DNA of 48,888 nt. Source: an uncultured Candidatus Saccharibacteria bacterium (GTDB lineage Bacteria > Patescibacteriota > Minisyncoccia > Phycocordibacterales > SBAW01). The notes under the pieces are model-generated. The model was not told where the DNA came from. It saw only the letters and a program-made list of their open reading frames with translations, and did no database searches. Below are positions 1 through 48,888 of the stretch, one piece after another. Numbering within the stretch: position 1 is the first letter of the stretch; every line of letters begins with the position of its first letter. The translations under genes were made by a program, and so were the position numbers. Location of the stretch: the NCBI GenBank assembly GCA_964650645.1, contig CAZYUH010000001.1, positions 705,202-754,089 on the forward strand. The letters run 5' to 3'.

Positions 1-223
1 TGCATTCAAGCACGTTGACGCTTTCCCGGTGCCAAAGCGGGGTGCAGTCGTCGACCACCACGACGCTGAGCTTCGGGTTGTGCGCCAGGAGATCCTCTAC
101 CAAACGAAGCGCCGTCGCCCCCGGCTTGTACGTAGGGACGACGGCGCTTGCGTTCGGCTCAAAAATCCCCTGCTTCACCTGCGGCCGGGCCGGAATGAAG
201 AAGTTTTTGAGCGACAGCCTCAT
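1..223 (-). CDS. Glycosyltransferase family 2 protein, N-terminal part (runs off left edge)
   Basis: Hand translation from ATG at 223: MRLSLKNFFIPARPQVKQGIFEPNASAVVPTYKPGATALRLVEDLLAHNPKLSVVVVDDCTP..., with GT2-type S-x-V-V-P-T-Y and VVVDD motifs. Open to the edge; absent from the ORF track. Confidence 0.7.
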   Translation of the reverse strand, partial: MRLSLKNFFIPARPQVKQGIFEPNASAVVPTYKPGATALRLVEDLLAHNPKLSVVVVDDCTPLWHRESVNVLEC

Positions 224-230
224 TCTCGGG

Positions 231-1790
231 TTACCTCCCGAAGAGCCAGTTGACGAACCTCCCGAACCAGCCCGGGGACGACGCGGCAGTGCTCGTGCTC
301 GTCGAGGCTGTCCCCTGCGAGCTCGTCGCGCTGGCCGCGTTCTCGTCCGCCTGAATCGAAGGGAGCGTGACAGAGCCCGCAGGGCCGGAAGCCTGGCCCA
401 CAGCGGCGCTGCTGGCGTCGCCCGCGCCGCCCACGCTTGCCGCGCCTTGCGCGCGCAGCTGCGGCTGGATCTCGCGTACGTAGGCTATCTCTTCGAGCTG
501 GGCCGCCGAGAGCGGGAAATCCTTCTGGAACTTGCAGAAGATGGTGTTCACCTGCTTCTGGGTCGTGTAGTACACGTAGCCGGTCACGCCCTGGAGCCCC
601 CACGGCGCGAGCACGTCCTGCGCATACTTGCGCTGGAAGGAGTTGACCGCGGCGAGCGTGGCCTGGTCGTAGGTGCCCGTCACCTGAAGGTTGTTGGCTT
701 CGTAGGCGTTAAGGAACACCTGGAGCTTCGCCACCTCCTCTGCGTCGTTGTCGGCGCCGTACTTGATGTAGCCCGTCAGGAACATGGGGCACATCTCGGT
801 CTGCGCGCCCAATACCTCGCCCGGGCCGCTCGGGCCGATAAGCCGGCCGGAGCCGCCGTTGCGGCGGTTGCGCCCGCCGCTAGAGCCGTTGCCCGAAGAG
901 GCCGGAGCCTCGCTATCGTCGTCCATGTTGGCGCAGTCCGAATCGGCCGGGTAGTCGATGTCCCCGTCGCCGTCGTTGTCCTGGCCGTCGGAGCACTCGG
1001 GAGCGTCGCCGCCCCCGCCCTGCGTATCGGCGGTCGAGGTGAACGACGCCTCGGCGCTGTTGTTGCCGCTGTTTGCGTCGCCGCTGTCGCTATGGGTAAT
1101 GGAAGCCGCATTCGTTACCACGAGGCCCGATACCGCCTCGTTCGTCACGGTAATGACGAGCGTCGTCGTAGCGCCGGAGGCCACCGCGCCTACGGTCCAC
1201 ACGCCGGTTGAGGACGCGTACGCGCCGCCCGCATCGTCGGACACGTACATGGCGCCGAGCGGAAGCATGTCCGTTACCGTCACGTTCTGCGCCGCATCGG
1301 GCCCGGCATTATGCACCGCTATGCTGTAGGTAATGGTAGAGCTCGGCGTCGGGCTCGCATCGCTTACCGTTTTGGAAAGCGAGAGGTCCGAGCTGGCGCT
1401 TCCGCCGTTTCCGCCCCCGTCTTCATCAACGCACTCGCCGTTCTCAAGCACCTTGCCGTCTGGCACGGTGGCCTGGAGGCCGTCGATGTTCGAGCACACG
1501 TCCGTCTCCGGCGGTATGCACGACTCGCCCCGCTCCTGATCGCCCGGAATATTCGGGCACCAATCTACAATCGGAGAACTATCGCTGCAATCACCCAGCC
1601 TGAACACCGGGAACGTGCCAGTATCTCCATCGAGAGCATTACCTGCTTCGTCGACAAAGCAGAGAATCTGCTCCACATCGACAACCTGTGCCTGAACGTG
1701 ACGCTGGTTTCCCCAAACAAACGCGGTGAGCACCATGAGCGCCGCGATAACCAATGCGGCGCCTGTGCGCACTTCCCGAGTCAACGTCAT
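231..1790 (-). CDS. Secreted modular surface protein (DUF11 domain, Ca-binding DxDxDG-type repeat, peptidoglycan-binding-like domain)
   Basis: Signal/TM helix; two Cys motifs (DWCPNIPGDQ, DVCSNIDGLQ); DUF11-like SDLSLSKTVS...ITYSIAVHNAGPDAAQNVTVTDMLP; ECSDGQDNDGDGDIDYPADSDC; PG-binding-like EVAKLQVFLN...TGTYDQATLAAVNSFQ. Confidence 0.8.
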   Translation of the reverse strand: MTLTREVRTGAALVIAALMVLTAFVWGNQRHVQAQVVDVEQILCFVDEAGNALDGDTGTFPVFRLGDCSDSSPIVDWCPNIPGDQERGESCIPPETDVCSNIDGLQATVPDGKVLENGECVDEDGGGNGGSASSDLSLSKTVSDASPTPSSTITYSIAVHNAGPDAAQNVTVTDMLPLGAMYVSDDAGGAYASSTGVWTVGAVASGATTTLVITVTNEAVSGLVVTNAASITHSDSGDANSGNNSAEASFTSTADTQGGGGDAPECSDGQDNDGDGDIDYPADSDCANMDDDSEAPASSGNGSSGGRNRRNGGSGRLIGPSGPGEVLGAQTEMCPMFLTGYIKYGADNDAEEVAKLQVFLNAYEANNLQVTGTYDQATLAAVNSFQRKYAQDVLAPWGLQGVTGYVYYTTQKQVNTIFCKFQKDFPLSAAQLEEIAYVREIQPQLRAQGAASVGGAGDASSAAVGQASGPAGSVTLPSIQADENAASATSSQGTASTSTSTAASSPGWFGRFVNWLFGR

Positions 1791-1930
1791 ATGTTTCTAT
1801 GCCCTGTTACAAACGCTGGTAAATGATTATTAACACTTCAAAGCATATACACCCCCTTTACGTTGTCAAACGAACCTGAAGAAAAAGTGTATCTCGCAGG
1901 ACTTCCGGATCCGGGCTTATACTTAAGGCC

Positions 1931-2731
1931 ATGCGAGCCACAAAGCGCGCCATCTTGCCGTTCGTCCCCTGGGCGCTTGCCGCATGTCTTTTATGTCCTT
2001 TATACGCCGGCGCGGCGCAATTCGCCCCGAGCGCCCTCTTCCTCTCCAAGGAAGGAGTCTCTGAAGGCGAGACGGTGCTCATCCACGCCGTGGTGCAGAA
2101 CGACTCGGCGGCACGGTTTCCGGGCACGGTCGTTTTCCGCGACGGCGACGCGCAGATAGGCTCCGTGCCCGCCACCCTTGAGCCGCACGAGGTGCGCGCC
2201 GTTTCCCTGTCCTGGACCCCGGGCCCGGGCGACCACGAGATAACCGCCGCTCTGGAGGATGCCGAAGGGAAAGCGGTCCAGAGCGAGACCGAGCGCTTCA
2301 GCGTAGCGGCAACGCCCAAAGCGAAAGGGGAAGATGCGCGTAGCGCCTCCTCAAGCATTGCGGCGGCGATAGAATCCTCGGCGGATATCCAAGAGAAGAT
2401 AGAGGGCGTATCCCCCGCGGCAAGCGGCGCCTTGGAGCCCGTGTTCAGGCTGGTGGACGGCTCGCGCACCGCCATAGCCGATGTGCTGGACGCGCAGATC
2501 GCCGCCACCAAGCCCAAGCTAGCCCCGACGCCGGGCGTGGTAGCCGGGACCAGCACCGCGCTGCGGGCCCCGGAGCAAGGGCACTGGTTCAGCTCAGCAT
2601 TCACGACGGCCTACTATTACATCCTGACCGCCTTGCGCGCCGTAATCGGCTCCGCTGGAGCCTTCTACCCTATCCTGGCGCTCGCATTCCTCTTCATCCT
2701 CTGGAGGGCGTTCAAGCGGTTCCGGAGATAA
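1931..2731 (+). CDS. Exported CARDB/Ig-like domain protein with C-terminal membrane anchor
   Basis: Signal peptide; GETVLIHAVVQND...VSLSWTPGPGDHEITA Ig-like pattern; C-terminal TM and basic tail; TATACT 7 nt before ATG. Confidence 0.65.
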   Translation: MRATKRAILPFVPWALAACLLCPLYAGAAQFAPSALFLSKEGVSEGETVLIHAVVQNDSAARFPGTVVFRDGDAQIGSVPATLEPHEVRAVSLSWTPGPGDHEITAALEDAEGKAVQSETERFSVAATPKAKGEDARSASSSIAAAIESSADIQEKIEGVSPAASGALEPVFRLVDGSRTAIADVLDAQIAATKPKLAPTPGVVAGTSTALRAPEQGHWFSSAFTTAYYYILTALRAVIGSAGAFYPILALAFLFILWRAFKRFRR

Positions 2732-2756
2732 TACGATACGACGTGCCGGAAGAAAA

Positions 2757-2777
2757 AATCCCCCGTACAGGGGGATT
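2757..2777. terminator. Hairpin between convergent genes (putative bidirectional terminator)
   Basis: AATCCCCC-GTACA-GGGGGATT preceded by an A-run, between stops at 2731 and 2787. Confidence 0.5.
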
Positions 2778-2786
2778 CTTTGCGCG

Positions 2787-3212
2787 TCAGCGCGCGCGCC
2801 AGTGCCAGACAGAGGATATGAACAGCAGGAGCGTCACCACGGCCGATATCGCGCAGAACTGGCACAGCGCCTGCAAAACAGTGAGCTGGATGTAGAAAAT
2901 TGCCCACGCAGAATACAGCACGCCGACGCCAGTGTAGGCCAGTGCGCCGATTTTGAGCCCGCGCGAATGCGGGTCGATTATGAGCAGGACCGAAAGGCAC
3001 AGCATGTACGCGTAGTACACAAGGCCGATATAGGACCACGGCACGCCGAAGAATTTCGAATGGTCGCTCGTAAGCACCACCTCGCACCCGCCTATGGCGC
3101 AGGTGGGGATAAGGTTGAGGTACTGGAAGTAGGACAGGTAAAGCGTGTCGCCCAGGCCCACCAGGGCGAGCGCGAGCAGGATAAACGGGGCGAGTGGCGG
3201 TTTGGAAGGCAT
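2787..3212 (-). CDS. Vitamin K epoxide reductase (VKOR) family protein
   Basis: Loop cysteines C-x4-C (TCAIGGCEVVLTS), GVPWSYIG, active-site CQFC, four TM helices. Confidence 0.85.
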   Translation of the reverse strand: MPSKPPLAPFILLALALVGLGDTLYLSYFQYLNLIPTCAIGGCEVVLTSDHSKFFGVPWSYIGLVYYAYMLCLSVLLIIDPHSRGLKIGALAYTGVGVLYSAWAIFYIQLTVLQALCQFCAISAVVTLLLFISSVWHWRAR

Positions 3213-3214
3213 AA

Positions 3215-3781
3215 TTAGTTGAAGGTTACGGTTTCAAGTATAGCCCGCAGATCGGCGCGCGTCCGGTCGTTCGCCTGCAGCCATCCGGCCGCGAACACGT
3301 ACACCTTGCCGTTCGCCGCCACCGCCACCGCGTCATTCTCGTAAAGTCCGCTGTACGTATAGGCGAGCGCCGGCTTGCCGCCCACGGTTGCCTGCTTTAC
3401 GCGCTGGTCGGAAAGGGCGAAATTGGCTTTCGACTCAGTCCGCAGGAACTGCTCGAGCGGCAGGCTCTCGGCGTTGCTAAAGCTCGATACGGTTATGCCC
3501 GGCGGGCCTTCGCCGCCCCGCGGCAATTCGTGGTCGCGAGGCATGAGCGCCGTCGTATGCCACACCTCCCCGCCCACAGCCTCGGTGCGCGCGGACAGCT
3601 CGTACGCATCCGGGTACTTGAACGAGTAGCCTTCGCCCGAGGAGTAGCTCAGCATACGGTCATCCTGGGGCGCGCCCGTGACCATGCCGCCAATCCAGCT
3701 GAAATCATACCCGGAAAAGTACAAGTAGCCCCCAGCGGCGAGCGCGAGGACTAGCACCCCCGAAAACAGCGCGTTGCGCAT
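3215..3781 (-). CDS. Membrane-anchored hypothetical protein (PsbP-like fold possible)
   Basis: Start reassigned to MRNALFSGV (TACACT 8 nt upstream); N-terminal TM then YSFKYPDAY and TVGGKPALAY patterns. Confidence 0.6.
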   Translation of the reverse strand: MRNALFSGVLVLALAAGGYLYFSGYDFSWIGGMVTGAPQDDRMLSYSSGEGYSFKYPDAYELSARTEAVGGEVWHTTALMPRDHELPRGGEGPPGITVSSFSNAESLPLEQFLRTESKANFALSDQRVKQATVGGKPALAYTYSGLYENDAVAVAANGKVYVFAAGWLQANDRTRADLRAILETVTFN

Positions 3782-3785
3782 ATGC

Positions 3786-4208
3786 TTATAGTGTACCATC
3801 GGGCCGGGCGTCCTCGCGCCCGCGCACCTGGTCTTCGTCGTAGCCCATGTAGTGCGCGACCTCGTGCCACACGGTTTCGCGCACGGCGCGGCGCATCGCC
3901 TCCTCTTCAGAAAGGCCGCATTCCACGGCCAGGTGCCGCGCCTCCTCTTCAAGCGGCCCTTGGTAGAGGGTTATCGTGTCGGGCAGGGTGTTGCCCACGC
4001 CGTAGTAGCCGCCGCGCGCAGTGTGCGGTATGCCCTGGTAGAGCCCCAGCAGGGTCTCCTGCGGCAGGAGGCCCTCGCGCTCGCGCACCTGCGCGCTCGG
4101 CTCCCATTCGGCCAGGAACGCGACATTGCGCAGGAGATGGTGGAACTTCTCCGGCACCGCCTTGGGGAATTCCTCCGCTATCAGTTTTCCGAACTCTTCA
4201 CGGGTCAT
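3786..4208 (-). CDS. Zincin-like metallopeptidase family protein
   Basis: LLGLYQGIP, PDTITLYQGP and ETVWHEVAHYMG (HExxH). Confidence 0.8.
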   Translation of the reverse strand: MTREEFGKLIAEEFPKAVPEKFHHLLRNVAFLAEWEPSAQVREREGLLPQETLLGLYQGIPHTARGGYYGVGNTLPDTITLYQGPLEEEARHLAVECGLSEEEAMRRAVRETVWHEVAHYMGYDEDQVRGREDARPDGTL

Positions 4209-4750
4209 TTGAGGAGGGGTTTGAACTTGGCCCGCACCTTATCGACCTTGGGCGCTATTACGAGCTGGCAGTACCCCGCGCCCTTGTTGTTCTCGTAGTA
4301 CTTCTGGTGGTAGTCCTCGGCCTTGTAGAACTCCTGCAGGGGCTCTACGGACGTCACGACCTTCCTCTCGCCCGTATACGCCAGCAGGTTGAGGTTGCGT
4401 ATGTAGTGCTCGGTCATCTCCTTCTGCCTCTGCGTCGTATAGAACACCGACGAGCGGTACTGCGGGCCGATGTCGCTCCCCTGACCGTCTACCTGGGTCG
4501 GGTCGTGGCTGCCGAAGTACACCTGGAGGAGCTCGGGGAACGAAATGGCGTCGGGGTCGTACTCGATTTTTGCCGATTCGACGTAGGGCGTCGTGCCGGT
4601 CGATACTTCCTCGTAGCTCGGGCCCTTCGCGGTCTTGTACGCCGGCCCGGCGTAGCCCGGCTCGACCGACTGCACGCCCTTTATCATCAAAAACACCGCC
4701 TCCGTGCACCAGAAGCACCCGCTGCCGAAGACTATCGTTTCGCGTCCCAT
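4205..4750 (-). CDS. msrA: Peptide methionine sulfoxide reductase MsrA
   Basis: GCFWCTE active site, HDPTQ, QYRSSVF, FYKAEDYHQKYY. Confidence 0.95.
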   Translation of the reverse strand: MGRETIVFGSGCFWCTEAVFLMIKGVQSVEPGYAGPAYKTAKGPSYEEVSTGTTPYVESAKIEYDPDAISFPELLQVYFGSHDPTQVDGQGSDIGPQYRSSVFYTTQRQKEMTEHYIRNLNLLAYTGERKVVTSVEPLQEFYKAEDYHQKYYENNKGAGYCQLVIAPKVDKVRAKFKPLLK

Positions 4751-4759
4751 ACCGCCATA

Positions 4760-5917
4760 TTACTTCAAATACCTCTTTCCCTTTAATTTGTCGGGCAGGT
4801 ACGGCTCCTTGTCGTAGAGCTTGTAGCCCTTGTGGTAGCCGAGCGCCTTCATGAGCTTCGTGGGCGCGTTGCGCACCTTAAGCGGGACAGGCAGGCTCCC
4901 GTGCCTCTTCACGTCCTCTAGAGCCGCAAAGTACGCGTCGTAGCTCGCGCGGCTCTTCTTCGATTCCGACAAGTACGCGACGCCGTGCGCCAGGCTTATG
5001 GCGCACTCGGGGTAGCCGATTTTCGAGCACGCATCGAACACCGCATTGGCGACCACCAGCGCCGTCGGCTGCGCGAGCCCCACGTCTTCCGAGGCGAATA
5101 TGACCATGCGCCGCGCGATGAACAGCGGGTCTTCGCCGGCCTCTACCATGCGCGCCAGGTAGTACAGAGCCGCGTCGCCCTGCGAAGCGCGCATGGACTT
5201 TATGAATGCGCTCACGGTGTCGTAGTGCCCCTCGCCCTTCTTGTCGTAGCGCAGGTGCGCCGACTGGACAGTGTCCTTGAGCGCCTCCACATCGAGCCTG
5301 CCGTAGAGCCGGTGCGCGTTCTCAAGCGCGGTTATAGCTTGGCGCGCGTCACCCTGCGCCATGCGTACCAGCCACTCCCGCGCGCTTTTAGGCAGCTTCG
5401 CTTTCAGCTCCTTGGCGGCGCGTTCGCAAATGCCGCCGACATCCCCGTCCGACAGCTCCTGCAAGGCGAACACGCGCGCCCTGCTTAAAAGCGCCGACAC
5501 GACCTCGAAGCTAGGGTTCTCCGTCGTCGCGCCAACGAGCGTAATGTCGCCGCGCTCGACAAACGGCAGGAGGAAGTCCTGCTGGGCCTTGTTAAAGCGG
5601 TGTATCTCGTCGATGAAGAGCACTTTTGGCGCACCGAGCCCGAGCGTGGGGCCCCGCCGGCTCTCTCCCAACACGCTCTTTATGTCATCCTTGCCCGAAT
5701 CGACCGCCGACAGCTCGTGGAACTCCGCCCCCACCGCGGCGGCGTACATGCGCGCCAGCGTCGTCTTGCCGCTCCCCGGCGGGCCCCATAGCAGGAAGGA
5801 GAAGAGCTCCCCTTTTTCCATCGCGACGCGCAGGGGCTTTCCCTCGCCCACCAAATGCTCCTGCCCCGCGAATTCATCGAGCGATTTCGGGCGTATCCTG
5901 CTTGCGAGCGGTTCCAT
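4760..5917 (-). CDS. rarA: Replication-associated recombination protein A (RarA/MgsA AAA+ ATPase)
   Basis: MEPLASRIRP, GPPGSGKTT, FIDEIHRFNKAQQD, GATTENPSF, SEDVGLA, YDKKGEGHYD. Confidence 0.95.
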   Translation of the reverse strand: MEPLASRIRPKSLDEFAGQEHLVGEGKPLRVAMEKGELFSFLLWGPPGSGKTTLARMYAAAVGAEFHELSAVDSGKDDIKSVLGESRRGPTLGLGAPKVLFIDEIHRFNKAQQDFLLPFVERGDITLVGATTENPSFEVVSALLSRARVFALQELSDGDVGGICERAAKELKAKLPKSAREWLVRMAQGDARQAITALENAHRLYGRLDVEALKDTVQSAHLRYDKKGEGHYDTVSAFIKSMRASQGDAALYYLARMVEAGEDPLFIARRMVIFASEDVGLAQPTALVVANAVFDACSKIGYPECAISLAHGVAYLSESKKSRASYDAYFAALEDVKRHGSLPVPLKVRNAPTKLMKALGYHKGYKLYDKEPYLPDKLKGKRYLK

Positions 5918-6005
5918 TTAATCAGTCTACCCTTTTAAGGGATGCGCGGTACACAAGTACGCGCGCGCCGGAAGGCCCCGTAACGGGGCCTTCCGGCGCG
6001 CATTC

Positions 6006-6317
6006 CTAGTGCATGTCGCTGTCGCGCTCGTCGGCGTCGCGGCTCATGCGCCCGCCGCCGTGGCTGTTCTGCCCTCCCTTCTGCCCCGCCGCCACCGCCT
6101 TCTCGCGGTTGTTGGCGAAGTTGCCGGGATTGTTCTCCTTGCCCTGCGACTGCCCGCCCTTGCTGGCGATGGCGCGCCGCTTCTCCTCGCTCATGCCCGC
6201 GAACCCGCGGCGGCTGCGGCTGGGCATCTCAACGCTTTTCGCGTCGCCCGCCGTATCAAGCGCGTCGCGCTCCGGGTCGAACTGCGGCTGCTCGTAGTCG
6301 TCGTATCGTTGCGTCAT
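6006..6317 (-). CDS. KGG-repeat stress-induced protein (GsiB/YciG-like)
   Basis: RRGFAGMSEEKRRAIASKGGQ and NFANNREKAVAAGQKGGQNSHGGG; start taken at MTQRYDD. Confidence 0.85.
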   Translation of the reverse strand: MTQRYDDYEQPQFDPERDALDTAGDAKSVEMPSRSRRGFAGMSEEKRRAIASKGGQSQGKENNPGNFANNREKAVAAGQKGGQNSHGGGRMSRDADERDSDMH

Positions 6318-6416
6318 ACGGGTGTCGATTAACGCCGGTAATCGCACACCGCCAGTCTAGCCGGTACCGCCTGAACTCCGGGTTAAGCGCCGCAAAGCGG
6401 CAAAGGGGCGGCGCGC

Positions 6417-8090
6417 CTACGCGCTCGGGCTTCCCGGAAGGTCGAGCTTGGAGAGCGCCTGCGAGTACGTGAGCCCCACCTTCTTCCCCGGATTGAATAT
6501 ATCGTGCGGGTCGAATATCTTCTTCACCTCGAGGAAGAGCGCGTACATGTCGCTCCCGAACATCTTCTCGACGTAGGGCGTGCGCACCAGGCCGTCGTTG
6601 TGCTCGCCCGAAATGGAGCCGCCATACTCGAGCACGAGGCCGTACACCGCGCGGCTCAGCTCGTCTATCACGCGGCCTATGCCCGGGTCCTTGGGGTCTA
6701 TGAGCGGGATGATGTGGAAATTGCCGTCGCCCACGTGGCCGGCGACGGTGTAGGTGAGCTCCGGGTACCGCGCCATTGCGGCCTGGAGCTTGGGCAGGAA
6801 CTCGGGCAATACGGCGGGCGGCACCACGAAGTCGTCTATGAAGGGCGCCGTGCGCTTGCCGCGGATCTTCTTGCGCAGGAGGTTGAAGCTCTCGCGGCGC
6901 ACGGCCCAGTACTTGCGCGCCTTCTCCTCCGTTTCCGCGATGCGCACGCCGACCCGGCTCTTGCCCTGCGCGATTCTCGCCGCGAGCGCGCGGGCGCGCT
7001 CCAGCGCCTCTTCCTGCGTATCGCCGCGGAATTCTGCCAACAGGACGAGCTTGGGGACGCCCCCCGTGAGCGCCATCCACATCTCCGGCAGGAACGACAG
7101 TCCGATGCCTATAAGCCCGGTCTTCATCTGCGCGGCGAGCTCGGGCAGGTACTTTACGGCGATGGAGAAGGTGTGGTCGTCGTAGCTCTCGAAGCTGTCG
7201 GGGCAAAAGCCGAGCACTTCCGGCACCAGCTCGCCCAGCTGGGAAAGGTCGTTGACGAACATGACCGCCATGGACGAGAACCTCTTGGGGCGCACGAGCC
7301 CGACCTTGATGCGGGTGACGATGCCGAGCGTGCCCTGCGAGCCGACCATGAGGCGCGCCAGGTCAAGCGAGCTCCTGCCGTCGCCGATGTCCCACAGCGC
7401 GTAGCCTGACGAGTTCTTCTCGACGCGCGGCTTGTGCGCCTCGATGATTTTCGCGTACGCGGGAGTGGAGACGAGCTGGGCCACCTTCCGGTAGATATCG
7501 CCCTCGAACCCGGGCTCTTGGAGCTTCTGCGCCAGCTCGCCGCCTTCGAGCTTCCTGAGCGCATGCTCCCGGCCGTCGGCGAGCACGACGCCGAGCTCCT
7601 GCACGTAGCGCGCGGTCTTGCCGTACTTGAGGTTCTTCTCGCCGCCCGAGTTGTTGCCCACCATGCCGCCCACGGTGTTGAGCTCGCGGCTGGCGGTGTA
7701 GCTCGGCAATTCCAGTCCCTTCTTCTTCGTCTCGCGGTCGAAGTCGCGGAAGAACATGCCCGGCTCGACGACCGCGTACGCATCGCCAAGCTCGATGAGC
7801 CTTCCCAGGTGCGCGGTGGTGTCCAGGATGATGGAGGTGTTGAGCGGCCCGCCCGACATGTCGGTGCCCGCGGCGCGCGCCGTTATGGACAAATCGAGCT
7901 TGTGGTTGGCGGCCTTCTTCGCGGCGACAAAGGACACGAGCGCGCAGACGTCCTGCGCGTCCGCGGGGCGCACCACCGCCTGCGGCACGACCCGAAACAG
8001 GCTCGCGTCGCGCGAGTACGCGTCGAGGCTCGCGGCGTCGTCGAGCACTTCCCCGCGCACGGCCTTCCTCAGTTCCTCGGCAAGCGGCAT
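6417..8090 (-). CDS. FAD-binding oxidoreductase (GlcD/D-lactate dehydrogenase family, no Fe-S domain)
   Basis: ARAAGTDMSG, VVEPG, GSQGTLGIVT, GHVGDGNFH, GSISGEHNDG, IFNPGK. Start placed at MPLAEE because TGC-TACCAT lies 7 nt upstream. Confidence 0.9.
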   Translation of the reverse strand: MPLAEELRKAVRGEVLDDAASLDAYSRDASLFRVVPQAVVRPADAQDVCALVSFVAAKKAANHKLDLSITARAAGTDMSGGPLNTSIILDTTAHLGRLIELGDAYAVVEPGMFFRDFDRETKKKGLELPSYTASRELNTVGGMVGNNSGGEKNLKYGKTARYVQELGVVLADGREHALRKLEGGELAQKLQEPGFEGDIYRKVAQLVSTPAYAKIIEAHKPRVEKNSSGYALWDIGDGRSSLDLARLMVGSQGTLGIVTRIKVGLVRPKRFSSMAVMFVNDLSQLGELVPEVLGFCPDSFESYDDHTFSIAVKYLPELAAQMKTGLIGIGLSFLPEMWMALTGGVPKLVLLAEFRGDTQEEALERARALAARIAQGKSRVGVRIAETEEKARKYWAVRRESFNLLRKKIRGKRTAPFIDDFVVPPAVLPEFLPKLQAAMARYPELTYTVAGHVGDGNFHIIPLIDPKDPGIGRVIDELSRAVYGLVLEYGGSISGEHNDGLVRTPYVEKMFGSDMYALFLEVKKIFDPHDIFNPGKKVGLTYSQALSKLDLPGSPSA

Positions 8091-8175
8091 CCGCTTCATG
8101 GTAGCACGCAAAAGCCCGCGCCCTCTGCGGGGCGCGGGCTCCGCGCGGCGCCGGTCATTGAGCGGGAATCGCGGG

Positions 8176-8328
8176 CTACGCTATCGGATTGCGTCCCTGT
8201 ATGAGCCTGATGAGGATCATGATGACGGCAATCACGAGCAGGAGATGGATAAAGCCTCCTATCGTATAGGACGTAACGAGGCCAAGGAGCCACAAGATGA
8301 GCAATACCGCCGCGATGGTTACAAGCAT
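8176..8328 (-). CDS. lmo0937-family small membrane protein (50 aa)
   Basis: Hand translation: MLVTIAAVLLILWLLGLVTSYTIGGFIHLLLVIAVIMILIRLIQGRNPIA. Below the ORF-track cutoff. Confidence 0.8.
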   Translation of the reverse strand: MLVTIAAVLLILWLLGLVTSYTIGGFIHLLLVIAVIMILIRLIQGRNPIA

Positions 8329-8368
8329 ATCTAAATTGATTAAGGATTAATGCTCCCGACCTCCTCCA

Positions 8369-9661
8369 TTAAACCGTTCCTGCCTGATGATTGGGTGAAG
8401 CGACTGAAAGCAGGGCGGCGGCCGACCACGCCTGTATGCGGCACGCGCCGCCGGTGCCGTTCTGGTGCTGGTACTCGCGGAAGCCCCGCTCGTAGCCGAA
8501 CAGCTCTATGGGGGTCCTGAAATGCAGGTACGCCTGGCGCAGGGCGTCGCGCACGCGCTCGGCGTCCGCGGCGAAGCCGAAATTGTCCAGGCCGTCGGCG
8601 AGCATGGCCGTATCGTGCGGCCATATGGAGCCGTTGTGGTAGGACACCGGGTCGTAATGCGCCGAGCGGTCCGAAAGCGTGCGGATGCCCGCTTCCGGCA
8701 CGAAGAGGTCGGGCTCCATGAGCCGGTCGCGTATGCCCGCAACGTAGCGCTCCTCGAGTATCGACTCGCCCCCGTGCGTCGCCCACAGCACGTGGCCCAT
8801 GGTCGAGCGCGCCGAATCAAGGGTCTTCCCCGACCCGTCGAGCGCGTACGCGAGCGCCACCTGTCGCCCGCCTTCAAGCACGAAGGTCTCGTTGAACCGC
8901 GCCTTCAGCTCGCTCGCGCGCGACAGGTAGCGCTCGCCCAGCGCCTGGTCCACCTCGGTGTGGAGCCGGCTGAAATACTCGCCCCACACCTTAAGCGCGA
9001 CCCACGCGTACGCCTGCACCTCCACGGGCGCCAGCGGGTACGGGGGGCGCTCCGGCGAATCCTCGTAGAACACGGACTCCGTGCTGTCCATCCAGCTCTG
9101 CACCGAAAGCCCGCCGAACGTGCGCTCCGGATGGAGCGAGTAGTCGAGGAACGCGTCCCCGTTCTGGTCGCCGAGCTCCATCACCCATTTAAGCGCCGCG
9201 CGCACGCTCGGCAGGAGCGTGACGGAGAACGATTTGTCGGGGCTCAGCCGCTTGTACTCCCCCGCCGCGATGAGGAACAGGGGCGTCGAGTCAACCGAGT
9301 CGTAATTGCGCATCTCGCCGGTCGGGTAGACGAACCACGGACTCTCGGAGAGCGAGGTGAGGTGCGCGTGGTTGTCCGGCCGGAACTCGTGGACTATCTT
9401 GCCCGGCTGCTCGCCCGACTCTATCTGGTGCGAGCGCCCCTGCAGGTTGCCGAGCGTGCGCAGTATCTTCTCGGTTATGCGCAGGAAGTACTCGTCGCGC
9501 GTCCGCTCGTACGCCTTGAGGAGCCCGAGCACGGTGATGAGCGAGTCGCGCCCGAATATGCATCCGTAGGCCTCGCCGCGGCTCGAGGCGAGTATGCCCT
9601 CGCTGGTCTCAAGCTCCCGTATCGATTTGAGTCCCAGCTCCCAAAGGGCGTCCCGTTCCAT
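8369..9661 (-). CDS. Amylo-alpha-1,6-glucosidase / glycogen debranching-like (alpha/alpha)6 glycoside hydrolase
   Basis: IFGRDSLIT, EQPGKIVHE, YDSVDSTPLF, QSWMDS, SYHNGSIWPHD, PIELF, QAWSAAA. Confidence 0.85.
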   Translation of the reverse strand: MERDALWELGLKSIRELETSEGILASSRGEAYGCIFGRDSLITVLGLLKAYERTRDEYFLRITEKILRTLGNLQGRSHQIESGEQPGKIVHEFRPDNHAHLTSLSESPWFVYPTGEMRNYDSVDSTPLFLIAAGEYKRLSPDKSFSVTLLPSVRAALKWVMELGDQNGDAFLDYSLHPERTFGGLSVQSWMDSTESVFYEDSPERPPYPLAPVEVQAYAWVALKVWGEYFSRLHTEVDQALGERYLSRASELKARFNETFVLEGGRQVALAYALDGSGKTLDSARSTMGHVLWATHGGESILEERYVAGIRDRLMEPDLFVPEAGIRTLSDRSAHYDPVSYHNGSIWPHDTAMLADGLDNFGFAADAERVRDALRQAYLHFRTPIELFGYERGFREYQHQNGTGGACRIQAWSAAALLSVASPNHQAGTV

Positions 9662-9700
9662 GGGGCTATTATCCCAAAGCCTTTATGAAGGGCAAGCGAA

Positions 9701-10753
9701 TTAAGCCGCGGCGCCCTCTTCCTCGCCTTCGCTCATGGCGAGCTTGCCGTATATGGCCTCGTAGCCGTCGGTCATGCGCCCCACGTTGAAGTGCTCGAGC
9801 ACGTGGGCGCGGCACGCGGCGCGGCTTATCGCGTCTATGTTGTGCATCGCGTCTATCATGCCCTCGACGTCCTCGACCACGTAGCCCGTGACGCCGGTCT
9901 TTATAATCTCGGGTATGGCGCCGCGGTTGAATGCGATGACCGGGCAGCCGCACGCGCCCGCCTCGATGAGCGTCAGGCCGAACGGCTCGCGGAACACCAC
10001 CGGGTGCAGGAAGGCACGCGCGCGGCTCATGAGCCGGTTGCGCTCCTCCTCGTCCACCTCGCCGACCCACTTGATGCGGTCGGAGAGGCGCGGCTCGATG
10101 TACTGCTTGAAGTACGGCAGGTCGTACGGCTCGACCTTTGCTGCCAGGATGAGCCTCTTGTCGAGCACCTGGGCGACGTCTATGGCGAAATGCACGCCCT
10201 TGTCGGCGCTGATGCGCCCGACGTACAGGAGGTAGCCGTCGTGCTCCTCGGAGAACGGGTAGTCCTCCATGGCAAGGCCGTGGTGCACCGTGCCCGCATG
10301 GTTGATGTTGGGCAGGGGGTAGAGCTGGGCCTGGGAGATGGTCACGATGTTGGGCGTGCGCAGCATCTCGAAGAGCTTGCGATTCTGCGCCGAGAAGGGC
10401 CCGTGCATGGTCGAGACGACCGGCGTCGTGGCGAGGTTCGCTATCGGCATCGAGACGGGCGCCATATGGTCGTGGATGACGTCGAACTCGTCCTGGAACT
10501 CGTACGCGAGCCCCATGTGGAGCATCGTGAGGTCGTTAGTGCCGTATATGTCCTTTATCTTCGCCTCGCGCAGGGCGCGCGGGTAGACGCTCTCGAGCCG
10601 CGCGGAGGTCTCCGAGTCGCCCGAGGCGAACAGGGTCACGTCGTGGCCGCGCCGCACCAGCTCTTCGGTAAGGGCGTGCACGACGCGCTCGGTGCCGCCG
10701 TACTTCTTCGGCGGCACGCGCTCTGCCATGGGGGCTATTTGCGCAATTTTCAT
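9701..10753 (-). CDS. Glycosyltransferase family 4 (GT-B)
   Basis: VPPKKYGGTERVV, GHDVTLFASGDS, GRISADKG, EPFGLTLIEAGACGCPVIAF. Confidence 0.9.
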   Translation of the reverse strand: MKIAQIAPMAERVPPKKYGGTERVVHALTEELVRRGHDVTLFASGDSETSARLESVYPRALREAKIKDIYGTNDLTMLHMGLAYEFQDEFDVIHDHMAPVSMPIANLATTPVVSTMHGPFSAQNRKLFEMLRTPNIVTISQAQLYPLPNINHAGTVHHGLAMEDYPFSEEHDGYLLYVGRISADKGVHFAIDVAQVLDKRLILAAKVEPYDLPYFKQYIEPRLSDRIKWVGEVDEEERNRLMSRARAFLHPVVFREPFGLTLIEAGACGCPVIAFNRGAIPEIIKTGVTGYVVEDVEGMIDAMHNIDAISRAACRAHVLEHFNVGRMTDGYEAIYGKLAMSEGEEEGAAA

Positions 10754-10812
10754 AGTTTTATTCTTAGCAACGCATAAAGCCGCCCCTTCCTTTAAAAGAG
10801 ACGGCGCCGCGC

Positions 10813-11235
10813 TTAGATCTTCTTGAGCTCCACGAACGAGGTGCGGCTGACGCCCGAATCGTCCTTATGCACGACACCCTGCTTGAGCACGAGCCTGCCG
10901 CCCTCGCTGAAGACGCCTATCTCCTGGCCGTCGCCGCTCTTCGTGCAGATGACGCCCGAGACTTCGCCCGGCAGGAGCTCGGCGATATCGCCGTCAATGA
11001 GGTTGCAGGAGCCCGCGTAGGTGCCTATAGGAACCGCCACGCCGGCGACCACGAGCGCCACCTCGTTCTGGGGCGTCGTGGTGGCCATCGCCTCGGTCAT
11101 GTCGGTTATCTTCCACTGGAGCTGGTCGACCACGACCGGGTCGACCTTCGCTGAGCCCAGGTGCCTGACCAGCGCCCACGCGGCAAGGGCCAGCACGAGC
11201 AAAGCGGCTATGATGAGTATTCGCTTCTTTTCCAT
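10813..11235 (-). CDS. Hypothetical protein with N-terminal membrane anchor
   Basis: Basic N-terminus plus TM helix, two Cys; fills the gap between neighbours. Confidence 0.55.
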   Translation of the reverse strand: MEKKRILIIAALLVLALAAWALVRHLGSAKVDPVVVDQLQWKITDMTEAMATTTPQNEVALVVAGVAVPIGTYAGSCNLIDGDIAELLPGEVSGVICTKSGDGQEIGVFSEGGRLVLKQGVVHKDDSGVSRTSFVELKKI

Positions 11236-11330
11236 AATTTCGTGTAGGGGGCTAAGGGGATAAAGGGCCGCGTCTTGTCCCGCGTGAGGGCCGGAGGCAC
11301 AGTCCCGCTCACCTGGTGTAGTATAGCAAA

Positions 11331-12011
11331 ATGCGCATAAATAAGTACCTGGCAGACGCCGGACTGTGCACGCGCAGGGAGGCGGATAGCTATATAGCGC
11401 AAGGCCTGGTGCTCGTAAACGGCAAGCGGGCCCTGCTCGGAAGCCAGGTTCATGAAGGCGACAGGATAGAAACGCGCTTCCCGGCGCGCCGGTACCGCTA
11501 CTTCGCGTACTACAAGCCCGCGGGCGTGGTCACCCATTCCCCCGCTGAAGGGCAGAAAGGCATCAAGGACATCGCCGGCATAGGGGGTGTCGCGCCCATG
11601 GGCCGCCTGGACCGCGCGTCGCACGGACTCATCATACTGACCGACGACGGCCGCGTGACGGAAAAGCTCCTGGGGCCCGAAGCCGGCCGCGAGAAAGAAT
11701 ACGTAGTCGTGACAAAGGAGCATCTGCCGCCGAGCTTCAAGGCGCGCATGGAAAAGGGCGTGGACATAGAAGGCTACCGCACGAAGCCGGCGAAAGTGCG
11801 CCTGCTCGGCGATTCGAAATTCTCGATAATCCTCACCGAAGGCAAGAAGCACCAGATACGCCGCATGTGCGCGGCGTGGGGCTATACCGTGGCAGACCTC
11901 AAGCGCATCCGCGTCATGAACATCCGCCTGGGGACGCTCAAGCCCGGGCAGTACCGGGTCATACAAGGAGCCGAGCTCAAGGAGTTCCTGCGCGGGCTCG
12001 GGCTTTCGTAA
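11331..12011 (+). CDS. RsuA/RluB/E/F-family pseudouridine synthase
   Basis: S4 domain (MRINKYLADAGLCTRREAD), catalytic GRLD, GLIILTDDG, LTEGKKHQIRRM. Confidence 0.9.
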   Translation: MRINKYLADAGLCTRREADSYIAQGLVLVNGKRALLGSQVHEGDRIETRFPARRYRYFAYYKPAGVVTHSPAEGQKGIKDIAGIGGVAPMGRLDRASHGLIILTDDGRVTEKLLGPEAGREKEYVVVTKEHLPPSFKARMEKGVDIEGYRTKPAKVRLLGDSKFSIILTEGKKHQIRRMCAAWGYTVADLKRIRVMNIRLGTLKPGQYRVIQGAELKEFLRGLGLS

Positions 12012-12020
12012 CGCGCGCTA

Positions 12021-12048
12021 AAAACGCCAGCCCGAAGGCTGGCGTTTT
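12021..12048. terminator. Bidirectional intrinsic terminator
   Basis: AAAACGCCAGCC-CGAA-GGCTGGCGTTTT, perfect 12-bp stem between convergent stops at 12011 and 12051. Confidence 0.75.
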
Positions 12049-12050
12049 CA

Positions 12051-12176
12051 TTAGGCTGCCGCCTCCTGGGAAGGCTCTGCAGGCTGCGCTGCGGGCTCGG
12101 CTGCGGGCTCTGCCGCAGGGGTCTCGACGACCGGCTCCACTGCAGGCACCTCTGCCGGATTGTTCATGTCATCCAT
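12051..12176 (-). CDS. Small acidic Ala/Pro/Glu-rich protein (41 aa)
   Basis: MDDMNNPAEVPAVEPVVETPAAEPAAEPAAQPAEPSQEAAA; stop directly abuts the terminator; TAGCAT 9 nt upstream. Confidence 0.55.
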   Translation of the reverse strand: MDDMNNPAEVPAVEPVVETPAAEPAAEPAAQPAEPSQEAAA

Positions 12177-12308
12177 GGTGTGCATATGCTAGCGGATAAA
12201 AGGGCACGTTTCCACCATACCACGGCGGAATGCGGAGCGGAACCGCAAAGGAAAGCGCCGCCCCTCCCGGGGCGGCACTTCTCCAGAGCCCGTCGCCTGG
12301 CGGCGCGC

Positions 12309-12506
12309 TTACGCGCGCTGCACGTTGACGGCGTTGAGGCCCTTGGGGCCTTCAGCTACCTCGAAGGTGACCGTGTCGCCCTGGCGGAGGTCATCGAACA
12401 TCACGCCGTTGAGGTCCTTGGAGTGGAAGAAGAGATCCTTCGCCTCCCCCTCGCGGGAGATGAATCCGAATCCGCGGTCCGTCAAAGTCTTTATGGTTCC
12501 AGTCAT
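12309..12506 (-). CDS. Cold-shock domain protein
   Basis: RNP1 RGFGFI, RNP2 LFFH, GPKGLNAVNV. Has a leader (TGG-TATGCT at 12569-12574) and a downstream GC hairpin at 12257-12276. Confidence 0.95.
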   Translation of the reverse strand: MTGTIKTLTDRGFGFISREGEAKDLFFHSKDLNGVMFDDLRQGDTVTFEVAEGPKGLNAVNVQRA

Positions 12507-12579
12507 TGGTTTTGTTTTGCTACTGCTCGAAACTCCGACCCTCGTTTCTTAGTCTTTTAGACCCCCCCAGCATACCACA

Positions 12580-13203
12580 CTATTGCGCGACAGTCCCGTC
12601 CCCCATGAATTCGGGCAGCCTGTGCACAACCACGTCCCAGACCGCCTTCACGCGGGCCAGCGATTCGCGCACCTCGTTGCGCGCCAGGAGGTGCACGTTG
12701 TCCGCGCGGTACCCCACCGCATCTATGCCCGCCGCGCGGGCGATGAAGAGCGAGCGCGGCAAATGGAAGGTCTGCGTCGCCACGACGGCCGAGCTGACGC
12801 CGAAGACCGTGCGCGCCCGGTACATCGTGCTGTACGTGTCGAACCCGGCATGGTCGAGGTAAATATCGCCCTCCGGAATGCCCAGGCTCTCCAGGTACCT
12901 GCGCGCGGGCTCCACCTCGTCGTGATCGGCCGAGCCGTTGCCCGACACCAGTATCCGCTTCACAGTACCCGCCTCGTACAGCTTTGCGGCCGCATCGGCG
13001 CGGTCCTTGAACACGGCCGACAGCGCGCCCGAGCGCAGGACCGCGGCGGCGGGCACTATGGCGGCGTCGCGCGCCGGCACGTCGCCGGCACTCGCGTACA
13101 TCCGCTTCTGCTCGAGGCCGACCATGAGCGCGTTGAGCGCCACGAAGAAGGCGACGCATGCGAGCGCGGCAATCACGCCCCATTGGAAAATCCGTTTAAC
13201 CAT
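12580..13203 (-). CDS. SanA/YdcF (DUF218) family protein
   Basis: AAIVPAAAV, ILVSGN, IYLDHAGFDTYSTMYRA, VATQTFHLPRSLFIA, REVLAR-like ending. Confidence 0.85.
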   Translation of the reverse strand: MVKRIFQWGVIAALACVAFFVALNALMVGLEQKRMYASAGDVPARDAAIVPAAAVLRSGALSAVFKDRADAAAKLYEAGTVKRILVSGNGSADHDEVEPARRYLESLGIPEGDIYLDHAGFDTYSTMYRARTVFGVSSAVVATQTFHLPRSLFIARAAGIDAVGYRADNVHLLARNEVRESLARVKAVWDVVVHRLPEFMGDGTVAQ

Positions 13204-13212
13204 TCCTATTGA

Positions 13213-13722
13213 TTATGCCTGATCGTACGCCGCCTGCAGTGCCGCGATGTCCATCTTCTTCATCGGCATGAACGCCTTTACGACCGCCCGCACCTTGGCG
13301 GGGTTCGGGTCGCTCATGAGCCTGCCCATGAGCTCGTTCGGCGCCACCTGCCAGGAAAGCCCGTACGTGTCCTTGAGCCAGCCGCACTGCTCGCTTTCCG
13401 GATGCGCCGAGAGCTTCTCCCAGAAGTAATCTATCTCCTCCTGCGTGCCGCACTCGATGAGGAGCGACACGGCCTCGTTGAATTTGAACACCGGCCCGCC
13501 GTCGAGCGCCATGAACCGCTGCCCGGCAAGCTCGAACACGCCGGTGAGCACCTTGCCGTCCATGCCGGCCATGGGGCCTTCCCCGCCCTCGGGATAGCGC
13601 GTTATGCTCACTATTTTCGACTCCTCGCGCGCGCCGGGAGCGCCGTTGAATACGCCGACGTAGGCCTGCATGGCCTCTTCAGCCTCTGTGTTAAACCACA
13701 GGTGCGGGGTTATCTTTTGCAT
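13213..13722 (-). CDS. VOC family protein (PhnB / 3-demethylubiquinone-9 3-methyltransferase-like)
   Basis: MQKITPHLWF, FMALDGGP.FKFNEAVS, QCGWLKDTYGLSWQV; TGC-TATACT 7 nt upstream. Confidence 0.9.
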   Translation of the reverse strand: MQKITPHLWFNTEAEEAMQAYVGVFNGAPGAREESKIVSITRYPEGGEGPMAGMDGKVLTGVFELAGQRFMALDGGPVFKFNEAVSLLIECGTQEEIDYFWEKLSAHPESEQCGWLKDTYGLSWQVAPNELMGRLMSDPNPAKVRAVVKAFMPMKKMDIAALQAAYDQA

Positions 13723-13818
13723 AGCGTTAAGTATAGCAAAAGCCCGGATGCGCCCGCTTCCTGCCGCGCTCATGAATTTCTTGGACAAACGCGCTCACCC
13801 TGCCTACACTTAAGCCCG

Positions 13819-14535
13819 ATGCAAAGAATACTCGCATTCGCGGCCGTTAGCGCGCTCGCGTCCCTGCCTGTCATCGCCGGCCTGCGCCCGCAAGCGGGCG
13901 CCCAGGCGCCCTTCATGCCGGTTCCTGCGGCGCGCGCCGCGCCCCGCTCCTTCCCCGAAGCGCCGGCTGCGCCCGCTTCCGCGGAATCCGCGGCGGCTAA
14001 AACCGTCTCCGCACCCCCCTCTCCGGCAAAAGCCGCGGCGACGCAGGCAGCCCCGCTGGCCGCCGCGGCGCCGGCCGGCGCGCCTCCTCCCAATAAGCCG
14101 GATGCGCGGGCTCCCGCGCGCCTCTCCATCCCTTCCATCGCGCTCGACAGCCGCGTAGTGCCCGTGGGAGTCGACAGCTTGGGCGACATGGACGTGCCTT
14201 CCGGCTCGACAAGCGACGTGGGCTGGTACGCCGGCGGCACCGTGCCCGGCGACGCGGGGAGCGCCGTCATGGACGCGCATGTCTTCGCGGCGTTCGCGCG
14301 GCTTAGCGAGGTGAAGGAGGGCGACAGCATCTACGTGCGCATGGCGGACGGTACGGCAAAGCGGTTCGTCGTGACGCGCGCGCAGGTCTATAAAACGGGC
14401 GAACTGGCGCCTGAGGAGCTGTTCAGCCGCGCCGGCGGCCGGTTCCTGCACCTCATAACCTGCGCCGGCGAGCCCACCCCCGACCGCGCGAGCTACACGC
14501 ACCGCCTGGTGGTATATGCGGCGCTCGCCGGATGA
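13819..14535 (+). CDS. Class F sortase
   Basis: RLSIPSIALD, VGWYAGGTVPGDAGSAVMDAH (His), LHLITC (Cys), HRLVVYA (Arg); Ala/Pro linker after signal; TACACT 8 nt upstream of ATG. Confidence 0.85.
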   Translation: MQRILAFAAVSALASLPVIAGLRPQAGAQAPFMPVPAARAAPRSFPEAPAAPASAESAAAKTVSAPPSPAKAAATQAAPLAAAAPAGAPPPNKPDARAPARLSIPSIALDSRVVPVGVDSLGDMDVPSGSTSDVGWYAGGTVPGDAGSAVMDAHVFAAFARLSEVKEGDSIYVRMADGTAKRFVVTRAQVYKTGELAPEELFSRAGGRFLHLITCAGEPTPDRASYTHRLVVYAALAG

Positions 14536-14979
14536 TCAGGCATGATGGTACTTGCCGCCGCTTAACAGCGAGTGCGCGCGGTAGAGCTGCTCGGCCAGTA
14601 TGAGCCGCGCGAGCATGTGCGGGAACACGAGCGAGGAGAGCCTGAGGACGAGGTCGGCGCGCTCCCTCACCTCGTCGCTCGCGCCGAATGCTCCCCCGAT
14701 GACGAATACGAGGCGCTTCGTCCCTTCCCGCTGGCGCGTTTCCAAAAGCCGCGCCACGCCGGGAGTGTCTATATCGCGCCCGCGCTCGTCGAGCAGGACC
14801 ACGCAGTCGCCCTCTTTCACGAGCTTCAGTATGGCAGCGCCCTCTGCGTCCTTGGTCCCGGCCCTGGGGTGCGCCCACTCAAGCGGCATCGCCCGCGACA
14901 GCCGCTTCCCGTATTCGGCAATGCCCGCGCTTACCGTCTCGTCATGCGCTTTCCCGGGCGAGATGATGAAAATCTTCAC
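14536..14979 (-). CDS. rlmH: 23S rRNA m3Psi1915 methyltransferase RlmH
   Basis: GTG start VKIFIISPGK; VVLLDERG, FVIGGAFG, LSSLVFPHMLARLILAEQLYRA, YHH. Confidence 0.92.
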   Translation of the reverse strand: MKIFIISPGKAHDETVSAGIAEYGKRLSRAMPLEWAHPRAGTKDAEGAAILKLVKEGDCVVLLDERGRDIDTPGVARLLETRQREGTKRLVFVIGGAFGASDEVRERADLVLRLSSLVFPHMLARLILAEQLYRAHSLLSGGKYHHA

Positions 14980-15347
14980 AGGGGGGCGCGCCCGTCCTGC
15001 GGCTTTTCCATGGCGCCGTTCTCTATGCGCGACAGGGCGTCCGGCGTCGCGGGCTCCTTGCGCGCGAAATGGGTCAGCTCCTTCTGCTTCCTCAGCTCCT
15101 CCTGAAGGCGCGCATTCTCCCTTATGAGCGCGCGGTGCCTGAAGTAGCCGCGTACGCTCCCCGGCAGCAGCATGAGGAAGGCGATAATCGCGCCCGTAAG
15201 CGTCGCCATCATGAGCACGAGCGACAGCGAGCCTTCGAGCCGCCACGAAAAGAACGATACCGCGACTATCTCTATGTTCTGCAAGGAGAACACGACCGTC
15301 AGGCCGCCGAGGACCACGCCGAGCGCGAAAAGGATGAATACGAGCAT
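14976..15347 (-). CDS. LapA/DUF1049-family small membrane protein
   Basis: VFSLQNIEIVAVSFFSW motif, two TM helices and a coiled tail; TATACT 6 nt upstream. Confidence 0.75.
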   Translation of the reverse strand: MLVFILFALGVVLGGLTVVFSLQNIEIVAVSFFSWRLEGSLSLVLMMATLTGAIIAFLMLLPGSVRGYFRHRALIRENARLQEELRKQKELTHFARKEPATPDALSRIENGAMEKPQDGRAPL

Positions 15348-15361
15348 GCGCAAAGTATACA

Positions 15362-15616
15362 CTACCGCCGCCCAGGCGCCGCCCCGGCAAGCGCGAGCTT
15401 CTGCGCCCTCGTGAGGCGCTTGATGTGCGCCTCGCGCCTGAGCGCTGACGGGCGGTCGGGGTGGCGCTCGCTATACAGCATCTTCCTGGCGCCGCGCGCC
15501 CGCGTGTACCGGCTTCCCGCGCCTTCTTTGTGCTCCTTAAGCCGCCGCGCGAGGTCGGTTGTGATGCCGGTATAGACCGAGCCGTCGCCGCACTGGAGCA
15601 GGTATACGAAATACAC
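15362..15616 (-). CDS. GIY-YIG nuclease family protein (UPF0213-like)
   Basis: YFVYLLQCGDGSVYTGITTDLARRLKEH, GSRYTRAR, ALRREAHIK; GTG start. Confidence 0.88.
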   Translation of the reverse strand: MYFVYLLQCGDGSVYTGITTDLARRLKEHKEGAGSRYTRARGARKMLYSERHPDRPSALRREAHIKRLTRAQKLALAGAAPGRR

Positions 15617-15641
15617 GATACGGCCGATTATACCAGCGCGG

Positions 15642-15950
15642 CTAGCTGCCCCAGTTCGTGAACACTCCCACCGCAAGCTCGGCCCACAGCCACAGGAACA
15701 GGAACAGGAATACGAGCGCCGCGCAGCCAAGCACGCGGTACCGGCCCGCCTTCCTCCAGATAAGGTCGAGCGCCACGCCGACGCCGAACAAGAGCGCGCC
15801 CATGACGGCGAAGTCGCCCGGCATCCAGTCGAAGCCGCCTCCCCCGCCGCCGCTCAGGTGCGCGGCGGGGTTCATGAGCGTAAGCGCCAGCGGCGCGAGC
15901 AGGAGCGCCAGCGTGCCGAGCCCAATGCATGAAATGCGCCTCAGTTCCAT
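15642..15950 (-). CDS. Hypothetical membrane protein
   Basis: Three hydrophobic helices, FDWMPGDF and WAELAVGVF motifs. Confidence 0.6.
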   Translation of the reverse strand: MELRRISCIGLGTLALLLAPLALTLMNPAAHLSGGGGGGFDWMPGDFAVMGALLFGVGVALDLIWRKAGRYRVLGCAALVFLFLFLWLWAELAVGVFTNWGS

Positions 15951-15980
15951 GCCGCTTATAACCGCGCAAGCAAGCGGAAG

Positions 15981-16280
15981 TTACCGGCCTTTGCCGAGCG
16001 CCCATTTAACCGAGGCGCTCATGGGCTTGTCCGCGCGGTGGATGCACCCTATCCAGCAGCAGGGGCGGCGCATGCCGCCTTTCATTTTCGACACCGCTTT
16101 TTGGATTCTCGCGCCGCGCGTCTCGGCCTTTTTGCCGGACGTGACCCAGCATATCCACTCGTTGCGCGCCAGGGGCGTAATGTCCTGCCACAGGCTAGCG
16201 ACCGCCTTATTCGACGCGATAGCCTCTTTGAGGTCTTTCGGCAGCGGGTGCACGGTGCCGCCGGCAATGCTCGCACTCAT
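15981..16280 (-). CDS. YdeI/OmpD-associated family protein
   Basis: LPKDLKEAI, WQDITPLARNEWICWVTSGKKAETR; TGG-TACTAT 6 nt upstream. Confidence 0.8.
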   Translation of the reverse strand: MSASIAGGTVHPLPKDLKEAIASNKAVASLWQDITPLARNEWICWVTSGKKAETRGARIQKAVSKMKGGMRRPCCWIGCIHRADKPMSASVKWALGKGR

Positions 16281-16299
16281 GCGCTTATAGTACCAAACC

Positions 16300-16653
16300 T
16301 TACCGCTTGAGGAACCGCATGAGCGTCGGCACATGGGAATGTTCCACGTCCTTTGCCGCCGTCACGAGCGTCACCCGCCCCTTGCCCTTCAACTCCTTCC
16401 TTGCCTCCCTGAGCGCCGCCGAGCCCTTGAGCTCGGCCGCGTACTTTTTTGAGAATTCCCTGAACCGGGCCTCTTTATCCGCATGGAACCAGGTTCTCAG
16501 CGCCGCCGAGGGTGCCGCCTCTTTCGCCCACGAATCTATCTTTGCCGACTGCTTGGACACGCCGCGCGGCCACAGCCGGTCGACGAGCACGCGGTGCCCG
16601 TCCACCTTCGCCGCCTTTTCGTATGCCCGCTTAACCTCGATGCGCATAGCCAT
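16300..16653 (-). CDS. DUF488 (YeaO-like) family protein
   Basis: IEVKRAYE, DGHRVLVDRLWPRGVSK, APSAALRTWF, F.EF.KKY, VTLVTAAKD. Confidence 0.88.
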   Translation of the reverse strand: MAMRIEVKRAYEKAAKVDGHRVLVDRLWPRGVSKQSAKIDSWAKEAAPSAALRTWFHADKEARFREFSKKYAAELKGSAALREARKELKGKGRVTLVTAAKDVEHSHVPTLMRFLKR

Positions 16654-16670
16654 ATGCCAAAGTATAGCGC

Positions 16671-16967
16671 TTAGCGGCGGGTCTTTATAACGAGCCCCAC
16701 CGCCGCGAGCGTCACCGCGGCAATGGACAGCGCCATCGCCCACGCGCCCTCAGAAGCGTCGCGCGGAGTATCCGAGGGCGCGGGCGCCTCGGGGAGTCCG
16801 GCGCTCGCGCTCGTGCCCGTACTCATGCTCGTACTCGCATTCGGCAATTCGACCTCTGCGCGCGCCCAGGCGCCAGGCGCCAGGACGGATAAGGAGAGAG
16901 CGAAAAGGGCAACGGATGCTTTCGTTGCGGCCAGGCCTCCCGTCTTATCGCGCATATGCTCGCCCAT
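16671..16967 (-). CDS. Small exported protein with C-terminal TM and basic tail
   Basis: Signal-like N-terminus, Ser/Thr/Pro linker, TM then KTRR; TATACT 6 nt upstream. Confidence 0.5.
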   Translation of the reverse strand: MGEHMRDKTGGLAATKASVALFALSLSVLAPGAWARAEVELPNASTSMSTGTSASAGLPEAPAPSDTPRDASEGAWAMALSIAAVTLAAVGLVIKTRR

Positions 16968-17001
16968 GGGTACAGTATAGCCAATCGCGCCGGCCCCGCG
17001 C

Positions 17002-17352
17002 CTACTTGCGCAGTATCGCTTCCATCGCCTTGCCGCGGGCAAGCTCGTCTACCAGCTTATCCAGGTAGCGTATCTCGCGCATGACAGGGTCTTTAATCTC
17101 CTCGACCCGCACGCCGCACACCGCTCCCTTGATGAGCGCCCGCGACGGGTTCGGCTTGGGAGCGTCGTTAAAGAACGTCTCCATGTCCGTCCCCTTTTCT
17201 AGCTGCGCCTCGAGCGCTTTCGGCGCGTATCCGGTCAGCCAGCGGATAATCTCATCAACTTCCGCCTTCGCGCGTCCTTTCTTCTGCGCCTTGGCGACGT
17301 ACAGCGGATAGACGCTCGCGAAGCTCATCGTGTATATCCTGTGCTTTGCCAT
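17002..17352 (-). CDS. DUF2200 family protein
   Basis: [50 protein letters not shown]. Confidence 0.88.
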
Positions 17353-17370
17353 AAATACTGGTCGGCCGGC

Positions 17371-18264
17371 TCACGCCTCTTTTAGCTTGGAAGGGCGCTC
17401 CTTCTTGCCCGGCGCCTCGGCGGCGTGCACGACCCTCTGCGGGAGCGGGATAGCGATGCCCTCCCTGTCGAACGCCATCTTTATCCGCTTCCTGAGCTCG
17501 CCGGCCACGTCCCACTGCTTTATAGGGGCCGTATCGCCGAGGATCTTTATCATCACCGCGGAATCCGCGAACTCGTTCACGCGCAGGAACGCCGGCGGCG
17601 TCAGCACGTGCTCCTTCCATTCCGGGTCCTGCGCAAGCTCCTCGCCGACGCGGTTCACCACTTGTATGACATGCTCAAGGTCCGCCGAGTACGGCACGCC
17701 AACGTTGATGTTCACGCGCGAGAAATCCTTCGACAGGTTCGAGACCGTCTTTATCTCGCCGTGCGGGACGTGGTGCACCGTGCCGTCGAGGTCCCTCAAG
17801 GTGGTCATCCTGAGCGTTATGCGCTCGACGAGGCCGCATGTAGCGCCGAAGCACACCACGTCTCCCGCGCGGTACTGGTTCTCGAGTATGACGAACGCGC
17901 CCGAGATGAGGTCGCGTATGAGGTACTGCCCGCCGAAGCCCACGGCGATACCCGCGACGCCCGCCGCCGCGAGCACGGGGCCTATGGCGACCCCGAATTC
18001 CGAGAGCAGCATCATGCCCGCGACGAGCCACACGAGTATCGATACCGCGCCGACGATGACCTGGATGAGCGTATCCTCGCGCTTCTCTTCCGAGAGCTTC
18101 GAGCTGCTTCCCTGGCGCACCAGGCGGCGCACGGCGCGCCCGATGAGCCTGCGCGACAGCAGCTGCGCGAGAACCGCCCCTATGATAATGGCGACAATGC
18201 GCACGAGGTGCTCGCTCGCGAAGACGCGGGCCGATTCATAGAATTGCGGAAAGAATGCCTCCAT
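17371..18264 (-). CDS. mscS: Small-conductance mechanosensitive channel (MscS family)
   Basis: AGVAGIAVGFGGQ.LIRDLISG, ENQYRAGDVV, GLVERITLRMT.LRDLDG, AFDREGIAIP. Confidence 0.9.
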   Translation of the reverse strand: MEAFFPQFYESARVFASEHLVRIVAIIIGAVLAQLLSRRLIGRAVRRLVRQGSSSKLSEEKREDTLIQVIVGAVSILVWLVAGMMLLSEFGVAIGPVLAAAGVAGIAVGFGGQYLIRDLISGAFVILENQYRAGDVVCFGATCGLVERITLRMTTLRDLDGTVHHVPHGEIKTVSNLSKDFSRVNINVGVPYSADLEHVIQVVNRVGEELAQDPEWKEHVLTPPAFLRVNEFADSAVMIKILGDTAPIKQWDVAGELRKRIKMAFDREGIAIPLPQRVVHAAEAPGKKERPSKLKEA

Positions 18265-18330
18265 CTATCCACCATACCCCGCACGGCACTGAAGGCAACC
18301 CCGTTATGCCCGTTTTGCCGCCGAGTTCCC

Positions 18331-18621
18331 TTATTCACCCTCTTTATCCTTAGGAGGCCCCCATTGCCAGCGGGGCTTCTCGCCCTTCGCGTACCCGAAG
18401 CCAAGCAGGAGCGCGCACGCGAGAAGGATGCCGAGCAGGGCCGCGCCGGGCGCGTCGTCAGCCTGCCCTATAGTGAAGCCCGCGGCGATGAGCGCGACCG
18501 CGGCGCCAACGACCAGCCACCCCTGCCATTTCACCGGAACCCAGCCCCAGCCGTACAGCTTGGCTTTGAACCAGCGGCCCTCGGGATTGTCTTTCAGATA
18601 TTGCATACAGCTTCTCATCAT
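18331..18621 (-). CDS. Small Trp-rich membrane protein
   Basis: WFKAKLYGWGWVPVKWQGW, two TM helices, GEKPRWQWG; ATGA overlap with the upstream gene. Confidence 0.65.
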   Translation of the reverse strand: MMRSCMQYLKDNPEGRWFKAKLYGWGWVPVKWQGWLVVGAAVALIAAGFTIGQADDAPGAALLGILLACALLLGFGYAKGEKPRWQWGPPKDKEGE

Positions 18622-18809
18622 TTCCTTATGGTAGCGGAAAAGGCGCGGCAAGCGAGCGCATAGGCCGCCCACGATACGGCGAATATGACCGCCGCCCATG
18701 CGACGACTATCAAAAGATTGGGGCCCTCCGGGTCGTTAACGAGCATGAACGACGCCCTTGAGGCGATAAGCGACAGGACGCCCAGGACGATGAGCGGTAT
18801 CTTTTTCAT
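18618..18809 (-). CDS. Small membrane protein
   Basis: Two TM helices around DPEGPNLL; coupled to the next gene by ATGA. Confidence 0.55.
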   Translation of the reverse strand: MKKIPLIVLGVLSLIASRASFMLVNDPEGPNLLIVVAWAAVIFAVSWAAYALACRAFSATIRK

Positions 18810-18859
18810 GGCGCTTATAAAACCCGCCGCCGCCCTTTGAAGTTCCAGCCGGCGCGGCG

Positions 18860-19783
18860 CTACCTGAACGTCGCCGTTCCGCTGTCGAACTTGAGGTCAA
18901 GGACAAGCTCCCCGCGCGGCGTGAAGTGGTACCCCGCAGCCCCTTCGAGTATCCGGGCGAACTCGCCCTCCCGCGAGCCTTCGCAGAACATCAGGGTCGC
19001 GGCTATCGGGCCGAACGAAAGCGAGCCTTCGTGCGCGGCATACTTCCCGCTCACGCTGTTGCAGTCCGTCTTCGCGGAGAAAGCGCCGTCGCCGGCGAAC
19101 GTGAGCACGAAATCGCCAGGCTTGTCCGGTGCCACCTTCCTCCCGTCGTTATACAGCGCCGAGACCCATATCCACTCCTTCATGGAAAGCGACATGGCGG
19201 AGGGGTCGGCCTCCCCCTCGAAGCCCTGCTCGACGGTGCCGAACCGCATCGTCTGCGGGTCGAGCTTGAGCCACGCGCTCTTGCCGACCGACGGCCGCAC
19301 GGTCATCGGCTCGCCGGGAGCGCGGTCCGCGTAATTCACCACGATGACGTTCTCGTGGCCCGGGTCGCGGCTGAGCTTAACCGTTTGCGGAGCGATGCGG
19401 TCGCCGAGAAGATACCCTTCTGAGCCGACATACCCGTCTTCCGTATTGAGCGCCGCAACAGCATAGAAGAACGTGCCGCTGCCGCCGGTTTCCTGCGTGA
19501 GGATGAACACGGCGTCCTCGCGGCCATCGTCATTGAGATCGGCCCTGAGCTCATTGCCGAAATAGCGGGTAGTGATCTTCGACGCGGAGCCGGGAGCCGC
19601 TTCCTCTTGCGCGAAGCCGTTATCCAGCTTCACCTTCTTCCCGCCGACGCCGTACTCGATGCTCTTGTACCCCGCCGCGGCGGCATCCGGCCCGCCACCG
19701 CGCTCGTAAGATGCGAGCGCGAAGGCGCCTCCGGCGATTACGGCGAGGGCGCAGAGCCCGAGCGCACTCCGTTTCATATCCAT
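18860..19783 (-). CDS. META-domain (HslJ-like) exported protein
   Basis: C-terminal META motif (FSAKTDCNSVSGKY...FGPIAATLMFC); N-terminal TM; GSGTFFY motif; TGG-TATACT 7 nt upstream. Confidence 0.85.
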   Translation of the reverse strand: MDMKRSALGLCALAVIAGGAFALASYERGGGPDAAAAGYKSIEYGVGGKKVKLDNGFAQEEAAPGSASKITTRYFGNELRADLNDDGREDAVFILTQETGGSGTFFYAVAALNTEDGYVGSEGYLLGDRIAPQTVKLSRDPGHENVIVVNYADRAPGEPMTVRPSVGKSAWLKLDPQTMRFGTVEQGFEGEADPSAMSLSMKEWIWVSALYNDGRKVAPDKPGDFVLTFAGDGAFSAKTDCNSVSGKYAAHEGSLSFGPIAATLMFCEGSREGEFARILEGAAGYHFTPRGELVLDLKFDSGTATFR

Positions 19784-19883
19784 ACGGATAAGTATACCAA
19801 TCGGCGGGATAGGTACGAGAGTTCGCTCGCGGGACATTAGCCGGTTCTCATTATTGAATCAGCAACCAGGAAGAATTTGAATG

Positions 19884-19915
19884 AAAAAAACAGGCCGGCA
19901 CTAAGCCGGCCTGTT
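19884..19915 (-). terminator. Intrinsic terminator of the phosphagen kinase gene
   Basis: Minus strand AACAGGCCGGC-TTAGT-GCCGGCCTG followed by 7 T. Confidence 0.75.
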
Positions 19916-19931
19916 AGTCTTCCTTTTGCGC

Positions 19932-21080
19932 TTAGTGCGCTTTCTCAAGCTCGATGAGCTTTTCCAGGCCTTCGAACAACCGCTTGGTCACTTCGGCTTC
20001 CGTTACGCCGAATCTTGCCAGTGGCGATATATCAGCCGTGCCCGCAGCGTCCATTTGCGAATGCTCCCCTGACAGGCCGCGAGCCTGGAGGCCGAAGCCT
20101 TTAGCCGCAGCCTTCAATCCGCTCTCGTCAGTTCCCTGCTTTGAGAGGCTCGGAAACTGGAGGAGCACCGATTGCCTCTTGCCAGTGCCCATATTGGTCG
20201 GGCAGGTCGTGATGAACCCATACTTCGGATCCGTGGCGAACTCAACGCCCGCCTCCGCCATTGCGGAAAGGAGCGCTGAAAGCGACCGGTCGACAACGCC
20301 AAGATCGCTTCCATGGACGATGCTGATTATCCTGAGATGGTCTTCTTCCCCCACCCACACCATCATCTTCTTGTCCGAGCTCAGCCATATCCCCCTTCCG
20401 TGCGGCCAATCGGAAGCGATGCCGCTGCTTGTCAGGTGGTTATCGCTTGTCATATCGTTGAAGAGGTAGTGGTCCCGCCTCATCTCATCAGCTTGGGCTG
20501 CCGGAATTTCGCACGGGTGTCCGGGAGTCAGGCTATAGTATTTCCCAGCGAAAGGAAGCTTGTTGAAAACCGATCCGACCATGAACTCCTCGAACTTCAC
20601 CCGCTCCGATTTGTCCATTGAGCTCGGGAGGTTCCAGCCCGAGACGTTCCTCGCAACGCGGGCCCGCATTGAGACATCGGACAGACTCGGATCAACCAGC
20701 CGGAGGTCGTATACGCCTACCGGGATATTCCAGTCGTGGGCCTGTGCAACATCTCCCGCGATGTTGTGGTATTCGCGGATGATCGGCTCCAAATACCTTC
20801 CCAGCTCGGAGTAATCTGAAGGGCGGGTTGCGTAGACGCCGACACTGGCATCTTCATTTGAAAGACCGCCGACCATTACGTCGAGCAGCCGCTGCTGCTG
20901 GTCCGGAGACAGGTTTTCCGCCCATTCCCTTACCCGGGGAGTGAAGTGCTTGTTCCCGAGCGAAACTTTTACGCCCCTGAGAGCGCGGAAGCGGTCGGAG
21001 ACTTTTCCCCAATCAACATTCCCTTCCTTTACATACGGAGCGCGGGCCTCATCCTTGAAGATGACTTGGTTGTTGTGCAT
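19932..21080 (-). CDS. ATP:guanido phosphotransferase (two-domain phosphagen kinase)
   Basis: N-domain GLSNEDASVGVYA...PIIREYH; RARVARN; DHYLF; WPHGRG; WVGEEDHLRIIS; TCPTNMGTG.R; RGLSGEH; DISPLARFGVTEAE. SD-like AAAGGGA upstream. Confidence 0.93.
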   Translation of the reverse strand: MHNNQVIFKDEARAPYVKEGNVDWGKVSDRFRALRGVKVSLGNKHFTPRVREWAENLSPDQQQRLLDVMVGGLSNEDASVGVYATRPSDYSELGRYLEPIIREYHNIAGDVAQAHDWNIPVGVYDLRLVDPSLSDVSMRARVARNVSGWNLPSSMDKSERVKFEEFMVGSVFNKLPFAGKYYSLTPGHPCEIPAAQADEMRRDHYLFNDMTSDNHLTSSGIASDWPHGRGIWLSSDKKMMVWVGEEDHLRIISIVHGSDLGVVDRSLSALLSAMAEAGVEFATDPKYGFITTCPTNMGTGKRQSVLLQFPSLSKQGTDESGLKAAAKGFGLQARGLSGEHSQMDAAGTADISPLARFGVTEAEVTKRLFEGLEKLIELEKAH

Positions 21081-21257
21081 TTTGATCCCTTTATCAATAG
21101 GCTAAGGATCGTTTGTACGGATCCGAAGTAAAAATACTACATTTGCTTGAAAAGTCTATTTCATGCCTTATTGCAGCCCCGCCAGGACGCCGCAGACCGG
21201 TAAAGGCGGCGCACAAGCACGAGCTGCTTGGATGAGTGGGCGACATTGAAACACATC

Positions 21258-21584
21258 TTATTTCTTAGCTTTCTTTTTCTTCGCCGGCAAAGACTTGGCA
21301 ATATCAAGCAAGATGTTTGGCAGGCTCTCCATCCTGGACAGCTGGCCTTCTTCCACCAAGTAATGGGGTTTTGCGCCGGGATACGGCTCGTCTTTTTCGC
21401 ATACGGATTCAAGATCCCGGCTTGCAGGCAAAACTTTTACGTACAACTGGTCGTCGCAAATAAGGGCCACTGCTTTGCCGTCTGCGTACAGCGCATACTC
21501 ACCGAATATTGCGAGAACAGAAAAATTCTTGGGATGCCGGAGCTTTTCCAAGATAAATTCGACTGCTTCTTTCCGGGTAGACAG
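21258..21584 (-). CDS. TfoX/Sxy N-terminal domain protein (start uncertain)
   Basis: FGEYALYADGKAVALICDDQLYVK and PYPGAKPHY. Family-like start (L)STRKE begins at CTG 21584; the track uses TTG 21608. Confidence 0.75.
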   Translation of the reverse strand: MSTRKEAVEFILEKLRHPKNFSVLAIFGEYALYADGKAVALICDDQLYVKVLPASRDLESVCEKDEPYPGAKPHYLVEEGQLSRMESLPNILLDIAKSLPAKKKKAKK

Positions 21585-21626
21585 AGACGATTCAAGAAAT
21601 TTCAGCAAATGACGCTAGGCCGCAAT

Positions 21627-21773
21627 GACGATATTGCAGTCAAGGAAATAGATATACGAAATTACGCTAAGTATTTATTACGAGAAGGAACAGATCTAGA
21701 AAAGCGAGAATTGCTTGGATGTTTGAAAGGTAATATTTTGTTATCTGAAAAAAAGATTCTATTAACAAAATAA
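21627..21773 (+). pseudogene. Probable 3' remnant of a large serine recombinase
   Basis: DDIAVKEIDIRNYAKYLLREGTDLEKRELLGCLKGNILLSEKKILLTK resembles, from recall, C-termini of Patescibacteria recombinase-family proteins. No own start; GC drops here; terminator follows. Confidence 0.5.
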
Positions 21774-21800
21774 AAACCACTCGACTGAGTGGTTTTTATT
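21769..21800. terminator. Bidirectional intrinsic terminator
   Basis: AATAAAAACCACTC-GACT-GAGTGGTTTTTATT, perfect 14-bp stem. Confidence 0.8.
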
Positions 21801-21836
21801 TCATATTCCTATGTTACTTATATCGCGAACTTAATG

Positions 21837-23363
21837 TTAGTAACTCATAAACTCCGTCACTTCACCATCATTACCGATTGCATAGATGATCCATTTCTCT
21901 GTCTTTGGTCCTGGCATTCCTGGAGAACCTGAAGGCATTCCAGGCAAGGCGATACCTTTGATGGCTGGTTTTTCTGCGAGCAACTTTTCTATTACCTCCA
22001 GTGGTATGTGCCCCTCAACTACATAGCCTCCAACTATAGAAGTGTGGCAGCTCTGTAGATTAGTTGGAACGCCGTACTGATCTTTGATAGCAGTAAGGTC
22101 TTCAACGTCTATAGCCTTTACTTTTACATCTTCACGTTCAAGGTACTCCACATAAACGTGACAGCAACCACACGTTTTTGTTTTATATACCGTCATCTCC
22201 TCACCCATAAGGGCAGTCTTCTCTTCGGAAACGCTTTGACCTTTCCAGATGCTTATACCATTCGGCTTACTGCCTACCGATATTTGAGTTATTTCCTTAC
22301 CTGTTTTTGTATCGACTACAGAGACAGTATTTCCTTCGAGGTTTGTGACATATGCCTTGCTATTATCGTCATTAATAACGACTCCGTGAGGGGCTTTCCC
22401 AACAGCAATGCTTTCAGTTATTTCTTTCGTTTTAAGATCCAGTTTGTACAGCTTGTTGTTTGCAGGTCGGTTCTGTAGAACCCCTTGATCTGCAATATAG
22501 ACGTAACGAGAATCTGAAGTCGGATAGAGTTGCACTGGTCCCTCTGAACCCTCTGGCAATGCTACATACGATACTGATTCGAGAGCAGTATCGTACAGAG
22601 CAACGCTGCGAGTCTCATACACAGACGCAGCTACATATTTACCATCAGGAGTAACCGCTGTCTGGACAACCGAACCGTTGAGAATTTTTACTTCTGTCGT
22701 TCCACTTGCGAGATCGACGACACCAAGACCCTTCCCGTCCATAAAGGCAACATAGGCAGTTTTTCCATCAGGAGAGAGTCGCATACCATGGGGACCGCTT
22801 CCTTCGGGTAGACTAATCTCTGTTTGTAGGAAATTGCTCGTATCTACTTTGTAGAGCTTATTTGTCTCCTGCGCCGCGATAAGTGCTATAGATCCGTCTG
22901 GGGTAAACACGACATGCGCCAGATGCTGACCACTTCCAAGCGGTATTCGTTTGACTATGGCGTCCTCTTGAGGGTCAATGACGATAACCTGATCCCCAGT
23001 GTCCATCTTCATTTCCTCATGTCCCTCATCGGCATATGCGGTAGGAATGAAAAGTGAAGTATGTACGTCATGCTCCTCCATTCCAGCATTAGCTGTTACC
23101 CAAACACTTTTTCCGTCGGGGGACGCCTGGACATTGTGCGGAAGATATTTCGTCTCAGTTTCTTGCTCAGTAAGATCAATGACTTTGATTGATTTGTTTG
23201 TGGCAGGGTCAATCACATTCACAGTGCCTTCTTCTTCGACTGCCACATAGATTTTCTCTGTAAGTGCATTTCCTGTTGAGGAAATGGGGTTATTCTTTGC
23301 AAGCAACGTAATGCCTACAAGTGCAAGGATTACAATCCCGCCTAATAGATATGCTTTCTTCAT
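21837..23363 (-). CDS. YVTN/YncE beta-propeller fused to a C-terminal DUF411 (CopG-like) domain
   Basis: Blades PHNVQASPDG, AHVVFTPDG, PHGMRLSPDG, APHGVVIN; C-terminal TCGCC, SCHTSIVGGYVVEGH, GIALPGMPSGSPGM. Confidence 0.85.
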   Translation of the reverse strand: MKKAYLLGGIVILALVGITLLAKNNPISSTGNALTEKIYVAVEEEGTVNVIDPATNKSIKVIDLTEQETETKYLPHNVQASPDGKSVWVTANAGMEEHDVHTSLFIPTAYADEGHEEMKMDTGDQVIVIDPQEDAIVKRIPLGSGQHLAHVVFTPDGSIALIAAQETNKLYKVDTSNFLQTEISLPEGSGPHGMRLSPDGKTAYVAFMDGKGLGVVDLASGTTEVKILNGSVVQTAVTPDGKYVAASVYETRSVALYDTALESVSYVALPEGSEGPVQLYPTSDSRYVYIADQGVLQNRPANNKLYKLDLKTKEITESIAVGKAPHGVVINDDNSKAYVTNLEGNTVSVVDTKTGKEITQISVGSKPNGISIWKGQSVSEEKTALMGEEMTVYKTKTCGCCHVYVEYLEREDVKVKAIDVEDLTAIKDQYGVPTNLQSCHTSIVGGYVVEGHIPLEVIEKLLAEKPAIKGIALPGMPSGSPGMPGPKTEKWIIYAIGNDGEVTEFMSY

Positions 23364-23367
23364 AGGC

Positions 23368-23763
23368 TTAATTGTTGAACCACGTTTGTCGCCATTCTCT
23401 CATCATTTCAATTTCACTTGTCTGTGCGTTAATAATGTCATTTCCAAGTTTTACGAGTTCAGGGCGCTTAGTCTTTTGAAGAAGCATCTCTGCCATATCT
23501 ACAGCTCCTTCGTGGTGAACAATCATCTCGTCAATAAATGCCTTCTCAAATTCTTCTCCTGATTTACCTTCTAAACCTGCTGTCATATTAGTCATTGTGT
23601 TTCCCATTTCGTGTGAGTTACCCATCATATGACTGCTTGTGTCGGTTATACCTGACATCATTGGGTAATCCATTTTTCCTGTTCCTAAGAAATATCCAAG
23701 AACAAGTCCCAGAATGAGGGTAATGATGCCGATAATAAGTAGATGTATATTTTTTGTTTCCAT
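23368..23763 (-). CDS. DUF305 ferritin-like (CopM-like) protein
   Basis: Met/His-rich linker; FIDEMIVHHEGAVDMA...IINAQTSEIEMM. Confidence 0.88.
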   Translation of the reverse strand: METKNIHLLIIGIITLILGLVLGYFLGTGKMDYPMMSGITDTSSHMMGNSHEMGNTMTNMTAGLEGKSGEEFEKAFIDEMIVHHEGAVDMAEMLLQKTKRPELVKLGNDIINAQTSEIEMMREWRQTWFNN

Positions 23764-23803
23764 AATTTTGTTTAATAGTTGCTAATAAAAGAAGTAGGAA
23801 AAA

Positions 23804-24211
23804 TTACGGGGCTTTGGGATGCAAAATACCTTGAGAGAATAGCTCTGTATATAAATCGGGAATATGGAACGTGAACCTGCGAGGTAATTCTTGAGAGTTG
23901 GATATTTTGGGCGGATCCAGTATGTCCTTTTTTATATACGTGTGGAGGGCAAGTCCAAGAGCTATAAGTAAAAGCAAGTAGGAAGCGATGAGTGTTAGAG
24001 GAACACTGAACATGCTTTGCCATACAGAAAGGTACTCAAACGGGTTCATTGCACAAATGACATGCTCTCCAAGCGTTATGGTGCATCCAGCTTGGTGTTC
24101 ACCGTGCGACATTTGAACCGCCGACAAAATGCCAAACCCACCTACCCATACAAATGCCACTAAGAGTATGCCGAGGAGGAGATATTTTGCTTTGTTAGTA
24201 AAAAATGACAT
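23804..24211 (-). CDS. Hypothetical membrane protein in the copper operon
   Basis: Two TM segments, MSHGEHQAGC...HVIC motif, C-terminal ELFSQGILHPK; 2-nt gap to copB. Confidence 0.7.
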   Translation of the reverse strand: MSFFTNKAKYLLLGILLVAFVWVGGFGILSAVQMSHGEHQAGCTITLGEHVICAMNPFEYLSVWQSMFSVPLTLIASYLLLLIALGLALHTYIKKDILDPPKISNSQELPRRFTFHIPDLYTELFSQGILHPKAP

Positions 24212-24213
24212 AC

Positions 24214-26259
24214 TTACATTCTATAATTTTTCAGGAGGGTTGCGTTAATCGCCACGACCACCGTACTTACTGACATCAGTACGGCTCCTACGGCAGGAGA
24301 TAAAACAATTCCGACACCAGCGAGTACTCCCGCTGCCAGTGGCAGGGCAAGAATGTTATAACCGCTTGCCCACCAGAGATTTTGGATCATCTTTCGATAG
24401 GTAGCTTTGGCAAGAGAAAGAATTACAACCACATCTCTTGGGTCGCTTTTTACCAAGACCACATCAGCGCTTTCTATAGCCACATCGGTTCCAGCGCCGA
24501 TAGCGATGCCAACATTGGCCTGTGCAAGAGCTGGTGCGTCATTGACCCCGTCTCCGACCATCGCCACCTTATACCCTTGAGCTTGGATTTCTTTTATTTT
24601 CTCTGTCTTCTCGTGTGGCAATACCTCTGCGTAATAGGTTTTGATACCGAGCTCCTTTGAAACACGTTCTGCAACACGCTTTGCGTCCCCGGTAAGCATA
24701 ATGGGTTCAATTCCCATTGCTTGAAGTTTTTGGACCACCTCCTTTGCTTCATCGCGAACCAAATCATCAAGAGCAATAGCACCTATAGGTAATTCGTTAA
24801 CCAAAACGAACACGACAGTCCGTCCCTCATCAATCAAACGTTCAACATTTTTGTTGTTTACCGTTATGCTCTTTCCATTCAAATACCCTGGACTTACGAC
24901 TTTGATTTGTTTTCCTTCTACAGTGCCCATTGCACCTTTACCTGGTATTGAGGAGAAGTTATTTACAGCAAGCTTTTTGCTTACCCGTTCTGCTATAGCT
25001 TTGGCTATCGGATGTTCGGAGTGTGCCTCTATTGCGGCAGCATAGGCAAGGATTCGATCCTCCTGTTCATTTCCCAAGGGCACAACTTCGGTTATACCGA
25101 ACTTTCCTTTAGTAAGAGTGCCTGTCTTATCAAAGACAACAGCTGTTATATTCCGTGCTTCTTCAAAAGCGGTTCTGTTGCGTATAAGCAAGCCTTTGCG
25201 AGCAGAAAGAGCTGTTGAAACCGAAACCACAAGCGGTATAGCAAGACCGAGTGCGTGAGGACAAGCTATGACAATAACAGCAATGGTTCGCTGAAGGGCA
25301 TACGCGAGATTTTCTGACGTAAAAAATGTCCAACCAAAGAATGTAAGTATCCCTGCGCCTATCGCAACAAACGTTAGCCACATCGCTGCACGATCAGCGA
25401 GTTTCTGGGTCTTTGACTTTTCTGCCTGTGCTGATGACACAAGCTCTATAATTTGCGAAAGATATGTGTCTTTTCCTACTTTCTGTATCTCTACTACGAT
25501 TGAGCCATCACTGTTTACAGAGCCTCCAATAACGGATTGTCCAGCAAACTTTTCTATGAGCTTGGTTTCTCCTGTAAGCATTGCTTCATTTACAGAAGTT
25601 CTTCCTTCAACAACAATGCCGTCAACTGGAATCTTCTCACCAGGCTTTACAAGAACTCTATCTCCGAGGGACAGATCGGCAACCTGAACATCTTCTGTCT
25701 CTCCGTCTTTTCCTAGCCGATGTGCTGTTGAAGGCATTAGCTTTGCTAGCTCTTCCAAAGCCCGAGATGCACCCATGACCGACCGCATTTCGATCCAGTG
25801 CCCAAGAAGCATAATGTCCACGAGCGTTACCAGCTCCCACAAAAGCTCCTCGCCGGGCAGGCCCGCAAACACAGCAATGCTATATCCATAAGCGGCAGAA
25901 ATAGCCAAGGCGACGAGCGTCATCATCCCCGGCTGTCTTGCTTTTACTTCATCATATAAACCTTTGAGAAAAGGATAGCCCCCATAAAAGAAAATGATTG
26001 AGGCGAGAATAAACCGAACATATACATCTCCTGAAAAGCCGATACCCTCTATACCAAAAAACATCTGGACCATCGGCGAGAGAACAAGTACAGGAATGGA
26101 GAGAATTAGAGAAATCCAAAACTTCTTTCTGAAATCCTCAACCATATGGGCGTGATGACCTTGATGGTTGTCGTGTGAATGTTTCTCTTGGTGGCTACTG
26201 TCCGTATCAGAGCAAGAGTGATCAGCAGGAGAATGTTTGTGATGAGAAGTATCGTGCAT
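24214..26259 (-). CDS. copB: Copper-translocating P1B-type ATPase, His-rich N-terminus (CopB-like)
   Basis: His-rich N-tail, CPH, DKTGTLT, TGE-type actuator motif (MLTGE), GDGVNDAPAL, YNILA, MSVSTVVVAINA. Confidence 0.92.
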   Translation of the reverse strand: MHDTSHHKHSPADHSCSDTDSSHQEKHSHDNHQGHHAHMVEDFRKKFWISLILSIPVLVLSPMVQMFFGIEGIGFSGDVYVRFILASIIFFYGGYPFLKGLYDEVKARQPGMMTLVALAISAAYGYSIAVFAGLPGEELLWELVTLVDIMLLGHWIEMRSVMGASRALEELAKLMPSTAHRLGKDGETEDVQVADLSLGDRVLVKPGEKIPVDGIVVEGRTSVNEAMLTGETKLIEKFAGQSVIGGSVNSDGSIVVEIQKVGKDTYLSQIIELVSSAQAEKSKTQKLADRAAMWLTFVAIGAGILTFFGWTFFTSENLAYALQRTIAVIVIACPHALGLAIPLVVSVSTALSARKGLLIRNRTAFEEARNITAVVFDKTGTLTKGKFGITEVVPLGNEQEDRILAYAAAIEAHSEHPIAKAIAERVSKKLAVNNFSSIPGKGAMGTVEGKQIKVVSPGYLNGKSITVNNKNVERLIDEGRTVVFVLVNELPIGAIALDDLVRDEAKEVVQKLQAMGIEPIMLTGDAKRVAERVSKELGIKTYYAEVLPHEKTEKIKEIQAQGYKVAMVGDGVNDAPALAQANVGIAIGAGTDVAIESADVVLVKSDPRDVVVILSLAKATYRKMIQNLWWASGYNILALPLAAGVLAGVGIVLSPAVGAVLMSVSTVVVAINATLLKNYRM

Positions 26260-26263
26260 ATAG

Positions 26264-26533
26264 TTATTTGCTTTGGGCTAACTTATATACCTTAAGAATT
26301 TCATTGATTGCTTTCCCTTCTTCTTTGCCTCGCATTTGATGCACAACATGCGTAGATAAGTGATGTTCCAGCATCACATTTTCTACGCTTCCCAATGCCT
26401 TTTTGATGGCATTGGATTGAGTGATGATATCTACACAATATTTCTCGCTTTCCACCATTTGCTGTAAACCACGCACCTGACCCTCGATGCGGCGCAGACG
26501 ATTTTGCAACTGCTTTTTTATGTCTTGCTTCAT
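26264..26533 (-). CDS. csoR: CsoR/RcnR family metal-sensing repressor
   Basis: RLRRIEGQVRGLQQMV, YCVDIITQ, MLEHHLSTHV; a CsoR-type operator sits directly upstream. Confidence 0.88.
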   Translation of the reverse strand: MKQDIKKQLQNRLRRIEGQVRGLQQMVESEKYCVDIITQSNAIKKALGSVENVMLEHHLSTHVVHQMRGKEEGKAINEILKVYKLAQSK

Positions 26534-26539
26534 ATCTTA

Positions 26540-26567
26540 AGTATACCCCTGTGGGGTATACGGTCAA
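26540..26567 (-). promoter_or_regulatory. Sigma70-type promoter overlapped by a CsoR-type operator
   Basis: Perfect palindrome GTATACCCC-TGT-GGGGTATAC (26541-26561); minus strand TTGACC-N16-TATACT-N6-ATG. Confidence 0.85.
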
Positions 26568-26728
26568 GCTCAGTTTCGTTAGTTGATACTGTACCTTATT
26601 CATTCTCCTCCACAGGAACGTGTAAAAGCAAAAAGCGCCCAAACCAGGCACTTTTTACCTATAAAAACCTTCCTTAGTTAATATAAGGCTATCGACGCGT
26701 CTCGTGCGCGATAACCTATCACGAGTTG

Positions 26729-26743
26729 GCTGGGAGACATGGA
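26729..26743. repeat. att core, distal copy of the tRNA-Gln 3' end
   Basis: Identical to 31418-31432; on the minus strand it continues ...TCTCCCAG-CCA. Confidence 0.85.
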
Positions 26744-26880
26744 ACCTCACTGCTCGCTTCGCTGCGCTTACGAAACCCTCGGTTTCGTAGACTTCCGACA
26801 CGGGGAACTCCCATTCCCCGACCCCCTCCCGGTTCAAATCCATGCCGCGGGCAACCCCGTTGCCCGCTTCTCCCAGCTTC
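26744..26880 (-). other. tRNA-linked palindromic module with a split antisense copy of the tRNA-Gln 3' end
   Basis: GCTGGGAGA-A-[GCGGGCAAC GGG GTTGCCCGC]-GG-CATGGATTTGAACC, followed by further hairpins (GGGGAA/TTCCCC, TACGAAACC/GGTTTCGTA). Confidence 0.7.
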
Positions 26881-26924
26881 AGCGCTTCGTATTCTAGCTG
26901 GGTGTATGGGACGATGTTGGAACC

Positions 26925-27431
26925 TTACTTTGTGCTTAAGCCCATTACCCGAGAGTAGTATGGCAAAATCTCTTGGGCTAGAGGCGCAAGATTTACTTTA
27001 TCAGCAGATTCAGCAAAAAGTTGGAATATAGGCCACAACTCTTGGGTTAGAGTTTTTACATCCCAAACTTTACTTTTTGGAGTACCGCTTTGTCTTGAAG
27101 TGGTAAGATGACCAACTTCCTTATCAGCCCGGGTCTTTGCCTCTGTCAAAACTTCACTTAATTGCGGCCTTACTTTATCCCAGGAGTCTTCCTTGTTAAA
27201 GAAGTCTTTCGCACATACGTCAGTGTCTCTAGAAGAGGCTGGATATAGGAAAGTAATCAGATTCCGCAAGTGTATTGCGTAAGATTCAACAGGCATATGT
27301 TGCAATCCGTTAGGAACTTTAAGCCCACGAATTATTGCATCAGTACCATTGAGTAACATTTGAACCTCATACCGTACATGTTCAGAAAAGTACTCGACAA
27401 GTTGTTTTTCCGTTAGGTCTTTTGTTTTCAT
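26925..27431 (-). CDS. Hypothetical protein, HEPN-like
   Basis: ESYAIHLRNLITFL and RADKEVGH (R-x6-H); all-helical appearance. Confidence 0.6.
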   Translation of the reverse strand: MKTKDLTEKQLVEYFSEHVRYEVQMLLNGTDAIIRGLKVPNGLQHMPVESYAIHLRNLITFLYPASSRDTDVCAKDFFNKEDSWDKVRPQLSEVLTEAKTRADKEVGHLTTSRQSGTPKSKVWDVKTLTQELWPIFQLFAESADKVNLAPLAQEILPYYSRVMGLSTK

Positions 27432-27781
27432 TGCTGAAGCGTAAAATTAAGACATCCGCAACCAGATTTGCATGGTATTTCCTTATTAAAGACAGGGATA
27501 CTTTGTCCTGGTTCAATCTTAGAAAATCCTTCTTTGTGCATAAACTTGGAGTGACCACACTGGCATTGTTGTTTCAAGGACTCTAAGTATTCATCTTGCA
27601 CAGATACATCTATCTCAACTATCTTTTCATTGTTCTCGCACACTTCGTTTACACATTGAAACTTTCTTTTACCGTCAAACTTTTGAGAAGGCTCTCCTTC
27701 AAGTTTTCGCATAGCAAAAGGGCCAATTTCTCTCATTACCTCATGGCAAACTTCGCAGGGCATTTCTTTCATAAATTTCAA
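27428..27781 (-). CDS. Double zinc-finger-like small protein
   Basis: CEVC...CVNEVC and CQCGH...H...CKSGCGC; ATGA-coupled to the next gene. Confidence 0.7.
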   Translation of the reverse strand: MKFMKEMPCEVCHEVMREIGPFAMRKLEGEPSQKFDGKRKFQCVNEVCENNEKIVEIDVSVQDEYLESLKQQCQCGHSKFMHKEGFSKIEPGQSIPVFNKEIPCKSGCGCLNFTLQQ

Positions 27782-27786
27782 TAACT

Positions 27787-29019
27787 TTAGGTTAACTTTT
27801 CGAATTTACTCGAGAGACTCTTTAGGTTATCTAGCAACTCGTCAAATGTAATAAACTCTATATTCTTGAACGACCTACGCAACAATCTAAAGTCTCTCTT
27901 TTTGTTATCGTTACTCTCCCACTCTTGAGTCTTCCCTATTATTAAAAAGGCTTTTGGCTTGAGAACTGAGAATGGAACCTTAGTTTGCTTTTGTAGGTAC
28001 TTTTCGAATCCCTCAACATTTTTTTCAAGAAAGAGAATGTATTTTTCAATCTGAGAAATTGCCTGCGAAGAGCTTCTTGAAAGGAAATAGTTATCATGAC
28101 TGGTGTCTATCCTTCTCGCAAAAATTTCAGTGAATGGTGTCTTTATTTCAAACACATCCAGGAATCCATATAAATCTATCCAGACAAAATCTGGTTTTTT
28201 AGCACCTTCTTCCGTTTTGGCGAAATTAACATCTGCTTCCCTTATCGACTCAATGTAATTTGAGTTAAAGAAGAAGACTTCCTCATGCAGAAACTTTTGC
28301 CACTGTTTTTCCGAGAAGTTTCTGTTTTTGATATGTCTTTCAAACTTCTTTATCACTTGGTCAAGAGTCTTCTTTCTTCCCTCAATGACAAGGTTCTCCT
28401 GCAAATACTCCAGAACTTGGTCATTTTCTGAGTTTATAGAGATGTATCTTTTAATAAAACCAGCGACAGCCTCATGATCGTCTTTATCAAGAGTGTTTAG
28501 GTTAATCTCAGTTAATTTCTTATTTGCACTTTCGTCACTTGATGCACTCTTGAATTCGTTAGGCAAAAAACGAGCAAGACGCTCTTGCACAACAGAATCT
28601 CTTCCTTTTTTTACCTCAGTTCCAAGGTCTTCAAGTAACTCTCTAAAATCTTTAAAAGAGAGACTGAGCGAAACATACTTAGGCTGATTCTTAAAGTAAG
28701 TCGAGCCATGACCACTCATAAATACACTTAGTCTGGTTTCTTTACCAAACTTATTTTTAAGGAAATCCAAAACGTGACTTCCACCAACTTTATTGACCTG
28801 TCTCTGATTAAAACCTCCTCCTGTCTTGTATAAAAATAGTCCTACCGGCTGCTGAGAAAATCCTTTAAAAGTTATTGTCTTTATACTAAACCTTTTAGCT
28901 ACAGACGGTTTGAAGTAGTAAATGAAGTTATCGTCTTGTTTTTTCCAGCCAGCAAGAATCCTCTTAGCCCTCTTTTTGGCTTTCTTTTTTGAGGACTTCT
29001 TTTTCTTCTTGGCTACCAT
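27787..29019 (-). CDS. sduA: Shedu (SduA, DUF4263) anti-phage nuclease
   Basis: EKQWQKFL, KPDFV, VFEIKTP, SQAISQIEKY, KPKAFLIIG, FRLLRRSFKNIEFITFDELL; TATACT 6 nt upstream. Confidence 0.9.
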   Translation of the reverse strand: MVAKKKKKSSKKKAKKRAKRILAGWKKQDDNFIYYFKPSVAKRFSIKTITFKGFSQQPVGLFLYKTGGGFNQRQVNKVGGSHVLDFLKNKFGKETRLSVFMSGHGSTYFKNQPKYVSLSLSFKDFRELLEDLGTEVKKGRDSVVQERLARFLPNEFKSASSDESANKKLTEINLNTLDKDDHEAVAGFIKRYISINSENDQVLEYLQENLVIEGRKKTLDQVIKKFERHIKNRNFSEKQWQKFLHEEVFFFNSNYIESIREADVNFAKTEEGAKKPDFVWIDLYGFLDVFEIKTPFTEIFARRIDTSHDNYFLSRSSSQAISQIEKYILFLEKNVEGFEKYLQKQTKVPFSVLKPKAFLIIGKTQEWESNDNKKRDFRLLRRSFKNIEFITFDELLDNLKSLSSKFEKLT

Positions 29020-29135
29020 GCGGGTAGTATACTCTTGTTCCTGAAAACTTCATCCGCCGGCGCGGGCGGCCATCCGAGGCGCCCTGCGGAGCTTCGTGCC
29101 GCGCCTAGCGGCATGAAGGGGCGGGGCTGCCCGCG

Positions 29136-29357
29136 CTAGCTAAAGGGTCCTTTGCGGATAAGAGTCTCTGCTTCTTTTTCTGCTCCTGGCTTCCGTGTAT
29201 TTTCTTCTATCTTCTCAAGCAAATTTACTATTCGATTTTGTTTCCAGTACCAAGTAAATATCTCTCGAACTAACAAAAAACCAATGAGCCAAAGAAATAG
29301 AATCGGCCAGTTATCAAAGAAGCTAATGATTTGTCGCGGCAATTCTAGGCTGTCCAT
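29136..29357 (-). CDS. Small single-pass membrane protein
   Basis: TM helix then REIFTWYWKQNRIVNLLEKIEEN. Confidence 0.65.
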   Translation of the reverse strand: MDSLELPRQIISFFDNWPILFLWLIGFLLVREIFTWYWKQNRIVNLLEKIEENTRKPGAEKEAETLIRKGPFS

Positions 29358-29389
29358 ATCTTAAAAAGTTACAGATAAAGCCGTGGACG

Positions 29390-29530
29390 CAAAAAGCCCG
29401 CCACGGGTAGAGACCGAAGTCTCTCGTACCAGTTTCCCGATACGGCAGGTAATGCAACCCCATGACGGGTTCTTTATGCATTACCTGACTTGTCGACCTT
29501 ACCTGGGGTTGCCAGGGTTAGGCCCTTTTT
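29390..29530 (-). promoter_or_regulatory. Putative structured RNA leader / attenuator
   Basis: GAAA-loop hairpin (29425-29444), UUCG hairpin (29409-29424), closing stem CCTGCC/GGCGGG plus T-tract, and an 11-bp stem (29446-29456/29477-29487) that overlaps the closing stem. Promoter TTGAAA-N18-TATAGT at 29547-29576. Confidence 0.5.
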
Positions 29531-29719
29531 ATTCAGTTGTGGCCCCACTATACCATCAGTTTTGCCAACATTTCAAAAAGCGTTTCCGAATACAAAAAGT
29601 GCTTGCCGGGGCGGTTTATGAGCGTAAAATTGTTAGTAAGTTCTGGAATAAAAGTCCCGTAAACACGCCTCCTTCGAGGGCAGAGGCAGAACCCACATTA
29701 AAAGCTCGTCTTTTCTTTT

Positions 29720-29932
29720 GTGGTTTATTCTGCCCCTCTAATACAAGAGACTATTTTCGTCTTTCAAGAAGAAAACGGCATACTTCTCACACCCGAGGAG
29801 GCTGTTATTGTTTTGGATGGCCTTTCTGGGTTGTTTTTGGCATATGCAGACCGAGCTGAGGCGACTCCACCCGCTTTAGCGGTGGAGTCGCACTCTATAG
29901 ACTTGATACTCCACACACTTAATGCTACTTAA
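29720..29932 (+). CDS. Small protein directly upstream of the recombinase
   Basis: GTG start; LIQETIFVFQEENGILLTPEEAVIVLDGLSGLFLAY; TTGCCG-N16-TAAAAT promoter at 29603-29630. Confidence 0.55.
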   Translation: MVYSAPLIQETIFVFQEENGILLTPEEAVIVLDGLSGLFLAYADRAEATPPALAVESHSIDLILHTLNAT

Positions 29933-29969
29933 ATTTATTTACTTTTAATTTCAGTGTATTTTAGAGCTT

Positions 29970-31478
29970 ATGAAATACTTCATTTACTGCCGCAAAAGCA
30001 CTGACACGGAGGACCGGCAGGTATTGTCCCTGGACTCGCAGGAAAACGAGCTTAAACGGCTCGCAGAGGCCCAAGGGCTCAAGGTTGCGGGGGTACTTCG
30101 GGAGTCTATGTCGGCTAAGGCTATAGGCCGTCCTGTCTTTACCCAGCTCCTCAAAGCTCTATCCTCTGGTAAAGCCGATGGAATTCTCTGTTGGAAGCTA
30201 GACCGTCTCGCCCGCAACATGGTGGATGGCGGCCAAGTCATGGATTTGCTCCAAAGGGGTGTAATCAAAGAAATTCGCACTTACGAATCAACCCACCTCT
30301 CCTCCGACAATGTCCTCATGCTCGCCGTCCACTTCGGCATGGCAAATCAGTACATCCGCGACCTGAGCATAAATGTTAAGCGTGGACTTAGAGCAAAACT
30401 AGAGCGTGGCGACTGGCCCAACAAACCCCCTCTTGGATATTTCAACGACAAAAACACAAAGCAAATAGTTATAGACCCCATTTCCAGCAGATATGTCGTG
30501 CGCGCATTTGAACTCTACGCAACAGGGAGCTATGGCATAGAAGACTTGGCAGACAAACTGTACGCCGAAGGACTACGGAGCAACCGAGGAGCAAAGATTC
30601 ACAAGTCCACTCTACACAAAGTTCTTCTTCGCTCGTTCTACACAGGGGTCATGGAGCGCGACAATCGCTTTTACAAAGGCAACCATGCTCCCCTCATTTC
30701 AAAGCAACTTTACGATAAGGCCCAAACCGTACTCTCGGGCAATGCACATCCCAAGCCCCAGCGTTTGTTCTTCCCTCTCAGAGGATTCCTGAAATGCGCT
30801 TCCTGTGGCTGTGCGCTTACTGCCTCTCTCAAGAAAGGCCATCAGTATTACTATTGCACCAATGGCAAGGGTAAATGCGACCAGCACAAGAGCTACCTGC
30901 GCGAGAACACCATAAACGCTATGGTGGCTGATTTGTTCGACTCCCTGCACTTCTCTGAGCGCAAGATTGAACTTATGTATAAAGCCGCTAAGGAAAGGTC
31001 AGAGCAGGAGGGCGGCCAAGAAAGACAGAACCTAAACCGCCTCCAGAACCTCTTAAACGCCCTCTCAGAGAAAGAAAGTCGCCTGTTAGATACTTTCGTA
31101 GCCGGTCAGATTCCTAAAGAGCTTTACGACCGCAAGGCGGGCGAAATACAGCATGAACGTCTAGACCTTACCCGCCAGATTCGGGAGGCTGAAAGTAAGG
31201 GAGATGTTTCTACTTTGGAACCGACTAAGCAAGTCTTTTTACAAGCCAGTAAAGCCAAAAAAGAGTTTTTGGATGGCGATGATACTAAAAAGCGCACTAT
31301 CGTAGAAAATCTACTTTGGAACCTTTCTATCGAAAACAAATCCGTGGCTCAAACACAATATAAAAGCCCATTTCACTTACTAGCAAATATCCCTAAAAAC
31401 GCCTCACTTTCAACAATGCTGGGAGACATGGATTCGAACCATGATTCACGCCTCCAAAGGGCGCTGTCCTACCATTAG
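29970..31478 (+). CDS. Large serine recombinase (resolvase + recombinase + Zn-ribbon + coiled coil)
   Basis: YCRKST (catalytic Ser), WKLDRLARN, PPLGY, CASCG...YYYC...C. The last ~20 codons are antisense to tRNA-Gln. Confidence 0.95.
   Translation: MKYFIYCRKSTDTEDRQVLSLDSQENELKRLAEAQGLKVAGVLRESMSAKAIGRPVFTQLLKALSSGKADGILCWKLDRLARNMVDGGQVMDLLQRGVIKEIRTYESTHLSSDNVLMLAVHFGMANQYIRDLSINVKRGLRAKLERGDWPNKPPLGYFNDKNTKQIVIDPISSRYVVRAFELYATGSYGIEDLADKLYAEGLRSNRGAKIHKSTLHKVLLRSFYTGVMERDNRFYKGNHAPLISKQLYDKAQTVLSGNAHPKPQRLFFPLRGFLKCASCGCALTASLKKGHQYYYCTNGKGKCDQHKSYLRENTINAMVADLFDSLHFSERKIELMYKAAKERSEQEGGQERQNLNRLQNLLNALSEKESRLLDTFVAGQIPKELYDRKAGEIQHERLDLTRQIREAESKGDVSTLEPTKQVFLQASKAKKEFLDGDDTKKRTIVENLLWNLSIENKSVAQTQYKSPFHLLANIPKNASLSTMLGDMDSNHDSRLQRALSYH
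31418..31432. repeat. att core, tRNA-proximal copy
   Basis: GCTGGGAGACATGGA inside the tRNA-Gln 3' half and the recombinase 3' end. Confidence 0.85.
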
Positions 31479-31489
31479 ACGATCTCCCA
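31419..31489 (-). tRNA. tRNA-Gln (TTG)
   Basis: TGGGAGA/TCTCCCA acceptor, GCGCC-CT-TTG-GA-GGCGT anticodon arm, GGTTCGAATCC T-arm; CCA not encoded. Confidence 0.95.
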
Positions 31490-31537
31490 ATACGGTGAGG
31501 ATAGCAGGAAAACGGCCTTTTTGCATGGCAAGAGAAA

Positions 31538-31559
31538 GCCCCGCGGTACTCCGCGGGGC
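31538..31559 (-). terminator. Putative terminator
   Basis: GCCCCGCGG-(4 nt)-CCGCGGGGC followed by TTTCTCTT on the minus strand, downstream of the 31569 stop. Confidence 0.55.
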
Positions 31560-31568
31560 GCTGGCGCC

Positions 31569-32087
31569 CTATATCCAGCACAGGAGCTTGTTGGAATCAG
31601 CGAGGATGTGGTTCGGCTCGAAGACGAACACCCACGCGTCATGGGCGCGCCGCGCCGTTTCCAGCAATTCATGGAGCTCGTCATGCCGGGCGAACCGCAG
31701 CGGGGCGCACGGATCCTCCTCTACGGCGATATCCTTTCCGTTCAGGGCCGCATGCCCGAGCCTGTCGAGCGCGGTTTCAGCTAGGCGCGCCTTTGCTCGC
31801 GCGCACTTGCGCCCGAGCATCCTTCTGTGCCGCGCCATGCGCCAACGGCGCAAAAACCACGCACGGCCCGATTCGCGGCATTCATACTGAAGATAATCCT
31901 CGAACGCGTCTTTCCCGGCTACGGCTTCCATAGCCCGCGCCGTTATCTCCCCGCCGGCATCGACGATCCTTACGACCTGCTTGATGCGCATGTCGTCCTT
32001 GGCGCGGGCCAGCGCTTCCCAGAGGACGCTCGCCGTATCCCGGGCCTTATAAAGAAAGAACTCAAGCTGCACGATATTCCCAGGCAC
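31569..32087 (-). CDS. Hypothetical protein
   Basis: GTG start with AGGAGG SD; fills the interval between dnaX and tRNA-Gln; no motif recognised. Confidence 0.5.
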   Translation of the reverse strand: MPGNIVQLEFFLYKARDTASVLWEALARAKDDMRIKQVVRIVDAGGEITARAMEAVAGKDAFEDYLQYECRESGRAWFLRRWRMARHRRMLGRKCARAKARLAETALDRLGHAALNGKDIAVEEDPCAPLRFARHDELHELLETARRAHDAWVFVFEPNHILADSNKLLCWI

Positions 32088-32125
32088 GCCGCCCTCCTAT
32101 AAACAGGTACGTATCTGACAAGACC

Positions 32126-33181
32126 TTACGCCAGCGCCCGGTACAAGGCAAGCTCCAGCGGGAGCTGCGGCAGGGGCGCCTTGCCCGTTTCCAGAAGCGC
32201 GGTGATGAGCTCCGCGAGGAGCGCGGCGTTTATCGCGGCGCCGTCCTTGCCCGCGAGCTCCCTGAGCAGTTTCACGTCGTCCTCGCCGAACTGCCCCGCA
32301 AGCTCGCCCTCCGTCTTGGGCGCGAATCGCAGAAGAAGGACTGCGCGCGCCTTCGCCAACGCGAGCAAAATGAACGTCTTAGCCTCCGAGCCGCTCTCAA
32401 GCGCGGCATGGAATTTTTCCACGGCCGCGCCGATGTCCTTGGCGGCCACAGCCTTTAAAAACCCGTTGACCGTCTGCGCCGCAGGCGCGCCCACCACGCG
32501 GGCGACCTCCTCTTCGGTCAGCTTCGCGTCTTCGCTTATAGTCAAGACCTTCTGCAGGATGCCCAGCGTGTCGCGGAACGAGCCATCACCCATGAGCGCC
32601 ACCAGTTCGGCCCCCGCCGGCGCCATGCCCGCGCCCTCCTGCTTCGCAACGTCCATGACGAGCGACTTGAGCGTCTCGTGCGAGGGCTTCTTGAAATTGA
32701 ACACCTGGCAGCGCGACACTATCGTCTCGGGCACGCGGTCGAGCTCGGTGGTGGCCAGCACGAACACCGCGTGCGCCGGCGGCTCTTCCAAGGTCTTCAG
32801 GAGCGCGCCCCACGCGTCTTTCGTAAGCGCATGCGCCTCGTCTATTATGTAGAACTTGTACTTTGAAGCGAACGGCAGGGTCGCCACTCCCTCGCGCAAT
32901 TCGCGTATCTCGTCGATGCCGCGGTTGCTCGCGGCGTCCATCTCGTAAATGTCCTGCCCGCTGGTGCCCAGCGCGTTCGCCAATATGCGGGCCATGGAGG
33001 TCTTGCCCGTGCCGCGCCCGCCCGCGAACAGGTAGGCGTGCGCGATTTTCCCGCCCGCCACGGCGGCCTCAAGCACGCGCACCACGTGCTCCTGGCCGCG
33101 CACCTCGCCGAATGCCGCAGGACGGTAAGCGCGGTACAGGGCCGTATGGGCGCGCGCGGGAGCGTCTGACTTGTTCGCCAT
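32126..33181 (-). CDS. dnaX: DNA polymerase III subunit gamma/tau (short form, 351 aa)
   Basis: ALYRAYRP, HAYLFAGGRGTGKTS, EMDAASNRGIDEIR, IIDEAHAL, LLKTLEEPP, SRCQ; TATACT 6 nt upstream of MANK. Confidence 0.93.
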   Translation of the reverse strand: MANKSDAPARAHTALYRAYRPAAFGEVRGQEHVVRVLEAAVAGGKIAHAYLFAGGRGTGKTSMARILANALGTSGQDIYEMDAASNRGIDEIRELREGVATLPFASKYKFYIIDEAHALTKDAWGALLKTLEEPPAHAVFVLATTELDRVPETIVSRCQVFNFKKPSHETLKSLVMDVAKQEGAGMAPAGAELVALMGDGSFRDTLGILQKVLTISEDAKLTEEEVARVVGAPAAQTVNGFLKAVAAKDIGAAVEKFHAALESGSEAKTFILLALAKARAVLLLRFAPKTEGELAGQFGEDDVKLLRELAGKDGAAINAALLAELITALLETGKAPLPQLPLELALYRALA

Positions 33182-33190
33182 ACGGACAGT

Positions 33191-33400
33191 ATACCCGAGG
33201 ATAGTGAGCAAAATAAACTTGTTTATTTTAGCGAACGACGCAGGATATATGAGCTCCTGACTCATATACCCGAGGATAGCGAGTAAAAACACACGCTTGC
33301 GTGTGTTTTTCGCGAGCGACGCAGGATATATGTGCTTTTGGCTCATATACCCGAGGATAGTGAGCAAAGAAAAAGCCGGCAGATTCAAGTATCTGCCGGC
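33191..33400. repeat. Tandem 57-bp repeat (2 full copies + 1 partial) separated by unique perfect hairpins
   Basis: 33231-33287 vs 33312-33368 match at 50/57; 22-bp partial copy at 33191; hairpins at 33210-33229, 33285-33310 and 33375-33400. Confidence 0.9.
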
Positions 33401-33416
33401 CAAAAGACGCTTTTCA

Positions 33417-33689
33417 TTAGAACCCCCGTTCGCGCTCCATCTCCATAAGCAGTTCTGCCGCTTCACGGAGCGGATTGTGCTCGGGGCGCTCCAAGCCCTC
33501 CATCTGCCACATGAGCCGCTTCTTATCGAAAAGCTCGATGTAGCGCTCCAAAGTAACGCCGTCCGAAACATAACGGCCGTTCTCGTGGAAGAAATTGACC
33601 GACACTTCGACGGTGCTGTCCATGCGCCGGCGCGGCTCCCAGCCGAACGCCGCGAAAGCGGCCATCCTCCTATTAGGCATATCGTCCAT
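33417..33689 (-). CDS. Hypothetical protein
   Basis: Start MDDMPNRR with GGAGG SD; 90 aa; no family recognised. Confidence 0.5.
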   Translation of the reverse strand: MDDMPNRRMAAFAAFGWEPRRRMDSTVEVSVNFFHENGRYVSDGVTLERYIELFDKKRLMWQMEGLERPEHNPLREAAELLMEMERERGF

Positions 33690-33799
33690 GGAATCCTCCC
33701 TCCATTGAAGCCCGGGCACATGCCAGGGCGCGCCTCTGCGGGCACTATAGGACAAAACCCCCGGGAAGGAAAGCGGGACCGCAGGGAGGTGCGGCCTTG

Positions 33800-34207
33800 C
33801 TATTTCTTGGAAGCCTTCTTCGTCGCCTTCTTAACGCTCTTCTTTACCGCCGCGGCGCGCTTGGCTACCGGCTTCTTCTGCGACTGCAGATACGCCCAGC
33901 CCGCCTTCAAATCCTGCACCAGGCGCTTGGATTCGGCAGTGGTCACGCCCGCAACGGCGCTGTAGCGCTTGGCCACCTCGCCCGCCAACTGCATATAGGT
34001 TTCCTTGTCTATGTCCTGCGCCTTCTCCACCAAATCCATCATTTCAGCGCGAGCCTTGAGCATCCAGCTCTTGGCGAGTTTGCGGTGCTTCTTCGCGTCC
34101 TTCGCGCCGTACAGCCAGTACGCCCCAGCCGCAGCGGCCGCTGCTGCCGCAGCCACTCCCGCTGCCGCCCCTACCGTCTTCGCATCGATGCTTGATTTGC
34201 CCGCCAT
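33800..34207 (-). CDS. Hypothetical protein (hydrophobic N-terminus, Lys-rich tail)
   Basis: Ala-rich helix, AYWLYG, amphipathic middle, KKA-rich end. Confidence 0.7.
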   Translation of the reverse strand: MAGKSSIDAKTVGAAAGVAAAAAAAAAGAYWLYGAKDAKKHRKLAKSWMLKARAEMMDLVEKAQDIDKETYMQLAGEVAKRYSAVAGVTTAESKRLVQDLKAGWAYLQSQKKPVAKRAAAVKKSVKKATKKASKK

Positions 34208-34249
34208 ATCGTATTTCGTGTTAGTTAATCTGATTAGTGCGTATTGAAA

Positions 34250-34564
34250 CTACTCCCCGTCCTCCCGCCCGCGCGGCTCGCGCTTGGGCGCCCGGCGCCT
34301 GGGCGGCGCGAGCCGCCCCATGACGAGCGCCGCGAACATGTCCCACGCCGAGGCTATCCTGCCCCCGCCCGCGATGACGCTTTCCCGGAGCGCCTGCAGG
34401 TCGGCCGCCGCCACCTCGCCCGCCTCGTGCAGGCGGCGGGTAATGACCGTCACCTCGGCGATGAGCTTGGAGAGATACCACGCCACCGCCCCGATGCCCG
34501 CCGCGATGATGACGAGCGCGAGCGCGACGAGGCCGATAAAGACCATGAGCAGGGTATTCTCCAT
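34250..34564 (-). CDS. Hypothetical membrane-anchored protein
   Basis: TM helix plus coiled segment; TACACT 7 nt upstream. Confidence 0.65.
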   Translation of the reverse strand: MENTLLMVFIGLVALALVIIAAGIGAVAWYLSKLIAEVTVITRRLHEAGEVAAADLQALRESVIAGGGRIASAWDMFAALVMGRLAPPRRRAPKREPRGREDGE

Positions 34565-34605
34565 GTCCCCTAGTGTACCGCACGCCGGCACCTCTGCACT
34601 GTGGA

Positions 34606-35583
34606 TTATCGCCCTGAAGCGGCTATGAAATCCTCTACGAGCGCCTCGATTTCCGCGGCGCTGGAAGCGTCCATCATGCGCATCCGGAGCTCCTTGGCGC
34701 CCTCAAACCCCTCGACGTACGCCTTAAAGTGCTTTTTCATGAGCGCGAAGCTCTTGATGTCGCCGAGCGCCTCCTCGAAGAGCCTGGTGTGCTCGACCGC
34801 GATGCGCAGGCGCTCTGCCAGCTCGGGCTCCGGCTTTCCGGAAAACATCCACGGCCGGCCGAATATGCCGCGCCCTATCATGACGCCGTCGCAGCCGGTC
34901 TCCTTGGCGCGCGCCCGCGCGTCGCGCACGTCCTTCGCGTCGCCGTTGCCTATGATGAGCGCGCCGCTCTTCATTTCGTCGCGTATCTCGACCGCGCGCC
35001 TGACGCGCTCCCAGCGCGCGGGCACTTTGGACATTTCTTTTCGCGTGCGCGCATGCACCGTTACCGCCGCAGGCTCCGCCTCCAAGAGCTTGGGCAGCCA
35101 CTCTTCCAATGAATCCTTGTTGTAGCCCAGGCGCGTCTTGACCGACACAGGCAAATTGGGCGCGCCGCGCTTTGCCGCCGCGATAAGCTCCTGCGCCAGC
35201 GCGGGCGTCGTGATGAGCTTGGCGCCCGCGCCCTGCTTCTCAATGGCCCTGTCCGGACAACCCATGTTTATGTCGACGCCGTCGAAGCCGAGCTCGGCCG
35301 CCAGGGCGGCCGCCTTCTCCATATGCGCGGGCACGGCGGTGAACAACTGCGCGACTATCGGGCGCTCGGCCTCGCCGAATACGAGGTCGCGCATCAGCTT
35401 CTTCTTCCCTTCTTCGTTCGCCAGACACAAGCCGTCGGCCGAGACGAACTCGGTCCAGAAGACGTGGGGCCCCGCGGGCCGCGAATACTTCGCGATAGCG
35501 GCGCGGAAGGGCGCGTCGGTCACGTTCGCCAAGGGCGCGAGCGCGAAAAAGGGCTTCGGCAGGGCAGTCCAGAAATTCTTCAT
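34606..35583 (-). CDS. dus: tRNA-dihydrouridine synthase
   Basis: LAPLANVTD, WTEFVSA, GVDINMGCP, VSVKTRLG, TVHARTR, IGNGD, GVMIGRG. Confidence 0.93.
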   Translation of the reverse strand: MKNFWTALPKPFFALAPLANVTDAPFRAAIAKYSRPAGPHVFWTEFVSADGLCLANEEGKKKLMRDLVFGEAERPIVAQLFTAVPAHMEKAAALAAELGFDGVDINMGCPDRAIEKQGAGAKLITTPALAQELIAAAKRGAPNLPVSVKTRLGYNKDSLEEWLPKLLEAEPAAVTVHARTRKEMSKVPARWERVRRAVEIRDEMKSGALIIGNGDAKDVRDARARAKETGCDGVMIGRGIFGRPWMFSGKPEPELAERLRIAVEHTRLFEEALGDIKSFALMKKHFKAYVEGFEGAKELRMRMMDASSAAEIEALVEDFIAASGR

Positions 35584-35649
35584 ACCAACTTATTGACAAG
35601 TTTATTAAAACTTTGCATTGTAGTCAACAGAACAGAAAGGGGCTTCCGC

Positions 35650-35811
35650 ATGACGACTCCGCAGGACGAAGAATGCCGCACCAACTCCGTCACCGTGTTC
35701 TGGGCGCGCGTGCGCTTCGACAGGGAGCGCGGGTATGCGCCGGCAGGGCAGGTGCGTCCTCCGCCCCAGCCGAAGAATGCGCCCTCGCAGGCTCCGCATG
35801 AAAGAGCATGA
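35650..35811 (+). CDS. Possible small protein (53 aa)
   Basis: ATG after GAAAGGGG; TTGACA upstream near 35594; followed by a 13-bp GCAA-loop hairpin (35815-35844). No homology recognised. Confidence 0.3.
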   Translation: MTTPQDEECRTNSVTVFWARVRFDRERGYAPAGQVRPPPQPKNAPSQAPHERA

Positions 35812-35870
35812 AAACGCGCGCCCCGCCGCAAGGCGGGGCGCGCGCAAAGCCCGCCTTACGGCGGGCTCTC

Positions 35871-36671
35871 CTATTTCAGCATGTAGTACAGCTTGTCGCC
35901 GAAGCGCAGGTCAAGGTACTCGAATTCTGCCAGGGAATGCTCCATGAACGGCTCGGAAGCGAGCGCGAGCGAGAAGCGCTCGAACACGTCCCCTCCCGCG
36001 TCGCCCAGGGCGAACTTCAGCACGAACCCGTTGCCAAGCGCCGCTTCCGCGTCGTTGTGCGCGTCGACCGTCACTTTCTTCACGGGAGTGTCGGGGAGCT
36101 TCTGCGACACGGCGTCCGCGAGCGCGAAGAGCGCCTCGAACCGCGCGGGGTCAAGGTACTGCCGCGGCAGGGACGCGCCCTCCGTCGGCCCCGCGTACAT
36201 GACGAACGGGCTCTCGCCCGCGGGCGCGTAGCCGTATACCACGCCCTCCTGGTCCATAAGGAAGCACTGCCCGCCCTCGCACCACAGCGCCTTGGGCTCG
36301 CGCTCAACGACGTCGGCCGCTATGGAATGGAAGCTGGCGGCATGCACGTCGGCCGCGCGCAGTTCGGGAAAAGCCTTGAGCAGGCCCGCGGACAGCGCGC
36401 GCTTCGGGTACAGGAATATGTTGCGCTTGGGGAATACGAAAAGGTACGAGCCGGCGATGCGCTCCTCTATATAGTTCGCGATAGTGCTCGTTGCGAGGGT
36501 CTTGGCCCCAGACACTTCCACGGCGCGTATCTGCAAAAACGGCAGGTGCGAGAGCCCGGCCGCTATTGCGAAAAGGAGCGCGAGCGCGCACAGCGCCACG
36601 AGCGCGAGGCGCCTGCGCATGCGCTTGCGGCGCGCGCGGAGCCTCGACTGCGGCAGGGTGACCCGGGACAT
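35871..36671 (-). CDS. FtsQ/DivIB-like cell division protein (POTRA)
   Basis: Basic N-tail, TM, IRAVEVSGAK POTRA, VVEREPKALWC, EYLDLRFGDKLY. Confidence 0.8.
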   Translation of the reverse strand: MSRVTLPQSRLRARRKRMRRRLALVALCALALLFAIAAGLSHLPFLQIRAVEVSGAKTLATSTIANYIEERIAGSYLFVFPKRNIFLYPKRALSAGLLKAFPELRAADVHAASFHSIAADVVEREPKALWCEGGQCFLMDQEGVVYGYAPAGESPFVMYAGPTEGASLPRQYLDPARFEALFALADAVSQKLPDTPVKKVTVDAHNDAEAALGNGFVLKFALGDAGGDVFERFSLALASEPFMEHSLAEFEYLDLRFGDKLYYMLK

Positions 36672-36680
36672 TGCCTTATC

Positions 36681-37946
36681 TTACCCTTTTTTAATGACGT
36701 CCTTGCCCAAGTACGGCACAAGCGCGGGAGGAATCTTAATGGAGCCGTCTGCCTGCTGGCAGTTCTCCACCAGCGATACGAGTATGCGCGGCGTGGGTAT
36801 TGCGGTCGAGTTGAGCGAGTGCGCGTACTGCATCCTGCCCTCGGCATCGCGATAGCGGATATTGAGCCGGCGTGTCTGGAAATCATGGAAGTACGATGCA
36901 GAGCTTATCTCGCGATACGTGTTCTCCTTCGGCACCCACAGCTCGATATCGTACTTCTTGACCTGCCCCAATCCCAAGTCCCCTCCGCAGTTAAGCACCG
37001 TGTGGTACGGAATCCCGAGCGATTCGATCAGCTCCTCGGTGTTGCGGTTGAGCCATTCATGCCATTTGACCGACTCCTCATGGCTCGCTTCGCACAGCAC
37101 CACCTGCTCCCACTTGAAGAACTCGTGCACGCGGATAAGGCCCTTAACGTCCTTGCTGTGGCTACCGGCCTCGCGCCTGAAGCACGGACTGAACGAAAGG
37201 TACTTCAGCGGCAGCTCTTTCATATCGAGCACTTCGCCCATATGGTAGCCCATGGTCGCCACCTCCGCCGTGCCAGCCAAAAAATCGCCGTCCTGCGTCT
37301 TGTACAAATCCTCTTCGCTTTGCGGAATGTAGCCGGTGCCCAGAAAGTTGACCCGCCTTACAAGCGACGGCACGACCATGGGCGAAAACCCCTTCTTAAG
37401 GAAGAAATCCTGCGCATAGCGCCAGATGGCAAAATTAAGGAGCGCGCCGTCGTTCTTTAAAAAATATCCGCGGAAACCGGCGACCTTCACGCCGCGCTCA
37501 AAGTCAGCCATGCCGAGAGATTCCATGATCTCTATATGGCTCTTCGGCTCGAAATCAAACGCAGGCTTCTCTCCCCACGCGCGCACCTCCTGATTGTCGG
37601 AATCAGAGTCCCCTTCGGGCACGGACGGATCGGGCACGTTGGGCACGGATACCATAAGGAGCTGCCATTCCTTTTCTATAGGCTCCAGCTCCCTCTCATG
37701 CCCGCCCATCTCCTCCTTAAGGACCTTCATGTCGGCAAGCAGAGCCTCCTTTCTCTCCGGAGCCGCGGAGGGTATCTCTTGGCTTGCCTGATTTTGGCGC
37801 GTACGGGCAGCCTCGACGGCAGCAATGAGCTCCTTGCGCCTTGTATCAACGACCAGGAGCTTATCGACATCGACGTCTAGGCGCTTTTTTTTGGCGCCCG
37901 CCTTTACCAGATCGGCATTCTCGCGGATGAACTTGATATCAAGCAT
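36681..37946 (-). CDS. serS: Serine--tRNA ligase
   Basis: MLDIKFIR, FLAGTAEV, FRREAGS, GLIRVHEF, YREISSAS, HSLNSTAI. Confidence 0.96.
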   Translation of the reverse strand: MLDIKFIRENADLVKAGAKKKRLDVDVDKLLVVDTRRKELIAAVEAARTRQNQASQEIPSAAPERKEALLADMKVLKEEMGGHERELEPIEKEWQLLMVSVPNVPDPSVPEGDSDSDNQEVRAWGEKPAFDFEPKSHIEIMESLGMADFERGVKVAGFRGYFLKNDGALLNFAIWRYAQDFFLKKGFSPMVVPSLVRRVNFLGTGYIPQSEEDLYKTQDGDFLAGTAEVATMGYHMGEVLDMKELPLKYLSFSPCFRREAGSHSKDVKGLIRVHEFFKWEQVVLCEASHEESVKWHEWLNRNTEELIESLGIPYHTVLNCGGDLGLGQVKKYDIELWVPKENTYREISSASYFHDFQTRRLNIRYRDAEGRMQYAHSLNSTAIPTPRILVSLVENCQQADGSIKIPPALVPYLGKDVIKKG

Positions 37947-37970
37947 ATAGTCGCGTATGAATATCCTACA

Positions 37971-38840
37971 ATGCAATTCCCCATCCGCCAACTGCGCCAG
38001 CAAGAGCACCCTCCGCTCCTAGCCGAGCTACCGCCTAGCCTCCGGCCCGCTCATTTATATATGCGCGGGGCGCTCCCCGGCCCCGAACGCGCTTACGTAT
38101 GCGTGGTGGGCTCGCGCGCCACGAGCGCGTACGGCCGCCGCGCGGCCCAGCGGCTTATCGCGGGACTTGCCCGGTACCCCGTCGCCATCGTATCGGGGCT
38201 CGCGCTCGGCATCGATGCCGAGGCGCACCGCACAGCGCTCGACGCCGGCCTGCCCACCGTCGCCGTGCTTCCTTCGTCTTTGGACGACGCGAGCATCTAC
38301 CCCGCCACCAACCGCGCGCTCGCGGAGCGCATCCTCGCGCGGGGCGGCGCGCTCATTTCCGAGCACCCGGAGCCGTACAGGCCCGCGCCGTACGACTTTC
38401 CCAAGCGCAACCGCATCGTCGCGGGCATGAGCGCCGCGGCGCTCATCATCGAGGCCGGCGAGAAGTCGGGCACGCTCATTACCGCGCGGCTCGCCCTCGA
38501 TTACAACCGCGAGGTGCTCGTCGTGCCGCACGAGCTGTGGAAGGAGACCGGCGCCGGCGCCAACCGGCTCATACGCGAGGGCGCTACGCTGGTGCGCGAC
38601 GCCGACGATATTTTGCAGGCGCTCGGCTTCAAGGTCGCCGACGCGCCGGAGCAGATGACGCTCCCCGCCGACCTGACCGCGCCCGAAGCCGCCGTGCTCG
38701 GCGCGCTCAGCGAAGCCCGCGAGAAGGACGCGCTCATCGAGGCCGCGGGCCTGAGCGCCCAGGACGCCAATATCGCGCTTTCCTCCTTATTATTGCGCGG
38801 GCTCATTATTGAGCGCCTGGGAAGGATCGAGCGCGCGTAG
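37971..38840 (+). CDS. dprA: DNA-processing protein DprA
   Basis: VVGSR.TSAYG, VSGLALGIDAEAH, FPKRNRIVAG, EAGEKSGTLITA; C-terminal winged helix. Confidence 0.95.
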   Translation: MQFPIRQLRQQEHPPLLAELPPSLRPAHLYMRGALPGPERAYVCVVGSRATSAYGRRAAQRLIAGLARYPVAIVSGLALGIDAEAHRTALDAGLPTVAVLPSSLDDASIYPATNRALAERILARGGALISEHPEPYRPAPYDFPKRNRIVAGMSAAALIIEAGEKSGTLITARLALDYNREVLVVPHELWKETGAGANRLIREGATLVRDADDILQALGFKVADAPEQMTLPADLTAPEAAVLGALSEAREKDALIEAAGLSAQDANIALSSLLLRGLIIERLGRIERA

Positions 38841-38927
38841 CGGGCGGCTCAGCGTTCATTGCCGCGTCAGGAGTTTTATTGTAGAGTGCCAAGCGGTCAA
38901 TTCAGGCCTATACATGGGGAGACTGCG

Positions 38928-39110
38928 ATGAACCTGATTGAGAAGACGGGGCATTCGGGGCTGTACGAGGAACTGAGCGCTTCCGACCAGTCGTTCATAA
39001 GCCGGATAAACACGGCGATAACGTCTGTTCTGTGCGGGGTTCCCGAAGAGCTGCAGATAGAGCTTATGGACCGGCTGGTCCGGGGCGAATTAAACTTCGA
39101 GCTTCAGTAG
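38928..39110 (+). CDS. Small hypothetical protein (60 aa)
   Basis: MNLIEKTGHSGLYEEL... with GGGGAG SD; sits between dprA and topA. Confidence 0.45.
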   Translation: MNLIEKTGHSGLYEELSASDQSFISRINTAITSVLCGVPEELQIELMDRLVRGELNFELQ

Positions 39111-39250
39111 TATCAGTCAGTTGCGTTGCGTAAGCCTCCACCATATGGAGGCTTTATTCTTACTACGCGCATTTGACATATGGTACTGTAGTACGGTATC
39201 ACTCTGTCTTGTCCGCACGGCGCCCTTTTGCGCGCGTGCGCGCACCCCCA

Positions 39251-41470
39251 ATGAAACTGGTAATCGTAGAATCCCCGGCGAAAGCAAAGACGATAGAGAA
39301 GTACCTCAAGGACATAGACACGTCCGGCGATTTTACCGTGCGCGCCTCGGTGGGCCACGTGCGCGACCTCCCCAAATCCAACAAGAAGGCCATCGACATC
39401 CCCGCGGGCTTCGTCCCCCACTACGAGGTGGTGCCCGGAAAGGCGCACGTCATTTCAGAACTCAGGGAGCTGGCGCATAAGGCCAAGGCGGTCCTGCTCG
39501 CGACCGACCCCGACCGCGAGGGCGAGGCCATCGCGTGGCATATAAAGGAAGAGCTCAAGCTCAAGAAGCCCGCCCGCATCGTATTCCACGAGATCACCAA
39601 GGACGCCATCGCCGAGGCGCTGGCGCATCCGCGCCTCATAGACGAGAACCTGCGCCTGGCGCAGGAGGCGCGCCGCGTGCTCGACCGCCTGGTGGGCTAC
39701 GACCTCTCCGGCCTCATCTGGAAGAAGGTGCGCTACGGGCTCTCGGCAGGGCGCGTGCAGTCGCCGGCGCTTCGCATACTCATGGAGCGCGAGCGCGAGA
39801 TACGCGCCTTCATACCCGAGACCTACTGGGTCATCACCGCCGACACGCGCACGAAGGCGAAGGCCGCCCTCCTCTTAACCTGCGCCGACGAGCCGCGCGA
39901 CAAGAAAGTTGCCGACCATATCATACGCGCCGTTGAGAAGGACGGCCTCACCGTATCCGACGTTTCAGAGACCGAGGCTAAGCGCTCGGCGCGCGCGCCG
40001 TTCACCACCTCGACCCTGCAGCAGTCGGCCTCAAGCAGGCTGGGGTACTCGCCGTCCAATACGATGCGCATCGCGCAGAAGCTGTACGAGGCGGGCCACA
40101 TCACCTACATGCGCACCGACTCGACGAACCTCGGCAAGCCGGCGCAGGCCGCGATACTCGCGCACGTGGAGAAGAAGTACGGCGCGCAATACGCGCAGGC
40201 GCATACCTACGCCACCAAATCGAAGAACGCGCAGGAGGCGCACGAGGCCATACGCCCCACCACCATCGCAAAGGAATCGGCCGGCACCACGCCCGAGCAG
40301 AAGAAGCTCTACGAGCTCATCTGGAGCCGCGCGATGGCAAGCCAGATGGCCGACGCCAAGATCCTGCGCTCGAAAATAGAGGCGAAGACGAAAGACGCGA
40401 CCGTGCCCGCGTTCGCAGCCACCGGCTCGCGCGTCGTATTCGACGGCTGGCTCAAGGCCGACCCGGCGGCGCGCGGCGAGGACGTCGAGCTGCCCAAGGT
40501 CTCTCCCGGCGAAGATCTGGACGTAAAGGACGTCTCTGCCGAGGAAAAGCAGACCACGCCGCCGCCCCGCTACACCGAGGCCGGGCTCATTAAAGAGCTC
40601 GAGAAGCGCGGCATCGGCCGCCCCTCTACCTACGCTTCGATCATGCGCACGCTCGACGCGCGCGGCTACGTTGAGAAGGAGGGCCGCTCCCTCAAGCCCA
40701 CCGACACCGGCGACGTCGTCTCGACCTTCCTCGAGGAATACTTCCCCACCTACATATCGGACACCTTTACCGCCGAGATGGAGGACGAGCTCGACCAGAT
40801 AGCCTCCGGCGACCGCGAGTACGAGAAGACGCTCAAGGATTTCTATACCCCGTTCCTGAAAGAAGTGAAGCTCAAGGACAAAGAGGCCGGCAAGATAACC
40901 GACCTCGGCCCTGCTCCCGCGGAATTCCCCTGCCCCGTATGCGGCAGCCCGATGGTCTACAAGCTCTCGCGCGGCGGCAAGTTCATGTCGTGCTCGCGCT
41001 TCCCCGACTGCATCGGCGCGCGCACGGAGGCCGGCGAAGTCCTGAGCAACGACCCCGCCAAGCCCATAGGCCAGCATCCCGACTCCGGCGAGAACATCTA
41101 CGTCCTATCGGGCCGCTTCGGCCCCTACGTTCAGCTGGGCGAGATGCCCGAAGGCAAAGGCAAGACCAAGGCGAAGAAGCCCAAGCGCGCGAGCATACCG
41201 AAGGAAAAGGATCCGGCCACGGTAACCGTTGAAGAAGCCGCGCACTACCTCGCGCTCCCGCGCGAGCTCGGCAAGCATCCGGACACCGGCCTCGACATCG
41301 TCGCCAACACCGGCCGCTTCGGTCCCTACATCGCGCACCACACCCAGCCCAAGGCCGACTTCCGCTCGCTTAAGACCGACAGCCCGTACGACATAACGCT
41401 CGAGCGCGCGCTCGAAATACTGAAAGAGCCCAAGAAGCCCCGGGGCTTCGCAAAGAAAAAGAAGGAGTAG
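39251..41470 (+). CDS. topA: DNA topoisomerase I
   Basis: MKLVIVESPAK, ATDPDREGEAIAW, SAGRVQS, ITYMRTD (catalytic Tyr), GIGRPSTY; one Zn ribbon plus C-terminal GRFGPY repeats. Confidence 0.97.
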   Translation: MKLVIVESPAKAKTIEKYLKDIDTSGDFTVRASVGHVRDLPKSNKKAIDIPAGFVPHYEVVPGKAHVISELRELAHKAKAVLLATDPDREGEAIAWHIKEELKLKKPARIVFHEITKDAIAEALAHPRLIDENLRLAQEARRVLDRLVGYDLSGLIWKKVRYGLSAGRVQSPALRILMEREREIRAFIPETYWVITADTRTKAKAALLLTCADEPRDKKVADHIIRAVEKDGLTVSDVSETEAKRSARAPFTTSTLQQSASSRLGYSPSNTMRIAQKLYEAGHITYMRTDSTNLGKPAQAAILAHVEKKYGAQYAQAHTYATKSKNAQEAHEAIRPTTIAKESAGTTPEQKKLYELIWSRAMASQMADAKILRSKIEAKTKDATVPAFAATGSRVVFDGWLKADPAARGEDVELPKVSPGEDLDVKDVSAEEKQTTPPPRYTEAGLIKELEKRGIGRPSTYASIMRTLDARGYVEKEGRSLKPTDTGDVVSTFLEEYFPTYISDTFTAEMEDELDQIASGDREYEKTLKDFYTPFLKEVKLKDKEAGKITDLGPAPAEFPCPVCGSPMVYKLSRGGKFMSCSRFPDCIGARTEAGEVLSNDPAKPIGQHPDSGENIYVLSGRFGPYVQLGEMPEGKGKTKAKKPKRASIPKEKDPATVTVEEAAHYLALPRELGKHPDTGLDIVANTGRFGPYIAHHTQPKADFRSLKTDSPYDITLERALEILKEPKKPRGFAKKKKE

Positions 41471-41485
41471 TACACTGGCCATACC

Positions 41486-43030
41486 ATGCCCACGCTCAAG
41501 GACATACTCGACCGCATGAGCGCTCCCACCAAGGCCGACAAGGCCCTGGTCGAGAAGGCGTACAACTACGCCGCGCACGCGCACCGCGACCACAAGCGCT
41601 TCTCCGGCGAGCCGTACCTCGCGCACCTCGCGGAAACCGCGAAAGGCCTTGCCGAGCTCGGCATGTCGGCAAAGACCGTAGCCGCAGGGCTCCTGCACGA
41701 TTCCATCGAGGACGTCGGCGTCACCCCCGAGCAGATAGAGGCGCAGTTCGGCAAGGAAATCCGCTTCCTGGTGGAAGGCGTCACCAAGCTCGGGCGCTAC
41801 AAGTACCGCGGCGCCGAGCGCCACCGCGAGTCCCTGCGCAAGCTCCTGGTCGCCACCGGGCAGGACGCGCGCGTGCTCATCATCAAGCTCATGGACCGCC
41901 TGCACAACATGCGCACGCTTGAGCATGTCCCGCAGGAGAAGCGCCGGCGCATCGCGCTCGAGACGCTCGAGATTTACGCGGCCATAGCCCACCGGCTGGG
42001 CATGGGTCTCGTGCGCAGCGAGCTGGAGGACCGCGCGTTTACGTACGCCTACCCCGAAGAGTACGCGGAAGTAAAGAAGCTCATCGCGGAACGCAGCCGC
42101 GAGACCGCGGAGCGGCTCGAGAGCATGACCCGCACCCTGCGCAAGGAGCTCGCGAAGAACGGGCTTTCGAAATACCGCGTCGACAGCCGCGTGAAGGGCC
42201 TCTGGAGCCTCGCGCAGAAGCTCAAGCGCAAGGACGGCGACATCTCCAAGGTGCACGATATCGCGGCGGTGCGCGTCATCGTGGAGAGCGTGGAGGACTG
42301 CTACCGCGCGCTGGGGCTCGTGCACAACTTCTGGCAGCCCCTGCCCAATAAAATCAAAGACTACATCGCCTTCCCCAAGCCCAACGGCTACCGCGGCCTG
42401 CACACGACCGTCTTCGCGGGCGACGGCGGCATCGTCGAGATACAGATACGCACCAAGGAGATGCATAGCGATTCGCAGAACGGCATCGCCGCGCACGTGG
42501 CGTACAAGGAGGGCGGCAAGGGCTCGCACGGCGGCGGGCAATCGAGCTTCGACTGGATAAAGAGCCTCATACCCTCGTTCCGCCGCGACAGGAAGGAGGC
42601 GCACGGCGACGCCCCCGAATTCTCGCGCGCCACCCAGAGCCGCTACGGCGGCCCGGCGGCGCCCGAGTGGCTCGCGGAGCTGGGCGAGGAGGCCGAGGAC
42701 CCGGAGTTCGAGAGGACGCTCAAGACCGACATATTCACGCACCGCGTGTTCATATTCACGCCCAAGGGCGACGTGGTGGACCTTCCCTCCGGATGCACGC
42801 CTCTGGATTTTGCCTACGCGATACACTCCGACATCGGCGACAAGGTATACGCCGCGAAGGTCAACGGCAAGCTGGTGCCTCTGGACACCGTGCTCCACAA
42901 CGGCGACATCGTCGAGATTCAGACGAAGAAGACCGCGCACCCCACCAAGAAATGGCTCGATTCCGCCAGGACCACGCTGGCGCGCCGCCACATCCGCCTC
43001 GCGCTCGAGCGCGAAGAGAAGGGCTCCTAG
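41486..43030 (+). CDS. rel: RelA/SpoT homologue (HD + synthetase + TGS; no distal regulatory domains)
   Basis: RFSGEPY..H, LLHDSIED, IKLMDRLHNMRTL, DYIAFPKPNGYRGLHT, VEIQIRT, FTPKGD...DFAY.IHS. Confidence 0.9.
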   Translation: MPTLKDILDRMSAPTKADKALVEKAYNYAAHAHRDHKRFSGEPYLAHLAETAKGLAELGMSAKTVAAGLLHDSIEDVGVTPEQIEAQFGKEIRFLVEGVTKLGRYKYRGAERHRESLRKLLVATGQDARVLIIKLMDRLHNMRTLEHVPQEKRRRIALETLEIYAAIAHRLGMGLVRSELEDRAFTYAYPEEYAEVKKLIAERSRETAERLESMTRTLRKELAKNGLSKYRVDSRVKGLWSLAQKLKRKDGDISKVHDIAAVRVIVESVEDCYRALGLVHNFWQPLPNKIKDYIAFPKPNGYRGLHTTVFAGDGGIVEIQIRTKEMHSDSQNGIAAHVAYKEGGKGSHGGGQSSFDWIKSLIPSFRRDRKEAHGDAPEFSRATQSRYGGPAAPEWLAELGEEAEDPEFERTLKTDIFTHRVFIFTPKGDVVDLPSGCTPLDFAYAIHSDIGDKVYAAKVNGKLVPLDTVLHNGDIVEIQTKKTAHPTKKWLDSARTTLARRHIRLALEREEKGS

Positions 43031-43034
43031 ATAG

Positions 43035-44102
43035 TTATATAGAAAAGCTCCCCGGGTCGAAGGTGTTCTCGTCGCGCTCGCGCTCCTCGCGCGTGCGGTC
43101 GTCAAGCTCGGGGACGAGCTGCTCGGGCGCGGCGGGCGCGAGCAGGAGCACGGGAGCGCCTACAATGGGCGCCGCCTGCCCTGCGGCAGGCGCCGCGGAT
43201 GAGGGCGCTTCGCCCGCGCCGTTCTGCACCGGCGCGCTTTCTTGCGCGGGCGCGGCGCCCGCCTTCCCGTGCGCGAACCGGCTCGCCAGGCTCGCGAATA
43301 TCACGCGCAAGTCCTCCTCGCCCATGAAGTCGATAACGAGCTTGCCGCCGTTCTCCTTCGTCTCAATGGCCACGCGCGTGCCCAGCGCCTCGCCCAGCTC
43401 TTTCTCCATGTCCAAAATCTCGGGCGAGTACAAGTACTCCTTCTTGCGCACGCGGTCGGTGGCGATGCGCCGCGCAATGGCCTCCGTGTCGCGCACCGTG
43501 AGCCGCTTGAGCATCACCTCCCGAAAGAGCGTGTTCTGCTCCTGCGGCCGGTCGTTGAGCATGAGGAGCGGACGGGTGTGGCCCTCGTTTATGCGGCCCT
43601 CGGTAAGCGCGTCGAGCATCTCCTGCGGAAGCGCGAGCAGGCGGATGGAGTTGGAGACGTACTCGCGGCTCTTGCCCACCTTCTCGGCCACCTCGACATG
43701 CTTGAAGCCAAACTCCGAGACGAGCTGCTGGAACGCCTTGGCGCGGTCCACCGGGTTGAGGTCCTCGCGCTGGAGGTTCTCGACTATAGCGAGCTCGAGC
43801 TTGGTCTTGTCGTCATCCTCGGCCTCGCGGATGAGCGCGGGGACCGTGGCGACGCCCGCCAGCTTGCTGGCGCGCAGGCGGCGCTCCCCCGCCACCAGCT
43901 CGTACTCGGTCGCCAGCCCGCCGTCAGGCTTCTGCACCTCGCGGCGCGTCACGGTAAGCGGCTGGATGACGCCGTACTGGCGTATCGAGCGCGCCAGGTC
44001 GTTCAATTTCGCCTCGTCGAACTCGCGCCTAGGCTGGAACGGGTTAGGCTTTATCTTGTCGACCTCGACCCAGAAGATGGCGTTATTGTAAAACTGCGAC
44101 AT
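43035..44102 (-). CDS. parB: ParB/Spo0J chromosome partitioning protein
   Basis: NPFQPRREF, GVIQPL, AGERRLRA, ENLQREDLNP; TGC-TAGAAT 7 nt upstream. Confidence 0.93.
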   Translation of the reverse strand: MSQFYNNAIFWVEVDKIKPNPFQPRREFDEAKLNDLARSIRQYGVIQPLTVTRREVQKPDGGLATEYELVAGERRLRASKLAGVATVPALIREAEDDDKTKLELAIVENLQREDLNPVDRAKAFQQLVSEFGFKHVEVAEKVGKSREYVSNSIRLLALPQEMLDALTEGRINEGHTRPLLMLNDRPQEQNTLFREVMLKRLTVRDTEAIARRIATDRVRKKEYLYSPEILDMEKELGEALGTRVAIETKENGGKLVIDFMGEEDLRVIFASLASRFAHGKAGAAPAQESAPVQNGAGEAPSSAAPAAGQAAPIVGAPVLLLAPAAPEQLVPELDDRTREERERDENTFDPGSFSI

Positions 44103-44148
44103 TGGCGATATTCTAGCACGCATAGCCCCTTTGTTGGAAACGGGCGAT

Positions 44149-44229
44149 GCCGGAGTGGCGTAATGGTAGCCGCGCTCGACTCAAAATCGAGTCCCGCAAG
44201 GGGTGTGGGTTCAAGTCCCACCTCCGGCA
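44149..44229 (+). tRNA. tRNA-Leu (CAA)
   Basis: GCCGGAG/CTCCGGC acceptor, CTCGA-CT-CAA-AA-TCGAG, long variable arm, GGTTCAAGTCC; CCA not encoded. Confidence 0.95.
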
Positions 44230-44466
44230 CAGAGGGTAGCGATGTGCCGGAGAAGGCCATGCCGGTGCATGGCCTGCGGGAGGCTTGAAGGGCGGAGCGA
44301 TGTTTTGCACTTGCAAAACCGCGAGCCGGGGATGAAAGGCAAACTGCTTTGCCTTTCATCCGGTGCCGAAGGCAAGCGCCGATGCCGCCTTGCGGCAGGC
44401 GCTAGGTGGACGCGGCGCTTGGCTGGCGAGCAGGGCCGACTTGTGGTCAAGTCCCACCTCCGGCAC
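44211..44466 (+). mobile_element. 236-bp non-coding mini-element duplicating the tRNA-Leu 3' end
   Basis: TCAAGTCCCACCTCCGGCAC at 44211-44230 and 44447-44466 flanks a hairpin-rich insert. Confidence 0.7.
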
Positions 44467-44548
44467 TAAGCGAAAAGCAAAGAAGAAGGCGATTTCCATA
44501 ATCCGTGGTAATCTGCGCTCAGACGCAACCGGTTTGAAAGGGCTACAG

Positions 44549-45268
44549 ATGACCAAGCTCGTATTCGCATGCGACGTGAGCGACCTCTCCCTCGGGGAGA
44601 TGCTCATACGCAAGACCGCCGGGCATATCGATATAGTGAAGATAGGCCTCGAAGCCATGACTGCCGAGGACGGCGACGGGACGACCCTCGCGTCCAAGCT
44701 GCGCCGCTATGCCATCGGCAGGCAGCACCCCGTCATGTGGGACATGAAGCTCCACGATATAGAAAGCACGATGGCCAAGGCGGCGCGCAACATCGCAAAG
44801 CTCGGCTCGGATTTCCTTACCATCCACGCCGCAGCATGCGACAAGGCGCTCGCTGCCGTCGCTGCGGCCGCGGATGGGGTCGGGGGCGGCGCCATGCCGC
44901 TTGCCGTCACCGTACTGACCGATCTCGATGAGAGCCAGTGCTACTCGCGCTTCCACGCGACGCCCGATACCGCGGTCAGGCATTTCGCGAAGAACGCGCA
45001 CCGCCTGGGCATCCGCGGCTTCGTCTGCTCGGCCAGGGAGGCCCGCATCATCCGCGACTCCCTGCCCGATGCCTACATCATGACGCCCGGAATCCGCCCC
45101 CTGTGGGCGGTCGCCCGCGACGAGCAGAAGCGCGTCACAACGCCTGCGCAGGCGAAACAGGCCGGCGCCGACGCGATAGTGGTAGGCCGGCCGATATCGA
45201 AGCCGCCACCCTTCCACACCGAAGCCTCGGCGGCGCAAGCGATAAAGGAAGAGCTCGAGGCGGCGTAG
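44549..45268 (+). CDS. pyrF: Orotidine-5'-phosphate decarboxylase
   Basis: VFACD, VKIG, WDMKLHDIEST (DxKxxDI), LTIHA, AVTVLT, MTPGIR, IVVGRPI. Confidence 0.93.
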   Translation: MTKLVFACDVSDLSLGEMLIRKTAGHIDIVKIGLEAMTAEDGDGTTLASKLRRYAIGRQHPVMWDMKLHDIESTMAKAARNIAKLGSDFLTIHAAACDKALAAVAAAADGVGGGAMPLAVTVLTDLDESQCYSRFHATPDTAVRHFAKNAHRLGIRGFVCSAREARIIRDSLPDAYIMTPGIRPLWAVARDEQKRVTTPAQAKQAGADAIVVGRPISKPPPFHTEASAAQAIKEELEAA

Positions 45269-45287
45269 CCGCGAGCATTCAGAAAAC

Positions 45288-45315
45288 AAGGCCCGGCGGA
45301 GTACCGCCGGGCCTT
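45288..45315. terminator. Bidirectional hairpin between pyrF and pyrE
   Basis: AAGGCCCGGCGG-AGTA-CCGCCGGGCCTT, 12-bp stem. Confidence 0.7.
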
Positions 45316-45319
45316 TATC

Positions 45320-46006
45320 TTATCCGCCCGCCCTTTGGGGCAGCTCCCACCCTTCTTTTGACCACGATTCGTCCCGCGGATCCTTGAGCCAGCGCCGCAC
45401 GATGCGCTCGACCCCCTCGTCGAGCATGCCGTTTTGCGCGGCATAGTCCACTATCATCTCGCCGGTGCACAGCGCGTGCACGGAGTGGCCGACGATGTTC
45501 GCGTGGAACTCCGGCAGGCCCCAGGTATTGAGGATGAGCGTGTGCGCGACGCGCGCGCCCGCCGCCTCGAGCGTTTTCATGGCGGCCAGCGCGCTCTCGA
45601 AGGTAGAGGACATGTCCTCTACCAAGAGCACGCGCATGCCGTCGAGCAAGGCGGCGTCCCCGTCTATGAGGCCCCCGAGCCCGTGCCCCGTCTTCTCCTC
45701 CTTCTTTACCGTAAAGTGGGGCATTCCCATCTCGCGCGCCAGCGCGACCCCGTGCGGCACGCCGCCCGATGCGACCGACGCGACGGCGCCGTAGTCGTGC
45801 ACGAGGTCTTCCGTTTGGAACAGGAGCAGCTCTATGATCGCGCCCCATTCATCGGGATGCGACGGAAGCACGCGGTTGTTAATGTACGCGCCCGGCGACA
45901 GCACGCCCTGCTTGAAGCGTATAGCCTTGGGCGGCCTGATGCGCACCGCGCCCGCCTTGAAGAAGTACTCTGCGCTTGATAATTCTCCGAACACCGATAA
46001 GGGCAT
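45320..46006 (-). CDS. pyrE: Orotate phosphoribosyltransferase
   Basis: FKQGVLSPGAYINNR, VASVASGGVPHG, VKKEEKTGHG, PRPP loop LLVEDMSSTFES; GGGAG SD. Confidence 0.8.
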   Translation of the reverse strand: MPLSVFGELSSAEYFFKAGAVRIRPPKAIRFKQGVLSPGAYINNRVLPSHPDEWGAIIELLLFQTEDLVHDYGAVASVASGGVPHGVALAREMGMPHFTVKKEEKTGHGLGGLIDGDAALLDGMRVLLVEDMSSTFESALAAMKTLEAAGARVAHTLILNTWGLPEFHANIVGHSVHALCTGEMIVDYAAQNGMLDEGVERIVRRWLKDPRDESWSKEGWELPQRAGG

Positions 46007-46084
46007 CAAATATCTCCCTGTTTGCCCGACAGACTCACACGAAACTACCTTTATTTTTACTCGAAAGCAAGCTACAACTGAGGC

Positions 46085-46972
46085 GTGCAGAAGCCGAAAC
46101 TCATCGCCATTGTGGGCCCCACCGCCTCGGGCAAGACCGCCCTTGGCATTTATCTCGCCCAGGCACTCGGGGGCGAGGTCATTTCGTGCGACTCGCGGCA
46201 GGTATACAAGGGGCTCGACATAGGCACCGGCAAGGTTACGAAAAAAGAGGCAGCTGGCATTCCCCACCACCTCATAGACGTCGCCTCGCCCAAGCGGCAG
46301 TTCACGGTAGACGAGTTCGTCCGCCTCGCCGAAAAAGCCTATGCTAGTATTTTGCAAAAAAACAAAATAGCTATCGTCGTCGGAGGCACCGGGCTGTACG
46401 CCGACATGCTCCTGGGCCGCATGAGCTACCCCAGCGTGCCGCCCAACGAAACCCTTCGCGCGCGGCTTGCCAAGAAGGCGCCCGCAGAGCTGTTCGCGAT
46501 GCTCCAAAAGGCCGACCCCGCGCGCGCGAAAACGATAGACCCGCGCAACCCGCGCCGCCTGGTGCGCGCGCTCGAAATCGCAGACGCCCTGGGCGCCTCC
46601 CCCGCCCCGGCCCCCGCTCCCGCATACGACGTGCTCTGGCTGGGCATCAACCCGGGGAAAGAAGCGCTCGAAGCGAACATCGGCGCGCGGCTAAAAAGCC
46701 GCATGAAGGCCGGCATGCTCGCCGAGGCCAGGCGCCTGCACGGGCGGGGGCTTTCCTACAAGCGCATGGAGGAGCTGGGGCTCGAATACCGCTACCTGGC
46801 GCGGCTTTTACAGGGAAAGCTCGCGCGCGAGACGTTCATGACGGAGCTTGAGCGCGCCATACGCGGCTACGCCAAGCGCCAGCTCACCTGGTTCAAGCGC
46901 AATAAAGACATCCATTGGGTCCGCTCGGACGCACAGGCCCTGCGCCTGGCAAAAGCCTTCCTTTCGCGCTAG
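46085..46972 (+). CDS. miaA: tRNA dimethylallyltransferase
   Basis: GPTASGKT, SCDSRQVYKGLDIGTGK, PHHLID, VGGTGLY, YAKRQLTWF. Confidence 0.96.
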   Translation: MQKPKLIAIVGPTASGKTALGIYLAQALGGEVISCDSRQVYKGLDIGTGKVTKKEAAGIPHHLIDVASPKRQFTVDEFVRLAEKAYASILQKNKIAIVVGGTGLYADMLLGRMSYPSVPPNETLRARLAKKAPAELFAMLQKADPARAKTIDPRNPRRLVRALEIADALGASPAPAPAPAYDVLWLGINPGKEALEANIGARLKSRMKAGMLAEARRLHGRGLSYKRMEELGLEYRYLARLLQGKLARETFMTELERAIRGYAKRQLTWFKRNKDIHWVRSDAQALRLAKAFLSR

Positions 46973-46984
46973 TATTCTGTCATC

Positions 46985-47055
46985 GGGCGATTAGTTTAAT
47001 GGTAGAACAGCGGTCTCCAAAACCGCTAGCGAGGGTTCGATTCCTTCATCGCCCG
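46985..47055 (+). tRNA. tRNA-Trp (CCA)
   Basis: GGGCGAT/ATCGCCC acceptor, GCGGT-CT-CCA-AA-ACCGC, GGTTCGATTCC; CCA not encoded. Confidence 0.95.
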
Positions 47056-47255
47056 CATAAGACGCAACAACCTCCCCTGCGGGAGGTTTTGCGCTTATGC
47101 GGGAGGCAGAGCGATGTTTTGCACTTGCAAAACCGCGAGCCGGGATCGCGAAAGCTTTTTGCGACGGCAAAAAGCTATTCGTGATCGCAATAGGCATCCC
47201 GCGTATGCGAATTTCCAGCAGGAAATTATGCGTGGCCGATTCCGCCCCTCATGTC
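47052..47255 (+). repeat. tRNA-linked palindromic module sharing a 36-bp core with the tRNA-Leu element
   Basis: GAGCGATGTTTTGCACTTGCAAAACCGCGAGCCGGG is identical at 47109-47144 and 44295-44330; nested hairpins. Confidence 0.8.
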
Positions 47256-47262
47256 ACATACG

Positions 47263-47290
47263 AAAAAACCGCCCTGATGGGCGGTTTTTT
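47263..47290. terminator. Bidirectional intrinsic terminator
   Basis: AAAAAACCGCCC-TGAT-GGGCGGTTTTTT. Confidence 0.85.
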
Positions 47291-47291
47291 A

Positions 47292-47447
47292 TTATTTCTT
47301 GCTCTCCTTGAAAATGACGTGCTTGCGGAGCTTCTTGGAGTACTTTTTAAGCTCTATCTTGCGCGTAACGAGCTTCTTGTTCTTGCTCGTCCAATACACC
47401 TCCCCCGTGGCGGCGTGCTTGAGCTGTATGAGGCGTTCCTGCGACAT
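47292..47447 (-). CDS. rpmG: 50S ribosomal protein L33 (Cys-free form)
   Basis: Hand translation: MSQERLIQLKHAATGEVYWTSKNKKLVTRKIELKKYSKKLRKHVIFKESKK. Missing from the ORF track. Confidence 0.93.
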   Translation of the reverse strand: MSQERLIQLKHAATGEVYWTSKNKKLVTRKIELKKYSKKLRKHVIFKESKK

Positions 47448-47485
47448 TGCCCCTTCACCTTACCAAATAGGGCTTTTTTTGGCAA

Positions 47486-48058
47486 CTAGAGCCGGGTGGC
47501 CCCCTCGCAGAAGCTGAAGCCGAGGTTCTCTCCGCCGTATACCTGGTTGACCCGCACCGGCACGACGAGCGTATACCGCAGACGGCACATGTCACCCTCG
47601 GAAATGCCGAGCGTTCTCATAAGGTACTGCTCTGCCTGCGCGCGAACCGAGTCGATGGGCTCTTGGAGAATGGTGATAGAGAAGAAGCTCGAAGCGCTGA
47701 CGTAGCTTATGACGTACGGGACGCTCGGCGCGTCCGGACTGCCCGGGTCGATGGAGTTCCCGATGTAGTAATTGCCCGGATTGTTCGCATCCGCAGACGT
47801 CTCGGGGCTGGAAAGGAAGTCCTTCACCGCCAACGTACTGCCGTCCTGCAGAAGGACGGTCGCGGACGCACTGCTCCCCGGCTGCTGCTCGCTTGGCGTC
47901 GCGTACACGTCGGTCTGCGAAAGGCCGCCGAAGGAGCCGGACGGCTCCTGCGCTTGGGGCGCGGGCTTGTCGCGCAGGAGTCCCGCCGCGATAATCGCGA
48001 CCGACACGACGGCGATAACGAGCCCCAGCACCCACTGTATGCGGTTATTCATAGTCAC
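47486..48058 (-). CDS. Hypothetical membrane-anchored protein
   Basis: N-terminal TM; C-terminal MCRL...NLGFSFC Cys pair; 4-nt overlap with the upstream gene. Confidence 0.65.
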   Translation of the reverse strand: MTMNNRIQWVLGLVIAVVSVAIIAAGLLRDKPAPQAQEPSGSFGGLSQTDVYATPSEQQPGSSASATVLLQDGSTLAVKDFLSSPETSADANNPGNYYIGNSIDPGSPDAPSVPYVISYVSASSFFSITILQEPIDSVRAQAEQYLMRTLGISEGDMCRLRYTLVVPVRVNQVYGGENLGFSFCEGATRL

Positions 48059-48888
48059 TTGTCCAGGTTAGCGGCGTCATAATTCGAAACGCACGTGCGC
48101 GCGGCGGTATTCCAATATACGCCGTTGTTGTTTCCCGTCCACGGCTGGTATCCCTGGGAACGGACCATGGCGGCGGCGGTCCTGAGGTTGCACTCGCCGT
48201 TGTTCTGCGCGGCCGTAAGGTTGCCGCCGAAATTGGACGCGCGGCACTCGTAAGGCGCGTAGATGCCCCAGTTGGTCCTTGAGATCTGGAAGGTCCCGCA
48301 CGGGCCGGTACCGCTGCATCCCACGGGGTTGCCGCTGTTCTCCGTTATAGCGATGCACGACATCGCCCGCGCCTGCGTCTCGCTAAGCCCGGTTTGCTGG
48401 AGCGCGCTTATGCTGCAGTACGGATTGCCCTCGGGGCATACGGCGCTGCCCCGCGTGCCCTTTCCTATGGGGATATGCGAAGGGGCTGAGGGCACCTTCG
48501 AGTACGCGTCAAGCAAATCGCAGCTGTTCTGGTCCCCTTCGTCCTTGCAGTTGCGCTGGAGCTCGCTCCTTTGCGACTGGGTCAGCGTGGCGCCGCCATT
48601 GTAGCCGGTATCCAGGTACGAATTAAGAAGCTTGCACGAGTTTGCATTCCCCTCCTCTTCGCAGCTGTACTGAAGGGCGTCCTGCTGTGCGTCGGTAAGC
48701 ACGACCTGGCTTGAACGCAGGGCGGGGCCTACGACGGCATTATTGCCGTCAACGCACTGCGTACCCTCAAGATGGATGCTCCCGCCGTACGCCGAAGCGT
48801 ACTGGCCGCAGCCCAAACTTCCCCCGCCGCCGGCGCCTCCCCCCGCCCCGCCATTCACGGGCGCGTTGTTGGTCTCGTACTTGACGCT
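48055..48888 (-). CDS. C-terminal part of a secreted protein with an SLT/lysozyme-like domain (starts beyond right edge)
   Basis: Frame open to 48888; SCIAITENSG (putative catalytic Glu), GTFQI, CNLRTA, GYQPW; Cys-rich with an internal ~28-aa duplication. Confidence 0.7.
   Translation of the reverse strand, partial: SVKYETNNAPVNGGAGGGAGGGGSLGCGQYASAYGGSIHLEGTQCVDGNNAVVGPALRSSQVVLTDAQQDALQYSCEEEGNANSCKLLNSYLDTGYNGGATLTQSQRSELQRNCKDEGDQNSCDLLDAYSKVPSAPSHIPIGKGTRGSAVCPEGNPYCSISALQQTGLSETQARAMSCIAITENSGNPVGCSGTGPCGTFQISRTNWGIYAPYECRASNFGGNLTAAQNNGECNLRTAAAMVRSQGYQPWTGNNNGVYWNTAARTCVSNYDAANLDK

What the first reader, a model, noticed from the sequence alone, without database searches (positions are those of the whole stretch)
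19932..21080. Eukaryote-type phosphagen kinase in a probable CPR genome, possibly of the oomycete taurocyamine-kinase type
Seen: all catalytic motifs are present plus the N-terminal guanidino-specificity domain (GLSNEDASVGVYATRPSDY) that McsB lacks. Variant motifs are WVGEEDH (not NEEDH), FNDMTSDNHL..SGIASDWPHGRG, YYSLTPGHP and DISPLARF; the Arg of the arginine-kinase KEGDRFL segment is absent. From recall these variants match oomycete/protist (hypo)taurocyamine kinases better than proteobacterial arginine kinases; this is not verified. The gene has an SD-type start and its own terminator at the island edge, unlike most neighbours. Inference: a horizontally acquired ATP buffer, or a way to tap host phosphagens, in an energy-limited symbiont.
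Basis: partly seen in the sequence, partly recalled or inferred. Interest (0 to 1): 0.82.

Follow-up and report, generated by a model that had tools for sequence, protein, structure and literature searches.

The report
Paramecium-type arginine kinase in CPR bacterium
An ultra-small CPR (Patescibacteria) bacterium carries an intact two-domain phosphagen kinase whose nearest characterised relatives are the arginine kinases of the ciliate Paramecium, not oomycete taurocyamine kinases, which points to gene exchange between CPR bacteria and ciliates and to an ATP-buffering system in a minimal bacterium.

Summary
The genome is CPR: the window's TopA best matches Ca. Adlerbacteria and Paceibacterota, and the gene sits on a 754-kb contig. 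Two independent assemblies reproduce both gene junctions at 100% identity.

The oomycete taurocyamine-kinase idea is not supported. The best solved relative is Paramecium tetraurelia arginine kinase AK3 (7EWS; 506 bits, 61% identity, TM 0.95). The quoted "variant" motifs also occur in ordinary bacterial arginine kinases and in chytrid homologues.

The protein belongs to a tight clade of CPR and Paramecium-type ciliate kinases. The two groups are about 62% identical to each other and about 40% to everything else. That pattern indicates inter-domain transfer, but the direction is unresolved.

The gene is stable in sister strains and abuts a hypervariable region linked to tRNA-Gln. Its GC3 (0.69) is lower than in all 37 core genes.

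It is most likely a cytosolic arginine kinase that buffers ATP. This makes it a new member of a known kind. No paper in the held library (PMC Creative Commons papers and bioRxiv) links arginine kinase with CPR or Patescibacteria.

The parts
19932..21080 (-). Phosphagen (arginine-type) kinase gene, 382 aa
   Evidence: ORF; Pfam; 7EWS 506 bits; AF2 model pLDDT 90.9, TM 0.95 to 7EWS
20964..21080 (-). N-terminal extension (res 1-39) that precedes the canonical N domain; shared with Paramecium AK3 and all clade members
   Evidence: The alignment to 7EWS starts at residue 4. The model shows helices at 9-16 and 24-37 with pLDDT above 90.
20775..20966 (-). PF02807 N-terminal guanidino-substrate domain (res 39-102), including the GS loop N75-E-D77-A78-S79-V80-G-V-Y83
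   Evidence: it aligns to the Limulus and Anthopleura AK GS loops without gaps
19938..20555 (-). PF00217 catalytic domain (res 176-381) with E246, R250, C293, R302, R334, E339 and R356; the phosphate-binding R141 lies just upstream, at res 141
   Evidence: these are the equivalents of Limulus R126, E225, R229, C271, R280, R309 and E314
19889..19915 (-). Intrinsic terminator-like hairpin (11 bp, 8 GC) followed by TTTTTTT, 17 nt after the stop codon
21081..21179 (-). About 100 bp of 5' region conserved with the sister strain (promoter/leader; AAGGGA 5 nt before the ATG)
   Evidence: blastn block L018 9899-13833 = window 21179-17247; sequence
21180..26689 (.). Strain-variable low-GC metal-resistance segment (TfoX_N, DUF411 beta-propeller, DUF305, P-type ATPase). 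It is context, not part of the kinase unit.
   Evidence: The sister strain has a 3-kb DUF305/CsoR/HMBD segment here instead.
26744..31417 (.). 4.7-kb insertion (Shedu SduA, large serine recombinase, LOOT RNA) at the 3' end of tRNA-Gln, bounded by 15-nt direct repeats at 26729-26743 and 31418-31432
31418..31489 (-). tRNA-Gln(UUG). It has the same orientation as the kinase, which lies on its 3' side across the variable region.
   Evidence: tRNA-Gln lies near the kinase in 6 of 14 lineages examined.

Best explanation
The gene encodes a cytosolic, monomer-type two-domain phosphagen kinase. It is most probably an arginine kinase (ATP + L-arginine <-> ADP + N-phospho-L-arginine). It belongs to a compact clade shared by CPR/Patescibacteria (Adlerbacteria-, Kaiserbacteria- and Lloydbacteria-type MAGs) and Paramecium-type ciliates.

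Shown: the gene is intact, and all catalytic and phosphate-binding residues are present. The substrate loop has arginine-kinase length. The predicted fold superposes on Paramecium AK3. The gene is a stable chromosomal gene with its own leader and terminator, in a CPR genome assembled as a 754-kb contig.

Inferred: it stores ~P as phosphoarginine when ATP is plentiful and regenerates ATP when supply drops. That would be a temporal energy buffer for a fermentative or host-dependent cell with no respiratory reserve. The gene entered this lineage laterally and sits in a tRNA-Gln-linked variable neighbourhood. CPR and ciliates exchanged this gene once; the direction is unresolved.
For: Domains. Closest solved structure is 7EWS, Paramecium tetraurelia AK3 (506 bits; TM 0.95, 61% identity; identified).

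Residue mapping against Limulus AK: R126->R141, E225->E246, R229->R250, C271->C293, R280->R302, R309->R334, E314->E339, D62->D77, Y68->Y83. There is no gap in the GS loop.

CPR identity: named TopA hits are Ca. Adlerbacteria (91%), Paceibacterota, Patescibacteria and Minisyncoccia. The exact protein occurs on a 754,089-bp contig.

Clade: in 1.84 billion 50%-identity representatives, only one full-length representative (P0010) lies above 50% identity and the rest are at or below 45%; three short fragments score 55-59%. NJ bootstraps are 98% for CPR+ciliates and 98% for ciliate monophyly. Mean identities are CPR-CPR 68%, ciliate-ciliate 74%, CPR-ciliate 62%, and about 40% to other kinases.

Bacterial context holds in every CPR locus examined. 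Assembly is verified. The sister strain keeps the gene at the same place. GC3 is 0.689 against 0.829 +/- 0.055 for 37 core genes.
Against: No enzymology exists for any CPR member. The D62-R193 pair of classical AKs is broken (N214), and GS-loop positions S63/G64 are A78/S79, so kinetics or even substrate could differ; Paramecium AK3 shares N214, however. The rest of the genome was not available, so arginine supply and phosphoarginine use could not be examined. The phylogeny is NJ only. CPR monophyly has 58% bootstrap and the deep nodes are unsupported. Conserved neighbours (DUF2200, OmdA, tRNA-Gln) across CPR lineages could reflect old vertical inheritance rather than recent transfer.
Confidence: 0.78

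Rival explanations
1. It is an oomycete/protist-type taurocyamine or hypotaurocyamine kinase.
For: R193 is absent. TKs have evolved from AK-like ancestors more than once (literature: PMC6429109).
Against: The best characterised relatives are arginine kinases of Paramecium. No oomycete protein is in the top 120 of either homology search, down to about 275-294 bits, while proteobacterial AKs are. The quoted motifs are shared with ordinary bacterial AKs. Schistosoma TK is only 26-30% identical. No oomycete sequence could be retrieved, so no direct comparison was made.
Confidence: 0.04
2. It is a phosphagen kinase of the same clade that acts on a different free guanidino compound (for example agmatine or another arginine derivative), or that mainly runs in the phosphoarginine-to-ATP direction on phosphagen imported from a host.
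For: The GS loop differs from classical AKs (A78, S79) and from Paramecium AK3 (DDSQV...S against EDASV...Y). Parcubacteria have been found inside Paramecium bursaria, and Patescibacteria MAGs co-occur with ciliates. The CPR-ciliate gene sharing implies physical contact at some time.
Against: Several Paramecium paralogues (P0027, P0029) have DDSSVGVY, nearly the CPR consensus DDASVGVY. No transporter or phosphagen-related gene is adjacent. The metagenomic sources were not examined for ciliate hosts.
Confidence: 0.12
3. It is a McsB-like protein-arginine kinase that marks proteins for degradation.
For: The catalytic domain is homologous to McsB (PDB McsB hits of 56-68 bits; NCBIfam hits).
Against: The McsB equivalog models score 33-96 bits against cut-offs of 381-679. 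A complete PF02807 small-substrate domain is present. Similarity to true AKs is 168-506 bits against 68 bits or less for McsB.
Confidence: 0.01
4. It is an artefact: ciliate DNA mis-binned or mis-assembled into a CPR contig.
For: The closest named eukaryotic relatives are ciliates. The gene lies next to a compositional break.
Against: Two independent run-level assemblies are 100% identical across both junctions. A sister strain shows the same gene order at 96.9% nucleotide identity. The gene has 57% GC, a standard-code ORF and a bacterial terminator, whereas true ciliate homologues carry in-frame TAA. At least 10 other CPR loci carry orthologues flanked by bacterial genes.
Confidence: 0.01

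Closest known systems
Paramecium tetraurelia arginine kinases AK1-AK4 (AK3 structure PDB 7EWS)
   Same: They share the two-domain architecture and length, including the 39-residue N-terminal extension. Identity is 60-64% (61% to AK3) and TM-score is 0.95. The clade signatures are the same: MxWxGEED, FxDMTxDN(H/Y)L with Asn in place of Limulus R193, SLTPGH plus a 5-residue insertion, CPTNMGTGKRQS and DISPxARFG.
   Different: The host is bacterial rather than ciliate, and the gene uses the standard genetic code. The GS loop is EDASVGVY against DDSQVGIS in AK3. From my memory of Yano et al. 2017, S79 of AK3 is needed for its substrate inhibition; here the equivalent residue is Ala78. There is no evidence of ciliary or lipid targeting.
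Previously described bacterial arginine kinases (Desulfotalea, Myxococcus, Sulfurovum, Oceanithermus, Moritella; 'clusters A/B' of Suzuki et al. 2013, as summarised in PMC11492440)
   Same: These are two-domain AKs in bacteria, thought to involve HGT with eukaryotes. Cluster A is reported to group bacteria with ciliates. Metagenomic proteobacterial AKs share VGEEDH, DMSGD, SLTPG and DISPSAR.
   Different: They are only 42-46% identical. The known hosts are Proteobacteria and Deinococcus-Thermus, not CPR. The CPR proteins are far closer to Paramecium than any described bacterial AK. The named species' sequences themselves were not available for comparison.
Classical invertebrate arginine kinase (Limulus 1M15/1BG0)
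   Same: The fold matches (TM 0.80-0.86). All catalytic Glu, Cys and Arg residues are present and the GS loop has the same length.
   Different: Identity is about 32%. NEEDH becomes GEEDH, the D62-R193 clamp is lost, and there are two small insertions (res 188-192 and 210-211) plus the N-terminal extension.
McsB protein-arginine kinase
   Same: The catalytic domain is homologous (PF00217).
   Different: McsB lacks the PF02807 domain and has a pArg-binding dimerisation domain. Scores are far below the family cut-offs.

Membership tests
Phosphagen (ATP:guanidino) kinase family | N-terminal alpha-helical domain (PF02807) plus C-terminal catalytic domain (PF00217) | tested here: met
   PF02807 scores 39 bits (cut-off 25.7) and PF00217 scores 183 bits (cut-off 22.4). 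The AF2 model has pLDDT 90.9 and TM 0.95 to 7EWS.
Phosphagen (ATP:guanidino) kinase family | Catalytic and phosphate-binding residues (Limulus R126, E225, R229, C271, R280, R309, E314) | tested here: met
   R141, E246, R250, C293, R302, R334 and E339 are all present and invariant across the 35-sequence clade alignment.
Arginine kinase (EC 2.7.3.3) | Guanidino-specificity loop of AK length (no extra residues as in CK/GK), with the D62 and Y68 equivalents | tested here: met
   The loop aligns without gaps to Limulus and Anthopleura AK. D77 and Y83 are present; S63 and G64 are A78 and S79.
Arginine kinase (EC 2.7.3.3) | D62-R193 inter-domain salt bridge of classical AKs | tested here: not met
   The R193 equivalent is N214. 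The same substitution occurs in Paramecium AK3/7EWS, which was deposited as an arginine kinase, so this feature does not define the ciliate-type AK lineage.
Arginine kinase (EC 2.7.3.3) | Close homology to enzymes with demonstrated arginine kinase activity | tested here: met
   Identity to the Paramecium tetraurelia AKs (P0027, P0032 = 7EWS, P0034) is 60-64%. Their activity is reported by Yano et al. 2017, cited in PMC11492440; I did not read that paper itself.
Arginine kinase (EC 2.7.3.3) | Catalysis of ATP + L-arginine -> ADP + phosphoarginine | not testable with these tools
   This needs a recombinant enzyme assay.
Oomycete taurocyamine/hypotaurocyamine kinase | Closest sequence relationship to Phytophthora TKs | tested here: inconclusive
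   No oomycete-named protein is in the top 120 hits of the window protein or of Paramecium AK, so such kinases are no closer than about 42% identity. No oomycete sequence could be fetched for a direct alignment or tree.
McsB protein-arginine kinase | Match to McsB equivalog models above cut-off, and absence of the PF02807 domain | tested here: not met
   The best model, NF002194, scores 96 bits against a cut-off of 385. PF02807 is present.
Bacterial/ciliate AK 'cluster A' (Suzuki et al. 2013) | Groups with ciliate AKs and with Sulfurovum, Oceanithermus and Moritella AKs | tested here: inconclusive
   It groups with ciliate AKs at 98% bootstrap.

The most novel reading that the evidence does not exclude
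The CPR/Paramecium kinase clade records a direct gene transfer between Paceibacteria-type CPR bacteria and ciliates. The greater diversity on the CPR side, its only weakly supported monophyly, and a sister lineage (P0055) on prokaryote-like contigs with an adjacent tRNA-Gln all suggest that bacteria were the donors of the Paramecium ciliary arginine-kinase family. Parcubacteria are known to live inside Paramecium, so the gene would then mark a long-standing CPR-ciliate association. In such an association the bacterial enzyme could also draw on the host's phosphoarginine pool.
Probability: 0.3. Interest if true: 0.8.

Novelty: new member of a known kind. Interest (0 to 1): 0.55.

Why it matters
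Phosphagen systems are regarded as a eukaryotic, mostly animal, solution to fluctuating ATP demand. The few bacterial arginine kinases described so far are mainly proteobacterial. Finding an intact, conserved arginine-kinase lineage in several CPR groups would give organisms with roughly 0.75-Mb genomes and minimal energy metabolism a dedicated ATP buffer. That is directly testable by expressing the protein. The 60-68% identity to Paramecium AKs, against about 40% to everything else, is one of the clearer sequence signatures of CPR-eukaryote gene exchange. [quoted passage not shown]

Tried and rejected
1. Oomycete TK comparison. Literature searches gave no sequences. Cluster look-ups of next-nearest representatives returned only Dysnectes brevis and a mollusc TK-like protein. 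The claim could therefore be tested only indirectly.

2. Island cargo. I first suspected that the kinase was cargo of the low-GC island. This was rejected because the sister strain L018 keeps the kinase plus 100 bp of leader while the island content differs, and because GC3 is 0.69 against 0.42 for the island.

3. A further tRNA-Gln att repeat next to the kinase. None was found; only the pair at 26729 and 31418 exists.

4. Direction of CPR-ciliate transfer. NJ with 500 bootstraps leaves CPR monophyly at 58% and the deep nodes unsupported. No ML software was available.

5. Prior reports. There are zero papers combining 'arginine kinase' with Patescibacteria or candidate phyla radiation. Fraga et al. 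2019 on the distribution of bacterial AKs is not held.

6. A distinctive Shine-Dalgarno site. The match is partial, and similar partial matches precede 9 other genes.

7. Rfam and promoter scans around the gene showed nothing beyond the terminator.

Full report
OBSERVATION. The window has one long ORF at 19932-21080 on the minus strand (ATG start, 382 aa). Pfam finds both halves of a phosphagen kinase: PF02807 (res 39-102, 39 bits) and PF00217 (res 176-381, 183 bits). A hairpin with an 11-bp stem followed by a T-run sits 17 nt after the stop codon (19915-19889). The "SD" is AAGGGA 5 nt before the ATG. Only 5 of 38 genes in the window have a canonical AGGA/GGAG/GAGG, and AGGG-type partial matches precede 9 other genes, so the start is not remarkable. 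The terminator faces the META-domain gene. It is the 5' end of the kinase that abuts the low-GC region.

GENOME AND ASSEMBLY. The core of the window is about 64% GC (GC3 0.83 +/- 0.055 over 37 genes). A 10-kb low-GC stretch runs from 21.2 to 31.4 kb (GC3 0.42). The named best hits of the window's topoisomerase I are all CPR: Ca. Adlerbacteria at 91%, then Ca. Paceibacterota, Patescibacteria group and Minisyncoccia. The exact kinase sequence occurs on a 754,089-bp contig. The "probable CPR genome" is therefore confirmed as Paceibacteria/Parcubacteria, Adlerbacteria-like. Two Logan assemblies from different sequencing runs are 100% identical to window 14173-22728 and 19383-27927. They span both junctions of the gene, so misassembly is excluded as far as can be done without reads.

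LOCAL ANATOMY. A sister strain (L018; kinase 98% identical) has this order: DnaX, a 172-aa ORF, tRNA-Gln(UUG), a 3-kb DUF305/CsoR/HMBD segment, then kinase, META, MscS, DUF2200 and onwards. blastn shows that the shared backbone resumes at window 21179, which is 100 bp upstream of the kinase ATG. It also shows that window 26744-31417 is an insertion exactly at the 3' end of tRNA-Gln. That insertion carries Shedu SduA, a large serine recombinase and a LOOT RNA, and is bounded by 15-nt direct repeats at 26729 and 31418. Window 21180-26689 (P-type ATPase, DUF305, DUF411 propeller, TfoX_N) replaces the sister strain's metal segment. The kinase is therefore not island cargo. It is a stable gene at the edge of a hypervariable region linked to tRNA-Gln. 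Its GC3 (0.689) is nonetheless lower than that of all 37 core genes (z = -2.6).

WHAT THE PROTEIN IS. The best solved relative by far is 7EWS (506 bits). The next are Anthopleura AK (345 bits over two domains), Limulus AK (168 bits) and McsB (68 bits or less). 7EWS is arginine kinase AK3 of Paramecium tetraurelia. An AlphaFold model (pLDDT 90.9) superposes on it with TM 0.95 at 61% identity. The alignment runs from residue 4, so even the 39-residue N-terminal extension is shared.

Against Limulus AK, all catalytic and phosphate-binding residues are present: R141, E246, R250, C293, R302, R334 and E339. The guanidino-specificity loop has AK length, with D77 and Y83. R193 is replaced by N214, exactly as in Paramecium AK3. 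McsB equivalog models score 33-96 bits against cut-offs of 381-679.

THE ODD MOTIFS. They also occur in ordinary metagenomic AKs labelled Deltaproteobacteria and Rhodospirillaceae, and in chytrid homologues. They are not oomycete signatures. No oomycete protein appears in the 120 best hits of the window protein or of Paramecium AK, whereas proteobacterial, chytrid and Paramecium nr/UniRef entries do. I could not obtain an oomycete sequence for a direct test.

RELATIVES. Close homologues are as follows. Strain variants are 92-98% identical. An NCBI "hypothetical protein" of Ca. Kaiserbacteria is 75% identical. About 30 full-length metagenomic proteins are 62-70% identical, and Paramecium spp. 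AKs are 60-64% identical. Identity then drops to 53% (P0055) and to 46% or less for everything else.

A genome scan finds the 62-69% group in MAGs named Ca. Lloydbacteria, Ca. Kaiserbacteria, "Saccharibacteria" and "bacterium". All inspected contexts are bacterial. An exhaustive search of 1.84 billion 50%-identity representatives returns a single full-length representative above 50%. The clade is therefore compact and isolated. When Paramecium AK is the query, the nearest non-Paramecium named proteins are again CPR, and no other named eukaryote exceeds 46%.

PHYLOGENY. NJ trees give 98% bootstrap for CPR+ciliates, 98% for ciliate-side monophyly, 58% for CPR-side monophyly, and 100% for P0055 as sister. 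Mean identities are CPR-CPR 68%, ciliate-ciliate 74%, CPR-ciliate 62%, and about 40% to all others. The ciliate side includes an environmental contig (L027) whose four tandem kinase units read through as one polypeptide of about 1,545 aa only with the ciliate code, where TAA encodes Gln. A single inter-domain transfer is the straightforward reading, and its direction is open. Two points lean towards bacteria as donors but do not prove it: the larger CPR diversity with weak CPR monophyly, and the sister P0055, which lies on 38% GC contigs with tRNA-Gln 128 nt upstream. Physical contact is plausible. A Parcubacterium (Ca. Sonnebornia yantaiensis) lives inside Paramecium bursaria, and Patescibacteria MAGs are abundant in single-ciliate metagenomes.

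NEIGHBOURHOOD ACROSS LINEAGES. tRNA-Gln (CUG or UUG) lies within 0.1-3.5 kb of the kinase in 5 of 14 independent lineages: L001-3, L005, L009, L029 and L022-26. In a sixth, the window/L018 lineage, it lies further off, across the inserted islands. In 5 of these 6 lineages the kinase is on the tRNA's 3' side. DUF2200, OmdA, an S4-pseudouridine synthase and metal-resistance genes also recur. This could be old synteny within related Paceibacteria, or repeated residence in tRNA-Gln-targeted islands. I cannot separate the two readings. Kinase GC stays at 52-60% in most loci, whether the flanks are 46% or 64% GC. No kinase hits lie between 75% and 92% identity, although many TopA relatives exist at 80-93%. 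This suggests a patchy distribution.

MECHANISM. Shown: an intact, conserved, AK-type active site in a cytosolic protein. There is no signal peptide-like N terminus; instead the N terminus is a helical extension shared with AK3. Inferred, from established phosphagen biochemistry: reversible phosphoryl transfer between ATP and free L-arginine, buffering ATP/ADP during fluctuating supply. Nothing in the flanks (META/HslJ-like lipoprotein, MscS, DUF2200) suggests a coupled pathway.

From my memory of Yano et al. 2017 (not read here), Ser79 of Paramecium AK3 underlies its substrate inhibition, and AK4 carries G298R. P0034 does show CPTNMRTG, which fits that recollection. The window protein has Ala at the Ser79-equivalent position, so substrate inhibition may be absent.

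NOVELTY. Bacterial AKs and their suspected HGT links to eukaryotes, ciliates included, are known (PMC11492440, PMC6429109). I found no paper that combines arginine kinase with Patescibacteria or CPR. Public annotations call these proteins "hypothetical" or "creatine kinase". This is a new member of a known kind in a new host phylum, with an unusually tight bacterial-ciliate link.

LIMITATIONS. The trees are NJ only. Only 49 kb of the genome was seen. No enzymology exists for any CPR member.

Noticed in passing
window 26729-31489: A 4.7-kb low-GC insertion sits exactly at the 3' end of tRNA-Gln(UUG). It is bounded by 15-nt direct repeats (GCTGGGAGACATGGA at 26729 and 31418) and is absent from sister strain L018. 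It carries a Shedu SduA nuclease (27787-29019, -), two unknown ORFs and a large serine recombinase (29970-31478, +) whose 3' end overlaps the tRNA gene.
   Followed up: partly
window 29409-29524 (-): A full-length LOOT RNA (RF03000) scores 73.7 bits against a gathering score of 46.4. It lies inside the inserted element, divergent from the serine recombinase gene. This is an orphan RNA motif sitting in a mobile element of a CPR genome.
   Followed up: no
window 21180-26689: A strain-variable copper/metal segment holds a P-type ATPase (24214-26259), DUF305, a DUF411 fused to a YncE-like beta-propeller (21837-23363) and a TfoX_N fragment. The sister strain has a different 3-kb DUF305/CsoR/HMBD segment at the same spot. 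Metal-resistance genes also lie near the kinase in L001-L003, L005 and L030.
   Followed up: partly
L027 8001-12640: An environmental 105-kb contig (35% GC flanks) holds four nearly identical kinase units. With the ciliate code (TAA = Gln) they read through as one polypeptide of about 1,545 aa, apparently a contiguous four-domain arginine kinase of an uncultured ciliate. The gene region is 50% GC.
   Followed up: partly
L022-L026: P0055 is the sister of the CPR+ciliate clade (about 51% identity to both). It lies on 38% GC contigs of 1.4-1.6 kb from five runs of one project. A tRNA-Gln(UUG) with an encoded CCA lies 128 nt upstream. The organism is unknown but the context looks prokaryote-like.
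   Followed up: partly
L001-3, L005, L009, L018, L022-26, L029 and the window: tRNA-Gln lies next to the kinase in 6 of 14 lineages, mostly with the kinase on the tRNA's 3' side. DUF2200 and OmdA genes recur nearby. This may be conserved synteny or recurrent residence in tRNA-Gln islands; the question is unresolved.
   Followed up: partly
L005 (GCA_034680565.1, contig JAXOUH010039101.1): A CPR-like 62-kb contig with a 70%-identical kinase comes from an assembly whose contig numbering exceeds 39,000. It may be a bacterial contig inside a large (eukaryotic?) assembly, and the host could be informative.
   Followed up: no
window, all genes: Only 5 of 38 putative genes have a canonical Shine-Dalgarno core within 20 nt of the start. 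Many starts are GTG or TTG, and some start calls may be wrong: the TopA cluster representative is 739 aa against the 765-aa ORF.
   Followed up: no

Follow-up and report, generated by a model that had tools for sequence, protein, structure and literature searches.

A probable tRNA-linked-repeat-type unit in the 3' flank of a Patescibacterial tRNA-Gln gene, outside the adjoining serine-recombinase island

Introduction

With reference to the literature, the described systems closest to the present locus are the tRNA-linked repeats of E. coli (TLRs; rttR, or RtT, RF00391 in Rfam), going back to Egan & Landy 1978 and Rudd 1999 as summarised in PMC8144298. As far as this source covers the TLR members rrA/rrB/rrF, they follow 5S rRNA and bind Hfq and CsrA through GGA motifs (PMC8144298). 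The tRNA-linked-repeat architecture was formerly known in enterobacteria only, and over 40 years it has lacked an explanation; here, it is reported from a distant phylum with reduced genomes, in at least four core families.

In this study, two units with this layout were investigated in a window of 48,888 nucleotides, the whole stretch analysed, from an uncultured Candidatus Saccharibacteria bacterium. One is matched to tRNA-Gln and the other stands beside tRNA-Leu (the Gln unit and the Leu unit; Table 1). The preliminary description regarded the Gln unit as the end of an island and as a candidate undescribed component of tRNA-targeting serine-recombinase elements. We consider, with a probability of about 0.6, that 26729-26877 is a chromosomal, non-coding, highly structured unit of the tRNA-linked-repeat type that belongs to the 3' flank of tRNA-Gln and not to the recombinase island. 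Since one of the core families is conserved in at least 120 environmental loci, comparison (covariation, gain and loss between close relatives) gains power for the question of function.

Results

Anatomy of the Gln unit

Read on the minus strand from 26877 to 26729, the unit runs GCTGGGAGA-A-(9-bp hairpin)-GG-CATGGATTTGAACC ... TCCATGTCTCCCAGC. The split-antisense layout with its hairpin, which the preliminary description had reported, is real, as the two parts of the 5' arm match the 3' half of tRNA-Gln in antisense at 9/9 and 13/14 positions, and every sequence statement of that description was confirmed as correct in its place. X'a is the complement of the acceptor 3' strand together with the discriminator and C74, and it is identical to the 5' acceptor strand of tRNA-Gln. 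Three copies of GCTGGGAGA are present in the window, namely that in the module and the complements of both tRNA-end copies, where 0.46 are expected, and three or more were seen in 0/100 shuffles. X'b is the complement of the T-stem 3' strand and the T loop, and its antisense reading is upheld by loci with non-palindromic T loops (L027, L028, L077, L202). Because X'a equals the 5' acceptor strand and CATGG the T-stem 5' strand, both ends of the module rebuild the acceptor and T stems of the tRNA.

The hairpin is inserted precisely at the acceptor/T-stem junction, the place from which a real tRNA extends its D arm, anticodon arm and variable region. A junction hairpin was observed at the same position, within 2 nt, in the Leu unit of the window and in L010, L041, L079, L074 and L202, and is missing from L056 and L054-Gln. 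The conserved core emerges at the T-loop position and has the form GGGGUC[GGGGAA..UUCCCC]GUGnnGGAA, after which comes a hairpin topped by AACCGnGGGUU. As for the 3' box, the earlier observation that GCGAGCAG stands shortly before the duplicated core holds for both window modules; the window contains 11 copies of this 8-mer where 4.8 are expected, and it is therefore weak evidence when taken alone. The sequence GAGCAGUGAGAU was found again in a subset of family-B copies (L107, L117, L187, L189, L191-L193, L198).

The last part of the unit copies the tRNA 3' end, from the T loop through the discriminator and C74; this copy is identical to that of tRNA-Gln at 15/15 positions and is followed by CA, so that CCA is encoded. 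This X arm pairs with X'a and X'b and closes the unit; the closing helices of the window units comprise 9 + 7 bp and 9 + ~8 bp, and folding against shuffles gave z = -4.2 for the Gln module and -6.8 for the Leu module. Since the unit ends in the tRNA-end copy and starts with its complement, the closing helix reproduces the acceptor stem of the tRNA stacked on its T stem.

Table 1. Features of the two units and their surroundings (positions in the window)
Feature	Position	Strand	Remark
X (3' arm) TCCATGTCTCCCAGC	26729..26743	-	15-nt direct repeat of tRNA-Gln 3' end
3' box GCGAGCAG-UGAGGU	26744..26757	-	directly precedes tRNA-end copy
Conserved core, family B	26758..26833	-	model R1, 72.2 bits, E = 5e-16
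X'b (5' arm, part b) CATGGATTTGAACC	26831..26844	-	13/14
9-bp hairpin GCGGGCAAC GGG GTTGCCCGC	26847..26867	-	flanked by A (26868) and GG (26845-26846)
X'a (5' arm, part a) GCTGGGAGA	26869..26877	-	9/9
Spacer TAGAATACGAAGCGCTGAA	26878..26896	-	19 nt; compare 13-nt spacer of Leu unit
attR P arm GGTTCCAACATCGTCCCATACACCCAGC	26897..26924	-	true island end, outside module
Large serine recombinase gene, 502 aa	29970..31478	+	context only
tRNA-Gln(UUG)	31418..31489	-	partner of Gln unit
tRNA-Leu(CAA)	44149..44230	+	partner of Leu unit
Leu unit (family D core)	44244..44466	+	13 nt past tRNA-Leu
Leu-unit X'a GTGCCGGAG	44244-44252	+	
Leu-unit hairpin AGGCCATGC/GCATGGCCT	44254-44275	+	
Leu-unit X'b GCGGGAGGCTTGAA	44276-44289	+	
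Leu-unit GCGAGCAG	44426-44433	+	
Leu-unit X repeat	44447-44466	+	20-nt direct repeat of tRNA-Leu 44211-44230, 20/20

Position relative to the recombinase island

The conserved attR P arm sits between the last island gene and the module, at 26897-26924, and because it separates the two, the module lies outside the island and is not its end. The P arm is a T-loop mimic with five extra bases. Its motif, GTTCCAAC-N5-CCAnAC...CAGC, was found in 38/65 related recombinase loci, often in 2-4 stacked copies, and was far more effective in locating island ends (38 loci) than an exact search for the distal 14-mer, which located 13 loci only. The acceptor-like part of the P arm is conserved with the element, and its match to the host tRNA is limited to about the last 4 nt. 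The attachment-site logic is thereby defined for a very large tRNA-targeting serine-recombinase family of Patescibacteria (3,600 homologues), with a P arm that mimics the T loop and a crossover at tRNA positions ~72-74. The spacer between P arm and module probably served, before the island was inserted, as the 3' trailer of tRNA-Gln and as the B' side of the attB used by the recombinase, which would be composed of the tRNA-Gln 3' end and TAGAATACGAAGCG.... The corresponding attP would consist of the P arm and a P' side at about 31380-31421. The last ~19 codons of the recombinase are antisense of tRNA-Gln.

A module follows about 10/38 islands with identifiable attR and none follows about 28/38; several islands with exact repeats have no unit, and in L075 the island is flanked by two unit copies. 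More than 55 modules adjoin tRNAs without a recombinase, including the Leu unit of the window and units at 9 other loci and 45 metagenome loci, and the spacing at the 3' end of the unit is of the attB type, not the attP type, for the local recombinase family. Thus, the idea of a component of the serine-recombinase element fails. This removes a false lead, as nothing at the locus points to a serine recombinase that is RNA-guided or specially armed. Literature searches for a Patescibacterial link of a serine recombinase to a tRNA or a guide gave no relevant result.

The Leu unit and its relatives

The Leu unit contains three hairpins between X'b and the 3' GCGAGCAG. Of the twin layout claimed for it, the 9/9 arm and the hairpin stand; the T-arm antisense that had been called degenerate agrees at 11/12 positions with the T arm that close relatives have in their tRNA-Leu, and not with that of the window's own tRNA-Leu, so the pairing of arm and tRNA is not strictly maintained. 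One relative (L202) carries a homologous unit after its tRNA-Leu, and two (L203, L204) have the tRNA-Leu locus without it. At the Gln locus, homology to the closest relative (L206) resumes exactly past the repeat of the module. A direct empty site was sought there via CsoR relatives; as L206 has no tRNA-Gln at this place, the empty Gln site is reconstructed by analogy, from the Leu locus and from L144, L175, L185 and L200.

Recurrence and match to tRNAs

A motif scan disclosed the family-B core in at least 120 metagenome loci, so the layout extends beyond this genome. Among the matches listed, 45 of the 116 usable core copies are preceded, on the same strand and at no more than 160 nt, by a tRNA; these tRNAs span 16 amino-acid types, and about half of the family-B copies lie away from tRNAs, with arbitrary arms; for such copies, the exact-substring search for closing helices is too crude. 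Of these 45 tRNA-linked copies among the matches listed, 37 match in antisense exactly over 8 nt or more, and 32 carry a direct repeat of at least 10 nt. The direct-repeat score, taken over the tRNA-specific 13 nt, had a median of 13/13 in the same copies (again among the matches listed) against 5.2 for non-cognate pairs. The antisense arm also prefers its own tRNA, which ranks in the best 10% in 18 of these 45 listed copies (Wilcoxon p = 0.0017). Hence, of the target-specific programming formerly suggested, the match of the arms to the neighbouring tRNA is supported among the matches listed, and the guide is not, since the Leu arm lags behind its tRNA.

By the direct-repeat criterion, units stand right after tRNAs without a recombinase in 7/137 tRNAs, and an antisense T arm was detected downstream in 12/137 tRNAs and upstream in 0. 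Tandem arrays were observed in L113, L176, L177 and L187, at least two units also in L075, and the window units are single. Within the window, model R1 matches the Gln unit alone, and across 1.17 Mb of recombinase loci it has a single match, L054-Thr; as it matches so few units, the layout is common to several unrelated cores. The 148 neighbouring proteins belong to housekeeping genes, and neither a recombinase nor a transposase or reverse transcriptase recurs among them. Scans of viral collections gave 0 matches to the family-B motif; the one match to the family-D motif lies in GC-rich coding DNA without a tRNA and was set aside as chance.

Structure and strand

The P3 stem covaries over 82 distinct hairpins; with the pairs counted by anchoring on AACC/GGUU, pair 3 is AT in 23, GC in 22, CG in 18 and TA in 13. 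RNAalifold on alignment A2 missed this hairpin because of register shifts. The tRNA strand folds better in 15/16 units, and G-U pairs number 51 against 27. Neither the stretch that separates tRNA-Leu from its unit nor the DNA immediately before the Gln unit contains a promoter-like or terminator-like site. At many loci, a terminator-like palindrome separates tRNA and unit (L079, L041, L056, L175), and any read-through at these could be partial at most. ARAGORN called none of the units a tRNA or tmRNA, the Rfam tRNA and tmRNA models gave no match to them, and the module was assigned to no family by permissive Rfam searches that covered 26000-32000 and 20 module loci.

Comparison with the tRNA-linked repeats of E. 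coli

Both the TLRs and the units described here immediately follow a tRNA gene that has the same orientation, in our case at 13 nt for the Leu unit and at 19 nt for the Gln unit once the island (26897-31417) is removed. Both measure 100-230 nt, occur as 1-5 tandem units, and possess small hairpins of the GCGAAGC type and a 3' box of the form ...GCGCAGCG..UGAG..AUCC. Both repeat the tRNA 3' end at their own 3' end, with 18-19 nt in E. coli and 15-24 nt in the Patescibacterial units, and a 5' segment pairs with that repeat and closes the unit. In the E. coli tyrT units, GGGGAAGGAT is antisense to ATCCTTCCCC of the tRNA-end copy, and the Rfam RtT consensus structure pairs precisely these two segments (GgGaaGG.A with U.CCuuCcC). 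The members rrA/rrB/rrF likewise follow a stable RNA gene, are enclosed by two terminators and end in an 18-nt copy of the 3' end of that RNA, though the gene is 5S rRNA there and a tRNA here.

The differences concern the core, which here (GGGGUC-P2-GUG...AACCGnGGGUU) is unlike that of TLRs; the antisense arm, which can span the whole acceptor strand and can be split by a hairpin at the acceptor/T junction; the several unrelated core families (A-D) that share one layout; the many copies unlinked to tRNAs; and the hosts, Patescibacteria as against Enterobacteria. The RtT model (RF00391) recovered all four E. coli units as a control and had no match at E <= 10 in 26000-32000 or at E <= 1 in 20 module loci, and the core model R1 had none at the E. 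coli locus. As neither model links the two sets of units, the resemblance is architectural and may be convergent, and since the layout is shared without an RtT match, the units represent a new variant of the RtT-type layout. With its like end architecture, the E. coli TLR takes away the claim that the component was undescribed; by this analogy, the Gln module may be regarded as the Patescibacterial counterpart of the tRNA-linked repeats known since 1978.

Discussion

According to the reading preferred here, the original order would have been tRNA-Gln, a 19-nt spacer and the module, comparable to tRNA-Leu, 13 nt and module at 44149-44466, and the island would then have been inserted at the extreme 3' end of tRNA-Gln, displacing the module by 4.5 kb. 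The unit would be made on the tRNA strand, chiefly by transcription running on from the tRNA gene, and its tRNA-like end helix might act as an end-defining and stabilising signal for the nucleases that process tRNA and rRNA ends. Such processing could free a stable RNA of ~150 nt, with a conserved core as the probable binding site of a protein or a second RNA. What was observed comprises the anatomy, the place outside the island, the recurrence, the match to tRNAs, the P3 covariation, the strand bias and the RtT-like architecture; transcription, processing and any function of the core are proposed from them. Mimicry of acceptor and T stems by the two ends of a larger RNA is also known from MALAT1-mascRNA, tRNA punctuation and the tmRNA domain, and in signals of the mascRNA/tmRNA type, as here, the rest of the molecule emerges from the body. 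Unlike them, the units have no T-loop/D-loop elbow and a paired discriminator, and for these reasons the closing helix is not a canonical substrate of RNase P or RNase Z.

The unit might instead be a miniature, non-autonomous integrative element (CIME-like) or a decayed stump, acting at the DNA level with no RNA role, a reading that we consider unlikely. Entry would have occurred at the tRNA 3' end by site-specific recombination with a T-loop crossover, the repeat being the att core and the structure the former arm sites. The direct repeats always begin within the T loop and reach as far as the end of the tRNA (15-24 nt), which is the classic footprint of T-loop-targeting integrases, and the borders of CIMEs and other att-flanked island remnants are likewise direct repeats of a tRNA 3' end. 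CIMEs, too, lack a recombinase gene, stand in tandem with an autonomous island and vary in presence between relatives, as the unit does at the tRNA-Leu locus; homology to L206 breaks exactly at the repeat end, and the tandem copies in L075, L176 and L177 are near-identical. However, no integrase or recombinase recurs nearby, no full-length element with these ends was detected in 79 recombinase loci and two viral-collection scans, no parental element is known, and the 3' end of the unit has attB-type spacing. Covarying stems and folding on one strand are not needed by protein-binding sites on DNA, about half of the copies (among the matches listed) lie off tRNAs, and the 5' complement of the repeat is a feature of these units and not of CIMEs.

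It is quite improbable that the unit is a functionless by-product, in which template switching during replication at a terminator hairpin and unequal crossing-over duplicated the tRNA 3' end in inverted and direct form. The correction of quasi-palindromes is known as a source of mutations, tandem amplification is favoured by direct repeats, and at many loci (L079, L041, L056, L104, L096) a single long palindrome runs without a break through the tRNA 3' half, the terminator-like hairpin and the antisense arm. This origin nevertheless leaves unexplained a conserved core with covarying stems in at least 120 loci, the recurrent hairpin at the acceptor/T-stem junction and the strand bias.

Two further readings are very doubtful even when taken together. 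The units and the E. coli TLRs may form a mobile nucleic-acid family without protein genes, in which the 5' arm is a programmable guide and its pairing with a stable-RNA gene at the 3' end directs an enzyme in trans, or templated copying, so that a new unit is placed and the target end duplicated; if true, this would explain how units have colonised nearly every tRNA type. Alternatively, the freed RNA may mimic an acceptor/T stem, receive CCA or be bound by tRNA-handling proteins, and serve as a decoy or sensor.

The 5' arm as a programmable guide, in RNA or single-stranded DNA, that leads a trans-acting recombinase or transposase to a matching tRNA 3' end is highly improbable, and nothing in this analysis supports the guide or bridge-like RNA of the preliminary description. 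Arms complementary to the neighbouring tRNA in 16 amino-acid types, with significant cognate preference (among the matches listed), would fit such a guide, as would an antisense arm that at some loci (L079, L056-Tyr, L041) is preserved better than the direct repeat. The unit size of 110-230 nt also resembles that of known mobile-element guide RNAs, and the bridge (seek) RNAs of IS110/IS1111 are structured non-coding RNAs of ~150-200 nt with a segment complementary to the insertion target. Unlike those, the units have no adjacent DEDD recombinase and no donor-binding loop and do not stand at the end of a transposase-bearing element; no IS110-family recombinase is present in the window island or among the 148 neighbouring proteins. 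The unit lies outside the recombinase island and does not co-occur with the recombinase, no other candidate enzyme is nearby, and we know of no use of guides by large serine recombinases. Its sole complementarity is to the tRNA 3' end, thus to the target and not to a donor, and it tracks the genomic sequence including trailer and C74, with no defined core dinucleotide. In most family-B copies (among the matches listed), the arm spans only the near-universal T loop and T stem, and the lag of the Leu-unit arm behind the change in its tRNA is unexpected for a working guide.

Other candidates were dropped: a convergent RNA on the opposite strand (strand test 15 to 1 for the tRNA strand), a retron RNA (no reverse transcriptase), folded single-strand sites of the integron attC or CTX type (no cognate recombinase, and about half of the copies among the matches listed off tRNAs), known self-cleaving ribozymes (no Rfam match) and a T-box (no anticodon specifier). 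Primer-binding sites of retroviruses and LTR retrotransposons resemble the units in a stretch that can pair with the last ~18 nt of a particular tRNA and spans the acceptor and T-stem 3' strands. The units differ from them in having no complement to CCA, in a match that follows the gene including C74 and trailer, and in having no reverse transcriptase nearby. At gathering thresholds, Rfam finds tRNAs and LOOT and nothing else in the window, and LOOT RNA is identified as the non-coding RNA physically linked to these islands.

Anatomy of the units and their tRNA genes

Three tRNA genes were found in the window, namely tRNA-Gln(UUG), tRNA-Leu(CAA) and tRNA-Trp, and a structured unit is matched to each of the first two. 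The final 15 nt of the Gln module directly repeat the 3' end of tRNA-Gln without a mismatch, its first 9 nt are the exact complement of this terminal copy, and the 14-mer 3' of its hairpin agrees with the T-arm antisense at 13 of 14 positions. The Leu unit, which begins only 13 nt past tRNA-Leu, has its parts in the same order, and the Gln and Leu units fold far more stably than shuffled sequence (z = -4.2 and -6.8, respectively), with end-to-end pairing within the unit in both folds. On all these points, from the 9/9 complement to the Leu twin, the layout given in the preliminary description is real.

A complement of the acceptor 3' strand has the sequence of the 5' acceptor strand of the same tRNA, and CATGG corresponds to the 5' strand of the T stem; the module ends therefore recreate the acceptor stem of the neighbouring tRNA stacked on its T stem, with the hairpin placed where these two stems meet. 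The hairpin is optional, being present in both window units, in the recombinase-related loci L010, L041, L074 and L079 and in the close relative L202, and absent from L056 and L054-Gln, where the antisense covers 17-23 contiguous bases. That the antisense arm merely reflects the palindrome of a TTCGAA loop was ruled out, as the non-palindromic T loops TTCGATT and TCCGATT are copied as AATCGAA and AATCGGA in modules.

Features of the two tRNA loci and the island in the window
Feature	Coordinates	Strand	Remarks
Gln module, 5' start	26877-26729 (whole module)	minus	GCTGGGAGA, A, hairpin GCGGGCAAC-GGG-GTTGCCCGC, GG, CATGGATTTGAACC
Gln module, rest		minus	hairpins of about 75 nt, GCGAGCAG-TGAGGT, TCCATGTCTCCCAGC, then CAA
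att site	26897-26924	minus	directly past the last island gene
Two small ORFs of the island	26925-27431 and 27428-27781		
Shedu anti-phage defence gene (island cargo)	27787-29019	minus	SduA C-terminal domain, E = 2e-28
LOOT RNA	29409-29524	minus	Rfam RF03000
Large serine recombinase	29970-31478		Resolvase, Recombinase and Zn-ribbon domains
tRNA-Gln(UUG)	31418-31489	minus	
tRNA-Leu(CAA)	44149-44230	plus	
Leu unit	44244-44466	plus	

The recombinase and the true end of its island

With 3,603 homologues at E < 1e-20, the family of the recombinase is a very large Patescibacterial one, and 79 related loci were retrieved for comparison. In approximately 65 of the 79, an opposite-strand tRNA (Gln, Ser, Leu, Tyr, Trp, Gly, Pro, Lys, Ile or Val) overlaps the recombinase stop. 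The window ORF crosses attL, with its final ~19 codons antisense to tRNA-Gln (overlap 31418-31478), and in 490-aa relatives 7 codons are antisense to the host tRNA; because the frame runs over attL, the C-terminus of the protein must differ between the integrated and the excised state. Of nine recombinase islands examined, four contain LOOT RNA (72-83 bits), divergent from the recombinase gene and located 0.45-1.4 kb upstream: the window island, L017 (three copies at 8739-8851, 763-883 and 18397-18510), L001 (8536-8648) and L007 (4870-4985). LOOT is the non-coding RNA found in physical association with these recombinases.

The far end of the island is marked in 38 of these loci by a conserved site, GGTTCCAAC-N5-CCA(T/A)AC...-CAGC/CCGC/GCAC. 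Its element-side arm imitates the T loop of the tRNA (GGTTCGAA) at a distance from the crossover that is longer by five bases, and the acceptor-like part of the arm is constant among elements in tRNA-Gln genes with differing acceptor stems. Since the arm and the host tRNA have no more than about four terminal bases in common, the crossover must sit at the extreme tRNA 3' end. Such sites are frequently stacked in groups of 2-4 (e.g., in L001, L012, L027 and L045), which are leftovers of decayed islands, from repeated integration at one tRNA. Together, the loci show clearly how tRNA 3' ends are exploited by a large serine-recombinase family.

The module had been described as the island end, yet in the window it is the att site that ends the island, and the module lies beyond it across a 19-nt spacer (TAGAATACGAAGCGCTGAA). 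With the island removed, tRNA-Gln, spacer and module show the arrangement that is intact at tRNA-Leu. Its proposed role as a component of recombinase elements is likewise not supported, as approximately 28 of the 38 islands lack a module (clean-ended examples being L026, L035, L048 and L067), and modules stand directly 3' of tRNAs without a recombinase in L027 (Gly), L054 (Thr, Met), L056 (Leu, Tyr, Trp), L075 (Tyr), L077 (Thr), L079 (Leu) and at the window tRNA-Leu. Of 137 tRNAs, 12 have a T-arm antisense copy on their downstream side, and none has one on the upstream side. In L075, two nearly identical module copies flank the island.

Distribution and tRNA matching of the family-B core

The interior of the Gln module reads GGGGTCGGGGAA...TTCCCCGTG, followed by a hairpin with an AACCGnGGGTT top, and when this family-B pattern was scanned against metagenomes it was found in at least 120 loci; the layout is not confined to this genome. 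Among the matches listed, 116 copies had enough flank, and 45 of these lie at most 160 nt 3' of a same-strand tRNA, covering 16 types (Arg, Leu, Gly, Thr, Gln, Ser, Glu, Pro, Val, Asn, Trp, Ala, Met, Tyr, Asp and Ile). Whether the module follows its target tRNA, a check proposed in the preliminary description, could be judged from these 45 copies among the matches listed: the tRNA-specific 13 nt of the direct repeat show a median identity of 13/13 to the cognate tRNA vs 5.2 to non-cognate ones, and the antisense arm favours its own tRNA (best 10% rank in 18 of 45; Wilcoxon p = 0.0017), so that the arms are matched to the neighbouring tRNA. Within the same set, 37 copies match the antisense exactly over 8 nt or more, and 32 have a direct repeat of 10 nt or more; in most copies, the arm extends over T loop and T stem only.

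Approximately half of the family-B copies among the matches listed are away from any tRNA and have arbitrary arms. Tandem arrays are frequent among the same matches, and the neighbours are housekeeping genes (ribosomal proteins, EF-Tu, Mur ligases and tRNA synthetases), with no recurrent recombinase, transposase or reverse transcriptase near these listed copies. A small repeat, TTTTTCGAAGTCTCTCTTCGTCAGCGAAGTGAGACTTCATAATATGTATT, breaks family-B cores just past ...TTCCCCGTG in two unrelated metagenome contigs (both units of L113 and the second unit of L177), and looks like a miniature insertion element landing within these units. In L090, a group I intron (Rfam, 52 bits; 1508-1703) stands just upstream of a family-B unit with tRNA-derived-looking arms, and is probably part of an intron-containing tRNA gene overlooked by ARAGORN.

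Structure and strand

Over 82 distinct hairpins among the matches listed, the P3 stem covaries, one pair occurring as AT 23, GC 22, CG 18 and TA 13 times and being paired in 78 of 82. In 15 of 16 modules, a more stable fold is obtained for the tRNA strand than for its complement, with about twice the G-U pairs; this bias speaks for a structure that is read from the tRNA strand, in the simplest case as RNA. Besides the Gln unit, the only one it detects in the window (72 bits), the family-B covariance model found one further unit in 1.17 Mb of recombinase loci. A covariance model, as had been suggested, could be built, but it is not common to the Gln and Leu units; because it misses the other units, the layout is common to several unrelated cores, labelled A to D, the Leu unit core being type D. 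By eye (alignment A2), the two variable bases of the family-B GUG-NN-GGA junction tend to change along with the P3-loop base that follows CCG (UC/A, GU/C, AA/U), which suggests a pseudoknot between the two, with 26791-26794 (UCGG) and 26771-26774 (CCGA) as candidate bases in the window.

Likeness to the E. coli tRNA-linked repeats

In E. coli, 22 tRNA-linked repeats (TLRs) are distributed over ten loci, one to five each, downstream of tRNA or rRNA genes; the final 18-19 nt of each duplicate exactly the 3' end of the RNA upstream, and most TLRs have no known function (PMC8144298). In the tyrT-tyrV-rttR region, every 178-nt unit has GGGGAAGGAT, the antisense of ATCCTTCCCC in the terminal tRNA-Tyr copy, and the two segments are exactly paired in the curated Rfam structure of RtT. 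The architecture was therefore already known, and the module is not of an undescribed kind, as had been supposed. The Patescibacterial units agree with TLR/RtT in every architectural feature but show no homology to RtT, and no Rfam family match was found for the module; they are consequently placed beside RtT, not within it. In layout, they are a distant and far more populous relative of an old unexplained repeat class.

Proposed working of the unit

We infer, as the most likely reading, that the unit is co-transcribed with its tRNA. No promoter-like or terminator-like site was found between tRNA-Leu and its unit; at other loci, co-transcription would require read-through past a terminator-like hairpin. 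The end helix, which copies the acceptor stem and T stem of the tRNA and has a single side arm, may be presented to the enzymes that process stable-RNA ends, which would define and protect the ends of an RNA of about 150 nt.

The main rival is that the unit is a miniature non-autonomous integrative element, consistent with repeats that begin in the T loop and with gain and loss among relatives; nevertheless, its structure is conserved, no recombinase recurs near the listed copies, and no parental element was found in the 79 recombinase loci or in two viral-collection scans. A guide role, or an origin as a pure mutational by-product, is less likely.

Changes among close relatives

With ParB as anchor, relatives of the tRNA-Leu locus were obtained in L202 (ParB 83% identical), L203 (80%) and L204 (79%). 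A type-D unit follows tRNA-Leu in the window and in L202, with cores ~90% identical; in L203 and L204 the tRNA is present and the unit absent. The antisense T arm of L202 matches its own tRNA at 12/12. The window arm, GGGAGGCTTGAA, previously called a degenerate antisense T arm, is indeed antisense, agreeing at 11/12 with the L202 T-arm antisense sequence, but it does not match the current tRNA-Leu of the window. From this comparison, the T stem of the window tRNA-Leu has been altered since, the 3' repeat following the change and the arm keeping the older match, so that the repeat tracks the tRNA and the antisense arm can lag. For the tRNA-Gln locus, anchored on CsoR, the closest relative is 94% identical, and its homology to the window restarts exactly past the repeat, at the junction of ...AG and CCAACTCG; as it has no tRNA-Gln at the site, it gives no direct empty site.

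In L202 (2744-2990, vs 44149-44466 in the window), the block of tRNA-Leu and unit is inverted relative to parB, and two genes between this block and miaA are gone; the tRNA flank is a hot spot of rearrangement.

Follow-up and report, generated by a model that had tools for sequence, protein, structure and literature searches.

A Shedu nuclease gene followed by genes for a Cys/His-rich orphan and a HEPN-like protein on a putative tRNA-Gln element of a Candidatus Saccharibacteria bacterium

Shedu is treated as a single-gene defence system, and a locus in which sduA is directly followed by two further small genes raises the question of whether these belong to the nuclease, form a system of their own or share its location by accident. 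The original prediction for this locus named either a multi-component Shedu variant or a separate pair of a Zn-finger (ZnF) and a HEPN-like protein. The window, i.e. the whole stretch of DNA analysed here, comprises 48,888 nucleotides of an uncultured Candidatus Saccharibacteria bacterium (contig CAZYUH010000001.1). Within it the three genes lie head-to-tail on the minus strand:

27787-29019, minus strand: sduA, encoding a Shedu nuclease of 410 aa (Pfam, PADLOC and PDB matches)
27428-27781, minus strand: small Cys/His-rich protein (ZnF), 117 aa from TTG, 114 or 111 aa from ATG 27772 or ATG 27763
26925-27431, minus strand: 168-aa member of an all-alpha family, with R101-x6-H108 and invariant H54-x-R56, E22, E49 and R113

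Judged by their order, the three genes are tightly coupled. The gap between the sduA stop codon and the ZnF ORF is 5-23 nt, depending on the start codon; gene calls of other contigs use the alternative starts ATG 27772 (14-nt gap) and ATG 27763 (23-nt gap). The start codon of the 168-aa ORF overlaps the ZnF stop codon in a shared ATGA. None of the three genes has an evident Shine-Dalgarno sequence, and the intervals between them contain no terminator-like site. Metatranscriptome contigs from public runs match the DNA contigs exactly and are uninformative as to strand and boundaries. All sequence-level statements made previously, namely sduA, a 5-nt gap, a 117-aa Cys/His protein, an ATGA overlap and a 168-aa protein, are correct, and the IHLRNL and R-x6-H motifs reported for the latter are found as I53-H-L-R-N-L58 and R101-x6-H108.

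The call of sduA as a genuine Shedu gene also holds. On sequence grounds, SduA is a canonical, complete Shedu nuclease with an intact catalytic motif. It consists of a Lys-rich N-terminus, an N-terminal domain and a C-terminal DUF4263 PD-(D/E)xK domain. The Lys-rich tail and the N-terminal domain matched no Pfam family; the protein matches Pfam SduA_C (PF14082; 2e-28, residues 236-396), 18 SduA models of PADLOC (best 1.4e-32) and the solved Shedu 8ps4 in the PDB (8.9e-16). The catalytic stretch PDFVWIDLYGFLDVFEIK (residues 276-293) aligns with the matching stretch of 8ps4, and the PD-(D/E)xK residues D282, D288, E291 and K293 are intact.

The closest full-length SduA orthologues, at eight loci (L027-L034), are 45-69% identical over their whole length and have the same architecture. 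Neither the ZnF gene nor a member of the 168-aa family was found at any of the four loci with downstream sequence (L027, L028, L030 and L031). At L027, L030 and L031 the orthologue is without a conserved partner gene, and at L028 a different helical protein of 189 aa with an RNxxxH motif is encoded 9 nt behind the orthologue (67% identical). Because the closest orthologues with downstream sequence occur without both small genes, an obligate multi-component Shedu is unsupported, and the locus does not overturn the single-gene view. The situation at L027, L030 and L031 is consistent with single-gene function, and SduA would probably act alone, as its orthologues seem to do. An alternative would make ZnF and the 168-aa protein required sensor or regulator subunits of SduA, similar to KELShedu. 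It would agree with the tight coupling of the three genes, with the family member that comes after a second, distantly related SduA (L001), with the RNxxxH protein of L028 and with the existence of a two-component Shedu, i.e. a Shedu nuclease with a separately encoded partner, by which Shedu is not always single-gene (PMC12577705). Such a partner is missing at L027, L030 and L031, however, the ZnF gene is unique to the lineage of the window, and KELA, the partner in KELShedu, is an upstream dsDNA-binding protein (PMC12577705). In addition, most occurrences of the 168-aa family are without Shedu, and some follow Uzume, a PD-T7-5-like gene or other nucleases; Shedu is a neighbour in only two (the window and L001) of 18 independent family loci, a small sample not drawn at random. 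We consider this alternative very unlikely, and the multi-component variant of the original prediction is not supported.

The 168-aa protein belongs to a large, undescribed family that is unnamed in domain and defence databases. At E<=1e-3 the family comprises 3,331 clusters (50% identity), none of them named and none with a Pfam domain; Pfam, PADLOC and NCBIfam contain no model for it, and PHROGs gave nothing usable. Most members (86%) are stand-alone proteins of 150-200 aa; in two fusions, P0058 and P0134, there is a further helical domain, which contains an Rx4H motif. The AF2 model of the protein (pLDDT 92.7) predicts helices at residues 8-35, 46-62, 93-105 and 125-142 and an insert at 63-92, with R101 located within helix 93-105, H108 in the loop after it and the acidic residue E49 at the start of helix 2 (46-62), not in the usual Ex3[KR] form. 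Across 278 members, R101 is conserved in 273, H108 in 277 and E49 in 273, and ca. 12 polar residues are near-invariant at about 36% mean identity. HEPN domains are described as four-helix up-down bundles that have an acidic residue in H2, an insert between H2 and H3, and an Rx4-6H motif located at the end of H3 and the beginning of the H3-H4 loop (PMC3710099). Judged from the AF2 secondary structure only, the 168-aa protein matches this topology and may be termed HEPN-like, so the structure prediction came out in line with the earlier call. Residue 102, which follows R101, is Ala in 240 of the 278 members and not the usual polar N, D or H; the polar residue is described as 'typically' present, hence a soft criterion (PMC3710099).

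Sequence and fold searches gave a different picture. Pfam returned nothing for the 168-aa protein, with one of 60 relatives touching HEPN_AbiU2 (E 0.017), and sequence-profile searches of the PDB with close and divergent family alignments yielded zero matches even at E 10. A Foldseek search of PDB and BFVD with the AF2 model yielded no match below E 0.3; its top matches (CLIC, GST, Dps) were discarded as noise, and the best HEPN entry ranked 32nd (E 3.2, TM 0.35). In hhalign, the family reached probabilities of 6% with the 189-aa RNxxxH protein of L028, 1% with the RiboL-PSP HEPN protein of L019 and 0.3% with the N-terminal domain of P0058. As there is no significant sequence or fold similarity, HEPN membership of the family is only putative: the motif and the predicted topology speak for the HEPN-like assignment, the missing similarity to known HEPN proteins against it. 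A tyrosine-recombinase-like reading of 'HLRN' was rejected, since the residue order is wrong and Foldseek gave no such match.

A second invariant cluster, formed by H18, Y21, E22, H54, R56 and D71, is not a canonical HEPN feature and might point to another chemistry, e.g. metal binding. The family might not be a nuclease at all: its members could regulate or inhibit nucleases, serve them as immunity-type partners, or be helical proteins that bind a metal or ligand. H18-x3-E22, E49-x4-H54 and E105-x2-H108 are possible metal ligands, and a di-metal four-helix-bundle reading is kept only within this alternative; it would also fit the lack of detectable HEPN homology and the diversity of the nucleases that members follow or are fused to, which include PD-(D/E)xK, GIY-YIG, EEP and HEPN types. 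Against this, the motif position and topology fit HEPN, many members are solo, and some 12 near-invariant polar residues in 278 sequences are typical of an enzyme and not of a fast-evolving immunity protein. A non-nuclease role therefore seems improbable to us.

Within the sampled loci, genes of the family are found repeatedly next to tRNA genes and on the 3' side of unrelated defence nucleases. The family gene comes directly after sduA at L001 (85-nt gap; this SduA is only 28% identical), 30 nt 3' of uzuA at L036 (PADLOC 3e-58), 3' of a PD-T7-5-like gene with a 23-nt overlap at L038 (2.7e-8), 43 nt 3' of a RiboL-PSP HEPN gene at L019, where a methyltransferase and a PD-(D/E)XK nuclease precede, and 2 nt 3' of an EEP gene at L009, the only locus with an NTase-like gene nearby (weak match); all of these pairs are co-oriented. 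About 12 of the 18 loci are without a recognisable defence neighbour, many of them among housekeeping genes. At six loci the family gene starts 0-135 nt after a tRNA gene, at three more a variable cluster lies between tRNA-Gln and the family gene, and at L022 and L023, both among the six, the order is tRNA-Ile, family gene and a decayed tRNA-Ile copy. Many family genes directly follow a tRNA and have no small gene upstream; at L014 an ArsR-type HTH gene lies upstream of the tRNA that precedes the family gene. For the relative P0154, an N-terminal ribbon-helix-helix was read by eye, with no Pfam match. All-against-all BLAST found no shared family among the upstream partner proteins, and no match was obtained for the 168-aa protein and the family consensus in tblastn searches of plasmid and phage collections or in a scan of viral contigs. 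No significant att repeats were found at L014, L012, L007, L006, L019, L004 and L027.

Shedu is strongly associated with mobile elements (PMC10441436), and the three genes of the window appear to be the cargo of a serine-recombinase element of ca. 4.7 kb (26729-31489), presumably mobile, in a tRNA-Gln gene. Its further features are:

31418-31489, minus strand: tRNA-Gln(UUG), the putative integration target, attL side (ARAGORN; Rfam tRNA, 61.8 bits)
29970-31478, plus strand: large serine recombinase, 502-aa ORF (Pfam Resolvase 1.8e-22, Recombinase 6.8e-12, Zn_ribbon_recom 3.6e-9)
29409-29524, minus strand: LOOT RNA (Rfam RF03000; cmscan 73.7 bits against a gathering score of 46.4, full-length model match)
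29136-29357, minus strand: putative 73-aa ORF with one hydrophobic stretch (ORF list; no Pfam family above threshold)
29020-29135, no strand: GC-rich spacer upstream of sduA (70% GC, from composition)
26744-26924, no strand: GC-rich (60%) spacer between the stop of the 168-aa gene and the att-like repeat, with strong hairpins (z -2.76)
26729-26743, minus strand: proposed attR, an exact 15-nt repeat of the tRNA-Gln 3' end (TCCATGTCTCCCAGC; blastn-short E 6.5e-4)

The element has the marks of serine-recombinase elements, i.e. the recombinase at its edge, insertion into a tRNA with a repeated 3' end, and foreign composition. The 3' tail of the recombinase gene runs antisense through the tRNA-Gln gene, and the protein is 34% identical (E 1e-56) to the recombinase beside the SduA orthologue at L027, where a related element combines tRNA-Gln, recombinase and SduA. 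The score of the att-like repeat was reached by none of 200 shuffles of 20001-29900; the repeat is short. An excised or empty-site junction was not found in the contigs. The LOOT RNA lies upstream of the cassette on the same strand. An assembly variant path begins at 29211-29247, and a 39-nt stretch of the spacer upstream of sduA (29087-29125) has raised depth and is a point at which assemblies break. Folding of this spacer (29020-29135) is no better than that of shuffles (z -0.77), and the spacer at 26744-26924 has no Rfam match. The element adjoins an older low-GC copper-resistance island in a genome of 64% GC that derives from bioreactor metagenomes.

The tRNA-linked loci, including those with a decayed tRNA-Ile copy, and the association of Shedu itself with mobile elements would also suit adjacency without function, with the family gene being a frequent resident of tRNA-linked hotspots or defence islands and its proximity to Shedu accidental. 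The gene in the window, however, shares the composition of the cassette (GC 0.41, compared to 0.64 in the host) and lies within the att-bounded element; its start codon and the ZnF stop codon overlap, and it is not set apart from sduA by any terminator-like site. At L001, L009, L036 and L038 the family gene likewise comes immediately 3' of a nuclease gene, and there is no tRNA nearby. Accidental proximity is, in our judgement, highly improbable.

The ZnF ORF contains 9 Cys and 3 His, with C9-x2-C12 and C43-x4-C48 followed by C73-x-C75-x-H77, H82 and C104-x3-C108-x-C110; the label 'double Zn finger' derives from this Cys spacing only and is putative. Shuffling the interval 20,000 times gave an open frame of this length only six times, so the ORF exceeds chance expectation. 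No homologue was found among 5.8 billion proteins, searches of Pfam, PADLOC, NCBIfam and PHROGs assigned the protein to no family, and none of the 278 members of the 168-aa family has a Cys-rich extension. The single-sequence AF2 model (pLDDT 34.5) was unusable as a check of the fold and was discarded. Small Cys4 genes lie upstream of the family gene at L004 and L006; a recurrent Zn-ribbon partner was rejected, as these genes are not homologous to ZnF, a tRNA lies between one of them and the family gene, and fusions are absent. Since ZnF is an orphan, a conserved pair of ZnF and HEPN proteins, the second option of the original prediction, is unsupported; the predominance of stand-alone family members likewise argues against it.

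The overlapping pair could nevertheless be a toxin-antitoxin or addiction module, with the 168-aa protein as RNase toxin and ZnF as its antitoxin; it would stabilise the 4.7-kb element and have neither an anti-phage role nor a functional relation to Shedu. The ATGA overlap with a small gene upstream is a typical type II layout and the trio lies on a mobile element; the ribbon-helix-helix of P0154 and the ArsR-type gene at L014 would be consistent with such a module. ZnF is an orphan, though, there is no MNT-type partner, and the many stand-alone members located directly after tRNAs are hard to square with a constitutive toxin that needs an antitoxin. We regard this possibility as unlikely.

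The reading that we prefer, and to which we give an even chance as a whole, is a Shedu nuclease with a portable HEPN-like accessory or back-up effector and a lineage-specific ZnF partner on the tRNA-Gln element. A large serine recombinase would have inserted the element into tRNA-Gln with the defence cassette as cargo. The 168-aa protein would be a metal-independent RNase using R101 and H108 with E49, and may act as an independent or back-up effector of the abortive-infection type riding behind a DNA nuclease. HEPN domains are tightly linked with R-M and other defence systems (PMC3710099), and the back-up role is modelled on what has been proposed in the literature for R-M systems with attached HEPN domains. 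Translationally coupled via the ATGA overlap, ZnF may be a sensor, regulator or antitoxin of the HEPN-like protein; given this overlap, a lineage-specific partnership with that protein is most likely, rather than a role as Shedu subunit. Like this partnership, metal binding by ZnF is putative.

What the locus exposes is a family of more than 3,000 clusters with an enzyme-like invariant core and an orientation-specific position behind several defence nucleases and at tRNA sites. If its members are RNase back-up effectors, they would form a general accessory layer for DNA-targeting defences and a new family for defence-finding tools, notably in Patescibacteria and other uncultured lineages with poorly known repertoires. 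The 4.7-kb element with recombinase, LOOT RNA and Shedu would be a compact example of how cassettes travel.

Compared to known Shedu proteins (8ps4, 8ti8), SduA shares the C-terminal DUF4263 PD-(D/E)xK domain, the D...D-x2-E-x-K motif, a variable N-terminal domain and the location on a mobile element, and differs in nothing essential; two extra coupled genes follow here, and the published Shedu accounts compared describe no two coupled downstream genes of this kind. Unlike in KELShedu, the extra genes follow the nuclease gene; one of them is an orphan, and conservation with the SduA clade is seen for neither. HepT/MntA likewise combines a small HEPN-type protein with an overlapping two-gene operon, but the partner here is a Cys-rich orphan and the cassette contains no nucleotidyltransferase gene. 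Generic type II toxin-antitoxin pairs share the overlapping upstream small gene, but that gene is an orphan here and a small partner is missing for most members of the 168-aa family. With Abi-type and R-M-linked HEPN families (AbiU2, AbiV, RiboL-PSP; PMC3710099), the 168-aa protein shares the predicted four-helix bundle, the H2/H3 insert, Rx6H, the acidic H2 residue, the small stand-alone form and the attachment to DNA-targeting defence systems; the lack of a significant profile or fold match, the Ala after the Arg and the extra invariant H-x-R/H-x2-Y-E cluster set it apart. RAZR (PD-T7-4) unites in one polypeptide a Cys4 zinc ribbon and a DUF4145 HEPN RNase with an essential Arg/His pair and acts by abortive infection (PMC13017515). 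The window has two genes instead, with no PADLOC PD-T7-4 match, no Pfam DUF4145 match and no Cys-rich fusion in 278 members. With a Cys-rich module upstream of a divergent HEPN-type protein, RAZR is still the best functional analogy for ZnF and the 168-aa protein. It leads to a bolder proposal, conceivable though doubtful, in which the family is a portable, so far unrecognised HEPN-like 'second-strike' module. Placed right behind unrelated DNA-nuclease systems of one gene (Shedu, Uzume, PD-T7-5) and R-M-type clusters, it would supply a back-up at the RNA level; it would also enter tRNA genes by itself as a single-gene islet, and the module with its newly recruited ZnF sensor in the window would be a split analogue of RAZR.

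The three reading frames, the coupling and the motifs described in the original prediction were confirmed exactly by the ORF list and a base-level check, with all three genes on the minus strand of the window:

27787-29019, minus strand: sduA, 410 aa
27428-27781, minus strand: Cys/His-rich ORF starting from TTG (ZnF)
26925-27431, minus strand: 168-aa ORF, member of a large unannotated family

Read at base level, the TTG of the ZnF ORF lies 5 nt past the sduA stop. On identical metagenome contigs, gene callers chose the in-frame ATGs at 27772 (114 aa) and 27763 (111 aa), and the gap is 5, 14 or 23 nt, depending on the start codon. An open frame of this length occurred in 6 of 20,000 shuffles of the same interval. 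The 168-aa ORF begins at an ATGA overlap with the ZnF stop, and its protein carries both IHLRNL (residues 53-58) and R101-x6-H108. No terminator-like site is present between the three genes, and no obvious Shine-Dalgarno sequence precedes any of them. Their GC content is 36-41%, and this AT-rich cassette is flanked by GC-rich spacers (26744-26924, 60%; 29020-29135, 70%), neither with an Rfam match. The downstream spacer, 26744-26924, contains strong hairpins and folds better than shuffles (z -2.76).

The assignment of sduA to Shedu holds. Its C-terminal half matches Pfam SduA_C (2e-28), 18 PADLOC SduA models (best 1.4e-32) and the solved Shedu structures 8ps4 (8.9e-16) and 8ti8 (1.2e-9), and the catalytic stretch PDFVWIDLYGFLDVFEIK is intact (D282, D288, E291, K293). 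No family match was obtained for the first ~200 residues, which include a Lys-rich tail. The protein is a Shedu nuclease of the ordinary kind. In a reverse test, a metagenome scan for SduA relatives gave eight loci with full-length orthologues (45-69% identity, same N-terminal architecture); neither the family HMM nor the ZnF sequence found anything in any of them. Downstream sequence exists in four. In L027 a convergent large serine recombinase comes next after sduA, and in L030 and L031 unrelated genes do. In L028, an unrelated 189-aa helical protein (L028:1699-2268) is encoded 9 nt past a 67%-identical orthologue. It carries FRNMTAH, a canonical HEPN-type RNxxxH motif, has no Pfam or PADLOC match and is not significantly related to the 168-aa family (hhalign probability only 6%); the two genes could be a second, independent Shedu and HEPN-like pairing. 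Shedu is described as a single-gene system, often located within R-M or BREX loci, transposable elements or prophages (PMC10441436). The one two-component form, KELShedu, has a dsDNA-binding partner (PMC12577705) encoded upstream of the nuclease, whereas the two extra genes of the window lie downstream of sduA. As the partners are missing from the SduA orthologues and the published systems are built differently, the multi-component Shedu that had been proposed, with three obligate genes, is unsupported.

The 168-aa protein belongs to a large family. A word-indexed search returned 55 relatives, all unnamed and about 165-170 aa long, and an exhaustive profile search returned 3,331 clusters at E<=1e-3, of which 1,639 reach E<=1e-10; of the 400 proteins listed by a second profile search, none is informatively named or contains a Pfam domain. 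Named host genomes are Saccharibacteria, other Patescibacteria and Acidobacteriota MAGs. Among 278 members, H54, R56, F61 and R113 are invariant, followed by E22 (272/272), H108 (277/278) and R101, E49 and T110 (273/278 each), while W123, K121, H18, Y21 and D71 are almost invariant. So many fixed polar residues at a mean identity of about 36% point to an enzyme. Stand-alone proteins of 150-200 aa account for 238 of the 278; P0058 and P0134 are fusions with an extra N-terminal helical domain bearing its own Rx4H motif, and P0154 has, by eye, a ribbon-helix-helix domain, with no Pfam match.

The AF2 model of the 168-aa protein is confident (pLDDT 92.7, pTM 0.88) and all-alpha: it has four helices (8-35, 46-62, 93-105, 125-142) and, at 63-92, an insert that is helical in part. 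Of the features defining HEPN domains (PMC3710099), it shows the four-helix up-down bundle, the insert between H2 and H3, Rx4-6H at the end of H3 and the acidic residue in H2, but not the polar residue after the Arg, as position 102 is Ala. The HEPN canon does not include the invariant cluster H18/Y21/E22/H54/R56/D71. None of Pfam's many HEPN models matches the protein, and only isolated relatives reach HEPN_AbiU2 (E 0.017) and HEPN_DZIP3 (0.14). PDB profile searches with the family were empty, and Foldseek gave nothing significant (best HEPN entry 4nqf, E 3.2, TM 0.35). Hence we call the protein HEPN-like rather than HEPN: it has the motif and the predicted topology and behaves as a HEPN on the testable criteria, while homology to known HEPN proteins is still unproven.

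For the ZnF protein, no homologue but itself was found among 5.8 billion proteins, and no family in Pfam, PADLOC, NCBIfam or PHROGs; PADLOC models did not match the 168-aa protein either. A single-sequence AF2 model was useless (pLDDT 34.5). In the sequence, the spacing of the Cys residues suggests a putative ribbon-like first site (C9-x2-C12 with C43-x4-C48) and a putative second cluster (C73-x-C75-x-H77, H82 and C104-x3-C108-x-C110). None of the 278 family members has a Cys-rich extension. Small Cys4 genes do lie upstream of the family gene in two other loci, L004 and L006; they were rejected as a recurrent partner, being unrelated to the window ZnF and, in L006, separated from the family gene by a tRNA. 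With an orphan ZnF and mostly stand-alone family members, the alternative of a conserved ZnF and HEPN pair is also unsupported, and the partnership, if it is real, is specific to the lineage of the window.

Genomic placement was examined in 18 independent family loci, window included. In one pattern (a), the family gene is co-oriented and immediately 3' of a nuclease-type gene:

Window: in the cassette begun by SduA
L001: different SduA, 28% identity in the nuclease domain only; 85-nt gap
L036: UzuA (Uzume), PADLOC 3e-58; 30 nt; a GIY-YIG gene follows
L038: PD-T7-5-like gene, 2.7e-8; 23-nt overlap
L019: RiboL-PSP HEPN gene, Pfam 3e-8 (above cutoff); 43 nt; preceded by a methyltransferase and a PD-(D/E)XK/NERD nuclease
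L009: endonuclease/exonuclease/phosphatase gene; 2 nt; a ThsB-type TIR gene in the region

L036:3402-6113 is a dense nuclease cluster, with a third GIY-YIG-like gene further upstream and otherwise unannotated surroundings. In the other pattern (b), found in six loci, the family gene is directly behind a co-oriented tRNA gene:

L014: tRNA-Gln-UUG, 0 nt
L022 and L023: tRNA-Ile, about 9 nt
L007: tRNA-Asn, 51 nt
L012: tRNA-Gln-CUG, 57 nt
L006: tRNA-Gln-UUG, 135 nt

In three loci (L019, L004 and the window), a variable group of genes separates tRNA-Gln from the family gene. In L022:1068-1800 and L023:3379-4110, tRNA-Ile is intact, the family gene stands alone behind it, and a decayed tRNA-Ile copy comes last (positions ~9-60; alignment scores 47 and 41, where shuffles reach at most 31); this layout is the footprint of a one-gene insertion carrying the family gene. 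As no tRNA is near the family gene in L001, L009, L036 and L038, pattern (a) does not simply follow from pattern (b); neither pattern is seen in five loci. Both patterns are as expected of mobile defence or conflict cargo. HEPN domains are reported to be closely tied to R-M and other defence systems (PMC3710099). The enrichment at such positions is strong but provisional, since the loci sampled are few and were not picked at random. A dnaX/holB-type gene, then tRNA-Gln(UUG), then a variable region is an order common to L006, L014, L019 and the window (32126-33745), which suggests a conserved integration hotspot in several Patescibacteria-like contigs. In the dnaX leader of the window (33190-33373), a 75-81-nt direct repeat is present in about 2.5 copies that are 82-93% identical; it gives the dnaX ORF a spurious N-terminal extension with the repeated peptide ILGYMSQ..IYPAS.AK.

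The GC content of the window is 64% except at about 21.0-31.5 kb, where the cassette is accompanied by:

31418-31489, minus strand: tRNA-Gln
29970-31478, plus strand: large serine recombinase (Resolvase, Recombinase, Zn_ribbon_recom)
29409-29524, minus strand: LOOT RNA (Rfam RF03000, full-length, 73.7 bits against a gathering threshold of 46.4)
26264-26533, minus strand: CsoR
24214-26259, minus strand: P-type ATPase
23368-23763, minus strand: DUF305 protein
21837-23363, minus strand: beta-propeller and DUF411 protein, 508 aa

The last ~60 nt of the recombinase ORF run antisense through the tRNA gene, whose 3' end (31418-31432) recurs as an exact 15-nt repeat at 26729-26743, 181 nt past the 168-aa stop (E 6.5e-4; score reached in 0 of 200 shuffles). 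This repeat appears to delimit a ~4.7-kb serine-recombinase element containing the recombinase, the LOOT RNA, a 73-aa ORF, sduA, the ZnF gene and the 168-aa gene. The LOOT RNA, on the same strand as the cassette, is flanked by the recombinase gene on one side and by the 73-aa ORF and sduA on the other; a scan of 12 related loci did not find it. Outside the repeat, the copper-handling genes form a second low-GC block (~21800-26540), probably an older island at the same tRNA. The arrangement in L027 is related (tRNA-Gln-CUG, a 69%-identical SduA orthologue, a 34%-identical recombinase, E 1e-56), so the recombinase and Shedu are the core that recurs, and the ZnF and 168-aa genes are additions. 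Several bioreactor metagenomes contain the identical sequence. Independent assemblies all break or branch at 29087-29247, just upstream of sduA, with a 39-nt raised-depth stretch (29087-29125), a bridging unitig of 131 nt and a second path of 304 nt that starts at 29211-29247; this indicates a short repeat, variation between strains, or both.

Of the original interpretation, a real Shedu gene and a HEPN-like 168-aa protein remain, without a conserved assembly of either kind. The most probable reading, to which we give roughly even chances, is a mobile defence cassette in which the Shedu nuclease would act self-sufficiently, a portable HEPN-like effector from the undescribed family would sit behind it, and the lineage-specific Cys-rich protein would partner this effector. 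Shedu itself is not new; what is novel is the 168-aa family and the positions at which its genes recur. The closest functional analogy to this translational coupling of a ZnF gene with a HEPN-like one is RAZR (PD-T7-4), in which an N-terminal Cys4 zinc-ribbon sensor is joined to a divergent DUF4145 HEPN RNase with essential Arg and His (PMC13017515). RAZR is a single polypeptide, whereas the ZnF and 168-aa proteins of the window are encoded separately.

Follow-up and report, generated by a model that had tools for sequence, protein, structure and literature searches.

The window, which is the whole stretch of 48,888 nucleotides that was analysed, consists of host DNA of about 64% G+C interrupted by a low-GC block that extends from about 21.7 kb to 31.43 kb and is made up of two parts. 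The left part (21696-26728) is a copper-resistance island with genes for a CsoR-type repressor, a P-type ATPase, a DUF305 protein and a DUF411/beta-propeller protein. The right part carries a gene for the Shedu defence nuclease SduA, three small ORFs and a gene for a large serine recombinase (LSR); the island that they form is about 4.5 kb long (26903-31417), a length typical for the LSR family. The cargo gene for SduA (27787..29019, minus strand) was recognised by Pfam SduA_C (E=2e-28) and by PADLOC SduA (E=1.4e-32). Shedu is characterised by an SduA protein with a C-terminal DUF4263 nuclease domain, and such a protein is encoded by the island. The small ORFs on the minus strand encode 168 aa (26925..27431), 117 aa with many cysteine pairs (27428..27781) and 73 aa with a predicted membrane segment (29136..29357), the first two of them being cargo without a family match in Pfam or PADLOC.

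The LSR gene in its integrated form occupies 29970..31478 on the plus strand and encodes 502 aa. The ORF matches the Pfam families Resolvase, Recombinase and Zn_ribbon_recom (PF00239, PF07508 and PF13408), with the PF00239 catalytic domain at residues 4-149 (E=1.8e-22), and the protein is therefore an LSR. In the alignment of 45 homologues the nucleophilic Ser10 is nearly invariant and the zinc-ribbon cysteines are invariant at alignment positions 276, 279, 296 and 303. Residues 47-414 of the window LSR can be aligned to the SPbeta integrase, and the model of the homologue P0003 (AlphaFold2, 45 homologues) has long helices at 330-435 as a candidate coiled coil. Since ARAGORN places a tRNA-Gln(UUG) gene, the integration target, at 31418..31489 on the minus strand, the LSR ORF ends inside the antisense tRNA, which makes up its last 61 nt. 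The C-terminal end of the ORF reads ...STMLGDMDSNHDSRLQRALSYH; residues 1-484 are encoded by the element, while residues 485-502 (GDMDSNHDSRLQRALSYH) are read from the antisense tRNA-Gln. Both the ORF coordinates and ARAGORN thus bear out what the sequence-only reading had proposed, namely that the recombinase runs into an antisense tRNA-Gln. The 3' acceptor strand and the T arm of this tRNA would constitute the B' half-site of the integration reaction.

The two ends of the island can be read as attachment sites. The attR site (31395..31440, plus strand), delimited by comparison of attR and attL across the family loci, has LSR coding sequence as its P arm (...CTTTCAACAAT), the anchor or crossover region GCTGGG at 31418-31423 and the T-loop motif ATTCGAACC at 31432-31440, at an offset of 14 nt; the whole reads ...CAACAAT GCTGGG AGACATGG ATTCGAACC. 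The canonical attL site (26897..26939, plus strand), recognised by motif, anchor, offset and frame, adjoins the end of the first cargo gene and reads ...GTATTCTA GCTGGG TGTATGGGACGAT GTTGGAACC, with the anchor GCTGGG at 26897-26902 and the P' motif GTTGGAACC at 26916-26924. Its offset is 19 nt as against 14 nt in attR, and the P' motif is therefore placed 5 bp further out. The pattern TGGN6RTYSGAAC has a single exact match in the whole window, at 26907-26923. The displaced final codons of the LSR are found at 26898-26939 as L GVWDDVGTLLCA followed by a stop codon, and the LSR frame stays open over GCTGGG, giving ...STML-GVWDDVGTLLCA and an enzyme of 496 aa in the free form compared with 502 aa in the integrated form, so that the residues beyond Leu484 are state-dependent. 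The native tail of the free state, as read across this junction, is probably GVWDDVGTLLCA. The identity between attL and attR of the LSR in the window comprises 6 bp only (GCTGGG). From the sequence alone it had been remarked that tRNA duplications of 15 bp are seen with tyrosine integrases more typically than with serine ones, and this remark is fair.

The relatives of this LSR number in the thousands, mostly in Patescibacteria, and the same architecture is directly observed among them. In 61 of 78 related loci, mostly from Patescibacteria, the LSR ORF ends in or abuts an antisense tRNA, which is tRNA-Gln in 24 loci, tRNA-Ser in 18, tRNA-Trp in six, tRNA-Tyr, tRNA-Leu and tRNA-Lys in three each, tRNA-Asp in two, and tRNA-Arg and tRNA-Val in one each. 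Among the 120 best protein homologues, 76 have tails of the DSN(P/Q) type (e.g., ...DSNPN or ...DSNQD..LQR..SYH), which are translated antisense T loops and anticodon loops of tRNAs, and a minority end in ...(G/A)VW(D/Y)(D/E/N)(V/I)GT followed by 3-13 residues. The tails of integrated forms range from 2-3 aa (tRNA-Lys targets, ...LSAQ stop) up to more than 60 aa. An upstream site sharing the same anchor of about 5 nt with attR and carrying [AG]T[ACT][CG]GAAC was detected in 21 of 56 integrated loci, where the distance from the anchor to this motif (usually GTTGGAACC) exceeds that to the T-loop motif ATTCGAACC in attR by exactly 5 bp; any other offset from 0 to 10 was found in 0-1 loci. The anchors, with variants TGCTG, TGCGG, TGTGC and similar, cover the last acceptor bases, the discriminator and one or two bases beyond the tRNA. 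Exact matches to TGGN6RTYSGAAC in the fetched loci fall on the LSR strand in 55 of 57 cases.

This geometry has a counterpart in characterised enzymes. In serine integrases, the motif for the zinc-ribbon domain occupies positions 16-24 of the half-site in attP and 11-19 in attB (PMC3783163), and the offset of 5 bp seen in the family alignments matches this published attP/attB rule. The LSR family appears, from the site comparisons, to read the universal T loop of tRNAs, with attP matching the variable acceptor and T-stem sequence, and this matching would explain why at least nine tRNA isoacceptor types are targeted by close relatives. The closest integrated relative (L085, protein P0002), whose LSR is 73% identical to that of the window, has only TGCTG in common between attL and attR, and the P' arm of its attL is nearly identical to the attP of the circular relative L001; comparison of these three sites therefore puts the crossover inside the anchor. 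A mirrored T-loop motif was also considered as a family rule for the B arm and was rejected, since only one of 21 attL left arms has it, and these arms are for the most part rich in T or similar to terminators.

Four related plasmids, 4-8 kb in size, were observed as free circles, and their LSRs end in ...VW(D/Y)(D/E)(V/I)GTx-hydrophobic. Circularity follows from a 30-nt terminal overlap in L001 (4218 nt, a circle of 4188 bp) and in L091 (5962 nt), from a 15-nt terminal overlap in L092 (7977 nt), and from L089 and L090 (6551 and 6539 nt) being circular permutations of a single 6521-bp molecule recovered in two runs. A rolling-circle Rep gene adjoins the LSR gene in each circle and is located immediately upstream of it in L001, L089/L090 and L092, and the cargo includes a CBASS-like cyclase in L089/L090 and a BglII-type restriction-modification system in L092. 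tRNA genes were looked for in L001 and in the similar contig L002, and neither yielded one. Since the circular contigs carry the VW..VGT tail, the free form is a small plasmid whose LSR has that tail. The proposal made from the sequence alone that the recombinase C-terminus depends on the integration state is thus upheld by the tRNA-ended loci on the one hand and by the free circles with another, conserved tail on the other, and the comparison supports this dependence as a conserved architecture of the family, not an accident of one locus.

We consider it likely that 26903-31417 is an integrative element with attP across the 3' end of its LSR gene, and that the canonical junction swaps the tail of the enzyme. 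The element, about 4.5 kb with the Shedu gene and the LSR gene, would belong to the large, mostly patescibacterial family described above. Its attP would span the 3' end of the LSR gene, with the coding sequence up to Leu484 as the P arm and the last 12 residues, GVWDDVGTLLCA, encoded in the P' arm, and the partner of this site in recombination by the LSR would be the very 3' terminus of a tRNA gene. The crossover is expected inside GCTG, made up of the final acceptor bases, the discriminator and the base that follows it, and the tRNA T loop (TTCGAACC) would act as the zinc-ribbon-domain motif of the B' half-site, its P' copy being placed 5 bp further out. Because attP would lie across the 3' end of the LSR gene, integration would split the gene, leaving the native tail codons at attL and letting the ORF run 18 codons into the antisense tRNA-Gln. 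The canonical excision junction would be ...CAACAATGCTGGG/TGTATGGGACGATG, with attP predicted as ...CTTTCAACAATGCTGGG/TGTATGGGACGATGTTGGAACC and attB as ...GCTTCGTATTCTAGCTGGG/AGACATGGATTCGAACC. Large serine integrases cleave both strands in concert at a 2-bp crossover and need a directionality factor for excision. Comparing attL, attR and attP of relatives narrows the crossover to GCTG, within which the exact dinucleotide would lie, and excision may still be possible for the copy in the window.

A different junction had been proposed in the sequence-only reading, which relied on a 15-bp copy of the tRNA 3' end. The copy is real: the window contains GCTGGGAGACATGGA at two places only, 26729-26743 and 31418-31432, as a direct repeat for which chance would yield about 0.09 matches of a 15-mer even with 2 mismatches allowed. 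If this repeat were the site of recombination, the element would span 26744-31432, its excised form would encode LGDM plus a 51-aa tail across a junction ...GCTGGGAGACATGGA/ACCTCACTGC, and the end of the copper island would be left joined to the tRNA; we regard this as very improbable. Joining 31432 to 26744 does reproduce LGDM plus 51 aa (EPHCS...RFVF; 538 aa in total), as claimed, and yet the claim that excision would make this joint probably does not hold, because the canonical in-frame attL with its P' arm is situated 168 bp further inward (26897-26939) and the free-state tail that it encodes is GVWDDVGTLLCA, not one of 51 aa. No P'-type motif is present at +5 beyond the 15-bp copy, the nearest GGAACC being 5 bp too close. 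The open frame at 31432/26744 is unremarkable, given a G+C content of about 60% in the joined stretch and another forward frame (ORF 26726..27031) that is open there too.

What the putative 51-aa tail is read from is a tRNA-mimic, palindromic module of 168 bp (26729..26896, plus strand). It begins with the exact antisense copy of the tRNA-Gln 3' end (26729-26743), which is truncated in the T loop, and continues with some 85 nt of different sequence, then a T-loop/T-stem copy in sense orientation, GGTTCAAATCCATG (26831-26844), a GC hairpin of 24 nt (26845-26868), the acceptor strand in sense orientation, TCTCCCAGC (26869-26877), and a spacer of 19 nt, after which the canonical attL starts. The module folds strongly (z ~-3.7) and has no Rfam match; the sole Rfam match in the module and cargo region was a chance SmY. 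The same layout, built from the local tRNA, adjoins the canonical attL in L009 (tRNA-Trp) and L018 (tRNA-Leu). It is possible that such hairpin modules mimicking a tRNA serve as folded or landing-pad att sites tied to the rolling-circle life style.

The distribution of the module and of the repeat bears on the choice of junction. In contigs of X6, from a sister strain and from other organisms, the end of the copper island is continuous with a complete tRNA-Gln with no module between them, as expected if recombination took place in the 15-bp repeat, and the sister strain has neither module nor island beside the same tRNA-Gln, so that the two could have arrived together. Against this, a 222-nt contig of X6 contains the copper-island end, the 15-nt copy, a diverged partial copy of the module of about 105 nt (26745-26848) and then tRNA-Gln, with no island. 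The repeat pair is therefore independent of the LSR element, which lends no support to its being the element's own duplication, as had been supposed, and the 168-bp module is probably not part of that element, to judge from these layouts. The attL-attR identities of 12-20 bp in L016, L023, L031 and L054 also speak for recombination within a longer repeat; they arise because P' also mimics the acceptor and T stem of the target. In the MAG contig L022, the 3' end of the LSR gene is joined directly to the core and a tRNA-mimic module, which favours the repeat junction and could represent either a tandem arrangement or a real alternative junction. On the opposing side, tails read through the module amount to 0 aa in L009, 14 aa in L022 (a real contig), 51 aa in the window and 68 aa in L018, with no similarity to each other, and the canonical tail, with no module, is present in each of the four circular relatives. 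The module tails are thus random in frame and length, an outcome that the sequence-only reading had itself named as one that would count against its proposal, whereas at the canonical junction the frame over the anchor is kept in 24 of 24 P' sites.

We searched for excision by comparing contigs from eight DNA and three metatranscriptome runs with the locus. No excised circle, empty site, or attP or attB joint of the island was present in these assembled contigs, which drop rare variants. In four DNA runs, island and flanks are covered to equal depth, and contigs of the RNA libraries, which lack strand information, cover the locus evenly. The contigs were also searched for other contexts of the element, and it was found only with this one strain. 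A relic of a recombinase C-terminus suspected at 21608-21773 found no confirmation, blastp of a translation in a wrong frame, interrupted by stop codons, showing no similarity. Moreover, no recognisable Rep gene was found in the window element, for which Pfam gave none and tblastn only weak collinear matches (E~1, about 29640-29782), and no recombination directionality factor was identified in it. All this would fit a fixed relic that is no longer mobile, in which case the integrated-form ORF would be the sole form ever made. We consider such a loss of mobility rather unlikely, given that the LSR ORF is intact with conserved domain signatures, that the P' arm is an exact in-frame match to the family motif and that rare excision is invisible in contig data.

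Whether the exchange of tails under the canonical model matters to the enzyme depends on how the conservation of the native tail is explained. In a set of 24 diverse P' sites, TGG (Trp) never varies and, with the columns used for site selection left out, the information content by codon position decreases in the order 2 > 1 > 3. The residue two past GT is hydrophobic in 24 of 24 sites, with an invariant T at the second codon position and variable first and third positions, and this position lies about 30 bp from the centre, beyond the usual 25-bp half-site. These features, together with the frame kept over the anchor in every site, argue for some selection on the native tail peptide, as far as the alignment can tell. 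Tail conservation could, on the other hand, largely reflect the DNA-binding need of the P' arm. The motif GTTGGAAC does not vary even at third codon positions, though the sites had been found by means of those very columns, and P'-type sites are conserved in cassette arrays even though they are not translated as LSR tails there. With a serine recombinase, the family may build such integron-like cassette arrays at tRNA genes.

An alternative to a functional tail is a neutral by-product, in which attP overlaps the gene end for compactness, the tail is a translated T-loop-like half-site and both forms of the enzyme behave alike. It is a real possibility, to which we give somewhat less than an even chance. 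It accords with GTTGGAACC and ATTCGAACC being one DNA motif at positions 5 bp apart, with the conservation of the untranslated array sites and with the tolerance of tails from 2-3 to more than 60 aa, from which it follows that the integrated enzyme accepts nearly any tail. A structural role of the native tail was considered and set aside, as in the P0003 model the tail (485-501) has a pLDDT below 50 and is predicted to be disordered, the confident body ending near residue 483; there is therefore no structural support for a docking role, and the disorder is likewise in line with a by-product. The codon-position signal, the invariant hydrophobic residue outside the expected DNA footprint and the retention of the anchor frame in 24 of 24 sites speak against neutrality. 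We tentatively suggest, again with something short of even confidence, that the native tail W-[DY]-[DEN]-[VI]-G-T-x-hydrophobic may be a working motif of the free enzyme and the tRNA-coded tail a filler. That the swap is a real stability or directionality switch seems doubtful. Native tails end in LLCA, NAAL, TLIF, GTII, KNI or PLD; they are hydrophobic past GT and have no consistent ssrA-like end. The more specific idea of a built-in state sensor, with W-D-[DE]-V-G-T-x-hydrophobic present only on the enzyme made from the free plasmid, we hold to be unlikely. Were it true, the motif would be needed for synapsis of attP with attB or would mark the enzyme for turnover, and the enzyme of the integrated state, whose tail is coded by the tRNA, would be locked or redirected; directionality would therefore be partly written into the recombinase by its own reaction.

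The window LSR and its family share the catalytic, recombinase, zinc-ribbon and coiled-coil parts with known large serine integrases, such as the Listeria A118/LI integrase, SPbeta SprA, Bxb1 and phiC31, as well as short att sites with a motif 5 bp further from the centre in attP. Unlike them, the family targets the 3' ends of many tRNA genes with the universal T loop as the motif, has its attP inside the last codons of the integrase's own gene, has, besides the tail, a C-terminal region of some 65 additional aa, and is carried here by 4-8 kb rolling-circle plasmids or defence islands in Patescibacteria, not by phages. An Islander-type tRNA island, which has a tyrosine integrase and whose far end is marked by a displaced tRNA 3' fragment as a direct repeat, does not fit: a scan of the ten larger ORFs between 21258 and 31478 revealed no tyrosine integrase, and the 15-bp displaced-fragment repeat belongs to the module and is present without the island in X6. 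In the literature, our coverage of which is incomplete, we found no description of this LSR family, of a T-loop att design or of a serine integrase gene that contains an att site.

The nearest precedents are the integration-dependent immunity of mycobacteriophage BPs and the SSV1-type integrases. In BPs and its relatives, attP is located in the 3' part of the repressor gene, the target is a tRNA and the integrase is a tyrosine integrase; the repressor of the free form carries a degradation tag, as was shown experimentally (PMC4557955). The same change of a C-terminus between free and integrated DNA is seen in attL and attR of the window and in the circles, with the difference that here the switched gene would be that of the recombinase itself and the tail would be replaced, not truncated. 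The fusellovirus integrases of the SSV1 type are archaeal tyrosine recombinases with attP in the integrase gene and a tRNA target, and their gene is partitioned on integration by a split that takes away a large part of it, with no intact integrase remaining; in the window LSR the exchange would be confined to the last 12 codons. The Tycheposons of Prochlorococcus are described as small tRNA-targeting elements with replication genes, cargo and tandem arrays, which mostly encode tyrosine recombinases and in a few cases large serine recombinases; the passages of this source that were searched by term contain no att-in-gene design or T-loop motif shift (bioRxiv 10.1101/2020.12.28.424599). They also differ from the window family in host phylum. 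Filamentous phages of the phiRSM type resemble the window LSR in using a serine recombinase and a tRNA 3' end as attB; theirs is a small, resolvase-type enzyme without zinc ribbon or coiled coil, which acts at the 3' end of tRNA-Ser with a 13-bp identity and is not known to swap a gene end.

Serine integrases are prized as simple and directional, and new ones are wanted for genome engineering. If the tail exchange altered activity or stability, control of directionality would reside inside the integrase gene and would work without a separate factor. The mobile elements of Patescibacteria are poorly known, and the family adds to them widespread integrative rolling-circle plasmids of 4-8 kb, whose cargo comprises defence systems such as Shedu, CBASS-like genes and restriction-modification.

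The free circular relatives L001, L089/L090, L091 and L092 are plasmids of 4-8 kb that make up a class of Patescibacteria plasmids replicating by rolling circle and able to integrate. In L001, L089/L090 and L092, the gene for the large serine recombinase (LSR) is immediately preceded by one for Rep (PF23343 or Phage_CRI). The cargo of L089/L090 is a CBASS-like cyclase and that of L092 a BglII-type restriction-modification system, while the cargo of L001 and L091 gave no family match. The island in the window may retain a decayed remnant of such a Rep. With the Rep protein of the similar contig L002 as query, tblastn gave two collinear but weak matches (E about 1) at 29640-29782, just upstream of the LSR gene, the place that Rep occupies in the relatives; this segment had no Pfam support for Rep.

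The attP half-site carrying the displaced T-loop-like motif (P'-type site) occurs repeatedly in some loci, with two to five copies per locus in L011, L017, L026, L084, L009, L034 and L016 and a larger number in L019. In L019, from the Paceibacterota MAG JADGRH010000002.1, 12 copies of the ~30-bp site GCTGGGGGTCTGGTACGATGTTGGAACC are arrayed at 26-6570, all of them on the LSR strand and upstream of the LSR gene, with a spacing of 360-1400 bp and small ORFs of 60-280 aa between them. This arrangement looks like an integron-style cassette array operated by a serine recombinase.

The tRNA-mimic modules, found immediately outside the canonical attL, are likewise recurrent. They span 170-200 bp and repeat the 3' end of the local tRNA in inverted copies, into which a GC hairpin is inserted, and they are located at 26729-26896 in the window and at L009:2042-2235, L018:1181-1365 and L022:2348-2467 in the related loci. 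Sequencing run X6 holds a variant of the module without the island. A GC-rich 32-nt hairpin also interrupts the middle of two P'-type sites in L019 (652-723 and 2000-2057+); it is similar to the 23-24-nt hairpins of the modules. Such sites may be the target of a very small palindromic insertion, represented by this hairpin.

Between the Shedu gene and the 73-aa ORF, the window has a GC-rich (~60%) segment at 29060-29240 that occurs twice in the source genome. The assemblies divide here into two variants of 130/131 nt with approximately equal depth, and the sequences flanking the second copy are on a 4430-nt contig with the depth of the genome. Upstream of the dnaX start near 33180, a unit of 28-62 nt is present in three direct copies spaced 75-81 bp (33190-33373, minus-strand sense), each containing TTGCTCACTATCCTCGGGTATA, which is similar to a -35/-10 promoter pair. 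The mechanically called dnaX ORF is enlarged by these repeats and acquires a repetitive N-terminal extension.

The low-GC copper-resistance island at 21696-26728 encodes CsoR, a CopA-type ATPase, DUF305 and a DUF411/beta-propeller fusion, and has no recombinase of its own. Diverged copies of it in run X6, present at higher depth, directly adjoin a tRNA-Gln in other organisms, so that it appears to be a mobile unit distinct from the LSR island, although located at the same tRNA. A 14-kb contig from runs X1-X4, with the depth of this genome, matches 26691-26733 with three mismatches and then continues from 31465 onward (matched segment 31465-31493), which points to another locus in which this flank is joined to a partial tRNA-Gln-like sequence.

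Follow-up and report, generated by a model that had tools for sequence, protein, structure and literature searches.

A tandemly duplicated module at the dnaX promoter of an uncultivated Patescibacteria bacterium

In an Adlerbacteria-like, uncultivated member of the Patescibacteria (CPR), a short array of direct repeats and hairpins upstream of dnaX places two additional ATG codons in frame with the gene, each preceded by a -10-like hexamer, raising the question of whether the array lengthens the DnaX protein, has spread as a mobile repeat or belongs to the control region of the gene. The stretch of DNA analysed here (hereafter the window) is 48,888 nt in length. Transcription control in Patescibacteria is, to our knowledge, almost entirely uncharted, and a search of the literature for leaderless transcription in the CPR or for repeats at dnaX promoters found nothing directly relevant. 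With a probability of roughly 60%, the array is a tandemly duplicated piece of the dnaX transcription control region, built from a lineage-specific module with redundant extra copies upstream of a DnaX with a single start.

Anatomy of the array and the start of dnaX

The repeats, hairpins and periods on which the original prediction was based are all present in the window. A 28-nt repeat occurs three times (at 33190, 33265 and 33346, with spacings of 75 and 81 nt), a repeat of ~62 nt occurs twice (33226-33287 and 33307-33368; 87% identical), and there are three perfect inverted repeats of 9 bp (33210-33218/33221-33229), 12 bp (33285-33296/33299-33310) and 10 bp (33375-33384/33391-33400). The sequence ATACCCGAGGATAG is found exactly three times and CGACGCAGGATATATG exactly twice, and within the 48.9-kb window both are confined to the array. 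On the minus strand, the ATGs at 33346 and 33265 each have a TATCCT 7 nt ahead, and their distances from the dnaX start codon at 33181, which lies downstream of both, are 165 and 84 nt. Both are in frame with dnaX because the two unit lengths are multiples of three, and the intervening frame is free of stops, while the remaining two reading frames across the array contain stops.

The repeating module (~80 nt) has a constant order consisting of hairpin 1, the linker CCTGCGnCGyTCGCT, an A/T-tract hairpin (hairpin 2) and the box GCTCRCTATCCTCGGG. The window holds two units, A (distal) and B (proximal to dnaX), each of which carries its own 11-bp imperfect palindrome, GGGTATATGAG / CTCATATATCC. 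The array begins with the distal 20-nt box (copy A, GCTCACTATCCTCGGGTATA; 33346-33365, minus strand), delimited by the repeat search, which overlaps hairpin 1 of unit A (GGGTATATGAG ccaaaag CACATATATCC; 33324-33352), a hairpin with one A.A mismatch that contains the ATG at 33346. The linker of unit A, defined from the alignment, follows (TGCGTCGCTCGCG; 33311-33323, minus strand), and the unit continues with the 12-bp hairpin 2 (AAAAACACACGC aa GCGTGTGTTTTT; 33285-33310), which is terminator-like at -12.9 kcal/mol. The middle box (copy B, ACTCGCTATCCTCGGGTATA; 33265-33284, minus strand) has TATATG instead of TATACT at its junction with hairpin 1 of unit B (GGGTATATGAG tcaggag CTCATATATCC; 33243-33271), which contains the ATG at 33265 and, at its edge, a TATCCT (33247-33242). 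The linker of unit B (TGCGTCGTTCGCT; 33230-33242, minus strand) is part of the conserved linker in the alignment, hairpin 2 of this unit (AAAATAAAC aa GTTTATTTT; 33210-33229) is weak at -2 kcal/mol, and the proximal box (copy C, again GCTCACTATCCTCGGGTATA; 33190-33209, minus strand) includes a TATCCT (33203-33198) and continues into TATACT.

The 10-bp hairpin had been counted as one of the spacers of the array; instead, it is the intrinsic terminator (33366-33400, minus strand) of the upstream 91-aa ORF (33417-33692, minus strand), a gene that has a Shine-Dalgarno sequence (GGAGG) and matches no Pfam family. This terminator, a 10-bp G+C stem (33375-33400) followed by TTTTTCTTT, lies outside of the repeat, and its loop is inverted between strains (window versus L172). 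An equivalent G+C-rich terminator is located ahead of the module in L081, L161, L164, L166 and L167. Both the 33375-33400 hairpin and the 12-bp hairpin of unit A combine a stable G+C-rich stem with a U-tract, as expected of intrinsic terminators, while hairpin 2 of unit B and most of its orthologous copies, at -1.5 to -5.4 kcal/mol, are too weak to serve as good terminators.

The dnaX gene (32126-33181, minus strand) encodes a short gamma/tau clamp-loader subunit of 351 aa with the Pfam domains DNA_pol3_delta2, AAA and DNA_pol3_gamma3. From the ATG at 33181, the N-terminus reads MANKSDAPAR, and this codon aligns with the MAKK/MANK start in ~30 orthologous loci; the comparative evidence says that it is the true start and that the product is 351 aa. 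A predicted -10 box, TATACT (33188-33193, minus strand), is located 6 nt ahead of the ATG in a putatively leaderless arrangement. With three exceptions in which the hexamer is a variant, TATACT-N6/7-ATG is found at dnaX in almost every one of the ~30 orthologous loci read, and the same arrangement is shared by at least eight other long ORFs of the window. The sequence arrangement of a leaderless sigma-70-type promoter, namely a TAnnnT hexamer 6-7 nt ahead of a start codon and in a conserved position, is present in TATACT-N6-ATG (33193-33179). Relatives that lack the module have a G+C hairpin and T-tract, with TATACT following within 3-30 nt. The identification of the repeated box as promoter DNA of dnaX stands as originally proposed, while the proposal that the TATCCT copies are themselves leaderless -10 boxes holds in part. 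TATCCT is plausible as a weak -10 box, since tRNA-Gln has the same sequence, CTATCCTC, 7 nt ahead of its mature end, where it is the sole -10-like box, but the box that matches the local leaderless grammar at dnaX is TATACT. In RNA runs, for which contigs are the only data, one contig spans the whole dnaX region at flat depth.

The module in relatives and among strains

The module is found exclusively upstream of dnaX and has a narrow range (six species seen), occurring in L081, L161-163, L164, L166 and L167, and it is absent from L165, L168, L170, L171, L001 and all of the more distant loci examined. Four sister species (DnaX 80-87% identical) possess a single copy and one (89%) possesses 1.5 copies, and in a rough neighbour-joining tree of DnaX the distribution is patchy. 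Across seven aligned instances from the six species, CTATCCTCGGGTATA is invariant. For all 15 species pairs, the module is more strongly conserved (78-88% identity) than the third codon positions of the adjacent dnaX (48-67%), and so it probably functions as a cis element; over the 60 nt of coding sequence nearest to it, the window and L081 are only ~58% identical. The sequence of hairpin 2 from unit B recurs in L161 and similar hairpins are present in L164, L166 and L081, with covariation in the alignment and consensus fold. For hairpin 1, L164 has two compensatory pairs, which, deriving from this one species, could have arisen via template switching within the palindrome rather than through selection. 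The distal unit of L161 has lost its left arm and has a box mutated to TTTCCT, a decay which suggests relaxed constraint on distal copies.

Copy-number variation of the array had been predicted and was found between strains, with three alleles that contain both units (A+B), unit A only (-75 nt) or unit B only (-81 nt). The full form is present in runs X1-X7, X9, X10 and X15. In runs X8, X14, X16 and X19, the segment 33190-33264 is missing, leaving a contig joint of 33189 to 33265 that is probably not an assembly collapse, since the 20 nt shared there are shorter than the 31-letter words that index the assemblies (assuming an equal word length for the assembly itself). The strain of L172, in comparison with the window, lacks 33285-33365. 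Head-to-tail units, a varying unit number and breakpoints inside of the repeat identify the array as a tandem duplication of the variable-number type, and almost all of the strain SNPs listed for it are in the distal unit (33284, 33333, 33337 and 33353).

These observations can be assembled into a history for the control module favoured here. The module is positioned between the terminator of the upstream gene and the putatively leaderless start of dnaX. Hairpin 1 (10-12 bp) looks like a copy of the old dnaX promoter joined to its inverted copy, such that the left arm would be homologous to the ancestral -10 region, which relatives lacking the module have directly after the upstream terminator, and the right arm would be the inverted copy of the left. 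By eye, the left arm in L164 (CTTTTGCTTGGCTGAGCGGATATAC) resembles the promoter of L170 (CTTTTGGATGGGCGAGCGGGTATAC), and that in L081 (TTTTTAGGTATATG) resembles the promoter of L001/L014 (TTTTAGGTATACTG). At the other end of the module, the box leads into the presumed working -10 box TATACT, N6 and the ATG. The module, single-copy in four related species, would have been duplicated in tandem in the lineage that comprises the window species and its sister, L161, and recombination between the 20-nt boxes would still gain and lose units, generating the A+B, A-only and B-only strains. TATACT is retained in the last box alone, with the TATATG at the upstream junctions happening to make an ATG. The module may act in cis on the transcription of dnaX, whether it shields the leaderless promoter against read-through or provides a structural or binding site, with the extra copies presumably redundant and DnaX made, we infer, solely from the ATG at 33181.

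Alternative readings of the array

It is possible, though rather improbable, that the module is instead expressed as RNA, either as a structured leader or attenuator within an extended dnaX transcript that begins from the TAnCCT in hairpin 1 or as one or two small RNAs. The layout of a hairpin, a conserved linker and a hairpin with a U-tract would suit such a role, as would folding z-scores of -3.1 to -5.8, compensatory changes and G.U-type variants in hairpin 1 (GU, AU or GC at pair 4-29), the retention in every instance of a TA(T/A/C)CCT hexamer that fits TAnnnT, and a conservation in excess of the synonymous-site level. Against this, single-copy species have no conserved TAnnnT upstream of hairpin 1 on either strand (judged by eye), an antisense TATTTT is found in five of the eight instances, and hairpin 2 is too weak for termination in several species. 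No Rfam family matches the module, with Rfam 15 returning LOOT RNA and tRNAs only for the whole window at gathering score and, for 33100-33500, chance-level matches alone (E 3.6-6.2) at a threshold of E ≤ 10. Folding energy and G.U pairs favour the sense strand for the window and L161 and the antisense strand for L164, L167, L166 and L081; without a clear strand preference, action at the RNA level and action at the DNA level are indistinguishable.

The original prediction held that the upstream boxes are active leaderless promoters, with read-through yielding DnaX forms with 28 or 55 additional N-terminal residues in a number that tracks the copy number of the array, in the manner of in-frame Rickettsia palindromic elements (RPEs). 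This is unlikely. Several features of the window do point toward it, including the two open, in-frame TATCCT-N7-ATG arrangements, the presence of CTATCCTC as the only -10-like box before tRNA-Gln, the dnaX forms of 406 and 381 aa predicted by gene callers, and the very weak hairpin 2 of unit B, which makes read-through into dnaX plausible. There is, however, a good terminator at the end of unit A, single-copy species have no box ahead of hairpin 1 and no dnaX orthologue has an N-terminal extension. It had been proposed that a lack of frame preservation in other copies would count against the isoforms, and neither the frame nor the start codon is conserved in the five other module-bearing species: in L167, L166 and L081 the hairpin ATG is out of frame with a stop after 12 codons, in L161 it is in frame but followed by a stop after 16 codons (an in-frame TAG, with the box mutated to TTTCCT), and in L164 it is absent. 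The A+B, A-only and B-only alleles all remain open and in frame, but they do not constitute independent evidence for isoforms because the units are common to them; that 55 codons stay open and in frame in every allele would nevertheless be a somewhat improbable coincidence, at a roughly estimated few percent, and counts against the control-region reading. The comparison with relatives gives no sign that the module lengthens the protein. The predicted N-terminal extension would include MSQELIYPASFAK, a possible source of tryptic peptides. A conserved 12-codon micro-ORF (MSLGAHI.C..R) was considered as a further coding candidate and rejected, as it is confined to L167, L166 and L081, with its ATG missing in L164 and the frame lost in the window and L161 because the loop is 1 nt shorter. 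The most elaborate version of this idea, in which the module would be a hitherto undescribed cis-regulatory element controlling clamp-loader expression in a CPR lineage and, in this species, the duplicated boxes would be live leaderless promoters giving DnaX two to three N-terminal isoforms whose number varies between strains with the gain and loss of repeat units, is very unlikely.

It is just as doubtful that the array is a functionless tandem duplication, with the similarity between species owed to recombination at the locus or to low divergence, and not to selection. The free gain and loss of units between strains, the decay of distal units and the complete absence of the module in several relatives are consistent with such a neutral origin, but in every one of the species pairs the module exceeds the third codon positions in identity, and the coding sequence directly beside it is less conserved between the window and L081.

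An origin from a mobile palindromic element (MITE, REP or RPE-like), with insertion at the dnaX promoter and later multiplication, is extremely improbable: its palindromes, its patchy presence among relatives and its resemblance to a ~77-nt insertion after GGTATA, with GGTATA again at the far end, fit a mobile element, but by eye the ends of the putative insert have no terminal inverted repeats, no transposase gene was found nearby, and the module occupies a fixed position relative to dnaX despite differing upstream neighbours (as in L081 and L166). The restriction to one locus holds in four deep assemblies (57-240x), where one contig per assembly matches 33170-33420 (≥80%), a result bounded by the sensitivity of the aligner and covering this genome through contigs alone. 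No extra copy was recovered from the window by 14- and 16-mer searches, and a covariance model of the module (R1), run with filters off for the window and also on 99 loci (596 kb) of relatives, had no further match. The proposed kinship with a tRNA-linked core, the 33-nt repeat downstream of tRNA-Leu and tRNA-Trp, did not survive comparison. Only the short GCTCGCG/TCGCT flanks are common to both, the order of the A/T-tracts is opposite and the R1 scores (12.1 and 9.3 bits; E 0.19-1) are at chance, and the 33-nt repeat is treated as a separate element.

Two further candidates were rejected. A CRISPR array does not fit two to three repeats with self-complementary hairpin spacers, one of which is the upstream terminator, and no cas domains were found among 15 large ORFs scanned, a minority of the window ORFs that includes those flanking dnaX. 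The five TATCC motifs do not represent an oriC-like cluster of DnaA boxes, as no TTATCCACA-like box (≤1 mismatch) occurs in 33100-33500; across the whole window there are seven such boxes versus 4.8 expected, and the cumulative GC skew falls steadily without a switch.

Likeness to known systems

Elsewhere, dnaX loci are known for programmed frameshifting between tau and gamma (the Rfam DnaX element) and, in many bacteria, for an SRP RNA gene that precedes dnaX, and neither element was found by Rfam in the region of the window dnaX. The array resembles promoter VNTRs in having direct repeats of 75-81 nt beside a promoter, recombinational gain and loss, and several coexisting natural alleles, but its unit is in itself conserved and structured, and sister species have it as a single copy. 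RPEs form dispersed, multi-copy families within coding regions and are translated. The module is likewise palindromic and, in this species only, has a length that keeps an open frame beside an essential gene, whereas it is present at one locus upstream of a conserved start, with stops or no ATG in relatives. As at compact terminator-promoter junctions, hairpin 2 and its T-tract are located 16 nt before TATACT. Hairpin 2, however, is mostly too weak to terminate, and sequence is conserved across hairpin 1, the linker and the 16-nt spacer, unlike in plain terminators and promoter spacers. Template-switch quasipalindromes share with hairpin 1 the combination of a copy, here of the old -10 region, with its reverse complement, along with the paired changes of L164, and the strain-level inversion of the upstream terminator loop is of the same kind; from reading the sequences, this would account for the origin of the module only and not for its conservation.

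As a non-coding element of ~80 nt linked to an essential gene of replication, and conserved beyond the level of synonymous sites, the module is a testable regulatory candidate in Patescibacteria, and its copy-number alleles are a possible strain marker in bioreactor, wastewater and soil metagenomes. For annotation, in-frame ATGs made by repeats can lead gene callers astray where a genome contains leaderless genes. An exact look-up of the 351-, 379- and 406-aa dnaX products found none on record, the 406-aa form is known as a near-identical cluster representative, and dnaX protein calls of 406, 381 and 351 aa fall within one cluster, varying with strain and gene caller.

Layout and conservation of the module

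Upstream of dnaX, the window carries a narrowly distributed, conserved non-coding module of an Adlerbacteria subclade that displays tandem-duplication polymorphism. On the minus strand, a 91-aa ORF ends at the upstream side of the region (stop codon, 33419-33417), followed by a G+C-rich 10-bp hairpin and TTTTTCTTT (33400-33366; flagged by a terminator scan) and the first of three copies of a 20-nt box, GCTCACTATCCTCGGGTATA. The distal unit (unit A) consists of an 11-bp imperfect palindrome (GGGTATATGAG / CACATATATCC; hairpin 1), the linker TGCGTCGCTCGCG, and a 12-bp A-tract/T-tract hairpin (hairpin 2), and is followed by the second box. The dnaX-proximal unit (unit B) repeats this palindrome and has TGCGTCGTTCGCT as its linker, with a 9-bp A/T hairpin after it; the third box then runs into TATACT-GTCCGT-ATG at the dnaX start (33181). 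A repeat finder returned three copies of the box at intervals of 75 and 81 nt, two 62-nt units (87% identity), and three perfect hairpins. The original prediction had described the repeats, hairpins, and open in-frame ATGs correctly, as all are present: its 14-mer and 16-mer occur in three and two exact copies, respectively, with no further exact copies elsewhere in the window, and TATCCT lies 7 nt before each of the ATGs at 33346 and 33265, with the dnaX frame open and stops in the other two.

The dnaX product (351 aa; DNA_pol3_delta2, AAA, and gamma3 domains) has its nearest relatives among species-representative genomes in Candidatus Adlerbacteria and other Paceibacterota MAGs (≤81% identity), and DNA of the window is present in metagenomes from bioreactors, wastewater, aquatic sites, and soil. 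The module occurs in five further species, each time immediately upstream of dnaX, where it stays while the upstream genes vary from species to species. One unit is present at loci L081, L166, L167, and L164 (DnaX 80%, 84%, 86%, and 87% identical, respectively) and 1.5 units at L161-163, loci of one sister species (89%); the module was not found in L165, L168, L170, L171, L001, or any more distant locus examined. The module alignment shows no variation in CTATCCTCGGGTATA and very little in the linker CCTGCGnCGyTCGCT. The outer stem of hairpin 1 is conserved and its loop (5–7 nt) varies; in hairpin 2 the core varies and the A-tract and T-tract on either side of it are retained. Two pairs of hairpin 1 change in a compensatory way in the consensus fold, L164 being the source of both (TGAG/CTCA to CGGG/CCCG), and these changes could also reflect template switching within the palindrome. 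One pair has GU, AU, and GC variants, and hairpin 2 has three covarying pairs. For all 15 species pairs, identity is higher in the module (78–88%) than at adjacent dnaX third codon positions (48–67%), which argues for purifying selection on the module.

Promoter and translation start of dnaX

Approximately 30 orthologous loci share a MAKK-type dnaX start codon, almost all have TATACT 6–7 nt upstream of the ATG, and the promoter directly follows the terminator of the upstream gene or the 3′ end of dus. As TATACT-N6/7-ATG also marks the start of at least eight other long ORFs in the window, the dnaX -10 that fits the local grammar is TATACT at 33193-33188. The proposal that TATCCT belongs to this leaderless grammar holds in part; the grammar at dnaX fits TATACT, but TATCCT remains credible as a weaker -10 box, since CTATCCTC, 7 nt upstream of the mature 5′ end of tRNA-Gln (31489-31503, minus strand), is the only such box before that gene. 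Upstream of tRNA-Trp (46973-46985, plus strand), the gap between a -10-like TATTCT and the mature 5′ end is 6 nt, and given these short distances, both transcripts may begin at or next to tRNA position +1; the tRNA-Leu box is 34 nt upstream.

N-terminal isoforms initiated at the repeat-borne ATGs, proposed by analogy with in-frame Rickettsia palindromic elements, are very unlikely. The hairpin ATG is out of frame at -86 from the dnaX ATG in L167 and L081 and at -85 in L166 (TAA after 12 codons in all three), in frame at -90 in L161 with a TAG after 16 codons, and replaced by ACG in L164. Because nucleotides are kept across species and the frame is not, the conserved feature of the module is, from these comparisons, non-coding. 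The open frame in the window results from a loop shorter by 1 nt and from units whose lengths are divisible by three, and its three open alleles are not independent evidence, since all contain the same units. No N-terminal DnaX extension was seen among the orthologues compared. A DnaX protein cluster (90% identity) combines calls of 406, 381, and 351 aa, indicating that gene calling carries the ORF upstream into the repeats; the two longer forms, which begin at repeat-borne ATGs, are probably annotated wrongly. For this gene (32126-33346; protein records P0001, P0126-P0133), NCBI, Logan, and ENA give 406 or 381 aa and JGI gives 351 aa. A 54-aa gene called over the 1.5-unit array upstream of dnaX (L161, 1297-1461; L162, 697-861; L163, 413-577) is probably a spurious, repeat-induced call.

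Copy number, origin, and possible role

The suggested variation in copy number between strains is borne out. Unit B (75 nt) is missing from sequencing runs X8, X14, X16, and X19, whose contigs join 33189 to 33265, and a JGI contig of this species, L172, lacks unit A (81 nt, 33285-33365); the full form is in runs X1-X7, X9, X10, and X15. Assembly collapse probably does not explain the joint in the four runs, as its two sides have only 20 nt in common and these assemblies are indexed by 31-letter words. Strain substitutions in the array fall nearly all in the distal unit (33284, 33333, 33337, and 33353), and the distal unit of L161 has lost its left arm and has TTTCCT as its box, which together suggest constraint on the dnaX-proximal copy only.

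Mobility, another part of the original prediction, was not supported. The region 33170-33420 matched (≥80%) exactly one contig in each of four metagenome assemblies with the organism at 57–240x depth, a covariance model (R1) built from the two hairpins and the linker between them had no match beyond the dnaX-upstream instances in the window (filters off) and 596 kb of related loci, and no terminal inverted repeats were seen on the module, which is an old, locus-bound sequence and not a mobile repeat. Rfam has no family matching it. A DnaA-box/oriC reading of the region was rejected. An exact 33-nt repeat, GAGCGATGTTTTGCACTTGCAAAACCGCGAGCC (44295-44327 and 47109-47141; none expected by chance), lies approximately 50–65 nt downstream of tRNA-Leu and tRNA-Trp, with a different hairpin after each copy; it has only short GCTCGCG/TCGCT flanks in common with the dnaX module and an R1 score at chance.

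In module-less relatives, the promoter follows the T-tract of the upstream terminator (L170, CTTTTGGATGGGCGAGCGGGTATACTGG; L001/L014, TTTTAGGTATACTGG), and in module-bearing species the left arm of hairpin 1 occupies that position (L164, CTTTTGCTTGGCTGAGCGGATATACGG; L081, TTTTTAGGTATATGAG). The left arm may be the former dnaX -10 region and the right arm its inverted copy, with a new box containing the working TATACT placed approximately 77 nt downstream. Strains differ in the orientation of the 6-nt loop in the upstream terminator hairpin (dnaX strand, ACTTGA at 33385-33390 in the window and TCAAGT at 571-576 in L172), a signature of hairpin loop flip.

Overall, a promoter-derived repeat of variable copy number stands from the original prediction, without the mobile palindromic element and in-frame isoforms. 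The preferred reading, to which we assign a joint probability of roughly 0.6 (lower for its functional part), is that the module would act in cis on leaderless dnaX transcription, the extra copies would be redundant products of unequal recombination, and DnaX translation would begin at 33181. Candidate roles include insulating the dnaX promoter from read-through and serving as a structural or protein-binding site. The module may act at the RNA or the DNA level. Both strands fold well (z-scores -3.1 to -5.8); the sense strand is the more stable one for the window and L161, and the antisense strand for the remaining four species. Single-copy species showed no conserved promoter ahead of hairpin 1, and hairpin 2 is too weak for a good terminator in most species.

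A low-GC island at tRNA-Gln

Elsewhere in the window, a low-GC island (21000-31490; GC 0.36–0.47 vs ~0.64 outside it) ends at tRNA-Gln (31418-31489, minus strand) and looks like an element integrated there. It includes a large serine recombinase (29970-31478, plus strand), the ORF of which overlaps the tRNA-Gln gene on the opposite strand, and, on the minus strand, a LOOT RNA (29409-29524), a Shedu SduA_C defence protein (27787-29019), a P-type ATPase (24214-26259), and a DUF411/beta-propeller protein (21837-23363). At the island edge, in a genome whose group is known for reduced metabolism, is a gene for an ATP:guanido phosphotransferase of the phosphagen/protein-arginine kinase type (19932-21080, minus strand) with both Pfam domains.
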